NCBI GenBank assembly: GCA_965237905.1
Contig: OZ250172.1
Coordinates: 2,880,001-2,944,000, forward strand
DNA: 64,000 bases
Source: Nitrospinaceae bacterium
GTDB taxonomy: Bacteria; Nitrospinota; Nitrospinia; Nitrospinales; Nitrospinaceae
Reading direction: 5' to 3'
Of this stretch, positions 1 through 64,000 are shown piece by piece. Position numbers and translations under genes: made by a program. Below the pieces are notes generated by a model that saw only the letters and a list, made by a program, of their open reading frames with translations, made no database searches and had not been told where the DNA came from. How positions within the stretch are numbered: the stretch's first letter is position 1; each line of letters begins with the position of its first letter.

Positions 1-72
1 AGCTGGGTATTGGCTTCTCTGTTGAAAGGTCTGGGTACCGGAATAGTTTTGTCGTTAATCTACAAGCGATGA
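1..72 (+). CDS. C-terminal fragment of a membrane protein cut by the window edge
   Basis: Frame 1 reads SWVLASLLKGLGTGIVLSLIYKR* (hydrophobic helix, basic tail) and ends just upstream of the cytochrome c gene. Confidence 0.45.
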   Translation, partial: SWVLASLLKGLGTGIVLSLIYKR

Positions 73-139
73 TTCGTTATAACTCAGGTTAGCGGACTCG
101 ATCATAAACTTGCATTTTTGAAACCAATGGGGACAATTT

Positions 140-514
140 ATGAAAAAGTTATTCGCCTGTATTGCGGCAATGTTGTTTTTGGCGGCCTGCGATTCCTCTT
201 CGCAAAGAGAGACGGTTGTCTTTTCCGAACCTCTGCCGGACTCGGAAGGTGAGCAGTTGTATCTGGATATGAAATGCCCCACCTGCCACGGGTATCAGGG
301 AGCCGGGGACGGATTTCTATCGGTCGGCCTGCAGCCGAGACCCGTGGACTTTTCTTCTGCTGAGGTCATGGCCACCCTTTCCGATGACCAATTGAAGGAA
401 GCGATTTACACAGGCAAAAATACAGGTATGCCGGGCTACCCTCAGTTCACCGACCATCAGATTACGGAATTGGTCCAGTATATCCGTTCCCTGTCGCAAC
501 CCCCTTCTAATTAG
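140..514 (+). CDS. Monoheme cytochrome c lipoprotein
   Basis: Lipobox LAAC, CPTCH heme-binding motif, distal Met in GMPGY. Confidence 0.88.
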   Translation: MKKLFACIAAMLFLAACDSSSQRETVVFSEPLPDSEGEQLYLDMKCPTCHGYQGAGDGFLSVGLQPRPVDFSSAEVMATLSDDQLKEAIYTGKNTGMPGYPQFTDHQITELVQYIRSLSQPPSN

Positions 515-518
515 GACA

Positions 519-553
519 CGGTGTCGTACTTCGACAGGCTCAGTATGACACCG
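519..553. repeat. REP-like palindromic element
   Basis: Stem CGGTGTCGTAC/GTATGACACCG around TTCGACAGGCTCA. Confidence 0.5.
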
Positions 554-717
554 GAGGTATAGCCGGGAAAGCCGAATTCCCTCCGGGCGTGGTCCGGGCG
601 GTTTTTTCTTTGGATTTGCGGTACAATGAAGTATAATCAACGGTTTTTGTTGAATCCTCTCCTTGGCTTCTCCAAAGCACACCGACACATTTATTTATCG
701 AGGAATACCCCACAATT

Positions 718-2541
718 ATGAGTAGTGAATTGATTCGTAACATTGGCATCATTGCGCATGTCGACCACGGCAAGACCACACTGGTGGACTGTCTTCTCAA
801 ACAGGGCGGTACGTTCCGCGACGACAAGGTGATGGAGACCTGCGTGATGGACAGCAACGATTTGGAACGCGAGCGCGGCATTACCATCTTTTCCAAAAAC
901 GCCTCCATCCATTATCAAAAATATAAAATCAATATCGTGGATACCCCGGGCCATGCCGATTTCGGCGGCGAAGTGGAACGTATCCTGAAAATGGTCAATG
1001 GCGTTCTGCTGATCGTCGATGCCGCCGAAGGACCGATGCCGCAGACCCGGTTCGTCCTCAAAAAATCGCTCGACCTGGGACTCAAGCCCATCGTGGTGAT
1101 CAACAAAATTGACCGCCCTGGTGCCGATCCTGTGAAAGCACTCAATGAGGTATTCGATCTGTTTGTGAACCTGGGCGCGAGCGACGAGCAATTGGATTTT
1201 TCTACCATTTATACTTCTGCCAAGCAGGGGTTCTGCCGTTTGGAGCCGGAAGGTGAGAATCAGGACATGAAGCCTCTGCTCGATCTCATTGTCCAAAAAG
1301 TGGAGCCGCATGCCGGCGACCCGGAAGGCGCGTTTCAAATGCTGGTGTCTTCCATCGATTACAGCGATTACGTGGGGCGTATCGCCATCGGCAAAATTCA
1401 ACGCGGTACTTACAATTCGAAGAAGCAATACACGCTGATCAACCGGGCGGGCGACATGCAGGAATTCAAGATTACCAAACTGTTTACCTACGAGGGGCTG
1501 GAGCAGGTGGAGGCGGAAGTCGCATCGACCGGCGATATCATCGGCGTTGCCGGGATGAAAGAGGTGGACATCGGTGAGACCATTGCCGACAGCGAATATC
1601 CCGAAGCTCTACCGGTGATCGAAATTGACGAACCGACGTTGTCTATCAATTTTATCGTGAACGATTCTCCATTCGCGGGCCGGGAGGGGAAGTTTGTCAC
1701 CTCACGACAATTGCGTGACCGGCTGTTCAAGGAAATCAAAAAAAATGTTGCCCTCCGGGTCGAGGAGACCGGCGGCGGGGACGCGTTCAAGGTTTCCGGG
1801 CGGGGTGAGCTTCATCTGGGTATCCTGATCGAAACCATGCGCCGGGAGGGCTATGAGTTTGCCGTGTCTCGACCGGAAGTGGTGATGAAGGAAGTCGATG
1901 GTAAAACCCTGGAGCCCGAGGAGTTCGTTATCATTGACGTGGACGAAGCTTATATGGGACCGGTGATGGAGGCAATGGGACAACGCAAAGGCACTATGAA
2001 GAATATGCTGCACTCCGGATCCGATATGGTTCGTCTGGAATTTGTGATTCCTACCCGGGGACTGTTCGGTTTCCGTTCGCAATTGTTGACTCTGACCAAG
2101 GGAACCGGGACGTTGAATAGCAGTTTCCACAACTACATCCCTTATTGCGGTGCCTTGGCGCGTCGTATCAATGGAGTTCTGATTTCCCTCGAAGGCGGGA
2201 AAACCACCGGCTATTCCATCTACAACCTGGAAGACCGGGGGACGATGTTCATGGGGCCGGGGGAAGAGGTCTACACGGGAATGATTATCGGAGAGAATAA
2301 AAAAGACAGCGATCTGGTGGTCAATGTTTGCAAGGGCAAAAAGCTGACCAACATGAGGACCTCCGGTTCCGACGACACCATCAGCCTTACGCCACCGCGC
2401 CGAATGAGCCTGGAGCAGATTCTGGGTTATCTGAATCATGACGAGTTGGCCGAAATCACCCCTGCCAGTATTCGCCTGCGCAAAAAACTGCTGGATGAAA
2501 ACGCCCGAAAACGAGATTCTAAAAAGCAGAGTGTTTCCTGA
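718..2541 (+). CDS. typA: Translational GTPase TypA/BipA
   Basis: [27 protein letters not shown], and BipA-type [18 protein letters not shown] and KKLTNMR motifs; 607 aa. Confidence 0.98.
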
Positions 2542-2565
2542 CTTTTAGTTCCCGCTTACCTGCGC

Positions 2566-3042
2566 CTAATTAAGATTTTCCGAATACTGGGCAGGAACCG
2601 AGAACATATTAGAAGGACTCTCATAAAACGTCTCGTTGCCATTGACCCCGTCCTCGTTCGCGTCTTTATACATCAAATCCCAGGTGCCGTCTTCGTTGAC
2701 GTCAAACGCGTAAAATAAGGCTTTCTCGGAAATCACGTAGATCTGATTGGCCGGTCCGTAATTGACATAGAAAACCGGTGCACCTTTGTAAAGACCAGGC
2801 AATTGCTTCAGCGGTTCGCTGGTCAAATAGGTTTTGACAACAAAATGGACGGTATGGTAATCGGCCCGGCCGTTGTGGTCGAGGTCGAAGCTGATATAGA
2901 GTAGTCCATTGCCTTTTAAGTTCCAGGCAGTTTTGTTTTCCAGCGGGGGATCAACGAGAGGAAGATTAGGGAATCCCATTCCCAGACTCGGGAGCAGTAA
3001 AAGAATTGCCAGCAGGACGGCTTTGGTGATCAGGTGTTTCAT
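2566..3042 (-). CDS. Secreted hypothetical protein with DxDxDG-type Ca-binding loops
   Basis: GAGGAGG RBS before MKHLITKAVLL signal peptide; DLDHNGRAD, DVNEDGTWD, DANEDG motifs. Confidence 0.7.
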   Translation of the reverse strand: MKHLITKAVLLAILLLLPSLGMGFPNLPLVDPPLENKTAWNLKGNGLLYISFDLDHNGRADYHTVHFVVKTYLTSEPLKQLPGLYKGAPVFYVNYGPANQIYVISEKALFYAFDVNEDGTWDLMYKDANEDGVNGNETFYESPSNMFSVPAQYSENLN

Positions 3043-3189
3043 GACGAACACCTCCTCTTTTTTTGCGGCAATCAGTCCAAGAAGATTTGCCGCTTATCCG
3101 GACTCGCTGTTGCCAGCCCCTCGGTCCGGATTCAATGAAGAATTCAGTCTCATTCGAGTTGAATTCAAATGTACCCTCAACCTGATACA

Positions 3190-3205
3190 TTCAAGTCCTG
3201 TGCCA
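3190..3205 (-). promoter_or_regulatory. Sigma-54-like promoter for the 2566-3042 gene (variant -12 box)
   Basis: Minus strand TGGCAC-AGGAC-TTGAA: perfect -24 box and spacing, -12 reads TTGA instead of TTGC. Confidence 0.5.
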
Positions 3206-3374
3206 TTTTAAGCCTCAAAAATACAAAGCCTTTGTTTTGAATAAGTTATTAGATTTACCTTAAAATAACGGGCTTTCTGAATGTGCCAATTTTGAGCCAT
3301 TTAGGTCGAATTTTGTCCATTTCTTGGACAAGAATTACAGAAGAATTCCCACTTTTATAATGATTTTGGGAGGC

Positions 3375-5339
3375 TTAAAGCGTGGGGACATTGAGGGTTT
3401 TTTGAATCATATCCAACAGCAGGTTCAAGTCCATGGGTTTGGTCATGTAATTTTTGAAACCTGAATCGAGGGCGTTTTTAATATCGTGCTCCATAGCGTT
3501 GGCACTCACTGCAATGACAGGAATGGATTTTGTTTCGTTCCAGCCCTGGAGTTTTTTGAAGGCGGTTATTCCATCCATCTCCGGAAGATTGATATCCATT
3601 AAAATCAAAGAGGGCTGATGTTGGCGTGCCAAATCCAGGCCGTCAACCGCGTTTTGGCTGGACATAAAGTTAAAGGACGTAAATTCCTGAAGGTATTTTT
3701 GCACCAGCATCAGGTTGGAATTATTGTCCTCTATATAAAGGATGGTTTGTTGGTTTTGATTTTCTTCCTTAGTTTTTTTTGGGACTATTTTTCCCAGGGG
3801 ATGTTCTTTTGGAACCTGCCCCGAGTGATCTCCCGCCGGGAGTTCAATGGTAAACCGGCTTCCTTTCCCCTTTTCGCTTTCCAGGGAAATAGTCCCATCC
3901 ATTAAACCCATCAGCTTTTTGGTTATGGTCAACCCGATACCGGTTCCCTCGATTCCTGAATCCTCCGCCCCCAGGCGTTCAAAGGGTTCAAATAATAATT
4001 TCTGCTTGTCGGCTTCAATTCCAGGTCCAGTATCGATGACATGTATTTTTACCCGGTTCGCATCCGTTATTTCGCTTTTAAGGAAAACTTCTCCTCCCTC
4101 CCGATTATATTTGATCGCATTAGCCACCAGATTGATAAGGGCTTGTTTCAGACGAGTGGAATCTGCAAACACATATAGGGCGGATTCCGATATGTGATCC
4201 CTTATTTTGATCCTCCTTTTGTTTGCTATGGGTTCAACCACCGGTAACAGTTTTTTCAGAAGGCGGGAGACGTCTGTGTTTTCATTGAAGACTTTCAGCG
4301 ACCCGGTTTCGATCTGGGTCAGGTCCAACACTTCACTAATGAGTTCCAGTAAATGATTTCCTGCGGTTCGAATTTGTCCAACGTTTTCATTTTCTTTGGA
4401 GTCCAGATGACCTTTTTTATTCAGTTCGAGAAGTTGCGCGAAACCGAGGATGGCATTGAGCGGAGTTCTCAGTTCATGGCTCATGTGAGAGAGAAATTCA
4501 GATTTGGCGCGGCTGGCTTGTTCGGCTTCTTCCTGCGCTTTTCGTAACAAAGCTTCGGTTTCTTTGCGCTGAGTTACATCTCTCTTTAACGCCTCATTGA
4601 TTTTGACGAGATCGGAGGTACGCTCTTCCACTCGTTTTTCCAGTTCGGCCTGTGAAACTTTAAGGGCGATCTCCGTTAGTTTTTTCTGGGTGATGTCGGT
4701 AGCGACACCGGCGATACGGTAATTTTCACCCAACTCATTTTTAATAGGAAATCCCTTGGCGTGGATCCATCGTAGGGAGTTATCCGGGCGCTTTATCCGG
4801 TATTCAACATCGAACAACCCTCGAACCAGGCTTTCTTGGTTGAACACCGCGATTACTTTCGACTGATCTTCAGGAAGAATAAAGCTGATCCAGATTTTTG
4901 GGTCCTTATATAAATCAGCCGATTTTCTCTGAAAGATAGTTTCGTAAGCCGGGCTGACATAAATAATCTCTCCACCATCAATGCTGGTCATCCAGAATAT
5001 TTCTTCCAGGTTTTCAGTCAGCTGGCGAAAGTACTCTTCATTTTCTCTCAGGCTTTTCTCCGTTTTTTTGGGGGCGGTCAGTATTTGTTCCAGAAAAAAA
5101 ATGGAAAGGAAAGCCATGATGCTGACCATGAGGCCGGGCAACTCGGATGAGGCCAGGGTGAAATCGGTGAGATTGGAAGCCGGTGTGTTCCACAGCGTCA
5201 GTAATTGATGCAACGCCATCAATGCGAACATCAGGGTTAGAAAACCGATTCGCCAATCGCGCGTACGGCGAAGCAAAAGAACTGACCAGACAACAGCCAG
5301 AATACGGATGGCGATGGAGGTTCCTATGATTGCAATCAT
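3375..5339 (-). CDS. Hybrid sensor histidine kinase (TM-PAS-HisKA-HATPase-REC)
   Basis: N-terminal TM helices, PAS/PAC, SHELRTPL H-box, DTGPGI and GTGIGL boxes, C-terminal receiver (IEDN, LMDINLP, TKP). Confidence 0.93.
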   Translation of the reverse strand: MIAIIGTSIAIRILAVVWSVLLLRRTRDWRIGFLTLMFALMALHQLLTLWNTPASNLTDFTLASSELPGLMVSIMAFLSIFFLEQILTAPKKTEKSLRENEEYFRQLTENLEEIFWMTSIDGGEIIYVSPAYETIFQRKSADLYKDPKIWISFILPEDQSKVIAVFNQESLVRGLFDVEYRIKRPDNSLRWIHAKGFPIKNELGENYRIAGVATDITQKKLTEIALKVSQAELEKRVEERTSDLVKINEALKRDVTQRKETEALLRKAQEEAEQASRAKSEFLSHMSHELRTPLNAILGFAQLLELNKKGHLDSKENENVGQIRTAGNHLLELISEVLDLTQIETGSLKVFNENTDVSRLLKKLLPVVEPIANKRRIKIRDHISESALYVFADSTRLKQALINLVANAIKYNREGGEVFLKSEITDANRVKIHVIDTGPGIEADKQKLLFEPFERLGAEDSGIEGTGIGLTITKKLMGLMDGTISLESEKGKGSRFTIELPAGDHSGQVPKEHPLGKIVPKKTKEENQNQQTILYIEDNNSNLMLVQKYLQEFTSFNFMSSQNAVDGLDLARQHQPSLILMDINLPEMDGITAFKKLQGWNETKSIPVIAVSANAMEHDIKNALDSGFKNYMTKPMDLNLLLDMIQKTLNVPTL

Positions 5340-5466
5340 AGTGATCGGGTCTAAATGTTTGTTGATATGAGAGGCACGAATTGTTCAGCAGGGAAAACAA
5401 TTGTGATGAGCCCCAAGCTTTATGGTATGGATTTTGGGGTGGCAGGGCAAGGATAATATGAGTGCT

Positions 5467-6585
5467 CTATCTGAGGGGAATTTCAAACCAGAAGGTCGCT
5501 CCGGAACCCAGTTGGCTGGTCACATTCAGGTGGCCTTCATGAGCCTGAACCATTTTTTTGGAAATGGCCAGTCCCAGACCCGAACTGGATTCCCCGGCGG
5601 TGGGGCGAGCGGATAGTTTCTGAAAATGCTGAAAAAGTTTTTCCTGGTCTTCATCAGAAATCCCCGGCCCTTCATCCTTGACGCTAAAAACCAGTTTTCC
5701 TTCGCGTTCTTCCAAGCTGATAAAAATGGTTGTCCCGGATTCAGAAAATTTAATGGCATTGCTGATCAGGTTATCAATCACCTGGCCCATTTTGTTGGCA
5801 TCGATTCGGCACTTGGGAATGTTCGGCAGCTCGGATTGAATACGGATATTTTTTTTGTCGGCAAAAAACTGGTTGATCATGATGTGATGGTTGATCAGGC
5901 TTTCGAACGATTCGGGTTGAAGATCCAACTGTAGTTTTCCGCTTTCAATGACCGAGACGTCCAGCAGTTCATTGACCATCTGCAACAGATTCTCACTGCT
6001 TTTAAAGATAAAGTCGAGAAATTGGTCTTTGGTTTCCTCAGGCAATTCCTTTTTGTCATCCTTCAGAATCTGGGAGTAACCTTTGATCGCGCTCAGACCG
6101 TTTCTCATATCGTGAGACGCCATTCCCAGGAACTTATTTTTGAGTTCATTAAGCTCGTTCAATTGATCGTTTTTCAATTCCAACTGTTTTATCAATTGCT
6201 GAACTTTCAGGTGGGTTTGGACCCGCGCGAGCACTTCACTGTGGTTAAAGGGTTTGGTGATGTAATCGACCCCTCCCTCTTTGAAACCCTGTATAACGTC
6301 CTCCGGCTCGGCTCGGGCGGTAATGAAAATTACGGGCAGATTGCGCGTGCCTTCCTGGGTTTTCAGCTGGCGGCAGGTTTCAAATCCGTCGATACCCGGC
6401 ATGTTGACATCGAGGAGAATCAGGTCCGGCGCAAACTTCTCTGTGATAGTCAGGGCCTGTGCACCGCTTTGGGCAATAGATATAAGATAGTCCTCTTCCA
6501 GGATTTCTTCCAGGATTCTCAAATTCGTAGGGGTATCATCTACGATTAAGACTTTTGGCTTGTCGGCAGGGCTCGAGTCGTTCAT
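5467..6585 (-). CDS. Hybrid receiver-histidine kinase (REC-HisKA-HATPase)
   Basis: IVDD..LLDVNMP..ITKPF receiver; ASHDMRN H-box; NAIKF, DEGPGI, SGLGL. Confidence 0.93.
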   Translation of the reverse strand: MNDSSPADKPKVLIVDDTPTNLRILEEILEEDYLISIAQSGAQALTITEKFAPDLILLDVNMPGIDGFETCRQLKTQEGTRNLPVIFITARAEPEDVIQGFKEGGVDYITKPFNHSEVLARVQTHLKVQQLIKQLELKNDQLNELNELKNKFLGMASHDMRNGLSAIKGYSQILKDDKKELPEETKDQFLDFIFKSSENLLQMVNELLDVSVIESGKLQLDLQPESFESLINHHIMINQFFADKKNIRIQSELPNIPKCRIDANKMGQVIDNLISNAIKFSESGTTIFISLEEREGKLVFSVKDEGPGISDEDQEKLFQHFQKLSARPTAGESSSGLGLAISKKMVQAHEGHLNVTSQLGSGATFWFEIPLR

Positions 6586-6758
6586 GCTCTATGTGGGTTT
6601 GGCGCCATTAAAAAATGATCTTCTATCCGGGATTGCCAAAAAAAATAAATTAGCTTACCCTTATGGAGCAAGAAGTCACACTGTTTTTTGCTCCATGCTT
6701 TTTGAGTTCACTTGGCCTGACGAAATATTGTAGTTGTCTTTTTCGGAATAATCAAATT

Positions 6759-8195
6759 ATGGCGAAACCTTTAATATTTGTGGTGGACGACGAACCTGAA
6801 TCCGGCGGCCTGCTCGCCTATTATCTGGAGAAAGCCGGTTATGAGGTGGCGCAGTTTTCCAATGGGCCGGACTGTCTGAAGGCGTTGGACCGCAACCCCA
6901 GCCTCGTTTGTCTGGATATGCAAATGCCGGAGATGGACGGATTGGAGGTTCTCAAACGGATCAAAGCCCAGAACTCCAAATTGGGAGCCATCATGGTTAC
7001 CTCGAATAATGAGGTCGACACGGCAGTTCAGGCGTTGAAACTAGGCGCGGCAGACTACATCATCAAACCCGCGGATCGGGAAAGATTCCTGACGACGGTG
7101 GAGGATACTTTGGATCAGACTCAGTTGGTGGGCCAGATCCGCAATATGGAAAAGGACATGGAAAGCGCTTTCGCCTACAAAAATATTGTGGGAGAGAGCC
7201 AGGCCATCAAGAAGGTGTTCACCCAAATTGAGCAGGTCAAAGACAGCAACGTCAATGTGTATATCAATGGCGAAAGCGGGACGGGTAAGGAACTGGTGGC
7301 GCGCGCCATCCATTTCAGCGGACCGGAGGAGAACCGGCCATTTATCGATATCAATTGTAGCGCGCTGGCCGAAGGACTGTTGGAAACCGAAATGTTTGGA
7401 CATGAAAAGGGGGCGTTTACCGGAGCCATAGGGACCCACCGCGGCAAGCTGGAGTTGGCCGACGGCGGAACTCTGTTTTTCGATGAAATAGCCGACATGA
7501 GCCTCAAGCTTCAGGTCAAGCTTCTCAGGTTTCTGGAGGAGAAAAGTTTTGAAAGGGTGGGGGGCACCAAAAAAATCAAGGTCAACGTAAGAGTGGTTTC
7601 AGCGACCAATAAGGATTTGCAGAAAGAAGTCGAAAAAGGAAATTTTCGCGAGGATTTATATTACCGCCTGGTGGTTTTTACCATTCATGTGCCGCCGCTG
7701 AGAGAAAGAAAGAACGATATTCCGCTTTTGTGTGGCTACCTCCTGAATAAATTTAAAGATGAGCTGAATAAAGAGATTTCCCATATTTCACCCGGCGCCA
7801 TGGATATTCTCAATCATTACCGTTGGCCCGGAAACGTCCGGCAACTGCAGAATGTGATATTGCAATCGATGTTGATGTCGCAGACCAGTACGATTGAAAT
7901 CGAGAATCTTCCCCAGGAAATCCAGAAAGCAGGGGAGGAGGGGGCTACTGCCTCGGTCAAAGGAGAACCTGCTTTGTCTGAGGAAGTGAGAGCATCAGAT
8001 GGAATGGAAACGTCGGAAAACGATCAGGCCGGTTCCAATAGGATTTCCCTGGATGAAGGTGAAAAACAGACTCTCATGAGCGCTCTTAAAATGACCAACT
8101 GGAATATCTCCGAAGCTTCCAACCTTTTAGGTATTAGTCGAACTACCTTTTACCGGAAACTCAAAAAGCATGGGTTGAGCCAGACCCGGGGCTAA
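6759..8195 (+). CDS. Sigma-54-dependent NtrC/Fis-family response regulator (enhancer-binding protein)
   Basis: Receiver domain, GESGTGKE Walker A, GAFTGA, FFDEI Walker B, WPGNVRQL, C-terminal Fis HTH; start taken at MAKPLIFVVDDE. Confidence 0.96.
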   Translation: MAKPLIFVVDDEPESGGLLAYYLEKAGYEVAQFSNGPDCLKALDRNPSLVCLDMQMPEMDGLEVLKRIKAQNSKLGAIMVTSNNEVDTAVQALKLGAADYIIKPADRERFLTTVEDTLDQTQLVGQIRNMEKDMESAFAYKNIVGESQAIKKVFTQIEQVKDSNVNVYINGESGTGKELVARAIHFSGPEENRPFIDINCSALAEGLLETEMFGHEKGAFTGAIGTHRGKLELADGGTLFFDEIADMSLKLQVKLLRFLEEKSFERVGGTKKIKVNVRVVSATNKDLQKEVEKGNFREDLYYRLVVFTIHVPPLRERKNDIPLLCGYLLNKFKDELNKEISHISPGAMDILNHYRWPGNVRQLQNVILQSMLMSQTSTIEIENLPQEIQKAGEEGATASVKGEPALSEEVRASDGMETSENDQAGSNRISLDEGEKQTLMSALKMTNWNISEASNLLGISRTTFYRKLKKHGLSQTRG

Positions 8196-8305
8196 CTGCT
8201 GTCAGAACCCCGGTTTCCAGGGATTAGGGAATCTCCCCAAGACCAACTATCACCTGATCCTTGGTCCGGTTTGAATCCTGAGTTAACCCCTAACGGGTAA
8301 ATCCC

Positions 8306-8341
8306 AAAAAAAAACGCCCGACGGTCAAACCGTCAGGCGTT
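8306..8341 (-). terminator. Intrinsic terminator, cassette 1
   Basis: Minus strand CGCCTGACGG-loop-CCGTCGGGCG followed by a T9 tract. Confidence 0.85.
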
Positions 8342-8359
8342 GGAAGTGCATTGTGCAGA

Positions 8360-8632
8360 TTAGAAACAGTTAGGATACTCACCTATTAAGCCTAAGTCCG
8401 CGCATGTAGGATCCGTATCGGGCTCTTCCACAACCTTCCATTCGGCCTTACCACTCTCAAGGTTAGCCTTTTCCAACCGCATCTCTTCACCATGCGTCAT
8501 GTCATCATCAGCCGTGGTAACCTTCGCGGCTTTTGCAGCTTTGTCAGGACCTGCCAAAGCTGGAGAACCCAGAACCAAACTTACGATAGCTACCATTGCA
8601 ATTTGGAACATCCAAAATTTAGCTTTTTTCAT
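8360..8632 (-). CDS. Small secreted protein, paralog 1 (core type A)
   Basis: Signal peptide ending SPALA, GAGG RBS, C-terminus PTCADLGLIGEYPNCF shared with four neighbours. Confidence 0.88.
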   Translation of the reverse strand: MKKAKFWMFQIAMVAIVSLVLGSPALAGPDKAAKAAKVTTADDDMTHGEEMRLEKANLESGKAEWKVVEEPDTDPTCADLGLIGEYPNCF

Positions 8633-8707
8633 CTTTGTTACCTCTCTCTTAATTAATGACTATAGATCTATATATACCCCAATAAGAGTATTAACTGCTA
8701 TTAATAT

Positions 8708-8724
8708 AGCAGGATGCATGCCAA
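8708..8724 (-). promoter_or_regulatory. Sigma-54 promoter, cassette 1
   Basis: TTGGCATGCATCCTGCT (GG-N10-GC) about 75 nt upstream of the ATG. Confidence 0.85.
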
Positions 8725-9081
8725 CGGATCCCCTAAATATTCAATTTTATTCTACTAATTGAATTTAAACGGATTATTCAGGCATTTTTATTGTTCATAT
8801 GGAATCCTAGTATAGTTTTGAACATATCTAAGGGGATTTTCCGCCAAATTTGGGCTCTGGTTGGACATTATTTGGATATTTTCATGTAGATAATTGATTT
8901 TATTACTTTTAGATCAATAATAGGAATTATCCAAAATTGCTCACTTTAACTCTTTATAATCAAAAGGCTTGTAATTTGGACGGTCAAATGGGTGGGGAGG
9001 GCTCCAGGTAAAAGAGTTGCGGCCTTCGCAGCCACTCCAAAGGGAACACAGGGGGTTTTACTACCATGCAGGGTTTGAACA

Positions 9082-9111
9082 ATGAGCAGAGAGACGGTAA
9101 AAGGGGGTGCC
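9082..9111 (-). pseudogene. Decayed copy of the 3' end of the 12699-14729 kinase gene
   Basis: atgagcagagagacggtaaaagggggtgcc vs atgggcagagagacggtaaaggaggtgcc at 12706-12734 (FTVSL in both). Confidence 0.75.
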
Positions 9112-9125
9112 CTATAAGTCTCCCC

Positions 9126-9211
9126 CAGGCGGGCTCCAAATAACATTTCTCTGGATGAAGGTAAGAAGTAGCCTTCTCTTGAGCGCTCTAAAAATGACCC
9201 GCTGGAATATC
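9126..9211 (+). pseudogene. Decayed copy of the NtrC-gene segment 8025-8108
   Basis: ctggatgaagg...gagcgctct..aaaatgacc..ctggaatatc shared with 8025-8108; further copies at ~10036-10110, ~10921-10996, ~11751-11835. Confidence 0.8.
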
Positions 9212-9229
9212 CTCTAATGGGTGAATCCC

Positions 9230-9265
9230 AAAAAAAAACGCCTAACGGCTCAGCCGTCAGGCGTT
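9230..9265 (-). terminator. Intrinsic terminator, cassette 2
   Basis: Same hairpin plus T tract as cassette 1. Confidence 0.82.
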
Positions 9266-9283
9266 AAAAGTACATTGTGCAGA

Positions 9284-9592
9284 TTAGAAACAATGGGGCC
9301 AAGTACCCAATAGTCCTAAGTCCGCGCATGTAGGATCTGGATCGGGATCAGGATCAGGCTCATCTGCGTGATGTTCAGCGTTGTGCTCGGCCAGTTGTTG
9401 GTCGTGCTGCGCTTGCCAGTGGTCAAGTTTTTCGGGGTGCATGGCAATTTTTTTGTCGAACATTTTTTGATGCTGTTCGTGCCATTTCTCGTCATCAAAT
9501 CCATGACCCTCTGCAAAAACCGGGGATCCAAAAACCAAACTTATGATGGCTACCATTGCGATTTGAGCTAACCAGAATTTAACGTTTTTCAT
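9284..9592 (-). CDS. Small secreted His-rich protein, paralog 2 (core type B)
   Basis: Signal ending SPVFA; (PD)n linker; PTCADLGLLGTWPHCF. Confidence 0.88.
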   Translation of the reverse strand: MKNVKFWLAQIAMVAIISLVFGSPVFAEGHGFDDEKWHEQHQKMFDKKIAMHPEKLDHWQAQHDQQLAEHNAEHHADEPDPDPDPDPTCADLGLLGTWPHCF

Positions 9593-9667
9593 TTTTTTTA
9601 CCTCACCTCTTATTAATAACTATAGATTCACACATACCCCGATAGAAGTATTGCTTGCCCTTGATAT

Positions 9668-9684
9668 AGCAGGATACATGCCAA
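9668..9684 (-). promoter_or_regulatory. Sigma-54 promoter, cassette 2
   Basis: TTGGCATGTATCCTGCT. Confidence 0.85.
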
Positions 9685-10128
9685 GCAAGTACCTAAATGG
9701 GCGATTTTAATCTGCTAATTGAATTGAAGGGGATTATTCAAGGGGTTTTTATTCACATGGAATTTTAATGTAGTTTTTCAGAATATCGGGAACGATATTT
9801 TGGCTAAATTTGTACTCTAATTGGTTTGTTATTTAGACACCCTAATATAAGTGGTTGGCTTGATTTGACTTGGTTGATTGTTAAAGAGGGTACAAAGTTA
9901 TTCACTTTAGCCCTTTATAATCAAAAGCTTGTAATTTGGACAGTTAAATGGGTGAGATGGTTCAAGAAAAATAGAATTGAGGGGTTCTCAGTCACTCGGG
10001 AGAATAAAGGATGCCCTGGCTTGCCATGTTCCAGGAGGCGGGTTCAATAGCATTTCTTTGGGTGAAGGTGAGAAGCAGACTCAACCTGAACGCTTTTAGA
10101 ATGACCACTGAAAAGAAAGGATAACCCC

Positions 10129-10164
10129 AAAAAAAAACACCTGACGGCTCAGCCGTCAGGCGTT
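10129..10164 (-). terminator. Intrinsic terminator, cassette 3
   Basis: CCTGACGGC-TGA-GCCGTCAGG hairpin plus T tract. Confidence 0.85.
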
Positions 10165-10182
10165 AGAAGTGCATTGTGCTCA

Positions 10183-10479
10183 TTAAAAACAATTGGGCCA
10201 AGTACCCATTAAGTCGAAGTCCTCGCATGTAGGATCCGGATTGGGATCATCTGGGTGAAATTCAGCATTGTGCTCGGCAAGTTTGCTGTCGAATACTTCT
10301 TGCCAGTGGGCAGATTTTTCGGGTTGACCAGTAACTTTTTTGTCTAACCATGCATCAAGATTCTCGTGCCATTTTGTGTCATCGAAGTTTTCATCGTCTG
10401 CGAAAACCGGGGACCCAAAGGCTAAACTTACGATGGCTACCATTGCAATTTGAGCTAACCAGAATTTAGCTTTTTTCAT
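10183..10479 (-). CDS. Small secreted protein, paralog 3 (core type B)
   Basis: Signal ending SPVFA; FDDTKWH..HNAEFH core; PTCEDFDLMGTWPNCF. Confidence 0.88.
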   Translation of the reverse strand: MKKAKFWLAQIAMVAIVSLAFGSPVFADDENFDDTKWHENLDAWLDKKVTGQPEKSAHWQEVFDSKLAEHNAEFHPDDPNPDPTCEDFDLMGTWPNCF

Positions 10480-10554
10480 TTTTTTACCTCTCTTCTCTCT
10501 TATGAATGACTATGGATCTATATATACCCCAAGTGGCGTATATATATTAAGTAA

Positions 10555-10571
10555 AGCAGGATGCATGCCAA
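10555..10571 (-). promoter_or_regulatory. Sigma-54 promoter, cassette 3
   Basis: TTGGCATGCATCCTGCT. Confidence 0.85.
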
Positions 10572-11013
10572 TTGAGCACCTGAATGGGCGATTTTAATCT
10601 GGTAATTGAATTTAAAAGGATTATTCAGGCACTCTTTTATCACATGGAATTCCAATGTAGCTTTGAGATATATAGGAGGGGAGCTACTGCCAAACTTGGG
10701 CTCTATTTGGTTGATTATTCAGACACTCTCCGGTAAGTAATTAGTTTTATTAGCTTTAGCTGAATAATGGAAATTGCACAAAATCGCTCACTTTAGCCCT
10801 TTATAATCAAAAGACTTAAAATTTGGGCGGTTAAATGGGTGGGGTGGCTAAAGGAAAAACAGGGTTGTGGGGTTTTCAGTCACCCGTGAGAGTGAAAGAT
10901 GCCCTGGCTTGCCCTAGTCCCAGGCGGGTTCAATAGCATTTTTTTGGGTGAAGGTGAGAAGCAGACTCAACCTGAACGCTTTTAGAATGACCACTGAAGA
11001 GAAAGGATAACCC

Positions 11014-11049
11014 AAAAAAAAACACCTGACGGCTCAGCCGTCAGGTGTT
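11014..11049 (-). terminator. Intrinsic terminator, cassette 4
   Basis: Perfect CACCTGACGGC/GCCGTCAGGTG stem plus T tract. Confidence 0.85.
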
Positions 11050-11067
11050 GGGATTACATTTTACAGA

Positions 11068-11319
11068 TTAGAAACAGTGGGGATAATCACCCACTAAGCC
11101 AAAGTCCTCGCATGTAGGCTCCGGATCGGGAACATCCGCTTGCTTCCATTTGGCATTACCTTCACCAAGATTAGCCTTTTCCAATCGCATCTCCTCACCA
11201 ACGGAAACCTTCGCGGCTTTTTCGGCTTTGTCAGGGCCTGCGAATACAGGGGACCCAAAAGCCAAGCTTACGACAGCTACCATTATAATTTGAACCAACC
11301 AAAAATTAATTTTCTTCAT
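11068..11319 (-). CDS. Small secreted protein, paralog 4 (core type A)
   Basis: GPDKA..GEEMRLEKANL core as in paralog 1; PTCEDFGLVGDYPHCF. Confidence 0.88.
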   Translation of the reverse strand: MKKINFWLVQIIMVAVVSLAFGSPVFAGPDKAEKAAKVSVGEEMRLEKANLGEGNAKWKQADVPDPEPTCEDFGLVGDYPHCF

Positions 11320-11412
11320 ATTTTTACCTCTCTCTTATTATAGATCTATATATACCCTTTTAGGGATATTATATTATATACCCCAAATAGAGTATCTATA
11401 TGCCATAAATAA

Positions 11413-11429
11413 AGCAGGATGCATGCCAA
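11413..11429 (-). promoter_or_regulatory. Sigma-54 promoter, cassette 4
   Basis: TTGGCATGCATCCTGCT. Confidence 0.85.
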
Positions 11430-11614
11430 CCTGGGTCACGAATAGGTTACATTAGTCAACTATTTGAATTTTAAAGGGTTATCCAGGTATTTTCTTATTC
11501 ATATGGGATTCCAGTATAGCTTTGGAGTGCATCAGAAGGGATTTTTTGCCAAATTTGGGTACTGGTTGGACATTATTTAGACATCCTCCTATAAGTAGCT
11601 AATTTTATTAAGTT

Positions 11615-11627
11615 TAACTTATTGATA
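11615..11627 (-). promoter_or_regulatory. IHF-consensus site upstream of the cassette 4 promoter
   Basis: TATCAATAAGTTA matches WATCAANNNNTTR. Confidence 0.45.
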
Positions 11628-11853
11628 GGAATTGCAAAAATTGTTCACTTTGGCTCCTTATAATCAAAAGACTTAAAGTTTGGGCGCTAAATTTGGGTAA
11701 GGATGGCTAAGGTAAAACAGGGTTGTTGTCTTCGAAGTGACTCGAAGTCCCAGACGGGTTCCAGTAGTATTTCGCTGGATGAAGGCGAGAAGCAGACTCT
11801 CCGGAGGTTTTTAAAATGACCCACTGTGGAATATCCCCTAACGAGCAAATCCC

Positions 11854-11891
11854 AAAAAAAAACGCCTGACGGCTCTCAGCCGTCAGGCGTT
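11854..11891 (-). terminator. Intrinsic terminator, cassette 5
   Basis: CGCCTGACGGC/GCCGTCAGGCG stem plus T tract. Confidence 0.85.
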
Positions 11892-11909
11892 GGAAGTGCA
11901 TTGTGCGGA

Positions 11910-12281
11910 TTAGAAACAATTGGGGTAAGTACCGATTAAGTCAAAGTCCGCGCATGTAAGAACCGGATCGGAAACGGTTGCATCTACATGGTATTTAGCG
12001 TTGTGCTTTTCCTTTTTTGCTTCGTGCTTTGCTTCCCATTTCGAAAATTTTTCCAATTCCTTAGTTTCCTTTTTCATCAGTTTATCGCCATCGTACTTCG
12101 CACGAATTTTTTCAAGCTTTGCTTTGTGCTTATCTTCTTTTTTATCCTTTTTTACTTGCCACTTATCGTGCCATGCGTTGTCATCGAAGTTATGATCTGC
12201 CAATACGGGAGAACCCCCCATAACCAGGCCTACGATAGCTACCATTGCAATTTGAAGCATCCAAAATTTAGCTTTTTTCAT
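11910..12281 (-). CDS. Small secreted Lys-rich protein, paralog 5 (expanded core type B)
   Basis: Signal ending SPVLA; FDDNAWH..HNAKYH core; LTCADFDLIGTYPNCF. Confidence 0.88.
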   Translation of the reverse strand: MKKAKFWMLQIAMVAIVGLVMGGSPVLADHNFDDNAWHDKWQVKKDKKEDKHKAKLEKIRAKYDGDKLMKKETKELEKFSKWEAKHEAKKEKHNAKYHVDATVSDPVLTCADFDLIGTYPNCF

Positions 12282-12352
12282 CTTGTCACCTCTCTTGTGA
12301 ATGACTATAGATCTATATATACCCCTAAAAGGGTATTAATTATCATAAATGA

Positions 12353-12369
12353 AGCAGGATGCATGCCAA
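12353..12369 (-). promoter_or_regulatory. Sigma-54 promoter, cassette 5
   Basis: TTGGCATGCATCCTGCT. Confidence 0.85.
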
Positions 12370-12698
12370 TTGAGTAGCTAAATGATCAATTTTAATAGGG
12401 TATCTGAATTTAAAGAGATTATTCGGACATTTTTTTGTTCACATGGAGTTCTAGTGGACACATCGGAGGGGATTTTCTGCCATATTTAAGCTTGGTTGAT
12501 TGATTATTTAGACAGCCTCATGTAGGCAATTGGTTTTATTATTTTTAACTCAGTGATGGGAATTGCAAAAATTGTTCACTTTGGCTCCTTATAATCAAAA
12601 GGCCTGTAATTTGGGAGGGTAAATTTGGGTAAGGATGCTTGAGTTAAAACAGAGTCGTGGTCTTCGCAGTCACTCAAAGGGAACATAGGGGTGTACGG

Positions 12699-14729
12699 CT
12701 ATATCATGGGCAGAGAGACGGTAAAGGAGGTGCCTTTTCCACATTGGGAATCCACTTCGATGATTCCTCCGTGAGTTTGAACGATGCCATGGGTGACCCA
12801 TAGTCCCAGGCCGGTTCCCTCCGCCTTGGATTTGGTGGTAAAAAAGGGCTCAAAGATATTCTTTCGGATTTTTTCTGTCATTCCGATTCCATTATCCTGA
12901 ACCGTGAAATATAAATGGGAGTTCTGATGGTGCGTGCTCAAGCTGATTTCTCCCCCCGTTTCGGGAATGGCATCCATCGCATTTTGAAACAGATTCAGGG
13001 CGACTTGCCTGATCTGGTCCGGAAACGCCGATACTTCCGGAAGCACGTCGCTGTAATGGGTTTTGAGGTGGATGTTTCGGTCCGCCAATTCCTTCTGAGC
13101 CAATAAAACAATTTCCTCCAGGACGTGATTGATCTGTACCGGTTCTTTATTTTCCCGGGTGGGACTGAAGAAGTTATTGAGCCGGCGAGTCAGTTTAGCG
13201 ATCCGGTCGGTTTCGCTGATGGCCATGTCTATAAAACGTTCATCCGCTTCCTTCAGAGGAACACACATTTTAGTTCGTTCCAGAACGTTACGGATACCAA
13301 AGAGAGGATTGTTGATTTCATGGGCAATCGAGGCAGAGAGTTTGCCGATAGAAGACAGCTTTTCCGCATGTAACAGTTGTTCCTGATAGATTTTCAGTTT
13401 CTCCTCGGCCTGTTTTCTCTCCGTTATATCTTGAACAATTCCTCTTAATTTCTGTGGCTTTCCTTGTTCGTTATAGAAAGTTTTGCATTCTTGATGGACT
13501 GTTCGAAGGGTTCCATCGGGCAACACGATTCGATGATCTATGCTGTAGTTCTCTTTATTTTCCAGGATTTCTTTGTTGGTGTTATCGACGAATTCGCGGT
13601 CTTCCGGATGAACCGTATTTAAAAATGCCTGGTAGGAGGCATTGAATTCTTTGGGGCGAAGGCCGAAGATCCGGTAGACTTCATCGGACCACCATAATTC
13701 GTCTGTTTCAATATCGTAAACCCAGTTCCCCATTTTCCCGATTCTCTGTGCGATGGAAAGTTCGCGTTCGCTGTGTCTTAATGCTTCCTCTACTGTTTTG
13801 CGTTCGGTGATGTCCTGGACAATTCCGCGGGCTTTCAGGGGGTTGTCCAGGTCATCCAGAAAGACTCTCGATTCTTCATAAATGATTCTCTCCGTGTCGT
13901 CGGGTAATGGAATCCGGTATTCAACCTGGTGTCCTCTACCGGTGCGGAAGGATTCCTGATGAGACGCATCCACTCTCTGGCGATCGTCGGGATGGATTAA
14001 TTTTAGAAAAGCCTTATAGGTTCCTTGAAATGTTTGTGGACTGGTTTCGAAAATCTGATGCGTTTCATTGGACATTCTGATTTCATGGGTGCTCATGTTA
14101 TAAACCCAGCTGCCCAACCGCGCTATTTTCTGGGCCAGCGCCATATCCCATTCGCTTTGAATGAGTTCCTTTTCGACCATTTTTTGCTGGGTGATATCTC
14201 TCCCGGACAATAGAATTCCCTTGGTCGAACCTTCCGTGTTCTTTAAAGCGAGACCTTCCCATTCGATGAGGTGTTCTTCCTCTTTTTTATTGATGGTGGG
14301 TATGACGATGTAACCGATAGAGTCTTCCTCTCCGGAAAACAATTTTTGGAGTGATTGCAAGGCGCTCGTCCGCATGGAAGGGGTCACAAAACGTTCGAAC
14401 CAGTTTTCTCCGATTATTTTTTTATGAGGATATCCTAAAGCTTTGCAACCGGCTTTGTTGATGGTTTGGATTTTATGATCTTTCCCCAGGCTGATAATAA
14501 TATCGTTAGAGAGATGAATGATGTTTTCAATGTTGGTGCCTGTGAAATCCCGGGTAATTATCTTCAGAGGAGAAATGATCTGCGAGGAGATTTCAGCCGT
14601 TGTTTTACTTTTCTTTGCGGGTTCCGAGGAATTGTTTTTGGACGGGGAATGAGTGGCGGTGCCACGTTTGGACGGTTTTTGTCTTTTGGTAGCAGGCTTT
14701 TTCATAGAGGTGGAAACCGGTTTTACCAA
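12699..14729 (-). CDS. Cytoplasmic multi-PAS histidine kinase (NtrB-like); start uncertain (14729 or 14705)
   Basis: Three PAS/PAC domains, IAHEINNPL H-box, NAMDA, DNGIG, PFFTTK, GTGLGL. Confidence 0.93.
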   Translation of the reverse strand: MVKPVSTSMKKPATKRQKPSKRGTATHSPSKNNSSEPAKKSKTTAEISSQIISPLKIITRDFTGTNIENIIHLSNDIIISLGKDHKIQTINKAGCKALGYPHKKIIGENWFERFVTPSMRTSALQSLQKLFSGEEDSIGYIVIPTINKKEEEHLIEWEGLALKNTEGSTKGILLSGRDITQQKMVEKELIQSEWDMALAQKIARLGSWVYNMSTHEIRMSNETHQIFETSPQTFQGTYKAFLKLIHPDDRQRVDASHQESFRTGRGHQVEYRIPLPDDTERIIYEESRVFLDDLDNPLKARGIVQDITERKTVEEALRHSERELSIAQRIGKMGNWVYDIETDELWWSDEVYRIFGLRPKEFNASYQAFLNTVHPEDREFVDNTNKEILENKENYSIDHRIVLPDGTLRTVHQECKTFYNEQGKPQKLRGIVQDITERKQAEEKLKIYQEQLLHAEKLSSIGKLSASIAHEINNPLFGIRNVLERTKMCVPLKEADERFIDMAISETDRIAKLTRRLNNFFSPTRENKEPVQINHVLEEIVLLAQKELADRNIHLKTHYSDVLPEVSAFPDQIRQVALNLFQNAMDAIPETGGEISLSTHHQNSHLYFTVQDNGIGMTEKIRKNIFEPFFTTKSKAEGTGLGLWVTHGIVQTHGGIIEVDSQCGKGTSFTVSLPMI

Positions 14730-14867
14730 AAGGGTTGAAGCGGGCCATTAGGTTTCCGCTCAAACACCTGATTTTAAGAATTTTAGGGCTTTTTATTATT
14801 ATGCCTCTCTTATCCCGTTCGGACAATAATTTTTAGCGAACGAATGTCTCTCAAGAGTGTATATCCC

Positions 14868-15686
14868 TCATTTCTTTAACAAAAAACTGAATCCCAGGAT
14901 TGCTATAAATGTGATACCGAAAGCACACACCAGGGTTGAACCTGTCGGCAAATCAAAAATAAAGGAAAGACCCAATCCGGCCCAACTGACCAGGATAGCC
15001 ATGAGAGTCCCTACCCAGAGTTGTTTTCCCAGGGAATCATACAATTGGATGGCACAGGCGGCGGGGATGATCAGCAGAGTGAAAATGAGGAAAATACCCG
15101 CTGTTTGAATGCACGCCACAATAGCCAGCCCCAACATCAGATAAAAAACGAAATCCCAAAGCCCTCTTTTTTGGGTATAAGGCTCCGGCGAGTTCGCCTG
15201 ATCCGTGCATTGGATAAACGGTTTTCGGATCGCCCACAGGAAACCTGCGAGGATGGTAAAGGCTGTCAAGAGTTGCAGGACCCCTCCCCATGAAATCCAT
15301 AAAATGGATCCATTCAAAGTATGTTGGATATGTTCGGCCGCACGGGGAGAGCGGTCGGCAATGATCACGGCCAATGAGGCGGCGACCACGTAAACGATGC
15401 CAATCACCCCTTCCTGAGATATCCGGGGTGCCATAAATCGTACAAGGGTGAAGAATGAGGCTCCTATGAAAACAAACCCAATGGAAACCAGAATTGTTCC
15501 GAAAGAATGCTCCTCCAGGTTCAGGGCGAAAGCCACCGTGGTGCCCAGTGCGGCCAGTTGCGCCATGGACAGATCGATAAAAACTATGCCGCGTTTCAGA
15601 ACGTGGATGCCGAAGTAGGTGAAGATGAATGACATCACCATGCATCCCAGCGCCGGAGCGGCCATGAATGTTATAAAATCACTCAT
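14868..15686 (-). CDS. Metal (Zn/Mn) ABC transporter permease, ABC-3 family
   Basis: GIHVLKRGIVFIDLSMAQLAALG; multiple TM helices; start MSDF overlaps the stop of the binding-protein gene. Confidence 0.85.
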   Translation of the reverse strand: MSDFITFMAAPALGCMVMSFIFTYFGIHVLKRGIVFIDLSMAQLAALGTTVAFALNLEEHSFGTILVSIGFVFIGASFFTLVRFMAPRISQEGVIGIVYVVAASLAVIIADRSPRAAEHIQHTLNGSILWISWGGVLQLLTAFTILAGFLWAIRKPFIQCTDQANSPEPYTQKRGLWDFVFYLMLGLAIVACIQTAGIFLIFTLLIIPAACAIQLYDSLGKQLWVGTLMAILVSWAGLGLSFIFDLPTGSTLVCAFGITFIAILGFSFLLKK

Positions 15687-16629
15687 TCTCTGAAAGTGCC
15701 TCAGTGATTTGATTGACGAGGGTATCAAACAGCCCAATGGTATCGTGGGCTTCGGGTACGCCACCGACGCCCGGAGGCAAGGTCAGGACCCGTGCGCCGG
15801 TTTTGCCGGCCAGCAGATTGGAGAATTTATCCTGATAGTAATTGGCTTGCAGAATCAGGCTGACATTTTTCTGCCTCATCCTTTGCGCCAGGCCGGACAG
15901 ATGGCTGGGGGAGGGTTGAATGCCGGGTTTCGGTTCCACCGTCCCAATGCGGGTCAATTGGAAGTACCGGAGAAAATAGCTCCAGGTGCGGTGATACGTC
16001 ACCACCGGAGTGTTGGCAAACGGCTCCATTTGCTTTTTCCATTCATTTAATTTTAATTCATATTTTTTCAAAAACTGTTTTCTGTTGGCTTTGATCTGTG
16101 ACGAGTGCGCCGGCAACATTTTGGAAAGATGATCGGCGATTAAATAGACAATCGGTTTTATATTGCCCGGATCCAATGTGTAATGCGGGTTGCCGAAGGG
16201 ATGCACGTCACCCATGGAACGGTCCAGTTTGCCCTGCGGAATTTCGATCGGGTCGATCGCCAAAGAGAGATCGAGATGCCCCGGTTTGCCCAACTGAATG
16301 TCCGGATTGCGCGCGCCTCGCAGTAATAGGGGAAGCCAACCCACCTCCAGTTCCAATCCTTGATAGATAAGGAGGTTGGCTTGGTGCATCTTCAGCATCA
16401 GGCTCGGTTTGGCCTGCACAAAATGCGTGTCCTGATAACCCCGCGTCAGGCTTTCCACTTCGACCAGGTCCTGGCCCACCGCTTGGACGAGCGAGGCAAT
16501 ATCCTGCGTGGTGGTGACAACTTTGAGTTGGGCGTTGGCTTCGCCCTTGAAGGTCAGGAGTAACAGCAGGGCTGAGAGCCAGAGGAACGTTGGCTTTATT
16601 TTCTGATTCCAAAATTCCATCGTCATCAA
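15679..16629 (-). CDS. Metal ABC transporter substrate-binding protein (ZnuA/TroA family)
   Basis: Signal peptide, VVTTT, QDTHF, GDVHPFGNPHY, TYH, PSPSHL. Confidence 0.9.
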   Translation of the reverse strand: MMTMEFWNQKIKPTFLWLSALLLLLTFKGEANAQLKVVTTTQDIASLVQAVGQDLVEVESLTRGYQDTHFVQAKPSLMLKMHQANLLIYQGLELEVGWLPLLLRGARNPDIQLGKPGHLDLSLAIDPIEIPQGKLDRSMGDVHPFGNPHYTLDPGNIKPIVYLIADHLSKMLPAHSSQIKANRKQFLKKYELKLNEWKKQMEPFANTPVVTYHRTWSYFLRYFQLTRIGTVEPKPGIQPSPSHLSGLAQRMRQKNVSLILQANYYQDKFSNLLAGKTGARVLTLPPGVGGVPEAHDTIGLFDTLVNQITEALSENE

Positions 16630-17924
16630 TACCGGTGCGCGGGATGCGATCCCAGCGAGAAGTTCAATTGAAGCAGGACCTGATGCTCGTTGGAGATGTC
16701 TTCGTCAATATAATTGTATTGGAGCCGAATGGCTGAAAATTCGCTGGGCACATATCCCAGCAATGCGGTGTATCTTTGTTGATCGTTGGCGGCATCCGGC
16801 TGGTGGAATCCGAAATAACCATAGCGGGCCTGCACCCACCATTGCTCGGCGAATTGATATTGAACATAGGAATACATGCCGCCTTTGTTGTCGTCGGGAT
16901 TGTCCAGTCCCGATAAGGCATTGACCCCGGTTTCTTTCCATGCCCCGATATATTCCGACTGCCAGACCAATGTTTTGTAGCGGGCCTGCCGGGCCGGTTT
17001 CCATTTCAGGGTGAGGTTGGCCCCGGCGACTTGGGTGGTTCGGTTGCGATTTCCCAAAGCGGATCCCGTGCCGTTTCTACCCGTTGAAAAAGATCCTCCA
17101 ACTTCCAGGGTGGTGTCCTCATTCAGGTCCCACAGATTGCGCGAATGAAAGATGTAGGCGAAGTCATCATTGAGCGGCGCGTCGAACAGATTGACATTGT
17201 CGCCTTCCACAAATTCAAAAATCCATTCCGAATACCAGGGCAGGGGCATCAGGTAACTGAAGCCTGCGCCAACTTCCAAGAATGCTTCCTTGCCAAAAAT
17301 TTCTTTGTTGACCAACGGGACATCAATAAAAGGAAATTGATGAGTGTGCAGAAGATTGTGCTTTCCCAAATGGGTGTAGAACTGGCCGGCTCTTAAGGCG
17401 AGGCGGTCGAACAGTAACAGGTCGACAAAGCTTTCCTCAATTTCCACTTCGTCATCTTCAAACGAAATACGAAAATTGGCGCGGAGGTAGGTATCCACAT
17501 TGGCGGTAAACTGCACCTCCATTTCCTGGATGTCCAGCCCCGTTTTGACGTCGGCGTTGGGATTATTGTTTTCAATCGAACGATAGGTACCGAGAAACAG
17601 TCCATTGACACTGATCGCCGGGTTGAATGTCCGACTGAGACCCGTGGAAGTAGCAAACGCCGAATCGGCCGAGCTTCCCGTGACGCGGGGCATGCGCGGA
17701 AAAGGAACCGAAACCGGCCCCTCTTTCTTCATGGGATCGGAAGCGGATTCGGACTCCGGCGCTGTGGGTACGCTCTGCCCCTTCTCTATCCTTTGTATTC
17801 TTCTTTCCAGGCGCTTGATCTGCTCCTGGAGCTCATAAATGTCCTCTTTGGCCTCCTGCGCGCAGGTATGGGTTGCGCTTGCAAGGCATACCAAAATGAA
17901 AAGGACAATGCCAGACCATTTCAT
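16626..17924 (-). CDS. Outer-membrane beta-barrel protein of the metal uptake operon
   Basis: GGAGG RBS, signal peptide, N-terminal coiled coil, beta-strand pattern, His motifs HNLLHTHQF and terminal GSHPAHRY. Confidence 0.72.
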   Translation of the reverse strand: MKWSGIVLFILVCLASATHTCAQEAKEDIYELQEQIKRLERRIQRIEKGQSVPTAPESESASDPMKKEGPVSVPFPRMPRVTGSSADSAFATSTGLSRTFNPAISVNGLFLGTYRSIENNNPNADVKTGLDIQEMEVQFTANVDTYLRANFRISFEDDEVEIEESFVDLLLFDRLALRAGQFYTHLGKHNLLHTHQFPFIDVPLVNKEIFGKEAFLEVGAGFSYLMPLPWYSEWIFEFVEGDNVNLFDAPLNDDFAYIFHSRNLWDLNEDTTLEVGGSFSTGRNGTGSALGNRNRTTQVAGANLTLKWKPARQARYKTLVWQSEYIGAWKETGVNALSGLDNPDDNKGGMYSYVQYQFAEQWWVQARYGYFGFHQPDAANDQQRYTALLGYVPSEFSAIRLQYNYIDEDISNEHQVLLQLNFSLGSHPAHRY

Positions 17925-18078
17925 GGGTCCTCCAGACAAAATTGGTTTCAATATTTAATTGAAGTTATTTGAATTTGTGAATTCGAGTAACGAAATTCAC
18001 AGCAAATTTAATATCTTCCTCTGGTTATTGAAAATGTGGGTACCATTAGCCAGGGGAAAATTTTGAAATTCAAATGAG

Positions 18079-18381
18079 TTAACTGGAAAGAGAGGGAGGA
18101 CTGCGTCCAAAATAGGGCGAAATGATTTTTTGAAAGGTGATGCGTTCCGATACAGGCGGAGAGACGACCGTCAGCCATGATTCGACGGTCAAGTCCGGCA
18201 CATCCATATCGAGGCTGACTGAAGTTTGGGTCCAGTGGCAGGGGGCGCAATCTTCGTCGGTCGTAAAATGATCGAACTCGTGGTCGTGCAGGAAGGTAGA
18301 AAACGCAGCCATAATGCTGAAGCTGATTAATATGAAACCAGCGAAAGTGAAGCGGCGCTTTTTATTTTTAAACAAACTCAT
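18079..18381 (-). CDS. DUF2946-like leader protein with His/CxxC site and C-terminal RSPP motif
   Basis: TM/signal segment, HDHEFDH..CAPCH, ends GRSPPSLSS; first gene upstream of the metal uptake genes. Confidence 0.72.
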   Translation of the reverse strand: MSLFKNKKRRFTFAGFILISFSIMAAFSTFLHDHEFDHFTTDEDCAPCHWTQTSVSLDMDVPDLTVESWLTVVSPPVSERITFQKIISPYFGRSPPSLSS

Positions 18382-18618
18382 ATCAGGTTTAATGAGAAAC
18401 AGGTCGGATGGCTGTCTGGAGAATCCCAAACCGCCGTTAATATCAGCTTTAGATGGTATGAGATTATTTAGGATTTGTAAATGTAGAAGATTTTTTGGAA
18501 GAAGGAGAAGAGGGTAGGAGCCTCCTCCCTAAAAGGGAGGAGGATTGACTGGCTTATCCCAGAGGGGAGGTGAAGATCCGTCCTTGGCCAGGGGCTTCAG
18601 AAGAGGAGGTAAATAGAT

Positions 18619-18819
18619 CTAATCTTCGGAAAAATTGTTATCGTCCAATTCCCACCCCAATTTTTGTCGATCCTTTTTTGAGAGGCCTGGAACTGTGATT
18701 TGAATATTTTTACGAGCCGGGTCGAAAACCTTACTCCAGTAGTTTTGACTCAAAGATTTTGAAGTGATTTCTTTTTTTAATTTGCCTCTTTTATTGAATA
18801 TACGTACTGGGTAAAACAT
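18619..18819 (-). CDS. Small hypothetical protein
   Basis: GGGAGGG RBS, ATG start, 66 aa; downstream CCTCCTCCC/GGGAGGAGG hairpin at 18521-18543. Confidence 0.6.
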   Translation of the reverse strand: MFYPVRIFNKRGKLKKEITSKSLSQNYWSKVFDPARKNIQITVPGLSKKDRQKLGWELDDNNFSED

Positions 18820-19545
18820 GATGCCCTCCCTTCTGGTTCCGTTAGGGGGAATGGGGAAATCTGATTCATAGTTACCAAAGCGACTGCCTGAACTTGAGAA
18901 ACCAGCTTAACGAGCCAGGGTTGTCCAGCCTGAGTTGGAAGCAGTATAGAGGGGCCGAATTAACGGAAAATTAAATGGAAATTAAAAAATTTTAATCATT
19001 TGCTGACAATTTTCTGGAACCACAAACCATAAATATCGTATTATTTGAGAAAAAAGGAAGGGGGTCGTCTGACTCAGAGGGGTTCAAATAGCCTGAAGGC
19101 ACCCTTGGGCAGGGGTTTTTTGGGGTATAAGGGACATTTTTTAAAAACTCAACGGGCGTTTTTGAATCTAATTTGTTTAAGATAGGGAGATCTCGTGGAT
19201 AGAATATCTAAGAAGGACCAGCCAAATAGCTTATCTCACAAGGATGCCCTGGCCCAACCCTTGAAATTAAAGGAATCTCTCAAGATTCGCGATGGTTTGG
19301 GGGCGCATGATCCGCGTCCGGCTCAATGGCCCCAGTTTGAGGCTGTCCGGTTAACGATCCCTGATTTGGGTTACTTTTGGTTCAGCAATAACTAGATCAA
19401 TTGTGAAAGTATTTCCTGCCGCTTAAATCACAACCTGTTTTAAATCCATAACCATCTAGAATATAAAGGATTATAAAGAACCCATTTATTGGCTATAGTT
19501 TTCGCTTTATTTTCGCTATAATGGATCTTTTTAAAGGAGGGTTCA

Positions 19546-19728
19546 ATGGTCACGCATTCAGTTGATAGTATCAAAGAAGAAATCTATCCGGAGGTGGAGC
19601 TTCTGAATCAGGCTTGTCTGGATTTGGTGGCTCAAATTGAGCAACTTAAAAAAGAGAATGCCCGGTTGAAAGAAAAGGCAAAAGAGGAAGCTGGGTCAGG
19701 CAAGAGGTTAGGATCGAGGGAACTCTAG
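19546..19728 (+). CDS. Small coiled-coil protein
   Basis: AAGGAGG RBS; heptad pattern LVAQIEQLKKENARLK. Confidence 0.6.
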   Translation: MVTHSVDSIKEEIYPEVELLNQACLDLVAQIEQLKKENARLKEKAKEEAGSGKRLGSREL

Positions 19729-19739
19729 GTGAGTCCCTT

Positions 19740-22700
19740 TTAAGAGCCCCCATTTTGGTTCAAGGGCTGTTTGAGAGGGAGAGTGACGGTGAAGGTGGTG
19801 CCTTCACCCGGCGTGCTGTGGACGTCAATTTCCCCTTTATGGTTTTTAACGATGCCTAGTGATGCCAGCAAGCCCAGTCCGGGCCTATGGATGGCAGATT
19901 TAGTGGTGAAAAAGGGATCAAAAATTCGATCCATATCGGCCTCTGTAATCCCGCATCCGGTATCTTGAATATGGATTTTTACGTTTGACCCTTCCTGCTC
20001 GGTGGAAATAATTATTTTGCCTTCGTCCTCGCTTAAAGACTCCTCGGCATTTTTGACAATATTATCGATTGCCTGGCGAATTTGCGGGGTGACACCGTCA
20101 ACGGCAGGCAGACCCTTCGCGTAATTTCTTTCCAGGGTGATCGTGTGATCCTTGGCGATATCCTTATTATTCTGGATGACCTCGTCGAGAATCTGATGGA
20201 CGTCCAATGATTCCAGGTTTTCCTTAGTCGGAGGCTGAAAACCTTTCAGTCTGCTGATCAGGTCTGCGACTCTCCGGCACTCGTTCACGGCAACGGTAAT
20301 CAGTCCTTTGTGAATATCCGCCATTTCGGCCTGTTTCTTGACCTGTTTCAGAATATTTTCAATCCCCTGAATGGGATTGTTGACCAGGTCAACTACGGAA
20401 GAGGTGATATGGTCCACCATATTTAATTTTTCCTCGCGAAGAGCCATCTTTTGTCCCTCGCTCTGTTTTAAAACATCCTTGAACTGGTATTGTTTCTCAT
20501 TCAGGGTTTTTTCAAATTGCTCCTGACTTTCCTTTTCTTTTTCCTCAAGCAGGACCGCCTTGTCCACAATTGAATTCAATAAATATTCGCTTTCACGTGA
20601 TTTGTTTTGGGCGTTTCGCAAATCGGTAATATCCTGGCCTACGGCTAAAAATCCCCGAACCGTTTCATCTTCTGGGTCGATTTCCTTGGCGAGGCTCCAT
20701 AAAAAAGAATGCTTGATCTCGTCACTCAGCATGGTTTGTGTTTCCAAATCCGCGGAGTCCTGGGTATTCATGCGTTTCTGAATATCCGAGGACACTGCTT
20801 GCCAGTTTTCTTGGGGTAAAATTGTCTCAAAGAAATGTTTTTCCAGAGTGTCTTCCCGGTTCCATTGGAAAGTGGATTCGGCTTTTTCACTCATATCGAA
20901 AATAAGGTAGTCCGGAGAAAGAGTGACCAGGATTAACCCAGAATTGCCCAGCAAAGTGGCGAACTGCTTTTTGATGGATTTGATTTCATCCTCATTTTTC
21001 ACATCAGAAAGGTTGGTCAAATAACCCAGAGTGGTGACGATACCATTTCTGTTCTTGAAAGACGCCATGCTTATTAGAGCTTTAAACACTTCTCCATCGG
21101 ATTTCCTGATTGGGATTTCGAGCCGATGCTTGAAATTCTTCTTGAGGGGAGCCAGAAATTCATTTTCAAAATCGAAGGAGTCCCTTTCGGCAAATATGAA
21201 TGAAATGGATTGATTCAGTGCCAGTTCAGAAATATGTCCTGTGAGAGATTCGGCTGTTTGGTTCCACGACAATATGGTTCCATCTTGATCCAAGGTAAAT
21301 AATGGAAGGTCCATTTGCTCGTAGTGAACGGCTTTTTCTTTGGATTCTTCGATGAGGTAACTCTTTTCCTTGATATCCGACATTAATTGCTCGTTGGCAA
21401 TTCCCAAGCTTTCTAATTCCTGTTGGGTATCCTCGAGTTGGATGCTGTGAGTAAAAAATTCTTCCTGGACTTTTCTGAGCTCTTCCAATTCTGCCAGCAT
21501 GACTTGATTTGCCGTTTCCAGAACTTCTATATCTTTCTTATGTTTGGTGATGGACTCCTGAACTTCATTTAAATTCTTCTGCAGTTGAGTTTTAGCGGAT
21601 TTTTCCTCTTCAAAGCTTTTTCGAAAAGATTTGATCTCGTCATCCTTCTTGGAGATTTCGGTTTTGAACTTTTCGCTTTCTGCAGTCGTTAATTCCCCGG
21701 TCCTGGATTTAAGTTGGGAACGCAGGGTAGTCAGTTCGGTTTCTTTTTTCTGAAGCGCATTACGCATTTCTTCGAGTTCTTTTGCCTGCGCAGGTGTTGG
21801 AGAGCCTGGCTGGCCGCCAAGTAAAGGTTTCTTTTGATTAGCTTTCGTGTCGGGTTTGTCTTTGCTTCCTCCGCCTGCCTTTGCCAGGAGTTTTTCCAAT
21901 TCAAGGGACTTTTCTTTCAATTCAGACGTCAATTGGGATTGAGTCCGTTCCATACTCTTGATCTTCTGCTGGAACTCCCTTTCAAAGGACTCCCTTACTT
22001 TTACCAATTCCTTATCAATGGAAGGTTTAGTTTCTTGTGCAGGAACTTTGGAAACTTTAGGTTTCTCCGAGGTTTTTTCGAGAGAGGGTTGGGGGAGGTC
22101 TGTTTCAGGCTGGATTCCCGTGATCTTCTCTAAAGAGTGGGCGATTTCCGCTCCAAACTGAGGTTCTAATGAAGAGGGTGGATTTGTTATCGATGATATC
22201 AAGCGGGCCATAACTTTGATAATGCTGATCTCGTCATTGTCCCATTTTTTTTCTTTTTGATTCGATTCGAATCCAATGTAACCCACAGCAGAATCATTGT
22301 GGATGATAGGTACGTTGATCAGCGATTTGACTCCCTGAGAAAGGTACATCTCTTTTTCAGAGGAAGCGTCCTTAGGCATCGCGTCTATTTTAGGGACGTG
22401 TATGATCTCTTTTTTTTGAATATTTTTTTTGAACCATGGAAAATTGTCCAGGGAGATTTCTTCCTCACGGTCAGGTTCCAGCATCGGTTCACCGGAAACC
22501 CACAGATGAGTGTTGATCATGTGCGACCTGGACGGGGTGAATTTAAATATATAGCCGTGCTCGATATTTGAAAGTTCGCCAAATAATTCCAGTGCTTTTT
22601 GAATTCGGTTTTTAATGTCTTCCGGATTTTTTATTTGCTCTGGTGATAAACCCATTAGAGTGTTTTCCAGCTCAAACCAGAATTTAAACCGTGACCTGGC

Positions 22701-23444
22701 GTTTGCGCTTTTGATCGCTTCGCTATGATATTTCTTTTTGTTGAAGCTTAATGCGGCGGTCAGCTTTTTGATATAGGGCCCATACTTCCCTTTAAATTGT
22801 GAAAGTTCCCCTCTTAAGCGAATGGGTTCTGAAATATCCTGCCCCGAATTGATGGACCCATATATTTTGCCATTTTCATCCCGCAGCGGTGAACATTGCC
22901 AGTCGATCATTTTTTCGGTACCGTCTTTTGCGTTTACGGCGGCGGTAAAGCGGATAAAGTTTTGATTTTTGTCTTTAACGAATTGCTGGTATTGGTTTTT
23001 CAGTCCCTCGCGGCTTTTTTCCTCAATCAATAGCGAAATCCAATCCTCCCCTAACATTTCGTCTTCCTTGAAGCCTAAAAGGTAAGAAGCCTTTTTATTG
23101 ATTTGCATGATTTTGTTGGAATTATTGATAATCAGGATGATTGAGTTGTCTACTGAGAAAAAGACTTTAGAGAGGGCCTGCTCGCCGTGCAATGCGGTTT
23201 TCAACGATTTTATTTCATCCAAAATGTTCTTCATGCTTTTTAAAGGAAGAATCAAGGATAAACACACAATGGAGAGACACGACACGATAAGAGTCCACCG
23301 ATCCAGGGAGTTTTTGTGGACTTCAATTTCAAGGTAGTTGACGAATAGCAGTTCTTCCAGCCAGAACTCCCATAGGATTAAAAACCCGAGAGTGAGAAAT
23401 AATGTAAGGGCCACCAAGGATCCGGGATTATTTTTTGATTTCAT
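19740..23444 (-). CDS. Large TM-PAS-GAF-coiled-coil-PAS-PAS histidine-kinase-like protein lacking the phospho-His
   Basis: HATPase boxes NAEES, DTGCGI, PFFTTK, GLGL; H-box reads VVDLVNNPI. Confidence 0.85.
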   Translation of the reverse strand: MKSKNNPGSLVALTLFLTLGFLILWEFWLEELLFVNYLEIEVHKNSLDRWTLIVSCLSIVCLSLILPLKSMKNILDEIKSLKTALHGEQALSKVFFSVDNSIILIINNSNKIMQINKKASYLLGFKEDEMLGEDWISLLIEEKSREGLKNQYQQFVKDKNQNFIRFTAAVNAKDGTEKMIDWQCSPLRDENGKIYGSINSGQDISEPIRLRGELSQFKGKYGPYIKKLTAALSFNKKKYHSEAIKSANARSRFKFWFELENTLMGLSPEQIKNPEDIKNRIQKALELFGELSNIEHGYIFKFTPSRSHMINTHLWVSGEPMLEPDREEEISLDNFPWFKKNIQKKEIIHVPKIDAMPKDASSEKEMYLSQGVKSLINVPIIHNDSAVGYIGFESNQKEKKWDNDEISIIKVMARLISSITNPPSSLEPQFGAEIAHSLEKITGIQPETDLPQPSLEKTSEKPKVSKVPAQETKPSIDKELVKVRESFEREFQQKIKSMERTQSQLTSELKEKSLELEKLLAKAGGGSKDKPDTKANQKKPLLGGQPGSPTPAQAKELEEMRNALQKKETELTTLRSQLKSRTGELTTAESEKFKTEISKKDDEIKSFRKSFEEEKSAKTQLQKNLNEVQESITKHKKDIEVLETANQVMLAELEELRKVQEEFFTHSIQLEDTQQELESLGIANEQLMSDIKEKSYLIEESKEKAVHYEQMDLPLFTLDQDGTILSWNQTAESLTGHISELALNQSISFIFAERDSFDFENEFLAPLKKNFKHRLEIPIRKSDGEVFKALISMASFKNRNGIVTTLGYLTNLSDVKNEDEIKSIKKQFATLLGNSGLILVTLSPDYLIFDMSEKAESTFQWNREDTLEKHFFETILPQENWQAVSSDIQKRMNTQDSADLETQTMLSDEIKHSFLWSLAKEIDPEDETVRGFLAVGQDITDLRNAQNKSRESEYLLNSIVDKAVLLEEKEKESQEQFEKTLNEKQYQFKDVLKQSEGQKMALREEKLNMVDHITSSVVDLVNNPIQGIENILKQVKKQAEMADIHKGLITVAVNECRRVADLISRLKGFQPPTKENLESLDVHQILDEVIQNNKDIAKDHTITLERNYAKGLPAVDGVTPQIRQAIDNIVKNAEESLSEDEGKIIISTEQEGSNVKIHIQDTGCGITEADMDRIFDPFFTTKSAIHRPGLGLLASLGIVKNHKGEIDVHSTPGEGTTFTVTLPLKQPLNQNGGS

Positions 23445-23985
23445 TTGCGTGACCCTTTTGAGGAAGGAGTGTTTTGACCGTAGTTTTGTTGCGGGATAAA
23501 ATACATCATATGCCTTTTACGTCAGAGGGCGGCTAAACGCCTGAGCATTTTTAAGTTGAATTGGCGGCCCATTTGCGGGGATATTTGTAGTCACCCCAAG
23601 GAGAGGATTTTTCCTCGAAAAGCCATTTTATTCGACAGACAAACAGGAGCGCCAATAGAGTTTAATTGTGTTTCGATGTAAAAAGTATAACCAGTAACAC
23701 CTTGAAAAGCAACCGATTAGGACCGGCTTTTGGATAGCGCAGGCTGGACCCGAATGCAATGTAAATGTATTGCGGTACAATTGACTTTCTGGCGGGCGGA
23801 GAAAGCGGAAGCATTTCGGTAGCCATGAAAATGCAAAGCTTGAGTGACAGCCCAGAAGTGTGGCTCGATTTCCAAATCCTGAAAATACAGGGTTAAAACC
23901 TTAGTTTTAATTGGCCTTGTATTTCGAAAAGACAGGCTTTAATCTAATTTTATAACTCATTGTAAATGTATTCCTAATCGCGGTC

Positions 23986-26925
23986 ATGTCCTTGTTTAAA
24001 AAACCAAAAGAAGAAACTTCCAGCAAAGGAGTCTCCAACGACGCAGGTGTTCGTGGAGCTTCGTTTTCTCCCCATAAATCAGTGACTCAAAGCGCAAGTG
24101 AACTGAGAAACAAAGGTGGTGGAAGAAGAGTATCAGACCGTCTCAAGCCTCTTTTAGCTAAAGTGGTTTCTGTCGTCTCCTCCGACAGTATCAATGAAGC
24201 TTTTTTCAATCTGACGGATGATATGAAAGAGTTCTTCGAATGCGAAGCACTTGTCATCTATTCTGTTAATCCGGATAAAACCCAACTGTTTTCCATAAAT
24301 TATATTTCCGATGACATTGTGGAAAAACGTATTAATATTTCCAAAACCAGTCTGCCAGGATATGTATTTGAAGTAGGAACTTCGCTCAATATTAGTGATG
24401 TCTATAGCAAAAAGGAATTAGCGCAATATCCCGGTTTGGCGCACGACTCCTTTTGGGATAAAAAAGTTGGAATTAAATCCTGTTCAGTTCTTGCGGTTCC
24501 TATTTTTCATAAATCCAAAACCATTGGTGTGCTTGAAATTATCAATAACTTGGATTCAGCTCCGTTTTCTGAGCAAGTGCTGAAGCTGGCTGAAAATCTG
24601 TCAGAATCCCTGGGCAGTGCCCTTGAGAAGCTGGCGCACGAAGAGGATAAAGAAAAGCTTCAAGCGATTGGATTGGCAATTCAGGAAGCCACTGTAATGG
24701 AGGATATCTTATTTGATACCACTAAGCCGATGCTTGACTTATTCGATGCTGATGTTGTGAATATTTTTGCGTTGGATAAAAAACGAAACGAAATTTATTC
24801 GAAAACGAAAACTCCCAAAGGGACTTTGGTGTGGAGAGTTCCTATTGGCCCCTCTAGTGTCGTTGGGTGGGTTGCGTTGGAAAGGAGAATGGTCAATATT
24901 GACGATGTGCATTCATCCGAATCGCTGGCCAAGTACCATCCGGATCTCGCGTATGATAAAACCTGGGATAAGGAGATGGGCATAGAAATAAAGTCAATGT
25001 TATGTTGCCCCATGATTCATGAGAATAAACTCATGGGTATCCTGCAAGTCATCAATACCCGGGTGGCCGAACCGTTCCATTCAAATCATGAAAAAAATAT
25101 CATTGCTGTCGCTCAGATGCTGGCAATTGCTTTTCACAACAATTCCAAATTTGCTCAGGCCAAACCCCATAGATTCAGTTATCTGATTAACCATGGGATC
25201 CTGTCTCCTAAAGAGCTGGAGTCTTGCATGCTCAAGGCCAGAAATGCAAAGGCAGACTTGGAGTCGGTGCTTTTAGAGGAGCAGGAGATCAAGCGCTCAG
25301 ACCTGGGTAAATCCCTGGAAAGTTATTATGGGGTTCCCTATTTCGGATATAGCGATTCGACGCTCCTTCCGAGAAGTTACTTCGATGGCCTGAATAAAAA
25401 TCACTTGATTAAAAACCACTGGGTTCCCATTCATAACGATGATGGCCTGGTCATTGTTTTGCTCGACGATCCCTCCGATATGGATAAGGTTCGAAGCATC
25501 AAGATGACATTCCCTAAAAGGGAAATCCAGTTTAAGGTTGGCTTGAGAGCCGATATCTCCGATTATCTGCTTGGAACGCCTGCGGAAGATGACCTTGGGA
25601 GAGGCGAGCACCCTAAAGAAACGGAAAACGTATCCGCGCTCCTGGAATCTTTGATCAGTGAAACCGAAGCGGTCGGCGCTGAAAGGGCTGAAGAAGAGGA
25701 AGAAGAAGAAAACGCTCTTTCAGAGACGGACAGCTCTATCGTACGCCTAGTCAACAAAATTATTGTTGATGCCTATGTCAGGGGGATTTCTGATATCCAT
25801 GTCGAACCCGGGATAGGTAAAGAGGACATGTTGGTCCGGTATCGCAAAGAAGGTGAATGCGAGATCGCTCAGAAAATTCCCAATGTGTATAAAAAGGCTT
25901 TCATTTCGCGCATCAAGGTTATGGCAAAACTGGATATTGCAGAAAGGCGCATGCCGCAGGACGGTAAGATCAAAATGAAATACGGTAAAAGAATAATCGA
26001 GCTTCGTATCGCCACCTGCCCCACAGTCGGTGGGAACGAGGATGTGGTCATGCGAATTCTGCCAGCCGGTCAAGCGCTGCCTCTCGAAAAAATGGGTTTT
26101 TCCAAACGAAACGAAAAATTGGTGAAAGCCAGTGTACGTAGGCCGCATGGACTCATCCTGGTTGTGGGCCCGACCGGATCCGGAAAAACGACCACTCTTC
26201 ACTCCGCACTGGGTTATATCAATACTCCCAAAAAGAAAATATGGACGGTCGAAGATCCCGTGGAGATTACCCAGAGGGGACTCCGGCAGGTGCAAATGCA
26301 CAGTAAAATTGGTTTGAATTTTGCTCGTGCCTTGCGCTCGTTTTTGAGAGGCGACCCCGATGTCATCATGGTGGGGAAAATACGTGATGTCGAGACCTGT
26401 TCCATTTGTTTAGAAGCTTCCCTGACCGGGCACCTGATTTTCAGTACCCTGCATACCAATTCGGCTCCTGAAACGGTCATACGGCTGATCGACATGGGAA
26501 TGAGCCCCATCAATTTTGCCGATGCCCTGATCCTGATCGCCGCCCAACGTTTGGTAAAAACTCTGTGTAGACATTGCAAGATAAACTATCATCCTTCACG
26601 GGAGGAATTCGACCTGTTAGTACAGGAATATGGCCCAGCGCAATTTCCGAACCTTGGTGTGGAATACACCGATGACTTCATGTTGAAACGTCCGGTGGGG
26701 TGTCCCAAATGTGATCAAAGTGGTTATTCGGGACGTATGGGTTTGCATGAATTACTCGAAGGGACTCCGGCGATCAGGCGGTTGATCATACAGAGGGCCT
26801 CAATGGAGGAAATTCAGGAACAAGCCATTCAAGACGGCATGAGGACTTTGAAACAGGATGGCATCCAAAAGATCCTTGAAGGAGAATGTGATTATAAACA
26901 GGTTTCAGCAGTGTGCATGGTGTAA
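23986..26925 (+). CDS. GspE/PilB-family secretion ATPase with two N-terminal GAF domains
   Basis: SDIHVEP, RRMPQDG, GPTGSGKTTTL, TVEDPVE, STLHTN, CxxC..CxxC; GAF signatures GVLEIIN and GILQVIN. Confidence 0.92.
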   Translation: MSLFKKPKEETSSKGVSNDAGVRGASFSPHKSVTQSASELRNKGGGRRVSDRLKPLLAKVVSVVSSDSINEAFFNLTDDMKEFFECEALVIYSVNPDKTQLFSINYISDDIVEKRINISKTSLPGYVFEVGTSLNISDVYSKKELAQYPGLAHDSFWDKKVGIKSCSVLAVPIFHKSKTIGVLEIINNLDSAPFSEQVLKLAENLSESLGSALEKLAHEEDKEKLQAIGLAIQEATVMEDILFDTTKPMLDLFDADVVNIFALDKKRNEIYSKTKTPKGTLVWRVPIGPSSVVGWVALERRMVNIDDVHSSESLAKYHPDLAYDKTWDKEMGIEIKSMLCCPMIHENKLMGILQVINTRVAEPFHSNHEKNIIAVAQMLAIAFHNNSKFAQAKPHRFSYLINHGILSPKELESCMLKARNAKADLESVLLEEQEIKRSDLGKSLESYYGVPYFGYSDSTLLPRSYFDGLNKNHLIKNHWVPIHNDDGLVIVLLDDPSDMDKVRSIKMTFPKREIQFKVGLRADISDYLLGTPAEDDLGRGEHPKETENVSALLESLISETEAVGAERAEEEEEEENALSETDSSIVRLVNKIIVDAYVRGISDIHVEPGIGKEDMLVRYRKEGECEIAQKIPNVYKKAFISRIKVMAKLDIAERRMPQDGKIKMKYGKRIIELRIATCPTVGGNEDVVMRILPAGQALPLEKMGFSKRNEKLVKASVRRPHGLILVVGPTGSGKTTTLHSALGYINTPKKKIWTVEDPVEITQRGLRQVQMHSKIGLNFARALRSFLRGDPDVIMVGKIRDVETCSICLEASLTGHLIFSTLHTNSAPETVIRLIDMGMSPINFADALILIAAQRLVKTLCRHCKINYHPSREEFDLLVQEYGPAQFPNLGVEYTDDFMLKRPVGCPKCDQSGYSGRMGLHELLEGTPAIRRLIIQRASMEEIQEQAIQDGMRTLKQDGIQKILEGECDYKQVSAVCMV

Positions 26926-26937
26926 GTTTCTGGCAGA

Positions 26938-28041
26938 TTGTCTTTAAGGCCAGCTTATCTTTTTCATCTCGAATACCGATTAAAAATCAAATTGAATCAG
27001 GCCAAAGAAAAGACAAAGTACAAGATTCTGGTGGTCGATGATGAAAAAAAAGTTCTAATCGTCGCCCGCAAGATTTTGCGATCCGCAGGATATGATGTGG
27101 AAGTTTGCCTCAGCCCCGAAGAAGCGGCCGAAATTGTGGCCAACCGGGGGCCCGTGGCGGTTTTGTTTACAGATGACCGAATGCCAGGCATGCGCGGTAC
27201 CGAATTGTTGGAACATGTGAAGCGGGTTTCCCCATTGACTGTCAGGGTTTTGACCACTGCTTATTACGATCAACAGCTTATTGAGGATATCGTCAACAAG
27301 GGAGAAGCGTTCCGCTTTGTCAAAAAGCCGTTAGACTTCAATAAAGTTCTCAAGATTATTCGAGAATGTGTGGAGCAATATGAGGTCAATCGGAAGTCCC
27401 AGGGACTGCAGGATTCCATTAAAAATCTCACCCAGGATAACCAGGTACTGAAGGGGGAGATGGAGGGTCTGTCCCAAAAAATCAGCAAACTGAAGAAAAA
27501 GATCACGGTGGTTGCTGCCCTGGCCATCCTGATTATTGGCGTTGCGGCGGCTTTTAATTTTTACGGGGAATTCCAACGCCAAGAGATTCTCAAAGAAACC
27601 AGTGTTACTTTGGGGGATTGGATTGTCTACGATAATGATACCGCTTTGGATTCGGTAAACCGTCTGATGTGGATGACTCAGGATTTTCGGATCATTGAGA
27701 GAAGATATCCCGCTTCCTGGGAGGAAGCCCGGGATTGGATTCAATTAATGAATGCCAAACGGTTTGGTGGATATCGTGACTGGAGAGTGCCCACCATCGA
27801 CGAGTACAAGCTGACCTTTGATCCCGGTCGGACACGGTTGGCCTTCGATCAAAATAAGGATTATCCCGTCGGTTACCCAAAAGCGTTTCAGGAGGGGGGA
27901 GGCTATGGGTTCTGGGCCATTGATGAAGTAGGGGGGGATTCCGCAAAATATTTCTTTTTTGCTGGTGGGTACGATAAGACGGCACCCAAGGATTATAACA
28001 GTCCGACCATGAGTGTCCGTCTGGTTCGAACCGTCAAGTAG
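26938..28041 (+). CDS. Receiver domain-coiled coil-TM-DUF1566 (Lcl-like) fusion protein
   Basis: VVDDE..DDRMPG..VKKP receiver; one TM; D..RLMW..W.EA..GGYRDWRVPT..E..SVRLVR. Confidence 0.8.
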   Translation: MSLRPAYLFHLEYRLKIKLNQAKEKTKYKILVVDDEKKVLIVARKILRSAGYDVEVCLSPEEAAEIVANRGPVAVLFTDDRMPGMRGTELLEHVKRVSPLTVRVLTTAYYDQQLIEDIVNKGEAFRFVKKPLDFNKVLKIIRECVEQYEVNRKSQGLQDSIKNLTQDNQVLKGEMEGLSQKISKLKKKITVVAALAILIIGVAAAFNFYGEFQRQEILKETSVTLGDWIVYDNDTALDSVNRLMWMTQDFRIIERRYPASWEEARDWIQLMNAKRFGGYRDWRVPTIDEYKLTFDPGRTRLAFDQNKDYPVGYPKAFQEGGGYGFWAIDEVGGDSAKYFFFAGGYDKTAPKDYNSPTMSVRLVRTVK

Positions 28042-28819
28042 TCTTTTCTCTGGTTTTCAGGTGTGCTTTGATCAAGGACGCAAGATGGCCGCCTTCCACC
28101 ATTTCCTTAACTTTGCAAGTCGCTTCCGGTGTGAAATCCTTTTTTAGGAAAAGTTTTCCATTCCGCTCTAAAGGCAAAGGCGCCCAATTTCCCTTGAACC
28201 ACTGGTGAATGACTTGTACCGTCAAGTCCAGTCCCAGGATCAGCGATTTTCCCATCAGGCTTTGCTCTGTGTCCCCCTCTTCAATCTCAATGGTTTGCTG
28301 AGCCAATATTTCACCGGTGTCAATGCCGGCATTGATGCTCAAGAGAGTCGCCCCCAGGCAATCCAGCCGCCTATCATAAATCGGCCAGAAATTGCAGGAC
28401 GAGCCCCGGTACTGTCCTGATAGTCCGACGTGCAGGTTTATTATTTGGTTGGGGAAACGGTCCATAATATCCCGGCCGATCAAACTGGATCCAAACAGAA
28501 TGATCATATCCGGTTGCCGGGCTTGCAGGGTTTTTAGAGTATCCGTGGAGTTTAACTGGCCCGTGGCAATGGGGATGACCCGGGGCTGATTTTTTGGTGT
28601 CCATGATTCGGAGTCTGCGAAGGTATTTTTTTCATATTCCTCTCGCCGCCGGAAAAACCATTCCCAGGCTTCCCGGTGTTTGGGAGAATCAGCGGTGAAA
28701 TTTGGATAAGTCACCTCTTCAATGAACACGCATTCAATAGGGAATTCCCGGTTCAGCCGATTGACAAAATATCGGTGATTCAAGCCAGGTCCGGTGATGA
28801 GCGCGATTTTGGATTTCAT
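28034..28819 (-). CDS. Formyltransferase-family protein
   Basis: INLHVGLS..YRG and GIDTGEIL motifs. Confidence 0.8.
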   Translation of the reverse strand: MKSKIALITGPGLNHRYFVNRLNREFPIECVFIEEVTYPNFTADSPKHREAWEWFFRRREEYEKNTFADSESWTPKNQPRVIPIATGQLNSTDTLKTLQARQPDMIILFGSSLIGRDIMDRFPNQIINLHVGLSGQYRGSSCNFWPIYDRRLDCLGATLLSINAGIDTGEILAQQTIEIEEGDTEQSLMGKSLILGLDLTVQVIHQWFKGNWAPLPLERNGKLFLKKDFTPEATCKVKEMVEGGHLASLIKAHLKTREKTT

Positions 28820-28839
28820 AATGAAACCTTTGAGTCGTG

Positions 28840-29385
28840 TTATTCCAACGCACTGACAATAGTACGCGCGAATTCCGTGGCGGCTTCCGGTCCCGACGCG
28901 GTAATGACTTTCCCGTCTTGAACGACCGGGGAGTGGGCGCGTGTCAGGCCGGCTTCCTCTAACTCCGATAGAAACTTTTCGTCCTCCGGCCCTGCCGCTT
29001 CGTAGGATAAAAGAGAAGCCCGGGCCAGAACGGCTACGCCTGATCCAATGGCGCCGACCACCCGCTCCGCACGAAAATGATCCGTCAGGATTTGAGGAAG
29101 AATATCGTCATCCCACAGGGATTTCGGGGCGCCTTTGCCTCCCATGACAATGACAGCATCATATTTCCCGAAAACGCCTTGCTGTTTGTCCCAATCAACC
29201 AGCACACCGTCGGGCGTGAACCGGGTTTTATTCATTCCCACTGCCTCTTGACCTGATTTGGACAGAACAAGAATTCGCGGACCGGCGGCCTTCAACACCT
29301 CAAGCGTATCAAACAACTCCTGCTCCTGAAACTGGCTTTTAGGAATAACGATCAGAATGTTTTTTGATTTGAGGTCCACGATCAA
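28840..29385 (-). CDS. DJ-1/PfpI family protein (nucleophile Cys absent)
   Basis: FQEQE, YDAVIVMGG, GAIGSG, VVQDGKVITASGP. Confidence 0.85.
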   Translation of the reverse strand: MIVDLKSKNILIVIPKSQFQEQELFDTLEVLKAAGPRILVLSKSGQEAVGMNKTRFTPDGVLVDWDKQQGVFGKYDAVIVMGGKGAPKSLWDDDILPQILTDHFRAERVVGAIGSGVAVLARASLLSYEAAGPEDEKFLSELEEAGLTRAHSPVVQDGKVITASGPEAATEFARTIVSALE

Positions 29386-29400
29386 TGGTTGGGGAGGGTT

Positions 29401-29715
29401 TTATTGTTCGGAAGGATAATTCTGTTGCCAGGCTTCGTATCCGCCCATCATGCTGTGAACGTCTTTGAAACCTTTGGACATCAAGTATCCCGCGGCTCCC
29501 TGGCTGGAGATGCCGTGGTAGCAACACACTACCAGAGTTTTTTGTTTGTCCAGTTGGTCGATCATCTGCTCTACGTTTTGCTCGTTCAGGGAGAGGGCGG
29601 TCGGGATATGGCCCATCGCGAACGAAGCCGGGTCCCGAATATCGACAATCGTTGCCGACTCCTCGGTAAGAAATTCATTCACTTGGTGGATATCGATCTG
29701 GCTGATATTAGGCAT
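29401..29715 (-). CDS. glpE: Single-domain rhodanese, thiosulfate sulfurtransferase
   Basis: DIRD..F..GHIP; active-site CYHGISSQ; GGYEAW. Confidence 0.88.
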   Translation of the reverse strand: MPNISQIDIHQVNEFLTEESATIVDIRDPASFAMGHIPTALSLNEQNVEQMIDQLDKQKTLVVCCYHGISSQGAAGYLMSKGFKDVHSMMGGYEAWQQNYPSEQ

Positions 29716-29952
29716 AGAAACGTCTCCGTGCTCCGGAATTCGGGTTTGTCCGCTGTTTTTTAGATGATCCGGGTCCGGAAAAGGTCCCGGAAAAGCAGAA
29801 TAAATTGAAGAAATGGCAAATTCAAAGCTCTATGGATATCAAATTTTGATATGATTGGAAACCTCAATCTGAATTTTTTATTTAAAACAAATCAAAAATA
29901 GCCGATGCGTTAAGGACGACCCGGTGACCATAGATCAAGGAGAAAGAGAGTA

Positions 29953-30471
29953 ATGGCAAACGAACAACATGTGGAGTTGATAAAAAAAGGTCCGGAAGCC
30001 TGGAACCAATGGCGCGAACAAAATCCGGATGAAGCGATCGATCTTTCCGAAGCCGATCTCCGGGGGACGGCGCTCAACAAGGCCAACCTCAAAGGAGCCA
30101 ATCTCAAACAGGCCAAGCTTCAGTTTTCCAATCTGGCCGGGGCTTCGTTGGAAGGCGCCAACCTGGAACAGGCACGATTGCAGGAGGTGAACCTGCAAGG
30201 CGCGCAACTGGAAAGCGCCAACCTTAAAAAATGTAATCTCATGGAGTCCAACCTGCAAAGCACCAACCTGCAGAATGCGGATATCCAGTCGGCTCAGTTT
30301 AATGAGGACGTGATGTTCGGGCAAACCAATCTGAGAGGCGCCAATCTGCTGGACGCTTCGGGATTGAGTGTGATGCAGATTCAAACCTCCCTGGTCGATA
30401 AAGATACCAAGCTCCCCGAGTACCTCAGCGATGATATGGAGGACGAAGATTTCATCAATAGTATGATTTGA
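29953..30471 (+). CDS. Pentapeptide repeat protein
   Basis: WNQWR N-cap followed by A(N/D)Lxx repeats. Confidence 0.92.
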   Translation: MANEQHVELIKKGPEAWNQWREQNPDEAIDLSEADLRGTALNKANLKGANLKQAKLQFSNLAGASLEGANLEQARLQEVNLQGAQLESANLKKCNLMESNLQSTNLQNADIQSAQFNEDVMFGQTNLRGANLLDASGLSVMQIQTSLVDKDTKLPEYLSDDMEDEDFINSMI

Positions 30472-30629
30472 TCGGGTCCCGCCGTTTCTAATGCCGCCTT
30501 TCTGAATAATTTTCCCCGTCCAGGACGCCCGGTTTTGTAAAATTCCGGGTGAAATCCCAATTTAACCCTTTATACTTGAATGAACGGGGGCTTCCCCTTT
30601 TCAACGTAACGTTACAGGGAGACAGAATT

Positions 30630-31109
30630 ATGGGTTACATCCACAAAAGTTTACTGGAAGGCGAGAAAGTCATTTATATGACCCGGCGCCATAAAATTAT
30701 TTTCACGTATCCGGTGATCTGGTTGCTGGTATCGGCCATTCTTTTCGCGGTCAAGTGGGTATTTGTATTCAAGCCGGAAATAAATTTTGCCCTCTCGATT
30801 TTCAGCGGAATCTGTCTGGGGGTGGCCCTCATCCATGCCCTGGTGATATGGATCAATTATCTTTGTGCCGAGTTTGGGATCACCAACCAGCGCGTGATCG
30901 TCAAGGAAGGTTTCCTGAAACGGAAAACCATTGAAGTCTTTTTGAAAAGTGTGGAAAGCGTACAGGTGGACCAAAGCATTTGGGGCCGCATGTTAAATTT
31001 TGGCACCGTCATCGTCTCTGGCACCGGAGGCGTCACCGATCCCCTCAATATGATCCGCAAGCCGTTGGACTTTAAAAAACAAGTCCAGCAACGCCTCGCC
31101 GGAATTTGA
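30630..31109 (+). CDS. Membrane protein with bacterial PH domain (bPH_2)
   Basis: L..GE.V start, 2 TM, ITNQRVI..G, VDQSIWGRMLNFGTV. Confidence 0.85.
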   Translation: MGYIHKSLLEGEKVIYMTRRHKIIFTYPVIWLLVSAILFAVKWVFVFKPEINFALSIFSGICLGVALIHALVIWINYLCAEFGITNQRVIVKEGFLKRKTIEVFLKSVESVQVDQSIWGRMLNFGTVIVSGTGGVTDPLNMIRKPLDFKKQVQQRLAGI

Positions 31110-31181
31110 CCCACCATTAGTAGGGGAAGGTCGGGAGAGGGCAACCTCGATCTAGAATACTATACGAGGTGCACTCAAAGA

Positions 31182-31211
31182 AAAAGGGCTCGACCAAATG
31201 GCCAAGCCCTT
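31182..31211 (-). terminator. Intrinsic terminator downstream of the csp gene
   Basis: AAGGGCT..AGCCCTT stem with T tract on the minus strand. Confidence 0.6.
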
Positions 31212-31273
31212 TGACTTAAATAGGGTACTGAGGAGACTCCGGCGGAGTCAACGTTCTGCCGGATGATGGGTTC

Positions 31274-31471
31274 TTATTTGGGTACCACCTTGGTGGCTTG
31301 CGGACCTTTCTGGCCCATACCTTCCTCGAACTCGACCGTTTGGCCCTCTGTGAGAGTCTTAAAACCGTCCCCTTGAATTTCTGAGAAATGAACAAAGAGA
31401 TCTTTGCCGTCGGATTCAATGAATCCATAACCCTTGCTTTCGTTAAACCATTTTACTGTTCCTACTGCCAT
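31274..31471 (-). CDS. cspA: Cold-shock protein
   Basis: [21 protein letters not shown]; 65 aa. Confidence 0.95.
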
Positions 31472-31809
31472 AATAAATACTCTCCTGCATTGAGCGGGGA
31501 AGACACTTCCAGAAAACCCGGATAATGTCTTCCTGTTTTTAAATTGGGTTTGATCGATGCAAGAATTTTTAGAGAACCACTTCAAGAAAAAGCCCAGCTT
31601 CTTTTGGTCTGGCCGAGAAACTACTAGAAGGAATTACCTCACACTGCAACTGAACAACCCTTGTTTACTCGATCAAAATAACATAAATATCAGAAATATC
31701 TTAATTTAAAAAGAACCGCCGTCGCAATTATTCTTTGATGGGTTTTCTCAGCAAATGCCCTACGAGGCGCTACACAAACGAACAATGGGCTACTAGGAAA
31801 ACCCATAAC

Positions 31810-32403
31810 CTATTGATTTAATTGATCAGAAGACTGGCGATTTTCAGCCGGCTTTAAGTTTTTCTCTAGCAGCCATTTGTTAAGTCCGATCCTGGCCAGT
31901 AATAACAAGCCACCAAAAAACAATGCCGGTAACCATACCCATATGAATTCAGACTGAAGAACACTGATCCCACGTTCGCCTATAAAATAAGAGACCCCTA
32001 TGGGTGACACTTGAATTGGCCGCCAAGGCAAAAAATACCTCTCGTCAGTTAAAGGCCAAAAGAAGGCAACGCCCAAGCCGCCATTAGTCATCGCATCTAA
32101 AACAGAATGCGATAGCGTTGCGAACGTCAGCATAAAGAAGCCAACCAGCTTGGAGCAACTTAAATATTTGTTGAAAATAAGACCAAGAAAACCGATGAAG
32201 AGGGCAAAAGTAATGGAATGGGTAAAACCTCGATGACCGAATTCCGAGGAATAGGCAATCCCCATATTAAACCCGATCACATCAAGATCGGGGATCATAG
32301 ATGCAACACAACTATAAAATAGCAACTTTTTTGGAATCTTGCGTGATCCAACACCGAGCCTAAGGGATAGTGGGATCGCTACATGTGTAATTATGCTTGC
32401 CAT
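31810..32403 (-). CDS. Inner-membrane metal-dependent hydrolase (YdjM/YbcI family)
   Basis: TH, PDLD, HRGFTHS, SH..LD..T.GG motifs. Confidence 0.9.
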   Translation of the reverse strand: MASIITHVAIPLSLRLGVGSRKIPKKLLFYSCVASMIPDLDVIGFNMGIAYSSEFGHRGFTHSITFALFIGFLGLIFNKYLSCSKLVGFFMLTFATLSHSVLDAMTNGGLGVAFFWPLTDERYFLPWRPIQVSPIGVSYFIGERGISVLQSEFIWVWLPALFFGGLLLLARIGLNKWLLEKNLKPAENRQSSDQLNQ

Positions 32404-32511
32404 CGTTATATGCCATTGAGGAATTAAATGAAAAACGTAGTGACAGTGCAGACGTGGGAACGTCTACCAAATGTCTATCGGGAGGAAGGCCGAGAACTCC
32501 AAGTGATTAAA

Positions 32512-32560
32512 AAATGGTCGGAGCGAGCACACGAGTGCGACGGATTTGAACCTCCGACCC
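32512..32560 (-). repeat. Interrupted duplicate of the tRNA-Pro 3' half (att-like site)
   Basis: aaatggtcggagcgag and ggatttgaacctccgaccc are identical to 33051-33086; 14 nt replace one base between them. Confidence 0.85.
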
Positions 32561-32574
32561 GGTTGAACAATTTG

Positions 32575-33027
32575 TTAGAGCAGGTCGTAAATGTAGTGGT
32601 GGATTAAGAGCAGACTGACTGACACTAAGACTACGAGTCCGTGCGGCAATATGACGACAGGATAGCATAGAACCTTTACCAAGGACTGTTCCTTATATCC
32701 TGACCACCATCTTTCGAATATCTGTAGCGGAACGATACCATTCTCACTCCCGCTGCGAAAATGAGCCTCGATTTCTTCGATCCGTTTGCGATTTGCGTAC
32801 TGATACGTTCGCCATAGCCCGTCGATAACCCAAAACATTACGGCAACAACGCCCGCCATAGCCCAGATCGCTGGATTCCCCTTTTCAAAGCCCAGTGCCA
32901 ATCCGGCAACTGCGACGGTCACGGACCACCCTTTGATCAACAAGGCACGACGATCGAAGTCTTCGTAGAATCCCTGAAGGAGCAAATACTCGTCCTTGAG
33001 GAATTTGTCTCTTTGATCTGCGTTCAT
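32575..33027 (-). CDS. Hypothetical membrane protein (cargo between the tRNA repeats)
   Basis: AGGAG RBS; TM segments; LIKGWSVTV. Confidence 0.75.
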   Translation of the reverse strand: MNADQRDKFLKDEYLLLQGFYEDFDRRALLIKGWSVTVAVAGLALGFEKGNPAIWAMAGVVAVMFWVIDGLWRTYQYANRKRIEEIEAHFRSGSENGIVPLQIFERWWSGYKEQSLVKVLCYPVVILPHGLVVLVSVSLLLIHHYIYDLL

Positions 33028-33053
33028 GGCTCCTATGAGATGGTCAAAATAAA

Positions 33054-33131
33054 TGGTCGGAGCGAGAGGATTTGAACCTCCGACCCCTACACCCCCAGTG
33101 TAGTGCGCTAACCAGGCTGCGCTACGCTCCG
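33054..33131 (-). tRNA. tRNA-Pro(GGG)
   Basis: CGGAGCG acceptor stem, CTACA-CTGGGGG-TGTAG anticodon arm, GGTTCAAATCC T-arm, encoded CCA. Confidence 0.97.
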
Positions 33132-33419
33132 ATATTTTTTAATCCCTGGCTGACCTTGAAACGGGCTCGGATAAAGTCAATGATAACATGCTCTTTGGCA
33201 TGTTGGCTTTGCCGTGTAAACTCCGCGCAACTCGGGTGGAAAATTCAAAATAGAGGATTCGCTACCGGAAGTCAACCGCTTATCCGCGAGCCCCCCAGCC
33301 GCCGTTACATTTTGCTTGAAGCCTTGGGCCACTGTGATAGAATCCGCTGATCTCTATGATTTTTAAGGGAATTACAGCCCTCTCACCGGCAATCGTTCAT
33401 CGGAAGGATTTCAATTTTT

Positions 33420-33737
33420 ATGAAAGTCGTCAACGTCATTGATCAGGTGCAATTTAAATCCGAGAAAATGAACAAGGTCAGCCTTTTCGATTCGGACCGG
33501 TTTTTTTGTGATGTATACTGTCTCGAACCCGGCCAGGTCCAAAAAGTGCATGCCCACGAGGGGTCGGACAAGATATATTATTTGCTGGAAGGGAAGGGCC
33601 AAATCACCGTCGGGTCCGAAGAGAAGGAACTGACGGCGGGGGAGATCACACTGGCTCCTTCGGGAGAAGTCCACGGGGTGGTCAACCATACGCAGGAGCC
33701 TTTGGTCATCCTGGTGTTTATGGCGCCCAAACCCTAA
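33420..33737 (+). CDS. Cupin domain protein
   Basis: PGQ..HAH..YYLLEGKG..G..HGV.N. Confidence 0.9.
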   Translation: MKVVNVIDQVQFKSEKMNKVSLFDSDRFFCDVYCLEPGQVQKVHAHEGSDKIYYLLEGKGQITVGSEEKELTAGEITLAPSGEVHGVVNHTQEPLVILVFMAPKP

Positions 33738-33793
33738 TAATTATTTTTGATACTTTTTCCCAGCCCACTCCGGGTTGATTCAGGGAACTTATA

Positions 33794-35569
33794 ATGATTT
33801 ATCTGGTTTTTCCATCGTCCTGGCATCCGTCTCAGCCTTATTTGAGCCTGCCGGCTTTGAAGGGATTCCTGCATCAGCACGGGATCACCGACGTGGTGCA
33901 GAGAGACCTCGCCATCGAGCTGTTGGATCATCTGTGCTCTTGGGAAAATACTCAGCCGCTGTACGACCGCATTCTGAAGGATCTCCATCAGCTCGGCTCC
34001 AAACCCTTTCTCACCGATATTGAAAAAGAGAAGTTCGAAAAATTGCGCGAGGCGGAAGAAATTATTCCGGCCCTGAAAGATCAGATCGACGGCGCCAAAA
34101 CGATTCTGCGCACGGAAGAGTTCTACCAGGTCGACCGCTACATGGAAGCTCTGAAAATCATCGACGTCTGGCTGGACAACATTCTGGCTTCCTATTATCC
34201 CTCCCAGTTGACCGTGATCGGCAGTCAGTTGCGATTTTCCCCTTACTCCACTCAGGAAATACTCGATTCATTCAAGCATCCGGAAGAAAATTTCTTTTAC
34301 GATTTGTACAAACAGCATTACGTTCCTGATATTCTCAAAGAGGATATCGACATCCTGGGAATCTCCATCACCTCCGTCGAGCAAATCATTCCCGGCCTGA
34401 CCCTGGCGCACCTTATCAAAGAAGCCCGGCCGGAAATCCATATCACCGTGGGCGGCAGTGTGTTCACCAAGCTGGTGGACGTCCTCGAAAAAGGTTCGCC
34501 GCTATTTAATTTTGTCGACAGTTTTATCGTTCACGAAGGCGAAACGCCTCTGCTCCGGTTGGTGGAACATTTGCGAGGGGATGGCGACCTGTCGGAGGTG
34601 CCGAATCTGGTGTATCGGGATAACGGTGTTGTGAAGGTAAACCGACCCTTCGCCAAGGAAGAGTTGAACGCTTTGCCGACACCGGATTTCGACGGCATTC
34701 CCTTCGATTTGTATCTGACGCCGGAGAGGGTCCTGCCCATCATGGGATCGCGCGGGTGCTATTGGGAAAAATGCGCGTTCTGTTCGATTCCGTTCGACCA
34801 CATGGATTTCCATGTACGCTATGCGGAAACGGTGGTGCAGGATTTCAAGAACCTGAAAGAGAAGTACGGATGCAATTACTTTTTCTTCACCGATGAAGCG
34901 CTTCCCATCAATTTCCTGAAAACATTTTCCGAAAAACTGATCGAGCAGGAGGTCGATGTCCAGTGGACCGGCGAGCTCAAATTCGAGAAAAGCCTGTTAC
35001 GCGACAACCGCATGGAAACACTGTACAAGTCGGGTTGCCGCAAATTGATTTTCGGGTTGGAATCGTACAATCAGCGGGTACTGGATGCGATGAAAAAAGG
35101 CTGTCCCAAGGAAGTCATCGACAAAACGGTCGAAGAGTGTATCCGCATCGGCATCGCCATGCATTTTTATATTCTGGTCGGGTTTCCCACCGAAACGCGG
35201 GATGAGGTCATGGATTCCGTAAACTTCGTGATGGACAGCCAGGCCATTCTCGATTCTCCGGGTTTTTCATGCATCGCCTCGCAGTTCGACCTGGAAAAGG
35301 GAACGCCCCTCGCCAAGGACCCGGGCCAGTGGGGCGTGTACGACTTGAGTAACCCCCCTGAACATGATTTGTCTTTGGGATTTTCCTATAAGATTAAGGA
35401 AGGGCTGAACGCAGAACAGGCGACAGAAGTCTATCAGGAAGTAGTGCAGAAAATCAGTCGCGAAGTCATGACCTTTCCCCACAACTATTCCCTGGCCGAC
35501 GGACTTCTCTACCTCGGTTACCACGAAAGAGAAAACATCCAGGAACGCATCTCCGCCCTGTCCGCTTAA
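33794..35569 (+). CDS. B12-binding domain radical SAM protein
   Basis: PYLSLPAL start, ITVGG..HEGE B12 domain, SRGCYWEKCAFC, FGLES. Confidence 0.9.
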   Translation: MIYLVFPSSWHPSQPYLSLPALKGFLHQHGITDVVQRDLAIELLDHLCSWENTQPLYDRILKDLHQLGSKPFLTDIEKEKFEKLREAEEIIPALKDQIDGAKTILRTEEFYQVDRYMEALKIIDVWLDNILASYYPSQLTVIGSQLRFSPYSTQEILDSFKHPEENFFYDLYKQHYVPDILKEDIDILGISITSVEQIIPGLTLAHLIKEARPEIHITVGGSVFTKLVDVLEKGSPLFNFVDSFIVHEGETPLLRLVEHLRGDGDLSEVPNLVYRDNGVVKVNRPFAKEELNALPTPDFDGIPFDLYLTPERVLPIMGSRGCYWEKCAFCSIPFDHMDFHVRYAETVVQDFKNLKEKYGCNYFFFTDEALPINFLKTFSEKLIEQEVDVQWTGELKFEKSLLRDNRMETLYKSGCRKLIFGLESYNQRVLDAMKKGCPKEVIDKTVEECIRIGIAMHFYILVGFPTETRDEVMDSVNFVMDSQAILDSPGFSCIASQFDLEKGTPLAKDPGQWGVYDLSNPPEHDLSLGFSYKIKEGLNAEQATEVYQEVVQKISREVMTFPHNYSLADGLLYLGYHERENIQERISALSA

Positions 35570-35640
35570 AGGTGAACCCTAGCCAACCCCTGTGTATTCG
35601 AAAAGCCGATCACTTATAATTTGAGCTGAACTGATGGTCC

Positions 35641-35808
35641 TCAGTAGCCGTCACCGCTGGATCCGGACCCTTCGCGTTTTTTCGAGGTTTCGGAATCCTT
35701 GGTTCCGGACGAGTCGGAATCTTTATACGAGTGCGAGCAGGCCGCGGCTCCCACGCACAGGCTCACCAGAAATACCACCATCAGTCCCCATCCTAATATC
35801 CGTTTCAT
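35641..35808 (-). CDS. Small lipoprotein (55 aa, absent from the ORF track)
   Basis: GGAGG RBS; MKRILGWGLMVVFLVSLCVGAAAC-SHSYKDSDSSGTKDSETSKKREGSGSSGDGY*. Confidence 0.72.
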   Translation of the reverse strand: MKRILGWGLMVVFLVSLCVGAAACSHSYKDSDSSGTKDSETSKKREGSGSSGDGY

Positions 35809-35884
35809 CGCTATCCTCCATGTTGCGGGTTTAGTTTAGCCTTATCGTCTAAGTCGCAGGCGGCACCGGAAACTTACAGACTCT

Positions 35885-36583
35885 TTAAAAATACCAGAAC
35901 AGGAAGAAGGGCAGGCCGAAGGTGAAGACCAACGCGAGGAGGTTCAATCCCTGCAGAATGAGCATTTGGTCGGTCAGGGTGGAGATGACGAACTCAACCC
36001 CGACTCTGCGGACCGCGCTTTCGATATCCGCCCGATCCAGATGATCCTTACCCTTTTTGTTCAGCTCCTCCATAACGTCGTCGAGGAAGATGAATTTGAG
36101 GACTTTCAAAATCGCACGGAAGAACAATCCCTTCATCCAATGGATGGGGCCGCCTTTCAGTTTCAGGTCATCCAGAAACTTTTTACCCATCTCGTCAAAC
36201 TTACGCGCCAACTCTTCTTTGGGGATGCTTTTATTGACGTTCGGGTAATTGGAAAGAACTCCGCTTACCAGAATGTCCAGCAAGTCATGCAGGCCGCCCA
36301 CCATTTGCCGGAACTTGCCGCGTGCTGTTTCGATGATGCTGGCAATGACGCCATGAATCGGCCCCCACAGTCCATACCAGAGGAGGGCGGTGATCAACAC
36401 CAGCCATTGTAACCAGCCGCTCCAGTCAGCCTCCCAGATATAAATTTCTTTCAGGGAATAGATACCAATCATTCCAACAGCGAAGCCCACGGCGCTGAAC
36501 AAAAGCAGGTTCACGAACGTTCCGATCAACAGGTCCGCGAAAAACTTTTGCCAGTAGCTGAGAACTTGATTTTTATCCGTCAT
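35885..36583 (-). CDS. Hypothetical membrane protein coupled to the RND pump
   Basis: ATGA overlap with the RND gene; about 3 TM segments. Confidence 0.75.
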   Translation of the reverse strand: MTDKNQVLSYWQKFFADLLIGTFVNLLLFSAVGFAVGMIGIYSLKEIYIWEADWSGWLQWLVLITALLWYGLWGPIHGVIASIIETARGKFRQMVGGLHDLLDILVSGVLSNYPNVNKSIPKEELARKFDEMGKKFLDDLKLKGGPIHWMKGLFFRAILKVLKFIFLDDVMEELNKKGKDHLDRADIESAVRRVGVEFVISTLTDQMLILQGLNLLALVFTFGLPFFLFWYF

Positions 36584-39500
36584 AACGTCCTTGGGTTTCG
36601 TGTCAGGATTTCAGCTTCTTCCTGGGCCGAAACGGGTGGTTGGTTTCGGGCTGGGGTGGGGGCAACCGGCGTGCTGGGACCGGCCCTCATACCAAAACTC
36701 AGATTCAACAGGCAGGGAATGAGTACAAGCGTAAAGATCGTGCTGAAGAACAGCCCCGATAAAATGACCACACCGATACCACGATAGATTTCACTGCCGG
36801 CGCCGGGGATCACCACCAGCGGCATCAGGCCGAAGATGCTGGTGAACGTGCTCATGAAAATCGGCCGAATGCGGTTGCGCACGCTTTCCAGAATGGCATC
36901 CCGGTAAAACATGCCGTCTTCTCGAATGTGCAACAGAGTCTGGTAGATAATCAGGATGGCGTTGTTCACCACCACTCCGATCAGAATGATAAAACCCAGC
37001 ATGGTCAACACGTCGAGCGGTTGATTGACCCTCAGGTTCAATGCCCACAGGCCGACCACACCGCCGACCGCCGCCATCGGCACGCTCAGCATGATGATCA
37101 GTGGGAATCCCCAGTGCTGGAAGAGTACCGCCAGTAGAAGGTAAGTGATGATGATCGCCAGAATAAAATTGTCCGACATGGCGTCGCGGGTTTTCTCCAG
37201 CTTGTCCGCGTTGCCCGTCAGGTTGATGGAATACTCGCCGGACAGGGTGCCGTCGTCCTTCAACGGTTGGATAATCTGATTTTTGACCAGATCAATTCCC
37301 TCTTCCAGTGCCATATGGTTGGGCGGACTGATCTCCAGAGTCACCGACCGCTTGCGTTCGAAATGCCGGATTTCTTCGGAGCTCACCGTCTCGGTCATCT
37401 CCGCGACATTGATCAACGGCACCGCCCGGCCTTTTTTCGTATAAAGAATCATTTCGGGAATATCCTGCGTCCGCTTGACATCCTGCTCCCGGCTTTGCAG
37501 GATGAGGTCGATGCCCTCGCGCGGCATGTAGGGTACTTGAATTTTGTCCGGATTGAGAAAAACTTCATCGGCATAAACTCCGTCCACCAGGGCCGCCACC
37601 GAATATCCCAGTTCAAACACGTCGATATCCAATTCGGCGATCGACTGCCAGCGTGGTTGAATCCGAATCTGCGGTTGACCCAGTTCGATCCCGGGTTTGG
37701 GGCGGACTTTGGAACCCGGCATGATATCTTTAAGTTTGAAAAAAGAGTTCCGGGCGATCTCGGTAATTTTAACCAGGTCCGGTCCCATGATGTTCATTTC
37801 AATACCGCGTGACCCACTGAAGGCGCTGGAGAACAAAGACAATTGCCGGGTGATGGCGATCATCCCCGGAACTTTGACCAATTCCTTTTCCAGAACCGGG
37901 ATCAACTCCCCGGCGCGCTCCGGGTCTTTCGCTTTCACGATGGTGAACAGGCGGCCGCGGCTGCCGATAAACAGGAAATTACGCACCGCCGGACCTTCCA
38001 GTTTTTTTTCTTCCGGGCTTCCCGGCAGGGCTTCCCAGTAGGCCTGGTAGTTCTTTTCCATCTCGCTGCCAATGCGGTGCATCTCGTTGATGTTATATCC
38101 CTGCGGCGGAATCATCATGCCGATGATCACGTTCTGATCGCCTTCTGGCAGGTATTCCGTTTTGGGTATCATGAACCAAGCCCCAATTAACGGGACAAGG
38201 GTGAGGAGCAGAATGAGTGTGCCTTGGATGAATGGAAATTGAAAAATCCATTTCAGTCCACCCACCACACTGCGATTGAACGCGGTCGCAAGCGGCACCA
38301 AGCCGAACACGTTCCGAAAAACGGTTTTTATCATGCCGCTCGATGTGGCGTGCATTTCTTCAAAATGTAACAGTTTCCGCGCCAGGGCGGGTATGACCAG
38401 TATGCTGACGATCATCGAGAGGGTCACGGCGGAACAGATAGCGACAGCGATGTCCTGGAACAGTTGACCGACTTCCTCTTCAATAAACAGGATGGGGATG
38501 AACACAGCCAGAGTAGTCAGGGTGCTTGCGAAAATGGCGCCCCAGACTTCGCGGGCTCCGTCATGCGCGGCGGTCAAGGTGTCTTTGCCCATCTGCCGAT
38601 GGCGGTAAATATTTTCCAAAACGATGATGGAGGCATCCACCACCATGCCCACCGCAAATGCCATGCCTGCCAGCATGATGACATTGATCGTTCGCCCCAT
38701 GAGGGTGATGATCAAAAAAGAACCGATCACGCTGATGGGGATGGCCAGGGCGATCACCAGGGTGCTGTAAAAACTTCTCAAAAACAGAAGTAGAATTACA
38801 ATGGCCATGGTTCCGCCCACGATCAGGTTGAAGGTCACTATGTCAATGGAACGCGAAATGTATTCGGTCTTGTCTGCCGTTTGCGCGAGGTGAAGGCCCA
38901 TGGGATGGAGCAGGTTCTCATTCATGTCGGCCACGACGCCTTTGATTTCCTTCATCACCTCGATGATGTTGGAACCGATTTCCCGGCGGGTGTTGACGGC
39001 GATCCCCGGCAGTCCGTTGTGCCGAACATAGTCTCTCAGCTCATCGTAATCGACTTTAACTTCTGCCACGTCTTTGACGTAAACCGGGCGGCCCCCGATA
39101 TGGGTCACGATAGTTTGTTCGATATCTTTCGGGCTTTTGAATTCTCCGGTAGTGCGGATGATATAACGCCGTTTACCCTCATCAAAATCTCCGCCACTTA
39201 CATTGCGGTTCTGCTTGCGGAGCGCTTCCCGCAACTGAAAAATGCCGATGCCCCTCTCCGCCAAAGCATGCGGGTCGAACAGGACCTGCAACTCCAGCGG
39301 ACTGCCCCCGAACACCGAGCTGTCGGACACACCGGGTATCCGTTCGAACCGCGCTTTGATGAAGTCTTCCGCGAAATCCCGGTAATGGTAAACGTTGATC
39401 TCGTTTTCCTTGCCCGGAAGCGGTGACAGGACGAACCAGCCGATCGGCCGATCCGAAATATTGGTGGTTTTTATGATGGGCTCATCCGCATCTTCAGGAT

Positions 39501-39852
39501 AAGTGGGCACTTGGTTCAAGGCATTCGCGGTGCGGACCAGCGCATCCTGTAGGTTGGTGCCCACCTGAAACTCGAGGTACACGTCCCCGATACCCGTCTT
39601 GGAGGTACTTTCCATTTCCACCAGGCCTATGATGGATTTCAGGTGTTGTTCCTGTTCGTCGATGATTTCCCGTTCGATCTCCTCCGGGCTGGCACCGGGC
39701 CAGGTGGTGCGAATGCTCAGTTCCGGCTGGCTGATTTCGGGTGTCAGTTGAACGGGAATGTGGAGCAGGGACATGATGCCGAACATGAGGATCAGGATCA
39801 CCCCCACCGCGACGGTGACTCCGTATTTGAGCGATTGTTCGACCAGTTTCAT
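36580..39852 (-). CDS. RND efflux permease (AcrB/AcrD/AcrF family)
   Basis: WPGASPEEIE, GMVVDASIIVLENI, GVVVNNAIL, RIRPIFM. Confidence 0.95.
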   Translation of the reverse strand: MKLVEQSLKYGVTVAVGVILILMFGIMSLLHIPVQLTPEISQPELSIRTTWPGASPEEIEREIIDEQEQHLKSIIGLVEMESTSKTGIGDVYLEFQVGTNLQDALVRTANALNQVPTYPEDADEPIIKTTNISDRPIGWFVLSPLPGKENEINVYHYRDFAEDFIKARFERIPGVSDSSVFGGSPLELQVLFDPHALAERGIGIFQLREALRKQNRNVSGGDFDEGKRRYIIRTTGEFKSPKDIEQTIVTHIGGRPVYVKDVAEVKVDYDELRDYVRHNGLPGIAVNTRREIGSNIIEVMKEIKGVVADMNENLLHPMGLHLAQTADKTEYISRSIDIVTFNLIVGGTMAIVILLLFLRSFYSTLVIALAIPISVIGSFLIITLMGRTINVIMLAGMAFAVGMVVDASIIVLENIYRHRQMGKDTLTAAHDGAREVWGAIFASTLTTLAVFIPILFIEEEVGQLFQDIAVAICSAVTLSMIVSILVIPALARKLLHFEEMHATSSGMIKTVFRNVFGLVPLATAFNRSVVGGLKWIFQFPFIQGTLILLLTLVPLIGAWFMIPKTEYLPEGDQNVIIGMMIPPQGYNINEMHRIGSEMEKNYQAYWEALPGSPEEKKLEGPAVRNFLFIGSRGRLFTIVKAKDPERAGELIPVLEKELVKVPGMIAITRQLSLFSSAFSGSRGIEMNIMGPDLVKITEIARNSFFKLKDIMPGSKVRPKPGIELGQPQIRIQPRWQSIAELDIDVFELGYSVAALVDGVYADEVFLNPDKIQVPYMPREGIDLILQSREQDVKRTQDIPEMILYTKKGRAVPLINVAEMTETVSSEEIRHFERKRSVTLEISPPNHMALEEGIDLVKNQIIQPLKDDGTLSGEYSINLTGNADKLEKTRDAMSDNFILAIIITYLLLAVLFQHWGFPLIIMLSVPMAAVGGVVGLWALNLRVNQPLDVLTMLGFIILIGVVVNNAILIIYQTLLHIREDGMFYRDAILESVRNRIRPIFMSTFTSIFGLMPLVVIPGAGSEIYRGIGVVILSGLFFSTIFTLVLIPCLLNLSFGMRAGPSTPVAPTPARNQPPVSAQEEAEILTRNPRTL

Positions 39853-39863
39853 GGAAATAAGCT

Positions 39864-41156
39864 TTATTGGATTTTGCTGGTGATTTTTACCTTCGAATCG
39901 GGTTTCAGACGTTCGTTGCCTTGCACGACCACCCAGTCTCCGGATTTAATTTTACGGCCCTTGAAATGAACAGCGATCAGACTTTTTTCCAGCCTCCCGG
40001 TTTGCACGACCACTTTGTGTATTTTCATAGTTTTGTCTTTGTCCTCGCGGACTACCCAGACCGCAGTTTCCCTGGGGGTGCGGACGATCGCGTCTTTGGG
40101 CACAAACAGCGTTTTGCATTTTTTCTTGCCCGGTTTCAATTCCACCCGGACCAGCATGCCCGGTGCCAGTTGGGAGTTGGTTTTTGTAATCTTGATGCGT
40201 ACCGGAAAGGTCCGGGATACCGGATCACCGGAGCGGATTTTTTCGATCACCGTTCCTTTGAAGGTCTGACCACCAGTGTGGTTTTCGTACGACCCCAGTA
40301 TAACCTTGGCCGCTGATCCGATTTCAATAAGATTGAATTGGAATTGCGGCACATGGATTTCCACCTTGAGGGGTTTGGCCTGGATCATGGAAACGGCTGG
40401 ATCTCCCTGTTCCAACCATTGGCCGACCTCGGTTTCTTTTTTGACGATATACCCGTGAAACGGAGCGAATATCGTTGCACGGTTGATATTATCCTGAATC
40501 ATCTGGATACGGGCCTCCGCAGCCTTGATATTGGCCTCCTCCTGTTTCATTTTTTCGGCACGAGGACCGGCAACGAGTTCGTTCAGCATGGACTGCTTCT
40601 CTTCCAGTTCCGCCCGGGCCGCCTGAGCTTGAGCGTCGGATTTATCAAACTCGTCGAGACTGAGTACTCCATCCTTATATAATTTTTTGATTCGCTTGAG
40701 TTCGCTCTCGGCCAGCCGGACCCTGGCCTTGGATTGTTCGACGGCGGATTTGGCCGCTGCGATGGTCTCGGGACGGGTGCCGGTGTTCAGTTCCTCAAGC
40801 CGCGCTTCAACCAGTTTTTTCTCGGCCCTCGCCAAGTCCCGCTGCATGATGAAGGGATCGATCCGAAGTTTGACCAAGGGAGTTCCTTTGCGCACGTATT
40901 GGCCCTCTTGGAACAGCAGTTTGTCCACTCGTCCGTCCACTTCGGAAGCCAGTTGAGTCGTGGCCCAAGCCTGCACCGTACCCGGATATTCAAACGAGGA
41001 ATGAGTGGATATTTCCTGTGCCTTCGCAACTCCTACGGGAACCACACGGTCCGTTTTTTTCTGAGCTTGGAGCGGGGAGAGTGAGCCTGAACCACCCAAG
41101 GCTATAACGGTGATAAGTACTATAAAGAATTGATTATTTAGGATTCTATATCTCAT
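39864..41156 (-). CDS. RND periplasmic adaptor (membrane fusion protein)
   Basis: ASEVDGRV lipoyl half, helical hairpin, APFHG, SRTFPVR, LAPGM. Confidence 0.93.
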   Translation of the reverse strand: MRYRILNNQFFIVLITVIALGGSGSLSPLQAQKKTDRVVPVGVAKAQEISTHSSFEYPGTVQAWATTQLASEVDGRVDKLLFQEGQYVRKGTPLVKLRIDPFIMQRDLARAEKKLVEARLEELNTGTRPETIAAAKSAVEQSKARVRLAESELKRIKKLYKDGVLSLDEFDKSDAQAQAARAELEEKQSMLNELVAGPRAEKMKQEEANIKAAEARIQMIQDNINRATIFAPFHGYIVKKETEVGQWLEQGDPAVSMIQAKPLKVEIHVPQFQFNLIEIGSAAKVILGSYENHTGGQTFKGTVIEKIRSGDPVSRTFPVRIKITKTNSQLAPGMLVRVELKPGKKKCKTLFVPKDAIVRTPRETAVWVVREDKDKTMKIHKVVVQTGRLEKSLIAVHFKGRKIKSGDWVVVQGNERLKPDSKVKITSKIQ

Positions 41157-41349
41157 GTGTAACTTTAGATATTGAGGGTCTGCCTATCGTTCAACAGAGT
41201 TTCGCATTATGCCCAAGGATCGGTCTAAAAGCCAATGATTTCGTTAGTTAGCATATCGTATGGATTTTTCACATGCATTAACCATTTTTGCATTTAGCAA
41301 AGCGAAAGGCGGGGTTAGCAGAAATAAAAAGAAGGTGGAAAAGGTTGGG

Positions 41350-42195
41350 TCAGGATTTGACCTGAACGGTCAGGATCAGGTCGCCCCGTTGCTCCTTGAC
41401 TAGAGAGCCTTTCTCGCGCAGGCGTAGTTTTTTGCCGGAAGAAATCCCGGGAGGGATGCTGACTTGGAGGTTCTCTGAGCTTTCTCCGATCCGATAGGAA
41501 ATCTGTTTTTTGGCTCCCGATTGCGCTTCGCCCGGGGTGATGGAAATGTTGTAGTACAGGTTGGGATCATCCTTGCCAGAGGCGTCTTTGCTGGGCTTCG
41601 CGAACAGGTTCTTGATGGAATTCGCCATGGAGGGAAGAGACTTCTTTCGCGTATTGGATTTTGGGTGCCCTTGAGCCGCCTGGTTCCTTTTTTTGAAAGC
41701 GTATAGGGAAGAGCCGACCGTACTCAACAGCCATAAGCCGGTTCCGATTTTTCCGATGGGGCCGGGAATCATTCGCAGGAACTTGGCGAGTCCTCCGGCG
41801 GTGCCGAAAAAAACCGCGCCAAAATAGCCCGGCCCTGTGCGGAAACCGGATTGCTTGAAATCGGTATTCAGATCGTTGAAAATGTCTCTACCAAATGCCT
41901 GGCGGAACATGTTCTCAAATATTTCCTGCTGACTGTAGCGAAATTGAGGTTCTCCCCGGGCTCCGGTGAACGGGCTGGCCCGAAACCGGTCATATTCCTT
42001 GCGCTTCAGGGGGTCCATGAGGACACCATAGGCTTCGGTGATTTCCTTGAATCGATCCTCGCTTTTGGGATCGTTGGGATTGCGATCGGGGTGGTGTTCC
42101 AAGGCCATCTGACGGTAGGACTTTTTGATCTGTTCTTGCGTGGCTTTTTCAGGAACTCCCAGAATCTGATAATAATCTTTGTTGTGCGTTTTCAT
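41350..42195 (-). CDS. DnaJ-domain protein (CbpA-like, no zinc finger)
   Basis: DYYQILGV, HPD, C-terminal IPPG..LRLREKG..GDL. Confidence 0.9.
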   Translation of the reverse strand: MKTHNKDYYQILGVPEKATQEQIKKSYRQMALEHHPDRNPNDPKSEDRFKEITEAYGVLMDPLKRKEYDRFRASPFTGARGEPQFRYSQQEIFENMFRQAFGRDIFNDLNTDFKQSGFRTGPGYFGAVFFGTAGGLAKFLRMIPGPIGKIGTGLWLLSTVGSSLYAFKKRNQAAQGHPKSNTRKKSLPSMANSIKNLFAKPSKDASGKDDPNLYYNISITPGEAQSGAKKQISYRIGESSENLQVSIPPGISSGKKLRLREKGSLVKEQRGDLILTVQVKS

Positions 42196-42210
42196 CTTAA
42201 TAGATCCAGC

Positions 42211-42750
42211 CTACATACCCAGTTGTTGCGGATAGGTGGCCTCGGCGACCTCCGGTCCTTCCAGTCGCGTGTTCTGTTTGGTCGTTGCCAGTCGATAGGT
42301 ATCATCTTTGTAAAGACTTTGATTGAGGTTCAAAAAATCGACCCGGATCGGAGTGGAGGGAATTTCCACATCCTTTGCCAGGGGTGCAATGACAAAATCC
42401 TCCGTACTCAGAACATCCCGGTATTTCCGTTTCATATTCAAATTATAGGCTTTGTATCCGGGTACCGCCTCCGCGCCCAGGTAGGGCTCCTTGTTCAGCA
42501 CTTTGTATTGTTCGGGAATATAGACATTGGCGAAATAGTCCGGCCCCAGGGAGTGATGGACCATGGCATGGATCTGCAACACCCGCAGGCTCTCGTCGGT
42601 CGGAGACATTTTTATACTTACATAATATGTCCGGTCGTGAAACCATAGATTTTCAAGAAAGACGATTCCAAACGTAATTTTGAACATAGCTTGCAGAGTG
42701 ATTCCCAAAACCAGCAAACCGAATATTTTCCAGAATTTTTTCACTTTCAA
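42211..42750 (-). CDS. Hypothetical membrane-anchored protein
   Basis: N-terminal TM; codirectional with the dnaJ-like gene. Confidence 0.65.
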   Translation of the reverse strand: MKVKKFWKIFGLLVLGITLQAMFKITFGIVFLENLWFHDRTYYVSIKMSPTDESLRVLQIHAMVHHSLGPDYFANVYIPEQYKVLNKEPYLGAEAVPGYKAYNLNMKRKYRDVLSTEDFVIAPLAKDVEIPSTPIRVDFLNLNQSLYKDDTYRLATTKQNTRLEGPEVAEATYPQQLGM

Positions 42751-42939
42751 GTCCCTGTGTAATTCCTTAAGATGAATAATTCTTTGCTTTTAAACAAAAA
42801 TAACAGGTTTTTCCAGTTAATTATATATAAAATGGGGGTTGGCGGTGAGGCGTTTTATGAATTATTTCATATTGATACGGCTAAAAGCAACCTCTTGTCA
42901 CCGCCCGGCGAAACTCCGCCGTATTCGGTGGGAAAAGAC

Positions 42940-43560
42940 ATGAAACTGGACCGGGGATATCTGATTGTGCTGGAAGGGGTTGACGGGACGGGGAAATCCA
43001 CTCAGTGTGGGTTGCTGGCGGATTACTTGGAGTCTACTGGATACCCGGTGGTTCGTTTGCGTGAACCGACCCAGGGGGTGTGGGGGCAGAAGATCCGCAA
43101 AATCCTGACGGAAGGGCGCGGGGATGTGACTCCCGAAGAGGAGTTGCAGTATTTTATCAATGACCGCAAAGAGGACGTCGAGCAGAATATTGCACCGGCA
43201 CTGGAGCAGGGCAAAATCGTGTTGATTGACCGGTACTATTATTCCACCGCCGCCTATCAGGGGGCGTTGGGGTTTGACCCGAAGAAGATTATAGACGATA
43301 ACGAAGCGTTTGCCCCGCGCCCGGACCGGGTTTTTATTATTCAGGGATCGCTGGATGAAAGTTTCAGAAGGATCGAGCAGGGCCGGGACAGTTTCAGTTC
43401 TTTCGAAAAGCGCGACTATCTGGAGAAGGTTCGAAATATTTTTGATACGTTTACCGGCGACACTATTCGCCGGATCAATGGTAATCCTCCGATAGAAGAA
43501 GTTCAACAGGTTCTTCGGCAAGAGGTCAATGCCTTGTTGGGACTTAAGGAAACCTCATGA
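42940..43560 (+). CDS. tmk: Thymidylate kinase
   Basis: EGVDGTGKST, REP, DRYYYSTAAYQG. Confidence 0.95.
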   Translation: MKLDRGYLIVLEGVDGTGKSTQCGLLADYLESTGYPVVRLREPTQGVWGQKIRKILTEGRGDVTPEEELQYFINDRKEDVEQNIAPALEQGKIVLIDRYYYSTAAYQGALGFDPKKIIDDNEAFAPRPDRVFIIQGSLDESFRRIEQGRDSFSSFEKRDYLEKVRNIFDTFTGDTIRRINGNPPIEEVQQVLRQEVNALLGLKETS

Positions 43561-44111
43561 AACGATTTATCATTGGCATTACCGGAGCCAGCGGCGTTTG
43601 TTATGCCAAGCGGTTGTTCGACGTTTTGCAACCGAAAGCGGAACTGCATGTCATCATCTCCGAGCGGGGAGGCGAACTGTTGAAGCTGGAGCTGGATTTG
43701 ACCTCCAAATATTTCGCTAAAGAGAATGTGACGGTTGACAAAAACTCGAAGATCAATGCCTCGATCGCCAGCGGCTCGTTTCCAATAGACGGCATGGTGG
43801 TGGTTCCCGCCAGCATGGGAACGATCGGCCGCATCGCCGCCGGAACCTCGGAAAGCCTGATCGAGCGGGCGGCGGACGTGGCGCTGAAAGAGCGCAACAA
43901 ACTCATTCTGGTGCCGCGGGAAACTCCGTTCAGTCAGATTCATTTAAAGAACATGCTCACGTTGGATCAGGCAGGCGCGTTGATCCTTCCGGCCAATCCG
44001 GCGTTTTACCAGAACCCGCAATCGGTCGACGATCTGGTGGATTTCGTGGTCGCGCGCATTTTGAATCAGCTGGATGTGGATCACGATTTAACCGAACCCT
44101 ATAAGCCTTGA
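43557..44111 (+). CDS. ubiX: Flavin prenyltransferase
   Basis: GITGASG, IASGS, RAADVALKER, RETP. Confidence 0.95.
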   Translation: MKRFIIGITGASGVCYAKRLFDVLQPKAELHVIISERGGELLKLELDLTSKYFAKENVTVDKNSKINASIASGSFPIDGMVVVPASMGTIGRIAAGTSESLIERAADVALKERNKLILVPRETPFSQIHLKNMLTLDQAGALILPANPAFYQNPQSVDDLVDFVVARILNQLDVDHDLTEPYKP

Positions 44112-44130
44112 GAATAGGAATTACCCTGAC

Positions 44131-45321
44131 ATGATTTATTTGGATAATGCCGCCACCACGCCCATGGACCCTGAAGTGATTGATGAGGTTCAGGAATCGA
44201 TGCGCAAGGACTTCGCCAACTCGGGAACCGTCTATTCGTTGGGGTTGGACGCCAAGAAAAAGATTGAAGAGGCTGAGAACCAGATACGCGATAGTTTGTC
44301 CATTCCGCCCGATTATAAAATTATCTTCACCAGCGGGGGCAGTGAGTCTAACAATCTCTTCATTAAAGGCTATGGCTTTCCCGACAGGAAAATGGCGTGT
44401 CTGGGCCTCGAACATCCGAGCGTCACTCAAACGTTGGAGTCCTTTCGTGAGTTTGGCAACGAGCCGGTTTCGTTGCTGGACTTGCAAAAGGAAGGCCGAC
44501 TGGATTTGTCCGCCATTCCCCGGTTAAAGAAAGAGAAAGTCCGGCTGTTGTGCCTGTCTCATGTGAATAACGAACTGGGTAGTGTGAATGATCCCACTCT
44601 ATTGTTACCGGCACTGGCAGAGCAAGCGCCTCAGACGCGTTTGTTTCTCGATGGCGTGCAGGCGGTGGGCAAACTAAAACTATCTCCTGCAATGTGGCAG
44701 GGTTTGGCGGGATATTCGATTTCCGGCCATAAAATCAATGGACCGAAGGGCATCGGATTATTGGTGATCGAAGGCAAGCTGGACTTGAAACCGCAGATCC
44801 ATGGCGGGCAACAACAACATCGCCTGCGTTCAGGAACCTTGCCGGTTCCCTTAATCGTCGGCCTGGTTCACGCGATCAAACGTACCATCAAGAAAACAGA
44901 TGAGACGGTGAAGAATAATCAGCAATTGTTTCACCATCTGGTGAAAGGACTGGAAAGTCTCGCAGATAGCCTGCCTGAGTTGAATCTTCAGTTTAATTCT
45001 TCATTGTCCGAGGATCTGTCCCATCAGTCTCCATCCATCGTTAATTTTCGTTTCGCGCCGGTGGAAGGGGAGGTGATGCTCCACCACTTGGAGGAAAAGG
45101 GAATTTATGTGGGGCTGGGAAGCGCTTGCAGTGCCCATTCCAAGGAACCGTCGAAAATTCTGACGGGTATCGGGTTGACGCCGGAAGAGGCCCGATGCAG
45201 TTTGAGAATTTCTTTCGGTCCACAAAACACCTTTGCTGATGTTGACGCTTTTCTTGAGGCCTTCGGCGAGGCTTACCGCCAACTTTATTCTACCTTTAAC
45301 CGTAAAACCGCCCACAAATGA
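44131..45321 (+). CDS. Cysteine desulfurase (IscS/NifZ-like, ThiI partner)
   Basis: YLDNAATT, SGHK PLP lysine, GSACS catalytic Cys. Confidence 0.92.
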   Translation: MIYLDNAATTPMDPEVIDEVQESMRKDFANSGTVYSLGLDAKKKIEEAENQIRDSLSIPPDYKIIFTSGGSESNNLFIKGYGFPDRKMACLGLEHPSVTQTLESFREFGNEPVSLLDLQKEGRLDLSAIPRLKKEKVRLLCLSHVNNELGSVNDPTLLLPALAEQAPQTRLFLDGVQAVGKLKLSPAMWQGLAGYSISGHKINGPKGIGLLVIEGKLDLKPQIHGGQQQHRLRSGTLPVPLIVGLVHAIKRTIKKTDETVKNNQQLFHHLVKGLESLADSLPELNLQFNSSLSEDLSHQSPSIVNFRFAPVEGEVMLHHLEEKGIYVGLGSACSAHSKEPSKILTGIGLTPEEARCSLRISFGPQNTFADVDAFLEAFGEAYRQLYSTFNRKTAHK

Positions 45322-46511
45322 ACGAACGCAGAACCATCCTGGTCCGGTACGACGAGATCGGACTCAAGGGAAAAAATAGGGATCAGTTCATCAATCGTCT
45401 GGTGAAAAACATCCAGATGCAAATGAAAGATTTGGAGGGATTAAAGTTCAAGGTGCCCCACGGGCGGATTTTTATTTATAGTTCCAAAGAATTGACCGAA
45501 GAATGCACGCGAAGGCTCCAGAGAATTCCAGGAGTGGCCTCGGCCAGTGTCGGCGTGACACGCGACCCGGAATTTGACGCCCTGGCCGCCGTCGGCGTGG
45601 AATGGATTGAGCCGCTGTTGCAACCGGGCGAGACTTTTAAATTCTGCGTTCGCACCAACCGGGCGGATAAATCCTACCCGCACAAATCGCCGGAGATCGA
45701 CCGCGAAGTGGGATCGCGTGTTCTCCGGCAATTGCACTCGAAAGGACTCGAGGTGAGCATTAAGGAAGCCGACTTTATTCTGGAAATTGAGATCGGCCAG
45801 GACGAGACGGTGGTTTTTAACAACCGGGTTCCCGGTTTGCGGGGATTGCCTGTTGGAAGTTCAGGGGATATTCTTGGCCTCATTTCCGGAGGCATAGACA
45901 GTCCGGTGGCGTTGTACAGGATGATGAAGCGCGGATGCCGGGCGCATGGAATTTTTTTTGACAATCAGCCGTTCATGGGGCGTGGCGGTTACGACAAGGT
46001 GGTGAAGCTCTCCAAACTTCTCAATGGCTATCAGGGGAAGGCCCGTCTTTACGTGGTGCCCTTTGAGGATATTCAGGTGGCAATCCGCGACGAGTGCCGT
46101 CCCGCTCACCGTGTGGTGCTGTACCGGCGGATGATGTACCGCATCGCCCAGGTGGTGGCCCAGCAAAAAGGTTGTCTGGCCCTGGCTACCGGCGAGTCCG
46201 TGGGTCAAGTCGCTTCCCAGACGCTCGAAAATCTGAATGCGGTTTCCGATGTCGTCACCCTGAGTGTGTTTCGTCCGTTGATCGGTATGAACAAACAGGA
46301 GATCATCAACGAGGCGAAAGAATTGGAAACTTATGACATCAGTATTGAACCGCATCCGGATTGTTGCTCGGTCTTCATGCCGCCGCGACCTGCGATCCGC
46401 GCCAAAGTCGCGGACCTGGAAATTGATGAAACAAAGTACCCCTGGGAAATATTGATGCTGGAAGCGATATCAAAAATGGAAACGGTTGACCTCGATACCC
46501 TAACCGTCTGA
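45318..46511 (+). CDS. thiI: tRNA 4-thiouridine synthase (short form, no rhodanese domain)
   Basis: EIGLKGKNR, THUMP domain, SGGIDS PP-loop, GESVGQVASQT, DCC. Confidence 0.95.
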   Translation: MNERRTILVRYDEIGLKGKNRDQFINRLVKNIQMQMKDLEGLKFKVPHGRIFIYSSKELTEECTRRLQRIPGVASASVGVTRDPEFDALAAVGVEWIEPLLQPGETFKFCVRTNRADKSYPHKSPEIDREVGSRVLRQLHSKGLEVSIKEADFILEIEIGQDETVVFNNRVPGLRGLPVGSSGDILGLISGGIDSPVALYRMMKRGCRAHGIFFDNQPFMGRGGYDKVVKLSKLLNGYQGKARLYVVPFEDIQVAIRDECRPAHRVVLYRRMMYRIAQVVAQQKGCLALATGESVGQVASQTLENLNAVSDVVTLSVFRPLIGMNKQEIINEAKELETYDISIEPHPDCCSVFMPPRPAIRAKVADLEIDETKYPWEILMLEAISKMETVDLDTLTV

Positions 46512-46997
46512 GGAGAGGCGGTTCACCTGTTGCGGATTCGGGATTTCCATTAACAGAGTTTGGATCGATTTTTTAAGTTTGGGATGAATGAACTCCGGCG
46601 CGATTTCGCTCATGGGCGCCAGAACAAAACTTCTTTCAGGAATTCCGGGATGAGGAATTTCCAACCCTTCCTGTTTTAAAATCAAATCATCATAGAAAAG
46701 AATATCAAGATCAATGATGCGGGGTCCCCATTTTTCCGTGCGGGTTCGACCCATTGCTTGTTCGATGAACAGACACGCCTGAAGCAACTCCTCAGGAGAG
46801 AGGGGGGTTGTGAGCTGGACCACGGAATTGACGAACCAGTCTTGGTCGGTAATGCCGAACGGTTCCGATTGATACAGAGAGGAACGGGCGACGAGGGTGA
46901 GGTCGGAGTGTGCGTTGAGATGTTCGACCGCCTTTAAGCAGTTCTCCGCCGGTGACTCCAGATTGGAACCGATGCCGATGTAAGCGGTGTGGGGCAT
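46500..46997 (-). CDS. folK: 2-amino-4-hydroxy-6-hydroxymethyldihydropteridine diphosphokinase
   Basis: IGIGSN, WGPRIIDLDIL, IPHP..ERSFVL. Confidence 0.96.
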   Translation of the reverse strand: MPHTAYIGIGSNLESPAENCLKAVEHLNAHSDLTLVARSSLYQSEPFGITDQDWFVNSVVQLTTPLSPEELLQACLFIEQAMGRTRTEKWGPRIIDLDILFYDDLILKQEGLEIPHPGIPERSFVLAPMSEIAPEFIHPKLKKSIQTLLMEIPNPQQVNRLSSDG

Positions 46998-47017
46998 GGG
47001 AGAGGACTCCCTTTATT

Positions 47018-48259
47018 CTAAAATTCAAAAGTGACCGACGACAGTCGATTTTTGATTTCACCCATGATGCGGGTTTCATCCGCCGGGTCTTTGGCCGCAA
47101 ACGTGGCGGAGAACCGGACGAAGTTGCCGGCGTCGTCCCAGGGTACGGTGGAGATCAGGTGCTCGGTGATCAGGTACTGCGAGAAATCTTCCGCGCTCTC
47201 AAATTTTCTTCCGCCGGCGATGCCTTTCGGCGCCTTCACGAATAGAAAGAACGATCCGCCGGGCATTTTCGCATGGAAGCCGACCGAGTTCAAAGCATCG
47301 ACCAGCAAAGTAAGCCGCCGTTGGTATTTTTCCACGATGCGTGCGGTGATCTCCGGGTGCTCAAGGGCATAGATGGCCGCTTTTTGAATGGCGGCGAACT
47401 GGCCGGAGTCGATGTTGTCTTTCACGTGAGCGAGGCCTTTCACTACCAATTCGTTGCCGACGATAAAAGCGATGCGCCATCCTGTCATGTTGTACGCTTT
47501 GGAATGCGAATGAAGCTCCACGCCGACATCCATGGCACCCGGTACGGAAAGGAAGCTGATGGGTTTGGCGTTGTAGGTGAGCGTCGCATAAGCGGCGTCC
47601 TGGATAACGACGATACTGTTGGCTTTGGCGAATGCGACCACTTCCTCATAAAACTTGCGGGTGGCGTTGGCGCCGGTCGGATTGTTGGGATAATTGATGT
47701 ACAGTAATTTTGCCTTCTTCGCCGTCGCTGCGTCGATGCTCTTGAGGTCGGGTAAAAAATTATTTTCCTCTTTTAACTCCAGATTAACCACTTGGCCATC
47801 CAGGAATTGCGTGTGTGTTCCCATCACCGGATAACCCGGTATGGTCATCAATGTGATGTCTCCCGGATTGATGAAGATGGAAGGCGCCATCGCCAGACAC
47901 GGCTTCGACCCGATAGTATGGTTGACGTGTTTCTTGGGGTCGAGTCCCTTCACGCCGAAGGTTTTCTCCATGTGCTGGACAGCGGCGGATTTGAATTCAT
48001 CGATTCCGTTGTCGGTGTATCCCCGGTTCCCGGGTTTAGCCGCTTCCGCCTGGAGAGCCTTCACGACTCCGGCATCGGCCATTTCATCCGGCTCGCCGAC
48101 GCCCATGTCGAACAGCTCCTTGCCGGGATTAGCTTCCAGTGCCGCCCGCTTGGCGCGTTTGATTTTTTCGAATTTATATATTTTGGTGTCTTTGCCGAAC
48201 TGGTTTCCGCCCAGACGGTCGGCAAAGAGATTTTGAATATAACTTTCAGTCGATGGCAT
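47018..48259 (-). CDS. dapL: LL-diaminopimelate aminotransferase
   Basis: Class I PLP aminotransferase (NYPNNPTG, DAAY, SKAYNMTGWR); YKFEKIKRAK N-terminus. Confidence 0.82.
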   Translation of the reverse strand: MPSTESYIQNLFADRLGGNQFGKDTKIYKFEKIKRAKRAALEANPGKELFDMGVGEPDEMADAGVVKALQAEAAKPGNRGYTDNGIDEFKSAAVQHMEKTFGVKGLDPKKHVNHTIGSKPCLAMAPSIFINPGDITLMTIPGYPVMGTHTQFLDGQVVNLELKEENNFLPDLKSIDAATAKKAKLLYINYPNNPTGANATRKFYEEVVAFAKANSIVVIQDAAYATLTYNAKPISFLSVPGAMDVGVELHSHSKAYNMTGWRIAFIVGNELVVKGLAHVKDNIDSGQFAAIQKAAIYALEHPEITARIVEKYQRRLTLLVDALNSVGFHAKMPGGSFFLFVKAPKGIAGGRKFESAEDFSQYLITEHLISTVPWDDAGNFVRFSATFAAKDPADETRIMGEIKNRLSSVTFEF

Positions 48260-48380
48260 TCGCTAAACTCCGTGCTTTATAAAAGTTAAGAGGTTAATCT
48301 GCAAAGTCGGTCAATGTAGCCAAACTCAGGCGTGTTGTCAAGTTGCGCAATGGAGGACTGAAGCCGATCGAGAATTTAGA

Positions 48381-48797
48381 TCAAGTCCTTTCCTTTTCTT
48401 CGTCGGCTCCTTCGTCGTCCGTATCTTCCTCGGTCATATCCTCTTCGGTGACCAGATTGGCCGTTTTCTGCGAGTACCTCAGGTACTTGATGATTTCAGT
48501 AATTTCGTCGGCGCTCACGTTATTTTTTTGCGGCGGCATTTTGTCCGTTCCGTTGAGAATCGTTTCGCGGAGTTCGTCATTGGAGAACTCTTTTTCGATA
48601 TAATCGGTGTTAATCAGTTTCGGCGCTTTTGTTTGCATGCCCATGCCATCGGAACCGTGGCAGTTTGAGCAAACGCGATGAAAATACTCCTGACCTTTCT
48701 TGAACTCCTGCGGCACTTCCTTGGTGGGTTGCGGGGCACAGGCGGCCACGCAAGACAGTAATGCTAACAGTATGAAATTCCACCTGTAGTTTTTCAT
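48381..48797 (-). CDS. Monoheme cytochrome c lipoprotein with acidic tail
   Basis: Lipobox VAAC, CSNCH, KMPP; start taken at MKNYRWN. Confidence 0.85.
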   Translation of the reverse strand: MKNYRWNFILLALLSCVAACAPQPTKEVPQEFKKGQEYFHRVCSNCHGSDGMGMQTKAPKLINTDYIEKEFSNDELRETILNGTDKMPPQKNNVSADEITEIIKYLRYSQKTANLVTEEDMTEEDTDDEGADEEKERT

Positions 48798-48887
48798 TGG
48801 TTTTTTCCTATCCATGTTGATGTTGTCTAAGGGGTTTCCCCTATCCGAAAGGTCATGGGCCGGGACCAAAGAAATGCTATTTTAGAG

Positions 48888-49928
48888 CTATTTCAAGACA
48901 AATGAAATGGGAAGTTTGAATTGGAAGGTATCTGTCTTCAATTCGGGCGGGATCTCAGGATAGGGTGCGGCCTGGTGTACTGCTGCCAATGCCGCCTGGT
49001 CCAGTAATTGATAACCGGAAGTCTGTGCCAGATCGACTGCCATTAATCGGCCGCCCTTGCCCAGGGTGAAGGCGATGATGGGCTGACCCTCCATGCCCCT
49101 GCGCCGTGCCATCCTGGGATAATATTTGGCATTCGCGATGCGTTGCCGGACCTGGCCGGTAAACAATCCGCGCAAACCATTCAGATCGGCATCAGGGGCA
49201 TCATGATCAGCTGGTGAGCTTTGGGATAATTCTCTGGGAAGAGCGGCAAATTCATCCCTTACAGTTTCTTCGGAGGTGGGTTGTTCCACCGCGGGCTGAG
49301 AGACCAGACCGGCCTGCGAGTGGGTTATGGATTGGGTCGGACGGGGCAGGGGACGAATCATGCTGGATTGCGGTTCTGCCGATCCGGTTGCAATAGCGGT
49401 TTGCGCTGGAGTGTCGGGAATTTTCGAGGCGTGGACTTCCGAAATGGGAGATCGGCGGTGAACAACTGCCCTTTGATGATGCTGTGAAAAGTTTGCCGGT
49501 ACCACAGCCGGGAATAATTGGGTGTTCGCAAAGAAGATCGGCTGAGCCGTCTGGCGTTTAATTGGTTTTCTATGAGATCGAATCATCTGCCGGGCCATTT
49601 TTGCAGGCTGCAGGGTTGGAACCGAAAGATTTGGAGTCCTGGGAATAAGACTCACTTTTGAATTCGGATGAATAGCCAAGGGTCGAGCCGGCACCATTGG
49701 AGTGGGTTCGGGTGAATTCGACGTCTCAGTAGACTGGGATGAAGATGGGGTCTGTAAAAATTTCACAGTAACAACTTTAGGTGGAACTTTTTCCGGGGCC
49801 GTCCAATCCCATTGCCAGGACGAATAAAGCACAAACAGCCCGACATGCAGAAACAGGGAACCTGCGAGGGCGAGGTTCCCCAGAGTTCTGCCTGGCAATT
49901 TGGATGTTGAAATCGAATTCATATTCAA
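48888..49928 (-). CDS. tonB: Energy transducer TonB
   Basis: SxxLH TM motif, Pro-rich linker, YP..ARRRG.EG and SG..LLD.AAL C-domain. Confidence 0.88.
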   Translation of the reverse strand: MNMNSISTSKLPGRTLGNLALAGSLFLHVGLFVLYSSWQWDWTAPEKVPPKVVTVKFLQTPSSSQSTETSNSPEPTPMVPARPLAIHPNSKVSLIPRTPNLSVPTLQPAKMARQMIRSHRKPIKRQTAQPIFFANTQLFPAVVPANFSQHHQRAVVHRRSPISEVHASKIPDTPAQTAIATGSAEPQSSMIRPLPRPTQSITHSQAGLVSQPAVEQPTSEETVRDEFAALPRELSQSSPADHDAPDADLNGLRGLFTGQVRQRIANAKYYPRMARRRGMEGQPIIAFTLGKGGRLMAVDLAQTSGYQLLDQAALAAVHQAAPYPEIPPELKTDTFQFKLPISFVLK

Positions 49929-49967
49929 AGGATGGAAAGAGGCGAACCTCCTCCCATTTTTTATCAG

Positions 49968-51863
49968 TTAAAAGGTGTAAACAACACCTGCGTAGCCGGA
50001 GATGCCCGCTGTTCCGAATCTAAAAGGCTCTTCATAATCTTTGTCGAGTAGGTTTTCGCCGCGTGCTGTCAGTTTCCAATTTTTGTTGAATTGGTAGCTG
50101 ACTGCGGCCCGTAGTAAAGCACGGCCTCCAACAATGTCTCCTGTTACGAAGGATGACGAATCCATACTACTTCTATAACTCATCGAAATGAGAGAATTTA
50201 GCTTATTTTCCCAATTATGATGCAAACTCACTGACAGGGCGTTTCGCGGCCGCCGAGCCAGGGTTTCATTGGTAATATCATCTACGGCTTGGTTCCAGGT
50301 ATGGAGAACCGTTAGGTCAAGATTTTCTATAATTTTGAGATTTAGGGAGCTTTCCACGCCTTTGGAAGTGGCCGATCCGACATTTTGAGGCATTGAGAAG
50401 GGAGGAGCCGGAAGAGAAACAAATACTATCAGATTGGTGTAATCGGTATAAAAATAATTAACATCCAGAGTCAGCCGGTCTCCGAACAGTTTTTGCTCGA
50501 TGCCGACTTCCCAATTTTTACTTTCCTCCGATTTAAGGTTGGGGTTATTGAAAGGTTGAAAAAATAATTCATTGATTGTCGGCGCCCGGAAACCTGTGGC
50601 ATAAGCGGCGCGGAACTTGGTTCCCAATTTCTTGAAGCGATAGGCTGCCTCCACTTTATAGGTAAGCTTGTCGCCAAATTCCGAGTTGACATTTTGTCGG
50701 AAACCAGCGGTCAGGAAAACCTGGTCCTCATAATTCAATTTTCCATCCAGATAATATCCCTGGGAATGGTTGGTTCGGCCTCCTTGTGATGGAGATATGA
50801 AGATGAGGGGGTTGCCTTTGAAAGTGCTTTGTCCATTGGTTACCTGGTATTCGAAACCGAATACAGTGGAGAAGTAGTCGGATAAGGTTGCATTGTTTTG
50901 TAAATCGATAGTATAGGTACGGTTGAAAACAGTTGAGTCTCCGAAAACGGGATTGACTGATTCCAATTTATCATAACTTAAATTGGTGTTGAGCCTGGCG
51001 TCCCACTGATCGGTGATGGATTTTCGTATGGGTATGGCAATTTGGAAATTCTCGTTGGTCGTTCTCTCTTCCAGGGTATCGGAAAATGCAAACGGGGGAA
51101 AAGGACTGGAACCGTCGAAGTCACTTTTAGCCAACAGATATCGGGTGATCAATTCAATGCGACCGTCATCCAGAAAATTGTAACCTAGTCGTGAAGACAA
51201 GGTTGTGTTGCCATAACCGTCATCTTCAGTAGCGCCCCGCTTTTCATTTAACGCGGAAAAGCCGTCGCTGTCGGTCCGGGAAGCAGATAGCGAATAATCA
51301 AATTTGCCCAGGGCACCGGAGCTGGACAGGGTTTCCTTGAAAGTCTTAAAACTTCCTGCCTCAAAGGCAACGGAGTGAGTAGGTGCCTGTTCCCCCCTTT
51401 TGGTGACGATGTTGATGACCCCGCCGACTGCATCCGCTCCCCATAGGGTGCTTTGCGGACCCCGCAGGATTTCTATACGTTCAATATTATCCATTTGTAG
51501 ATTGGCGAAATTGAAACCACCAGATGTATTGAGGTTGACCTGAACGCCGTCGATCATCACCAGAGTCGATTGCGAACCTGCGCCTCGCATGAAAATCGAG
51601 GTTTGGCTACCCATAGGTCCGGTATTGACGACATTGATTCCCAGTTGCTCCCGTAGGATATCCTTCACCTGCATGTGTTGTTTTTGTTTGATTTCCTCCT
51701 GTGTGATGATGGTCAGGGCAGAAGCCGGATTTTCCTCTTCAATGGAAGTCCGGGTGGCGGTGATTTCAATCGCCTTCAGAGCCTCCTCGTTTTCTTCTGC
51801 AAAAGCAGTCAGGGGCAATAACAAAAGGCAGGTCATCATAATAATAGTTTTAACGGGTTTCAT
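49968..51863 (-). CDS. btuB: TonB-dependent cobalamin receptor
   Basis: ITATR, plug domain IERIEILRGPQSTLWG..AVGGVINIVTK, terminal Phe; directly downstream of a cobalamin riboswitch. Confidence 0.88.
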   Translation of the reverse strand: MKPVKTIIMMTCLLLLPLTAFAEENEEALKAIEITATRTSIEEENPASALTIITQEEIKQKQHMQVKDILREQLGINVVNTGPMGSQTSIFMRGAGSQSTLVMIDGVQVNLNTSGGFNFANLQMDNIERIEILRGPQSTLWGADAVGGVINIVTKRGEQAPTHSVAFEAGSFKTFKETLSSSGALGKFDYSLSASRTDSDGFSALNEKRGATEDDGYGNTTLSSRLGYNFLDDGRIELITRYLLAKSDFDGSSPFPPFAFSDTLEERTTNENFQIAIPIRKSITDQWDARLNTNLSYDKLESVNPVFGDSTVFNRTYTIDLQNNATLSDYFSTVFGFEYQVTNGQSTFKGNPLIFISPSQGGRTNHSQGYYLDGKLNYEDQVFLTAGFRQNVNSEFGDKLTYKVEAAYRFKKLGTKFRAAYATGFRAPTINELFFQPFNNPNLKSEESKNWEVGIEQKLFGDRLTLDVNYFYTDYTNLIVFVSLPAPPFSMPQNVGSATSKGVESSLNLKIIENLDLTVLHTWNQAVDDITNETLARRPRNALSVSLHHNWENKLNSLISMSYRSSMDSSSFVTGDIVGGRALLRAAVSYQFNKNWKLTARGENLLDKDYEEPFRFGTAGISGYAGVVYTF

Positions 51864-51895
51864 TAGTTTCCTCTCTCTCGAAGGATGATGAATAA

Positions 51896-52042
51896 AATTC
51901 CCGGACCAGGTTTCCTGACTTGGGGCGACCTACTCACCGTGCCTTCCCGTCCTTGCGGACAGTGGCTGTCGACGGTTTTCGTTCCCATCACAGTTGCGGG
52001 ACAGTGGCGGCTTTTCACCGCGCTTCCCTACTCCCGGGAATT
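51896..52042 (-). ncRNA. Cobalamin riboswitch (internal, before btuB)
   Basis: AGGGAA..GGTGAAAAGCC..CCCGCAACTGT..GCCACTG..GGGAAGG..AGTCAGGAAACCTG; closing stem AATTCCCGG/CCGGGAATT. Confidence 0.93.
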
Positions 52043-52055
52043 GGATTGTGGCTTG

Positions 52056-53561
52056 CTACAAGCCGATGATGTGTTTCACCTCGTTCATGTTGATCGATTG
52101 CGTGACCAAATCCGCCAGCCGGTCCAACTGCCGGGAACGAAATTCCCGGTAATTGAATTGTTCTTCCGGTTGCGGCAGGTTTCTTTTATTACGTATATAA
52201 TTTAAAAATCCCTCTCGTATAGGATCGTTGTCCAGAAAACCATGCAGATAGGTGCCGATAACGTTCCCCTCTTCATTGCACAACCCCAGACTGGAAGGAC
52301 AATCGCCATTGGAAGGCTGAAAGAGAAGGGGATATTCTTTTTGAAATTGCGTCCGGCCGGAATGAATTTCATAGCCGTCCACCTCCAATCCCTCTTCAAA
52401 AATAGAAGAGGAGAGAGTAGGGCGTATTCTCCTTCGGGTGATTTTTTTATTTTCCATGAGCGTGGTGGCCTGTATGAAACCGAGTCCTTCTATTTCCTCG
52501 ATGGGACTTTCAATATGATCCGGGTCGAGCAGGCGCGTTCCCAGCATTTGAAATCCGCCACAGAGTCCGAGGATCAACCCACCTTCCTCATGGAAGGATT
52601 GGGCGTACCGATACCAGCCCATCTCCTTCATGAATTGCATGTCGCCGATGGTATTCTTGGTGCCGGGAAGAATCAGCAGGTCCGGATTACCCGCCTGCAC
52701 CGGACTGCGGACGTACCGGACCGCCACTCCGGGATCGGAGACCAGCGGTGAAAAATCGGTAAAGTTTGCGATGTGCGGTAATTGAACGATAGCAACGTCC
52801 ACCACGCTTGGGTGGCTATTCACAATGGGCGAACTATGATGAGGAATGGCGTCTTCTTCATCCACAAATAATTCGGCGTCAAAGGAGATGACCCCTAAAA
52901 TAGGTTTGCCGGTCATCTCCTCAAATTGCGTGAGGCCCGGTTTCAGTAAATCGATGTCCCCACGGAACTTATTGATGATGAATCCCCGCACTCTTTTTTG
53001 TTCGGATTCGGTGAGTAAGTCAAGAGTTCCCTTCATCCAGGCGAACACACCGCCGCGGTCGATGTCGCCGACGATCAATACCGGCGCGTCGGCCATGTCC
53101 GCCATTGCCATGTTGACCATGTCGTGCTGGCGCAGGTTGATTTCGGCAGGCGATCCGGCGCCTTCCATGATGATGAGTTCGTATTTATTTTTTAAAGTAT
53201 CGAAGGCTCCGGCGACTTCCTTTACAAAATTGGGTCGATCAGCATAATAATCCTTGGCGTTGCGTTGACCCATCACTTTACCCATGACGATGACTTGCGA
53301 ATTGTTATCCGCGTTGGGTTTGAGCAGAATGGGATTCATGGTGACATGCGGCGCAATACCGCAGGCTTCGGCCTGATACACCTGGGCGCGGCCGATTTCT
53401 CCCCCTTCTTCGGTGACATACGAATTTAAGGACATGTTCTGCGCTTTGAACGGGGCGACTTTAAGGCCCTCGCTGTAAAACGCCCGGCACAAGGCGGCGG
53501 TGATGATACTTTTGCCCACTCCGGAACCGGTACCCTGAATCATCAATATTTTAGCAGTCAT
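52056..53561 (-). CDS. cobQ: Cobyric acid synthase
   Basis: QGTGSGVGKS, PFKAQNMS, EGAGSPAEINL, GLCGGFQMLG, GTYLHG. Confidence 0.97.
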   Translation of the reverse strand: MTAKILMIQGTGSGVGKSIITAALCRAFYSEGLKVAPFKAQNMSLNSYVTEEGGEIGRAQVYQAEACGIAPHVTMNPILLKPNADNNSQVIVMGKVMGQRNAKDYYADRPNFVKEVAGAFDTLKNKYELIIMEGAGSPAEINLRQHDMVNMAMADMADAPVLIVGDIDRGGVFAWMKGTLDLLTESEQKRVRGFIINKFRGDIDLLKPGLTQFEEMTGKPILGVISFDAELFVDEEDAIPHHSSPIVNSHPSVVDVAIVQLPHIANFTDFSPLVSDPGVAVRYVRSPVQAGNPDLLILPGTKNTIGDMQFMKEMGWYRYAQSFHEEGGLILGLCGGFQMLGTRLLDPDHIESPIEEIEGLGFIQATTLMENKKITRRRIRPTLSSSIFEEGLEVDGYEIHSGRTQFQKEYPLLFQPSNGDCPSSLGLCNEEGNVIGTYLHGFLDNDPIREGFLNYIRNKRNLPQPEEQFNYREFRSRQLDRLADLVTQSINMNEVKHIIGL

Positions 53562-54595
53562 ACGGCCCCTTTCTTATGCTGACGCTTTAATAGCCAGACG
53601 AAAAACGGACCGCCCAGCATGGCGGTGATCACGCCGACCGGAATTTCCGTCGGAGCGATCAGGGTGCGTCCCACGGTGTCACACAGGATCAGAAAGCTGG
53701 CGCCGAAGAACATGGAGCCGGGAATCAAAAGACGCAAATCGGGCCCGACCATTAGGCGCACGATATGCGGCACGATCAACCCGACAAATCCGATGGGACC
53801 GCTGATGGCTACCACAGTACCGGTAATCAGCGAGGCCAGGACGAAGCCGATTTTCTGGGTCCGTACCACATCCACTCCCCGGCTCATGGCCGATTGCACT
53901 CCCGCGCTGATCAGGTTCATATCGCGCGACACGTAAATGAGACCGCCGATGCCCAAAATCACAAAGGGGCAGATGGACCATACCGTCTGGTAATCGGTGA
54001 TATCCAGCCCGCCCATCAACCAGCGGACGATTTGAAACGACTGCGTGAAATCGGACATGTAGTGGATGAACATGACCATCGACGCGAAAAAGAAATTGGC
54101 CGTCACCCCCGCCAGCAGAAGGACGGAAGTCGGAAAATCCCCATACCGCGTTTTTACCAGGCTGAAAACGAGAAACATGGTTCCCAATGCGCCGGCGAAC
54201 GCGGCAATGGACAGGGTAGAAATTCCCAAAATAGTGAAGTTCAGGTTGAGGCTGATGGCGATCACCGCGCCTAAGGACGCGCCGCTGGAAACCCCGAGGG
54301 TGAATGGCGCCGCAAGGTCGTTGCGCAGAAGAGCCTGAAACACCGCGCCCGTGACTGACAACGCCGCTCCGGTGACCGCTCCCAGGAGAATCCGGGGGAT
54401 GCGGGCCAGGAACAGGATATCGGCGTCTACGTTGTCGGTGGCACCGAGACCTCCCGACAAGGCTTTGCCGATGTCAATGGAGGTGGGTCCGATCAGCGGT
54501 GCCAGTATCAAGGTGGCCAGGAATAATAGAAAGAACAGGCCTATGCCCGTAGCGAATTTCCGGGAGCTTATGGCGGATGGTTGCAACTCGTTCAT
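53558..54595 (-). CDS. btuC: Cobalamin ABC transporter permease (FecCD/BtuC)
   Basis: RIPR, FQALLRN.LA.P..LGVSSGA, GPIGFVGL.VPH; B12 riboswitch context. Confidence 0.85.
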   Translation of the reverse strand: MNELQPSAISSRKFATGIGLFFLLFLATLILAPLIGPTSIDIGKALSGGLGATDNVDADILFLARIPRILLGAVTGAALSVTGAVFQALLRNDLAAPFTLGVSSGASLGAVIAISLNLNFTILGISTLSIAAFAGALGTMFLVFSLVKTRYGDFPTSVLLLAGVTANFFFASMVMFIHYMSDFTQSFQIVRWLMGGLDITDYQTVWSICPFVILGIGGLIYVSRDMNLISAGVQSAMSRGVDVVRTQKIGFVLASLITGTVVAISGPIGFVGLIVPHIVRLMVGPDLRLLIPGSMFFGASFLILCDTVGRTLIAPTEIPVGVITAMLGGPFFVWLLKRQHKKGAV

Positions 54596-55395
54596 GAGGC
54601 CTCCGGCACGACCAGCAGACTGCCGTCTTCGTCATCTTGAAAAATTTTGACCTTCACTTCATACACTTCTTCGAGAATCTCCTTTTTCAGAACTGCTTCG
54701 GGAGGCCCATCGCAAAACACGCGGCCTTCTTTCAGGAGGATCAGCCGTTTGCAGAATTTCGAGGCCAGGTGCAGATCGTGCATGGCCAGGATGAGCGATT
54801 TGTTTTCCCGCTCGTTCAGTTGTTTCAAAATACTGAGGACTTCGATCTGGTATTTGATGTCCAGTGCCGAGGTGGGTTCGTCGAGAAGCATGACCTCCGG
54901 TTTCTGCGAGATGGCGCTGGCGATCATGACCCTCTGTTTTTCGCCGCCGCTGATTTCATTGAAACTCCGATGGGCAAACTCCAGAACTTGAGTTTGCTTC
55001 ATGGCTTCCTCTGCGATCCGGTAATCGTTTTCCCCTTCAAAGGTCAGAGGTGATAAATACGGATGGCGTCCCATCAACACGATATCGATTACTTTAAAAG
55101 AAAACGCCATTTGCTTTTCCTGCGGAATCCAAGCGATGGATACGGCCAGGTCCTTTTTTTTGTAATGGCTCAATTCGCGATTTTTAAAGAAGACCGTTTT
55201 GGAAGAGGAGGGTAGTATGCCACCGATCAGTTTGAGCAGTGTCGATTTACCGGAACCGTTGGGCCCGATGACGCCTGTGAATTCTCCCGCCTGAAAGTTG
55301 AGAGAAATATCCCTGAGCACCGGCTCTTCCATGTAGGCGAAGGTCAGGTTCTTGGTTGCGATCAATGCCTCCGATGCCTGGGTTTCTGTTGTCAT
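54592..55395 (-). CDS. btuD: Cobalamin ABC transporter ATPase
   Basis: GPNGSGKST, ISGGEKQR, LLDEPT, HDL. Confidence 0.85.
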   Translation of the reverse strand: MTTETQASEALIATKNLTFAYMEEPVLRDISLNFQAGEFTGVIGPNGSGKSTLLKLIGGILPSSSKTVFFKNRELSHYKKKDLAVSIAWIPQEKQMAFSFKVIDIVLMGRHPYLSPLTFEGENDYRIAEEAMKQTQVLEFAHRSFNEISGGEKQRVMIASAISQKPEVMLLDEPTSALDIKYQIEVLSILKQLNERENKSLILAMHDLHLASKFCKRLILLKEGRVFCDGPPEAVLKKEILEEVYEVKVKIFQDDEDGSLLVVPEAS

Positions 55396-55399
55396 CGCT

Positions 55400-56305
55400 T
55401 CAATCCTTGAACGCTTCCGGGTGAATCACCCGGGCGAAATGATCCAGAATGTTTAGAAACCTGGGACCGGGAATGAGAATGTAATCGGCCCCGACAAAAT
55501 AAATGGTTTTATTTTTGACGGCGGTTAACGTGGGGAACCGTTGCCATTGTTTGAGTTTTTTTTCCTTTTCGCTGGCCGACATGTTCGCATCGGGACCGGC
55601 TTCGATGATGACCTCCGGCGAGTGGCGCAGGATGAATTCCTTCGAAATTTTTGGATAATTTGTGTCGGGATCCGTCAGAATGTTTTCTCCACCGGCCAGC
55701 TCCAGTAATTCTCCGAGAAAGGTGCTTCTGCCCACGGCGTACAAAGCACCGCCGGGATTACTGCCGTCACCCAATATCAGAAGTGCTGTCTTTTTGGGAA
55801 CGTTCCTCAGGCGGACTTGCTGGCGTTGAATCCCGGATTGCAATTGTTCAATGAGAGCCTGGGCGTCGGTTTCGCATCCCAGTACCTCGCCAAAGGTTTT
55901 TATGGTTTCCAAAATATTTTGCAGACGAGTCATGGAAACGGCGAGCGTGCGGATGCTCAGGTTTTTCGCGTTGATCCGCAATTTATGGCTATCCTCCTGA
56001 TAGATGATTAAATCCGGCTTGAGGGTAATCCATGTTTCCACACTGGGGTTCAGCAGGCCGCCGATTTTGGGCAGGGCGCAGGCTTCCTTGGGATAAGAAC
56101 AGAAATCGGTAACGCCGACGACGCGGTTGCCTACCCCCAGAGCGAACAGGGTTTCGGTAATCGAGGGTGACATGGAAATGATGCGCTGAGGATATTGAGG
56201 TGCGGCCCAGGAGATATCAAACCAAATAAAGAGACTGGCGCAGAAGAAAAGAGCGATGCGTTTTATGTTCCCCGGTGCCGCGCGGGGAGTGGGATAGCCG
56301 ACCAT
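55400..56305 (-). CDS. btuF: Cobalamin-binding periplasmic protein
   Basis: RIISMSPSITETLFALG..VVGV..C.YP, PGPR. Confidence 0.85.
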   Translation of the reverse strand: MVGYPTPRAAPGNIKRIALFFCASLFIWFDISWAAPQYPQRIISMSPSITETLFALGVGNRVVGVTDFCSYPKEACALPKIGGLLNPSVETWITLKPDLIIYQEDSHKLRINAKNLSIRTLAVSMTRLQNILETIKTFGEVLGCETDAQALIEQLQSGIQRQQVRLRNVPKKTALLILGDGSNPGGALYAVGRSTFLGELLELAGGENILTDPDTNYPKISKEFILRHSPEVIIEAGPDANMSASEKEKKLKQWQRFPTLTAVKNKTIYFVGADYILIPGPRFLNILDHFARVIHPEAFKD

Positions 56306-56341
56306 GAGTTTAACTCCTGCTCGGAGACCCGGAAGGCCAAT

Positions 56342-56367
56342 AAAAAACCCTTTCCGGGAGGAAAGGG
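56342..56367 (-). terminator. Riboswitch-associated intrinsic terminator (attenuator)
   Basis: CCCTTTCC-TCCC-GGAAAGGG-TTTTTT between the aptamer and btuF. Confidence 0.8.
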
Positions 56368-56414
56368 GATTTTTAGCCCTTCACCTCTCAGGTTCCGAAG
56401 AGTGTGTGAAGCCG

Positions 56415-56559
56415 GTTCAGACAGGCTTTCTGGCTTCCGGATCGGCCTAATACCTGCGCCTTCCCGTTTCCTTGGAAACAGTGGCTTCGAGCAGGATTCG
56501 TCCCCGGTTACAGCGGCGGGCCCGCGACGGATTCGCACCGTCTTTCCTTACATCTGAAC
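56415..56559 (-). ncRNA. Cobalamin riboswitch (operon leader)
   Basis: AAGGAAAGACGGTGCGAATCCG..CCCGCCGCTGTAA..GCCACTG..GGGAAGG..AGCCAGAAAGCCTG; closing stem GTTCAGA/TCTGAAC. Confidence 0.93.
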
Positions 56560-56636
56560 ACGAACAATTTACTTGGGTGCCAGCATATCAGAAGGTCTGG
56601 GACTGTCAATAGAATTCGGGGTGGCTGGCGAAGGGA

Positions 56637-57293
56637 TTACTCGGATTCAAAAAATTGTGTCAAGTCCGCGATGTTGTTGGCATTGACTTCGTGGCCCTGA
56701 GAGGTCTCTTTTTTGGTAAGAAGGTGACCTTGAGCTTCCATTTCGTCGAGTGCGTGTTCTGCGAGGAAAGAGGGAACAACTTCGTCATTGAGTCCATAAA
56801 TTCCCAGGATGGAGGTGTTGTGCGTTTGTTTCGAGCCGTTGTCGGGAATTTCGGGAAGGAAACCGCACACCGAGGCTACCTTGTGAAGAGGGTAGGATCC
56901 CAGGAGAGAATAAACCAGCGCCGCCGCGCCACCCTGAGAAAATCCCCACATGCAGACTTTGGAATCGTGGTCCGTCAACTCTTTCAGGTAACGGTGCGCC
57001 TCGTTCACCAGCTGAGCGGTGTAATCCAGAAAATGATTGACGGTCTCCTTCTGGCGCGGTCCGTCTTTCCACCAACTCCACAGCCCGTCGCCGGCATCGG
57101 TCGGTCCTTCGGGATAAACGAAGACCGTGTTGCTTAGTTTCAGTTTGTTGCCGTGGATCAGCATGTTTTCCGGCGTGGAGTCCGCCCCGTGAAAACCGAT
57201 CAACAGCCGCGTTGGTTGACCCAAGTTCAATTTCGATTCACCGAGGATTACTTTTTTATTATTCCACTGTGCATTTTTGTAATGGACGGTCAT
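56637..57293 (-). CDS. Alpha/beta hydrolase (phospholipase/carboxylesterase family)
   Basis: GFSQG nucleophile elbow, D.VVP, GHE. Confidence 0.88.
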   Translation of the reverse strand: MTVHYKNAQWNNKKVILGESKLNLGQPTRLLIGFHGADSTPENMLIHGNKLKLSNTVFVYPEGPTDAGDGLWSWWKDGPRQKETVNHFLDYTAQLVNEAHRYLKELTDHDSKVCMWGFSQGGAAALVYSLLGSYPLHKVASVCGFLPEIPDNGSKQTHNTSILGIYGLNDEVVPSFLAEHALDEMEAQGHLLTKKETSQGHEVNANNIADLTQFFESE

Positions 57294-58654
57294 TCGGCCA
57301 ACTCCACTTGTGATGCGATCAATCCCTTTGCCAACTGCTCGGCTTCTTCTTTAGTTTGAATCGTTCCCAAAACCCGTGCTTCTTCCACTTTTTCAAGGAT
57401 GAATTTGAAGTGTGGTGAGGGTTTCAGTTGGAATTTCCTTTTCAAGACGTCGCCGTCCAAAAGAGCAGGGCGGTCCTGCGCTGGAATATAGGTTTCGATG
57501 TAGAACTCGAAGATTCGATTGATCAAGGGAACAAAATACTTGATGTCCTCCTGATTTCCCAACCGGACGGCGAAGGATAATAATAGCGAAGAAATCAGCT
57601 CATCGCCACTTTGATGGATGAATTGATAAACGGTCGAATCCTCCTTGAAGCCGTCGGCGGCACTGCGGGCTTCCGAAAGCACGATTCCGGTAAACTTCAG
57701 GGTTCGGTCGACAAACTCAATATCAGAATTACTCAACCGAGACTCTTTGAGAAAATCTGTAGCCTCGAAGGCCGAACCAGAGGCCGCCGCTAAAAGCCGA
57801 ATTAAGGCCGACCATTTTAACAAGGCATAGTGATGGTTTACCGATAGAAAATCTTTTATGAGTTGTATGTCTTTTTCTAGAAGTTGATCCGGATGGATAA
57901 GGATATTCTCCATCTCCCGGAACACGTTCAGGGTGTCGTCCCACAGAGTCGTAGTGGGTTGGTTTCCCGGCTTCGTTTTGAGTTTTGAAACATGGGGAAA
58001 CAAAACTTCGATTAATCCGGTTGAGTCCATCAGGTCGAGCCGAGACTGTGAAGCTCCCAATAAAATGAGAAGCTCATAGGTGATCCTTTCCTGAGCGACT
58101 CCATTGAGTTGGGTCTTGTGAGTTTTGATTTGTTCGATTGTTTCCAGCTCGATGCCGAATCCCAATGTGCTGGCAAAACGGAACGCGCGGAGCAGTCGTA
58201 GCGGATCTTCCTCAAAAGCCCGTCCTGGAACCACCCGGATGATTTGATTGCGAAGATCGTTTTGTCCATCAAAAGGATCAATCAGATTTGCTTTTTCTCC
58301 AATAAAGTCCGGCAGGGAAACAGCCATTGCGTTGATGGTGAAATCGCGTTGCGATAGATCCTCTTCGATCGTCTGACCCTGAAGAGTCGTGAAGTCGAAA
58401 TATAAATCCCGGTGCAGAACGACCCGGTAAGTTTCGTGGCCGGGGGTTTCGTCCAGAGGGACCAGTGTTCGCTGAACTTTTTGAGCCCAGGCGCGGGCAA
58501 TTTCTGGGGCATGGGGCGCGGTAAAGTCGTAGTCGGTGCAGGGTCTCCCGATGAGGTGGTCACGGATCGTCCCGCCGACAAGATAAAGCGAGCTATCCAG
58601 TAGTCGGGAGAGTTGGTTTATATCTTCAAGATTTTTTTTTACTGAGGGGTCCAT
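57290..58654 (-). CDS. Class II tRNA nucleotidyltransferase (probable CC-adding enzyme)
   Basis: VGGTIRD..DYD, EDL..RDFTINAM, EDPLRLLRAFRF. Confidence 0.85.
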   Translation of the reverse strand: MDPSVKKNLEDINQLSRLLDSSLYLVGGTIRDHLIGRPCTDYDFTAPHAPEIARAWAQKVQRTLVPLDETPGHETYRVVLHRDLYFDFTTLQGQTIEEDLSQRDFTINAMAVSLPDFIGEKANLIDPFDGQNDLRNQIIRVVPGRAFEEDPLRLLRAFRFASTLGFGIELETIEQIKTHKTQLNGVAQERITYELLILLGASQSRLDLMDSTGLIEVLFPHVSKLKTKPGNQPTTTLWDDTLNVFREMENILIHPDQLLEKDIQLIKDFLSVNHHYALLKWSALIRLLAAASGSAFEATDFLKESRLSNSDIEFVDRTLKFTGIVLSEARSAADGFKEDSTVYQFIHQSGDELISSLLLSFAVRLGNQEDIKYFVPLINRIFEFYIETYIPAQDRPALLDGDVLKRKFQLKPSPHFKFILEKVEEARVLGTIQTKEEAEQLAKGLIASQVELAE

Positions 58655-58730
58655 GGAATTGAGTCAGGAGAATTATGGGCAGATTTCATAATATCAGTTA
58701 GCAGGAATAAAGCCAAAGGGAGGGACTCTT

Positions 58731-60995
58731 TTAATGAAGGCGCACTCCATACCCGCTGGAAAAGGGGAGGCCGTGGGTGGGATTGAGCGGATCCAATAGA
58801 ATCAGCTTTTCTGGGCCGTTGATACCATCTTTAATGACCAGCCTTTCATCTTCCACTTGTATGAGCCGGTATACTGGGGAACCATAACCCATGTGCATTC
58901 CTATAAAACCGTTGTCTCCAAAATAAAGGCATTGGGCCTGCGCCCGGTCTTCCATCTGGAACAGATTGTGGTCGATGGGATTGGGCTCCCGTTGATCCAC
59001 AGTGGGAGCGAAATGGGCCTTGATGGAACGGTAAGCGTTCCTGATCTCCGGTAACGGGGTGTAGAGATAGGATCCGGGATCGGTAATGCGGTCGATTCCA
59101 TCGATTTGAAGTTCGATGGACAGTGCATCATTGTGCGCGTGACCGCCATTCCCATTTTGTCCTACAGGCCCACAACGAATCGATAAAAACATTTTAGGCG
59201 AAACCATCAGGTACAATCCAAAATCGGGAAAGCAGATATACTCCAAGTCGAATTTTAAGTTGTGTCCGTGGGCGGAAATTTCGTAGGTATGGCACTGTTG
59301 AGGAGAAAGTTCATCCAGTTTCTGCTTCCCTTCATTCCATGAAGAGTCGGTCCCGAAAGTGTGGTTATGTGTGTCAGATGTCGAAGCTTTTGCGTTAGAA
59401 GACGAAAACGTGTTTCCACCAGCCAGGTCACAAACGATCTGGGCTTCAATGTTCAACGGCTCCGAAGAATCGGCCTGCTGTCCGAACAAAGCGTCAATAG
59501 CTCGAATCAGGTGTGAATGATTCAAGTGATCTTCAATCCAATACTGGGTTATAGATTCAGACTCTGTGTAGTCGTGCAGATTTTGATACAACGCATGAAT
59601 TTCGTGCCATTCGGCCTTATGAAATTCCGGAAGCAGTTTTAAAAACCGTCCACTGTCATTATCTCCGATTTGTATGGCCTGTCCGTTGGGTTTCATGACG
59701 GCGCGGGTGAAGTCGGCTATCCGCCTCAGTTTTTCGAAATGAGTCGGGGGAAGCGGACTCGTTTGATCCAACCCTGGAACCGGGAAAAAGGGTAACGGTG
59801 CTTTTTCAAGTTTCGGTCCGGGAAATAATGAAATCGGAGGATAGAGTTTGAGAGCTTCCCGCTTGTTATCGGGAAGCCCCAGAATGAGAACTGTTCCGTA
59901 AAGCATCATTTCCGCGGAAAGCCGGTGGTAACTGGTCGAAGCTTCAAAATTGGAGCCATCGGGGTGAAATTGTTCTTCCATGGCGTGAATGAGTTCCTGA
60001 ACGGAAAAAGCCAGCCAGGTATCGGTTTCCGGGGATCGCGGCAAGTAAGCCGAGACGAATAGGAGACCCATGATATCTGCCAGATAATGGTTACTTCTCA
60101 AGGTCGGGTTCCACTCCAGATTTTGAATGATGTGAAGACCGTGATCATAGATGGAGTTCTTCAAAGCCTGCTCAAACTCCGGATCGAAAGAGACTCCCTG
60201 AGCTTTGAATAAATCATAGGCCACCAGCCAGTTGGATACCCGGATGCCGACGTCCATCGGACAATGCCAGTTCACACCGAACCGTGGGGGATTGGTCGCG
60301 ATAAAATCCAGAATCTGGTTTCTGAATTCGTTGGAATACGTTTCCGGGAGTTGTTCTCCTTCCGACCCTTGCGAGGCCAGACCGTAGGCGCGCGCCAATT
60401 GTGGGAGGTGCTGCATACGCGACAACTCCCAGGGAACTTTGATATCGACTCCAGGCAGAGGAGCCGGAGAGCAATAGGAAGAAGGTTTTTTCTCTTGCCA
60501 TCGATATCCGGACTTAAAATCAAGTTGCCAATCGATTGGGGTGTATTCGTGCGGAATCATTCTCCAGACTTTTCTGGAGTAGGTTTTGTTGGAAGCGTTA
60601 ACTCGGCGTTTCAGCCAGATTCCCTGAGGGTCTATTTTGTGAGCCGATCCCATCGAATATCGATAACTTTCCAAACCCCGGCAGTCCAACCCATGCCGTA
60701 TTTGGATCCACCCTGAGCCCAGAAGATCAAAGGTATGATTCAAGTAGAGATCGGCGAGGGACAACGTTTGCTCTGAATCGGCGGTTAGAGAATCCAGCGG
60801 CGGGTTTTTTAAGAGAGCACCAAGAGGAGCGGCTGTTCGTGAAAAATTTCGGGTATAGGTGGGACGCAAAAAATCCAGTTTTTGGACAATGCTCGATTGC
60901 CATTGACGGTGAACCAAACGCAGGCTTTTTTGCAGAATGATTCGAGGAGGTTGAGAGAGGATCGCTTTTATGATTTTTTTTAATCGCAAGGACAC
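58731..60995 (-). CDS. Heparinase II/III-family protein (start uncertain)
   Basis: DIKVPWELSRMQH, NHY, FEASTSYH, GDNDSG, GHAHND..DPGSYLY. Confidence 0.85.
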   Translation of the reverse strand: MSLRLKKIIKAILSQPPRIILQKSLRLVHRQWQSSIVQKLDFLRPTYTRNFSRTAAPLGALLKNPPLDSLTADSEQTLSLADLYLNHTFDLLGSGWIQIRHGLDCRGLESYRYSMGSAHKIDPQGIWLKRRVNASNKTYSRKVWRMIPHEYTPIDWQLDFKSGYRWQEKKPSSYCSPAPLPGVDIKVPWELSRMQHLPQLARAYGLASQGSEGEQLPETYSNEFRNQILDFIATNPPRFGVNWHCPMDVGIRVSNWLVAYDLFKAQGVSFDPEFEQALKNSIYDHGLHIIQNLEWNPTLRSNHYLADIMGLLFVSAYLPRSPETDTWLAFSVQELIHAMEEQFHPDGSNFEASTSYHRLSAEMMLYGTVLILGLPDNKREALKLYPPISLFPGPKLEKAPLPFFPVPGLDQTSPLPPTHFEKLRRIADFTRAVMKPNGQAIQIGDNDSGRFLKLLPEFHKAEWHEIHALYQNLHDYTESESITQYWIEDHLNHSHLIRAIDALFGQQADSSEPLNIEAQIVCDLAGGNTFSSSNAKASTSDTHNHTFGTDSSWNEGKQKLDELSPQQCHTYEISAHGHNLKFDLEYICFPDFGLYLMVSPKMFLSIRCGPVGQNGNGGHAHNDALSIELQIDGIDRITDPGSYLYTPLPEIRNAYRSIKAHFAPTVDQREPNPIDHNLFQMEDRAQAQCLYFGDNGFIGMHMGYGSPVYRLIQVEDERLVIKDGINGPEKLILLDPLNPTHGLPFSSGYGVRLH

Positions 60996-62590
60996 CGCTC
61001 CTTTAGTTTCTCGATAATTTTTCGCGTGTGTTCCTTCCAAGTGTATTTGGCGATTACTTCGTGTCGCGCGGCTTCACCCAGGCGCTTGCCTATTTCTGGA
61101 TTATCGATCATGGTTTTCAGGCCGTGCATCAAAGATTCTGCATCTCCAGGTTTAACCATCCAGGCAGTATGGTCGTGTTCGAGAACTTCGCCGATTTGAT
61201 CGAGGTCGGACGCGATAATGCCCTTGCCCATAGCCATGTATTCAAACAACTTGGTGGGTGACCCGAAGAAGGGGGTTCCATCAGAGTTGGGAACATGGGG
61301 CGAAGCCAGCAGATCACAAGCGGCCAAATATGCGGGCCCTTCCTCTTGGGGTACGACTCCGGTAAGAATGCATTCTTGTGTCACTCCATAAGTTTCCAAC
61401 TCTTGTTGCACTTGTGACATCGTGTGACCATTGCCTATCATTAATAGGCGGATATTATTGCGGTATTGAGGATGCTTTTGGATGAGTAAACCGAAAGCTT
61501 GTGCCAGAATCTCAGCACCATGCCATTTTCCAAAGGTGCCGATAAAACCGATCACCGTTTTATCTTCCAGATTAAGTTTACGGCGAATATCCGATCCGTC
61601 AACCTCAGGGAAATAGATTTCAGGGCTTACACCGTTGGGATTGACCAGGATTTTATCGCTTTCAATACCTCGTTCGATCAACTCGTCCCTGGAAGGGGCG
61701 CTGACTACGACCACCACATCGGCACCGCGCAAATTCAACATTTCAATTTGCCCGGCAATTTTTTCATATTTTAAAGCTTTGCCCCAAACTCGACTGACCC
61801 AGATTTCAGAGCCGTTGTACTCCAAAATGAATGGAATATTTCTGGAAAACGCCAGTTGCAGGCCTGAATAATTGTAAAGAGCGTACCGTTGGTAAACAAA
61901 CGATAAGGTTTTTTCTCTTAAAATGCGATTTGAATCGGATAATAATTGATTGTTGTAATACAGAAGTGGAAGTTCCAGGAAATCCAGGAAATGCCTTTTT
62001 GGAAGGATAGTATGTATTTCGATATTACTATTGATCTTCGAAAATGAGGTTGTGGTTAAAAAAATTGGAGGGGCTGTGAACGTCTCAAGGTTGTTCAGTA
62101 CGCCTACTGTATGGCCCACGGAACCCCCGGCTTTCAGTCCAAAGCAGTGGTCCGATCTCATATATACCGGTTGAGCCGACAAGTTAGATGCTGTGGTTTT
62201 GTTTTGAGTTTTGATTTTTTCCGAAATGCTATTTACCTCATCGATCGTTTTTTTGATAAGTGATGCCTTTGCCGAGAAATCTTTTGTGAACTTAAGAAAT
62301 ATTTGTGCAAAATGCGTGATGGACATGGGTAAATTTTTTCCCTGCTCATCCCGGATACGGCAATCTCCGAAAGTGAGCAGGCGGAGGGCAAGTGAAACAA
62401 GGAAAGGTTTTGTTGTGAAATCCCAATTGGAAGTATAGAGGCAGGCTTCCTTGTAGCGGAATAGATGCTTTATGATCGACCCGGTTCGTATCCATTGTCC
62501 CAATTCATGAATGGGGACCACTTGTGTATCGGCTGAATGCTCGGGTTTCTGATCAGCTTCCCGTAAGATTAAAATTTTTGAAAATTTCAT
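60980..62590 (-). CDS. Glycosyltransferase family 4
   Basis: NPNGV, GFIGTFGKWHG, SPTKLFEYMAMGK; ATGA overlap with the flippase gene. Confidence 0.92.
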   Translation of the reverse strand: MKFSKILILREADQKPEHSADTQVVPIHELGQWIRTGSIIKHLFRYKEACLYTSNWDFTTKPFLVSLALRLLTFGDCRIRDEQGKNLPMSITHFAQIFLKFTKDFSAKASLIKKTIDEVNSISEKIKTQNKTTASNLSAQPVYMRSDHCFGLKAGGSVGHTVGVLNNLETFTAPPIFLTTTSFSKINSNIEIHTILPKRHFLDFLELPLLYYNNQLLSDSNRILREKTLSFVYQRYALYNYSGLQLAFSRNIPFILEYNGSEIWVSRVWGKALKYEKIAGQIEMLNLRGADVVVVVSAPSRDELIERGIESDKILVNPNGVSPEIYFPEVDGSDIRRKLNLEDKTVIGFIGTFGKWHGAEILAQAFGLLIQKHPQYRNNIRLLMIGNGHTMSQVQQELETYGVTQECILTGVVPQEEGPAYLAACDLLASPHVPNSDGTPFFGSPTKLFEYMAMGKGIIASDLDQIGEVLEHDHTAWMVKPGDAESLMHGLKTMIDNPEIGKRLGEAARHEVIAKYTWKEHTRKIIEKLKERCPCD

Positions 62591-63909
62591 TGGCTTGCAG
62601 GTAAACCGGAACGAAGATATTTTCGAGTATAATAAAAATGGAAAATGATCAAGAGTAAAAAGCAAACAATGGAAGACATGGCAGCTCCCACAATCCCATA
62701 TTTTTCAATCCAATAAAAATTGAGGACAATATTGATTCCAAGAGTTGAGAAATTAAAAGGAATGGTAGTCCAGGGTACGTAAATGGAAGCGATGAAGGTG
62801 CTGAATATGGAATTGGCGGCCATCAGAAACTTGCAGATTATTAAAAATATAAAGGCAGGGACGCACCCTATAAAAGGTTTTCCATATAAAAGATGAATGA
62901 TGGGGTGTGCCAGAACAGCCACGCCAATGCATATAACCGCCATAATGATCAGCATAACGATCCCGGTATTTTTGGACAATTTCCATTTTTCCCCGATATG
63001 GGTAATTCCGCTTAACTTTGGAAACAAGAGGGTGGAAACAACCATAGGAAATAAATAAATCATATCAGACATATTGACGGCTATATCATAAAGCCCCACT
63101 TCCTTTTTGCCCAGTATCTGGTTGATCATAAGCATGTCTATCCTCAATAATAAAAACCCGACAAGACTGCCGAGGTATGCTTTGATTCCATAAGGAAGGT
63201 GTCTTCGGAAAAGGGATTTGGAAAGATGAACCGGGCGGGCGATGCGTTTGTTCAGTATATTGAAAGACCAGATAAAACAGACCAGCAGTGCCAGAAAAGA
63301 AGTAGCGAACAATGAACTTGGAGAAACCCAGCCTGACAGAACCACCGCAACAATCAGAATGATAGAAATGGCCTTGTTGTATATTTCCAGCTTATTAAAC
63401 GAGCGTATGTCCTGAATGCCCAGCACTAAGTTTTGATTGAGCAGATAAGCCAGTCCAAAAGGGATCCAGACGAGTGCTATAATCAGAAGCGGACCATGTA
63501 TGGGAGGGATTTCAGGGAAGGCATGAAAAATTAATCCGACGATAACCGCGCATAGTCCCCCCATGGAAAAACTGACTAGCAAGCTGTTTCCCATCAACGG
63601 GGAAAGCAGATTGGGGTCGCGAGCCACGTAATAAGTGTTAGAGGAGTGAAGGCCCAGGTTGGTAAATTGAACCCCCAGTATTCCAATGATCATGGCCAGG
63701 GCATAAAGCCCCCGCCCTTCAGGCCCCAGGGAACGGGCTACGATAATACTGGTCGCTAGACTGAATACAATCAGCAAAACCCGAGTCGAAAAGGTTTCCA
63801 GTACCTTTTGAATGAAATCGGAAGGAATGGCAATGTGGAAGCGGCTCAGAAATTTTGAGGTAACGCCGGGCAAAGAAGAGGAATGTTCCGAGTGGGGGTC
63901 AGGAGCCAT
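62587..63909 (-). CDS. Wzx-like polysaccharide flippase
   Basis: Many TM helices, ARSLGPEGRG, RIDMLMI..G...VGLY, YGIVGAA; start uncertain. Confidence 0.88.
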   Translation of the reverse strand: MAPDPHSEHSSSLPGVTSKFLSRFHIAIPSDFIQKVLETFSTRVLLIVFSLATSIIVARSLGPEGRGLYALAMIIGILGVQFTNLGLHSSNTYYVARDPNLLSPLMGNSLLVSFSMGGLCAVIVGLIFHAFPEIPPIHGPLLIIALVWIPFGLAYLLNQNLVLGIQDIRSFNKLEIYNKAISIILIVAVVLSGWVSPSSLFATSFLALLVCFIWSFNILNKRIARPVHLSKSLFRRHLPYGIKAYLGSLVGFLLLRIDMLMINQILGKKEVGLYDIAVNMSDMIYLFPMVVSTLLFPKLSGITHIGEKWKLSKNTGIVMLIIMAVICIGVAVLAHPIIHLLYGKPFIGCVPAFIFLIICKFLMAANSIFSTFIASIYVPWTTIPFNFSTLGINIVLNFYWIEKYGIVGAAMSSIVCFLLLIIFHFYYTRKYLRSGLPASQ

Positions 63910-64000
63910 GGGAACCTGCGTTCTGGGAAGCTTTACAGGCGACAAAAAAACTGGAGGCGCCCTGTGGGAAAATTGTTCCCAAAGCGCAATTGGCCCTGAT

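What the first reader, a model, noticed from the sequence alone, without database searches (positions are those of the whole stretch)
8300..12700. Tandem array of five self-contained expression cassettes for secreted mini-proteins: candidate undescribed system
Seen: five ~0.9-kb minus-strand units. Each has a sigma-54 promoter, a GAGG RBS, an 83-123 aa ORF and a conserved terminator hairpin. All five proteins share a 27-28 aa Sec signal (MKKxKFW..QIxMVA..GSPxxA), a variable core, a Pro/Asp linker and a conserved Cys-containing tail. The array is wedged between a GAFTGA-bearing sigma-54 activator and a multi-PAS kinase, with two more hybrid kinases beyond. Inference: a signal-inducible, diversifying family of exported small proteins (surface or matrix components, metal binders, or signalling/antagonistic peptides). 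I do not recognise the family.
Basis: partly seen in the sequence, partly recalled or inferred. Interest (0 to 1): 0.92.

Follow-up and report, generated by a model that had tools for sequence, protein, structure and literature searches.

The report
Strain-swapped exported mini-protein gene cassettes
In one genus of uncultured bacteria of the nitrite-oxidiser family Nitrospinaceae, one to five self-contained genes for small proteins with an export signal sit between a sensor kinase and a sigma-54 activator; their middle parts are likely swapped between strains while their cysteine-paired tails stay alike within a genome, and they likely form a switchable, strain-specific set of protective binding proteins in the cell envelope.

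Summary
The array is real: five units, each with a sigma-54 box, ribosome site, 83-123 aa ORF and terminator. The family (154 sequences) matches no Pfam, NCBIfam or PDB entry; among 120 genomes of the phylum it was found in one Nitrospinaceae genus only (7 of 11; 0 of 109 others), with 1-5 copies in the same kinase/activator slot. (1) All four spacers carry a decayed activator|kinase junction at a shared 12-bp microhomology, so the array arose by tandem duplication. (2) The Cys tail is not conserved across the genus: at least six tail types combine with about seven core types; here tails match each other best, while promoters and signals match other genomes equally well. (3) Three cores fold as a His-bearing helical hairpin, two look disordered. 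Function is untested; no RNA run was available. Best reading: an inducible, polymorphic set of envelope binding proteins (0.4). The scan had no look-alike on other DNA, only notes on similar layouts.

The parts
12699..14729 (-). 3xPAS histidine kinase, no transmembrane segment; likely the sensor
   Evidence: Pfam PAS_3 x3, HisKA, HATPase_c; hydropathy peak 0.86; upstream of a cassette in G001, G002, G005, G007, G008, L034, L035, L038
12807..12818 (-). 12-bp microhomology in the kinase 3' end, identical to 8025-8036
12353..12368 (-). sigma-54 -24/-12 box, unit 1
11910..12281 (-). unit 1 ORF, 123 aa, Lys/His/Trp helical core, two-Cys tail
11853..11891 (-). terminator hairpin and T-run, unit 1 (ends approximate)
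11751..11841 (+). decayed copy of the activator's 3' end (80% identity), ending at the junction
11413..11428 (-). sigma-54 box, unit 2
11068..11319 (-). unit 2 ORF, 83 aa, RLxxAN-type core
11013..11049 (-). terminator, unit 2 (ends approximate)
10884..10993 (.). best-kept hybrid junction: activator remnant 10921-10993 joined to kinase remnant 10884-10931
10555..10570 (-). sigma-54 box, unit 3
10183..10479 (-). unit 3 ORF, 98 aa, acidic helical-hairpin-type core
10128..10164 (-). terminator, unit 3 (ends approximate)
10036..10107 (+). decayed activator 3' remnant (81%)
9668..9683 (-). sigma-54 box, unit 4
9284..9592 (-). unit 4 ORF, 102 aa, His-rich (10 His) helical-hairpin core
9229..9265 (-). 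terminator, unit 4 (ends approximate)
9085..9211 (.). junction: activator remnant 9126-9211 (81%) and kinase 3'-end remnant about 9085-9111
8708..8723 (-). sigma-54 box, unit 5
8360..8632 (-). unit 5 ORF, 90 aa, RLxxAN-type core, predicted largely disordered
8304..8341 (-). terminator, unit 5 (ends approximate)
8025..8036 (-). 12-bp microhomology in the activator's 3' end
6759..8195 (+). NtrC-type sigma-54 activator (REC-AAA+-HTH_8, GAFTGA, receiver Asp kept); likely drives the five promoters
   Evidence: 83-90% orthologues only in genus g1, best elsewhere 51%
5467..6585 (-). REC-histidine kinase, divergent from the activator, no transmembrane segment; candidate relay step
   Evidence: beside the activator in G001, G002, G005, G008, G010, L035
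3375..5339 (-). membrane-anchored PAS-HK-REC hybrid kinase; neighbour, not a constant part
   Evidence: at this place in G008 but not in G001, G002, G010, L035

Best explanation
The locus is a set of five separately promoted genes that the neighbouring kinase/NtrC-type activator likely switches on together through sigma-54, making small proteins predicted to be exported by Sec and likely acting as a strain-specific mix of protective binding proteins in the periplasm or on the cell surface. Shown by sequence: promoter boxes, terminators, protein-level selection on signals and cores, the four-part build (signal, core, acidic/Pro/Gly linker, two- or four-Cys tail), birth of this array by duplication at a 12-bp microhomology, and a mosaic of cores and tails. 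Inferred: a cytoplasmic cue is read by the PAS kinase and relayed to the activator; the signal is cleaved; the tail closes as a disulfide hairpin and serves as a common docking or assembly module; the core is the interchangeable working end (in units 1, 3, 4 a helical hairpin whose conserved His/Asp could bind a metal ion; in units 2, 5 a disordered segment); strains exchange promoter-signal-core blocks by recombination at the linker, and an outside pressure (phages, predators, rival kin, or varying metals) keeps many types in circulation.
For: 21 of 21 cassettes in 12 loci keep a GG-N10-GC box 79-110 nt before the start; rpoN is in the genome; the activator orthologue is confined to the same genus as the cassettes: 7 of 10 other g1 genomes, 6 of them with a cassette match and G003 with the family terminator at its contig end. 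Terminator stems show two-sided changes at 3 of 9 pairs in 19 cassettes. Signal pN/pS 0.37-0.38; five core pairs 0.4-0.8, while the gene remnants in the spacers decayed to about 80% with frameshifts. No Cys in residues 15-35 in 153 of 154 and no twin Arg. Even Cys count in 145 of 154; last Cys within 5 residues of the end in 136 of 148. In this genome each tail's four best matches are the other four units (78-85% against at most 65% outside), whereas promoters and signals often match other genomes best. Helical-type core: two His and a Lys invariant, and Asp, Trp, His nearly so, in 20 sequences; AlphaFold2 hairpin with pLDDT 87-97 over residues 11-50. One secretin only, and no relative of the L035 barrel in 21 genomes of the family, so a periplasmic or surface-held product is the default.
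Against: No expression, location or binding data. Core types show no profile-level homology to each other, so one function for all is an assumption. 26 of 154 mature parts have no His. No DsbB or VKOR match in the genome, though secreted-like proteins show an even-Cys bias, 63 of 100 against 439 of 1003 (crude heuristic). Tail sharing is not universal: G008 has two pairs of tail types, L035's two copies differ, and 2 of 5 contig-length-matched pairs differ. The promoter+signal tree is mostly unresolved (2 of 18 branches starred). Activator-promoter pairing rests on co-location and co-occurrence in related genomes only. G010's cassette lies at a contig start, not shown in the slot.
Confidence: 0.4

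Rival explanations
1. The proteins are precursors: after export the core is cut off near its N-A-x-aromatic end and the disulfide tail is released as a strain-specific signal or antibacterial peptide (signal / pro-region / Cys-rich peptide, as in conopeptide or bacteriocin precursors; comparison recalled).
For: Tail tends to be genome-specific. An N-A-x-[FWYH] or [GD]-K-A-x-W motif closes the core in 52 of 106 sequences (4.2 shuffled; pattern chosen after looking) and in 37 of 44 found later (2.4 shuffled; that set is enriched for Asn/Ala cores). In L035 one cassette carries a double-Gly leader-like motif (TIGR04149, 22.2 bits, below its cut-off of 25) beside a C39 peptidase and a FapF-like barrel.
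Against: The double-Gly motif is in 1 of 154. No protease, modifying enzyme, exporter or immunity gene lies in the slot in G000, G001, G002, G005, G008. The two constant kinases have no membrane segment, so no receptor for an outside peptide; the membrane kinase is missing at this place in 4 of 6 loci. Cores keep invariant residues and a confident fold, more than a discarded pro-region needs.
Confidence: 0.25
2. They are dedicated periplasmic metal sponges or stress chaperones that work like SilE or ZraP; the variation is only the relaxed drift of low-complexity proteins and the array raises dosage.
For: Conserved His in the hairpin type; His/Met-bearing start of the disordered type; 128 of 154 have His and 65 have three or more; a ZnuA/ABC-3 uptake system lies beyond the kinase in G000, G002, G008, L035. 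ZraR drives periplasmic ZraP from a sigma-54 promoter (PMC4987338, passages); SilE is a disordered His/Met sponge (PMC5008109, abstract).
Against: No sequence match to those families. The sensor has no periplasmic part. Drift does not explain discrete, well-kept core types recombined with discrete tails; pI spans 4 to over 10. G001 lacks the Zn system next to the kinase.
Confidence: 0.2
3. They are subunits or accessories of a secreted fibre or matrix, left from a Fap-like (C39 peptidase + FapF barrel) system still whole in L035.
For: L035, the most divergent locus (kinase 61%, activator 79%), has C39 peptidase and FapF/FilC-like barrel genes directly before the cassettes; FapD is a periplasmic C39 protease whose likely target FapE has GG/GA motifs (PMC5557850, passages). 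Many cores are Asn/Ala-rich.
Against: Seen in 1 of 9 loci where the kinase-to-cassette stretch is held (G000, G001, G002, G005, G007, G008, L034, L035, L038); the barrel query found nothing in 21 family genomes; the barrel scores 51 bits against a FapF cut-off of 700; I saw no Fap-type Asn/Gln repeats in the alignments.
Confidence: 0.1
4. The array is a by-product: one modest gene was amplified by a microhomology accident and the copies are drifting.
For: The duplication mechanism needs no selection; three genomes do with one copy.
Against: All five ORFs, boxes and terminators are intact while the co-duplicated gene remnants decayed; pN/pS below 1; G008's four-copy array shows no such remnants at E 0.01, which points to a separate expansion.
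Confidence: 0.05

Closest known systems
PEP-CTERM genes under PrsK/PrsR (PMC1569441, passages read)
   Same: Many single-gene units for exported proteins, each behind a large intergenic region with a sigma-54 site and an NtrC-like activator; variable body with a short C-terminal module.
   Different: No PEP motif, transmembrane helix or basic cluster at the C-terminus; soluble sensor; activator 389 bits against the TIGR02915 cut-off of 503; genes clustered at the regulator; far smaller proteins.
ZraSR-ZraP (PMC4987338, passages read)
   Same: Two-component sigma-54 activator beside its target, a small periplasmic protein with possible metal binding.
   Different: No match to ZraP or its Pfam family; activator 365 bits against the ZraR cut-off of 760; sensor without membrane segments; 1-5 polymorphic targets rather than one conserved gene.
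Staphylococcus aureus lpl tandem cluster (PMC2568036, abstract read)
   Same: Tandem paralogues of exported proteins whose 5' and 3' parts are shuffled by recombination between strains.
   Different: Those are lipoproteins shuffled at a conserved centre; these lack a lipobox, each has its own sigma-54 promoter and terminator, the crossover zone appears to be the low-complexity linker, and tails are alike within a genome.
Fap system FapD/FapE/FapF (PMC5557850, passages read)
   Same: In L035 only: C39 peptidase, FapF-like barrel and a Sec-signal protein with a GG motif.
   Different: Absent from this locus in the window's genome and the other loci; scores far below the FapF cut-off; no amyloid repeats seen.
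Bd0108 of the Bdellovibrio hit locus (PMC3818213, passages read; lead from e1-7728852)
   Same: Small predicted-Sec, probably periplasmic protein.
   Different: No YD-repeat partner or pilus genes in the slot; I did not compare sequences directly.

Membership tests
PEP-CTERM / exosortase substrates | C-terminal PEP motif + transmembrane helix + basic cluster | tested here: not met
   All five end in C-x(10)-C-F without a hydrophobic helix; a regex finds one true PEP-CTERM protein elsewhere in the genome, none here; no NCBIfam hit
PEP-CTERM / exosortase substrates | Single-gene units with a sigma-54 site and an NtrC-like activator | tested here: met
PEP-CTERM / exosortase substrates | PrsK transmembrane kinase and PrsR | tested here: not met
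   TIGR02916 108 bits against 300, TIGR02915 389 against 503; no membrane segment
ZraP/Spy/CpxP periplasmic accessory proteins | Sequence match to the family profiles | tested here: not met
   No such Pfam or NCBIfam hit for the five, nor Pfam hit for 49 + 19 members
ZraP/Spy/CpxP periplasmic accessory proteins | Chaperone or Zn-binding activity | not testable with these tools
   needs purified protein
SilE-type metal sponges | Disordered His/Met-motif protein that folds on binding metal | tested here: inconclusive
   Unit 5 model mostly without structure, pTM 0.23; His at the core start in most of its type; no SilE profile hit; binding untested
Double-glycine-leader RiPPs / bacteriocins | GG leader motif | tested here: not met
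   0 of the 5 units; 1 of 154 family members
Double-glycine-leader RiPPs / bacteriocins | C39 peptidase, transporter or modifying enzyme in the locus | tested here: not met
   None in the slot; the genome's only PF03412 hit is a distant gene in another context; present only in L035
Fap functional amyloid | FapF barrel + FapD peptidase in the operon | tested here: not met
   Not in the window's locus; barrel query blank in 21 genomes, without a positive control genome
Fap functional amyloid | Amyloid fibre formation | not testable with these tools
   needs ThT, EM
Lpl-type tandem lipoproteins | Lipobox Cys | tested here: not met
   No Cys in residues 15-35 in 153 of 154
Bd0108-like hit-locus proteins | Sequence homology and a YD-repeat partner | tested here: inconclusive
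   No partner gene in the slot; no direct sequence comparison made
Any solved fold | Specific structural match of the hairpin core | tested here: inconclusive
   Best Z 5.5 (rmsd 3.9, 56 aligned), level with unrelated hairpins

The most novel reading that the evidence does not exclude
A bacterial 'mix-and-match' envelope library: a regulatory chassis (sigma-54 promoter, signal, terminator) carries interchangeable cores traded between strains, all capped by a strain-specific disulfide tail that works as a self tag, so that only products with matching tails dock or co-assemble, giving kin-specific surface identity or protection against phages and predators in an uncultured nitrifier lineage.
Probability: 0.15. 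Interest if true: 0.85.

Novelty: new variant of a known kind. Interest (0 to 1): 0.55.

Why it matters
It is an unannotated protein family with about 150 distinct members, nearly all singletons at 90% identity, under its own genus-specific regulator in a family of nitrite oxidisers. That much polymorphism with discrete swapped modules usually marks an interaction with something outside the cell, so it points to an unknown pressure (phage, predation, kin, metals) on these bacteria. The array also keeps an unusually clear record of its birth: a 12-bp repeat shared by the ends of two convergent genes. The regulatory logic itself (sigma-54 activator driving exported proteins) is known, and no function is shown.

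Tried and rejected
No RNA holder listed: says nothing on expression. Homodimer + Zn prediction of the hairpin type: no answer, score 0.00, controls not folded; not used either way. Foldseek search of the PDB was not run; the VIA wide search gave only generic hairpins; the unit 5 model was too poor to search. Pfam, NCBIfam, PDB-sequence and ESM Atlas searches gave only weak hits to signal or low-complexity stretches. No relative of 343-2000 aa among 8000 candidates (weak evidence; lengths of about 271-342 were covered only). A profile of the Asn/Ala types found 44 more members and nothing between E 7.5e-8 and 1, so my recollection of similar Asn/Ala motifs in other bacteria's secreted proteins was not borne out. 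Tail and core HMMs hit nothing else in the genome: the tail is not a genome-wide sorting tag. Homology between core types was not detected by hhalign despite the shared short motif. A 5'-UTR hairpin pairs in 92.7% of cells but has no two-sided change and does not beat shuffles (18 of 21 UTRs given): unproven. No clear activator binding site was pinned down; four conserved upstream blocks were scanned without a convincing second target. The PAS ligand could not be told. 'Signal more conserved than normal' is only partly supported: two neighbouring exported proteins have 12-31% N-terminal identity but a third has 81-91%. An assembly artefact is unlikely. Literature searches listed no paper on this family; subscription papers are not covered and no supplements were opened.


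Full report
Observation. The five units are as described: minus-strand ORFs of 123, 83, 98, 102 and 90 aa, each with a GG-N10-GC box, a GAGG site and a hairpin with T-run. The box pattern occurs 6 times in the window against 0.24 by chance. A similar pattern has 16 hits in the 3.09-Mb genome, five of them here; two others precede genes that I recognise by sequence (from recall) as flgB and a type IV pilin, typical sigma-54 targets. rpoN is present. Contigs of two public runs of one sample cover the region at 99%+ identity and without joints; they may be the source, so this checks the assembly and is no independent support.

Distribution. Record titles and protein names point to Nitrospinaceae; one short contig (L038) is filed under Gammaproteobacteria and the L035 protein under Saccharibacteria, but both carry the same kinase, so I take them as mis-binned (inference). 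A 49-sequence profile matched 7 of 11 genomes of the window's genus and 0 of 109 other genomes of the phylum. The activator has 83-90% orthologues in 7 of the 10 other genomes of that genus and at most 51% elsewhere; the three genomes without it are 70-78% complete and also lack a cassette. In the six long loci with both flanks the slot holds 5 (G000), 4 (G008), 2 (L035), 1, 1 and 1 (G001, G002, G005) cassettes. Three protein searches gave 154 distinct sequences with those from loci, 46-270 aa, median 107, some of them fragments; one further hit (P0102, E 2.4e-4) looked unrelated and was left out. No family library, solved structure or Atlas cluster explains them.

How the array arose. Each of the four spacers holds a decayed, frameshifted piece of the activator's 3' end (80-81% identity) and two also hold pieces of the kinase's 3' end. 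The kinase (12807-12818) and the activator (8025-8036) share an exact 12-bp stretch on the same strand, and all four spacers switch from activator-like to kinase-side sequence at a worn copy of it. So one recombination between the ends of two convergent genes duplicated the whole intergenic cassette, and further unequal crossing-over likely multiplied it (inference). G008's array shows no such remnants and probably expanded separately.

Protein build. All have a basic-hydrophobic-AxA signal (read by eye; SignalP not available), no lipobox Cys in 153 of 154 and no twin Arg. Signals are under purifying selection (pN/pS 0.37 within, 0.38 between genomes), five core pairs give 0.4-0.8 (short regions, no distance correction). 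Mean identity to this genome's copies is 65-77% for signals and 31-33% for mature parts in four genomes whose kinases and activators are 82-90% identical. Mature parts sort, by hand-made patterns, into about seven core types and at least six tail types, in many combinations; for example the helical and the RLxxAN cores each occur with both the G-YPxC and the four-Cys GG-W tail (110 sequences, with some misfiled or unsorted rows). Cys number is even in 145 of 154. The helical type keeps two invariant His and near-invariant Asp, Trp, His and folds as a two-helix hairpin; from the helix register these residues could meet at the open end, but I had no coordinates to measure this. The RLxxAN type has six invariant residues and is predicted mostly unstructured, with a short hairpin at the tail. 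A short N-A-x-aromatic motif ends many cores, but profiles of the core types do not align.

Module swapping. For each of this genome's five units the four closest tails are the other four units (78-85% against at most 65% outside), and 3' UTRs mostly follow. For promoters the best match is another genome's cassette in 3 of 5 units, and for signals foreign copies rank first or second in 3 of 5 (19 of 21 cassettes used, two run off their contigs). L032's two copies share a tail type with different cores. Three of five pairs of proteins with equal longest-contig length (a weak proxy for one contig) share tails at the 99th percentile of all pairs; two do not; G008 splits two and two; L035's pair differs. 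Import of foreign promoter-signal-core blocks and later homogenisation of tails both fit; the tree could not decide.

Regulation and location. The PAS kinase and the REC-kinase have no membrane segment, so the cue is likely cytoplasmic; its nature is unknown. G003, G007, G010 and L035 add a sigma-54-boxed kinase-like/receiver gene after the activator, which this genome lacks at the locus. The genome has one secretin, two exosortase-like genes and partial CsgG-family hits in another context; none is linked to the cassettes. DsbB and VKOR were not found, yet secreted-like proteins favour even Cys counts, so disulfides are plausible, not shown.

L035. In the most divergent locus a C39 peptidase and a FapF/FilC-like barrel precede two cassettes, and the first carries a double-Gly motif behind the family signal. 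This shows that the chassis can carry a different cargo and is the main support for the precursor and Fap-like rivals, but it is 1 of 9 informative loci and 1 of 154 proteins.

Verdict. What is shown is a genus-limited family of polymorphic proteins with export signals in self-contained sigma-54-type units, born here by microhomology duplication and reshuffled between core and tail. It is laid out like PEP-CTERM/PrsKR or ZraSR-ZraP (passages of PMC1569441 and PMC4987338) and evolves like the lpl cluster (abstract of PMC2568036), but fails membership in each. I judge a protective envelope binding role most likely (0.4), ahead of peptide precursors (0.25), plain metal sponges (0.2), fibre subunits (0.1) and by-product (0.05). 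Papers seen: passages of PMC5557850, PMC3818213, PMC4987338, PMC1569441; abstracts of PMC5008109, PMC2568036; others as search listings only; no supplements opened. Searches listed nothing on this family.

Noticed in passing
L035:5170-8306: C39 peptidase + FapF/FilC-like barrel + family-signal protein with a double-Gly motif, inserted between the kinase and a second cassette; a Fap-like export unit using this cassette chassis.
   Followed up: partly
L063:1604-2800, L079:303-1463, L066:1190-1954, L035:8425-9549: A sigma-54-boxed HisKA-HATPase-receiver gene after the activator whose phospho-His position looks replaced (read by eye); absent at this locus in G000, G001, G002, G005, G008. Possible feedback regulator.
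   Followed up: partly
window 12317-12336 and matching places in the other units: Possible 7-bp hairpin near the predicted transcript start with an invariant GGGTA 3' arm; 92.7% paired but no covariation. Unit 2 carries it twice.
   Followed up: partly
window 14868-18429: ZnuA-type binding protein, ABC-3 permease, an outer-membrane-type protein and a small Cys/His protein: probable Zn/Mn uptake unit next to the kinase, also in G002, G008, L035.
   Followed up: partly
window 23986-26925: PilB/GspE-type ATPase with two N-terminal GAF domains and MshEN.
   Followed up: no
window 19740-23444: 1234-aa histidine kinase with PAS, GAF and a long charged, probably coiled-coil, middle.
   Followed up: no
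window 40153-40168 (-): A sixth sigma-54-type box match, target not examined.
   Followed up: no
G000:C1 2339488-2340596 and 952008-955693: Two exosortase-like genes: one beside a 95-aa protein with a C-terminal transmembrane tail, one beside a PEP-CTERM protein.
   Followed up: no
G000 whole genome: No DsbB or VKOR match, yet an even-Cys bias in secreted-like proteins: the route of disulfide formation is unexplained.
   Followed up: partly
L017:10719-11159: G008's third cassette holds the helical hairpin core twice in tandem.
   Followed up: no
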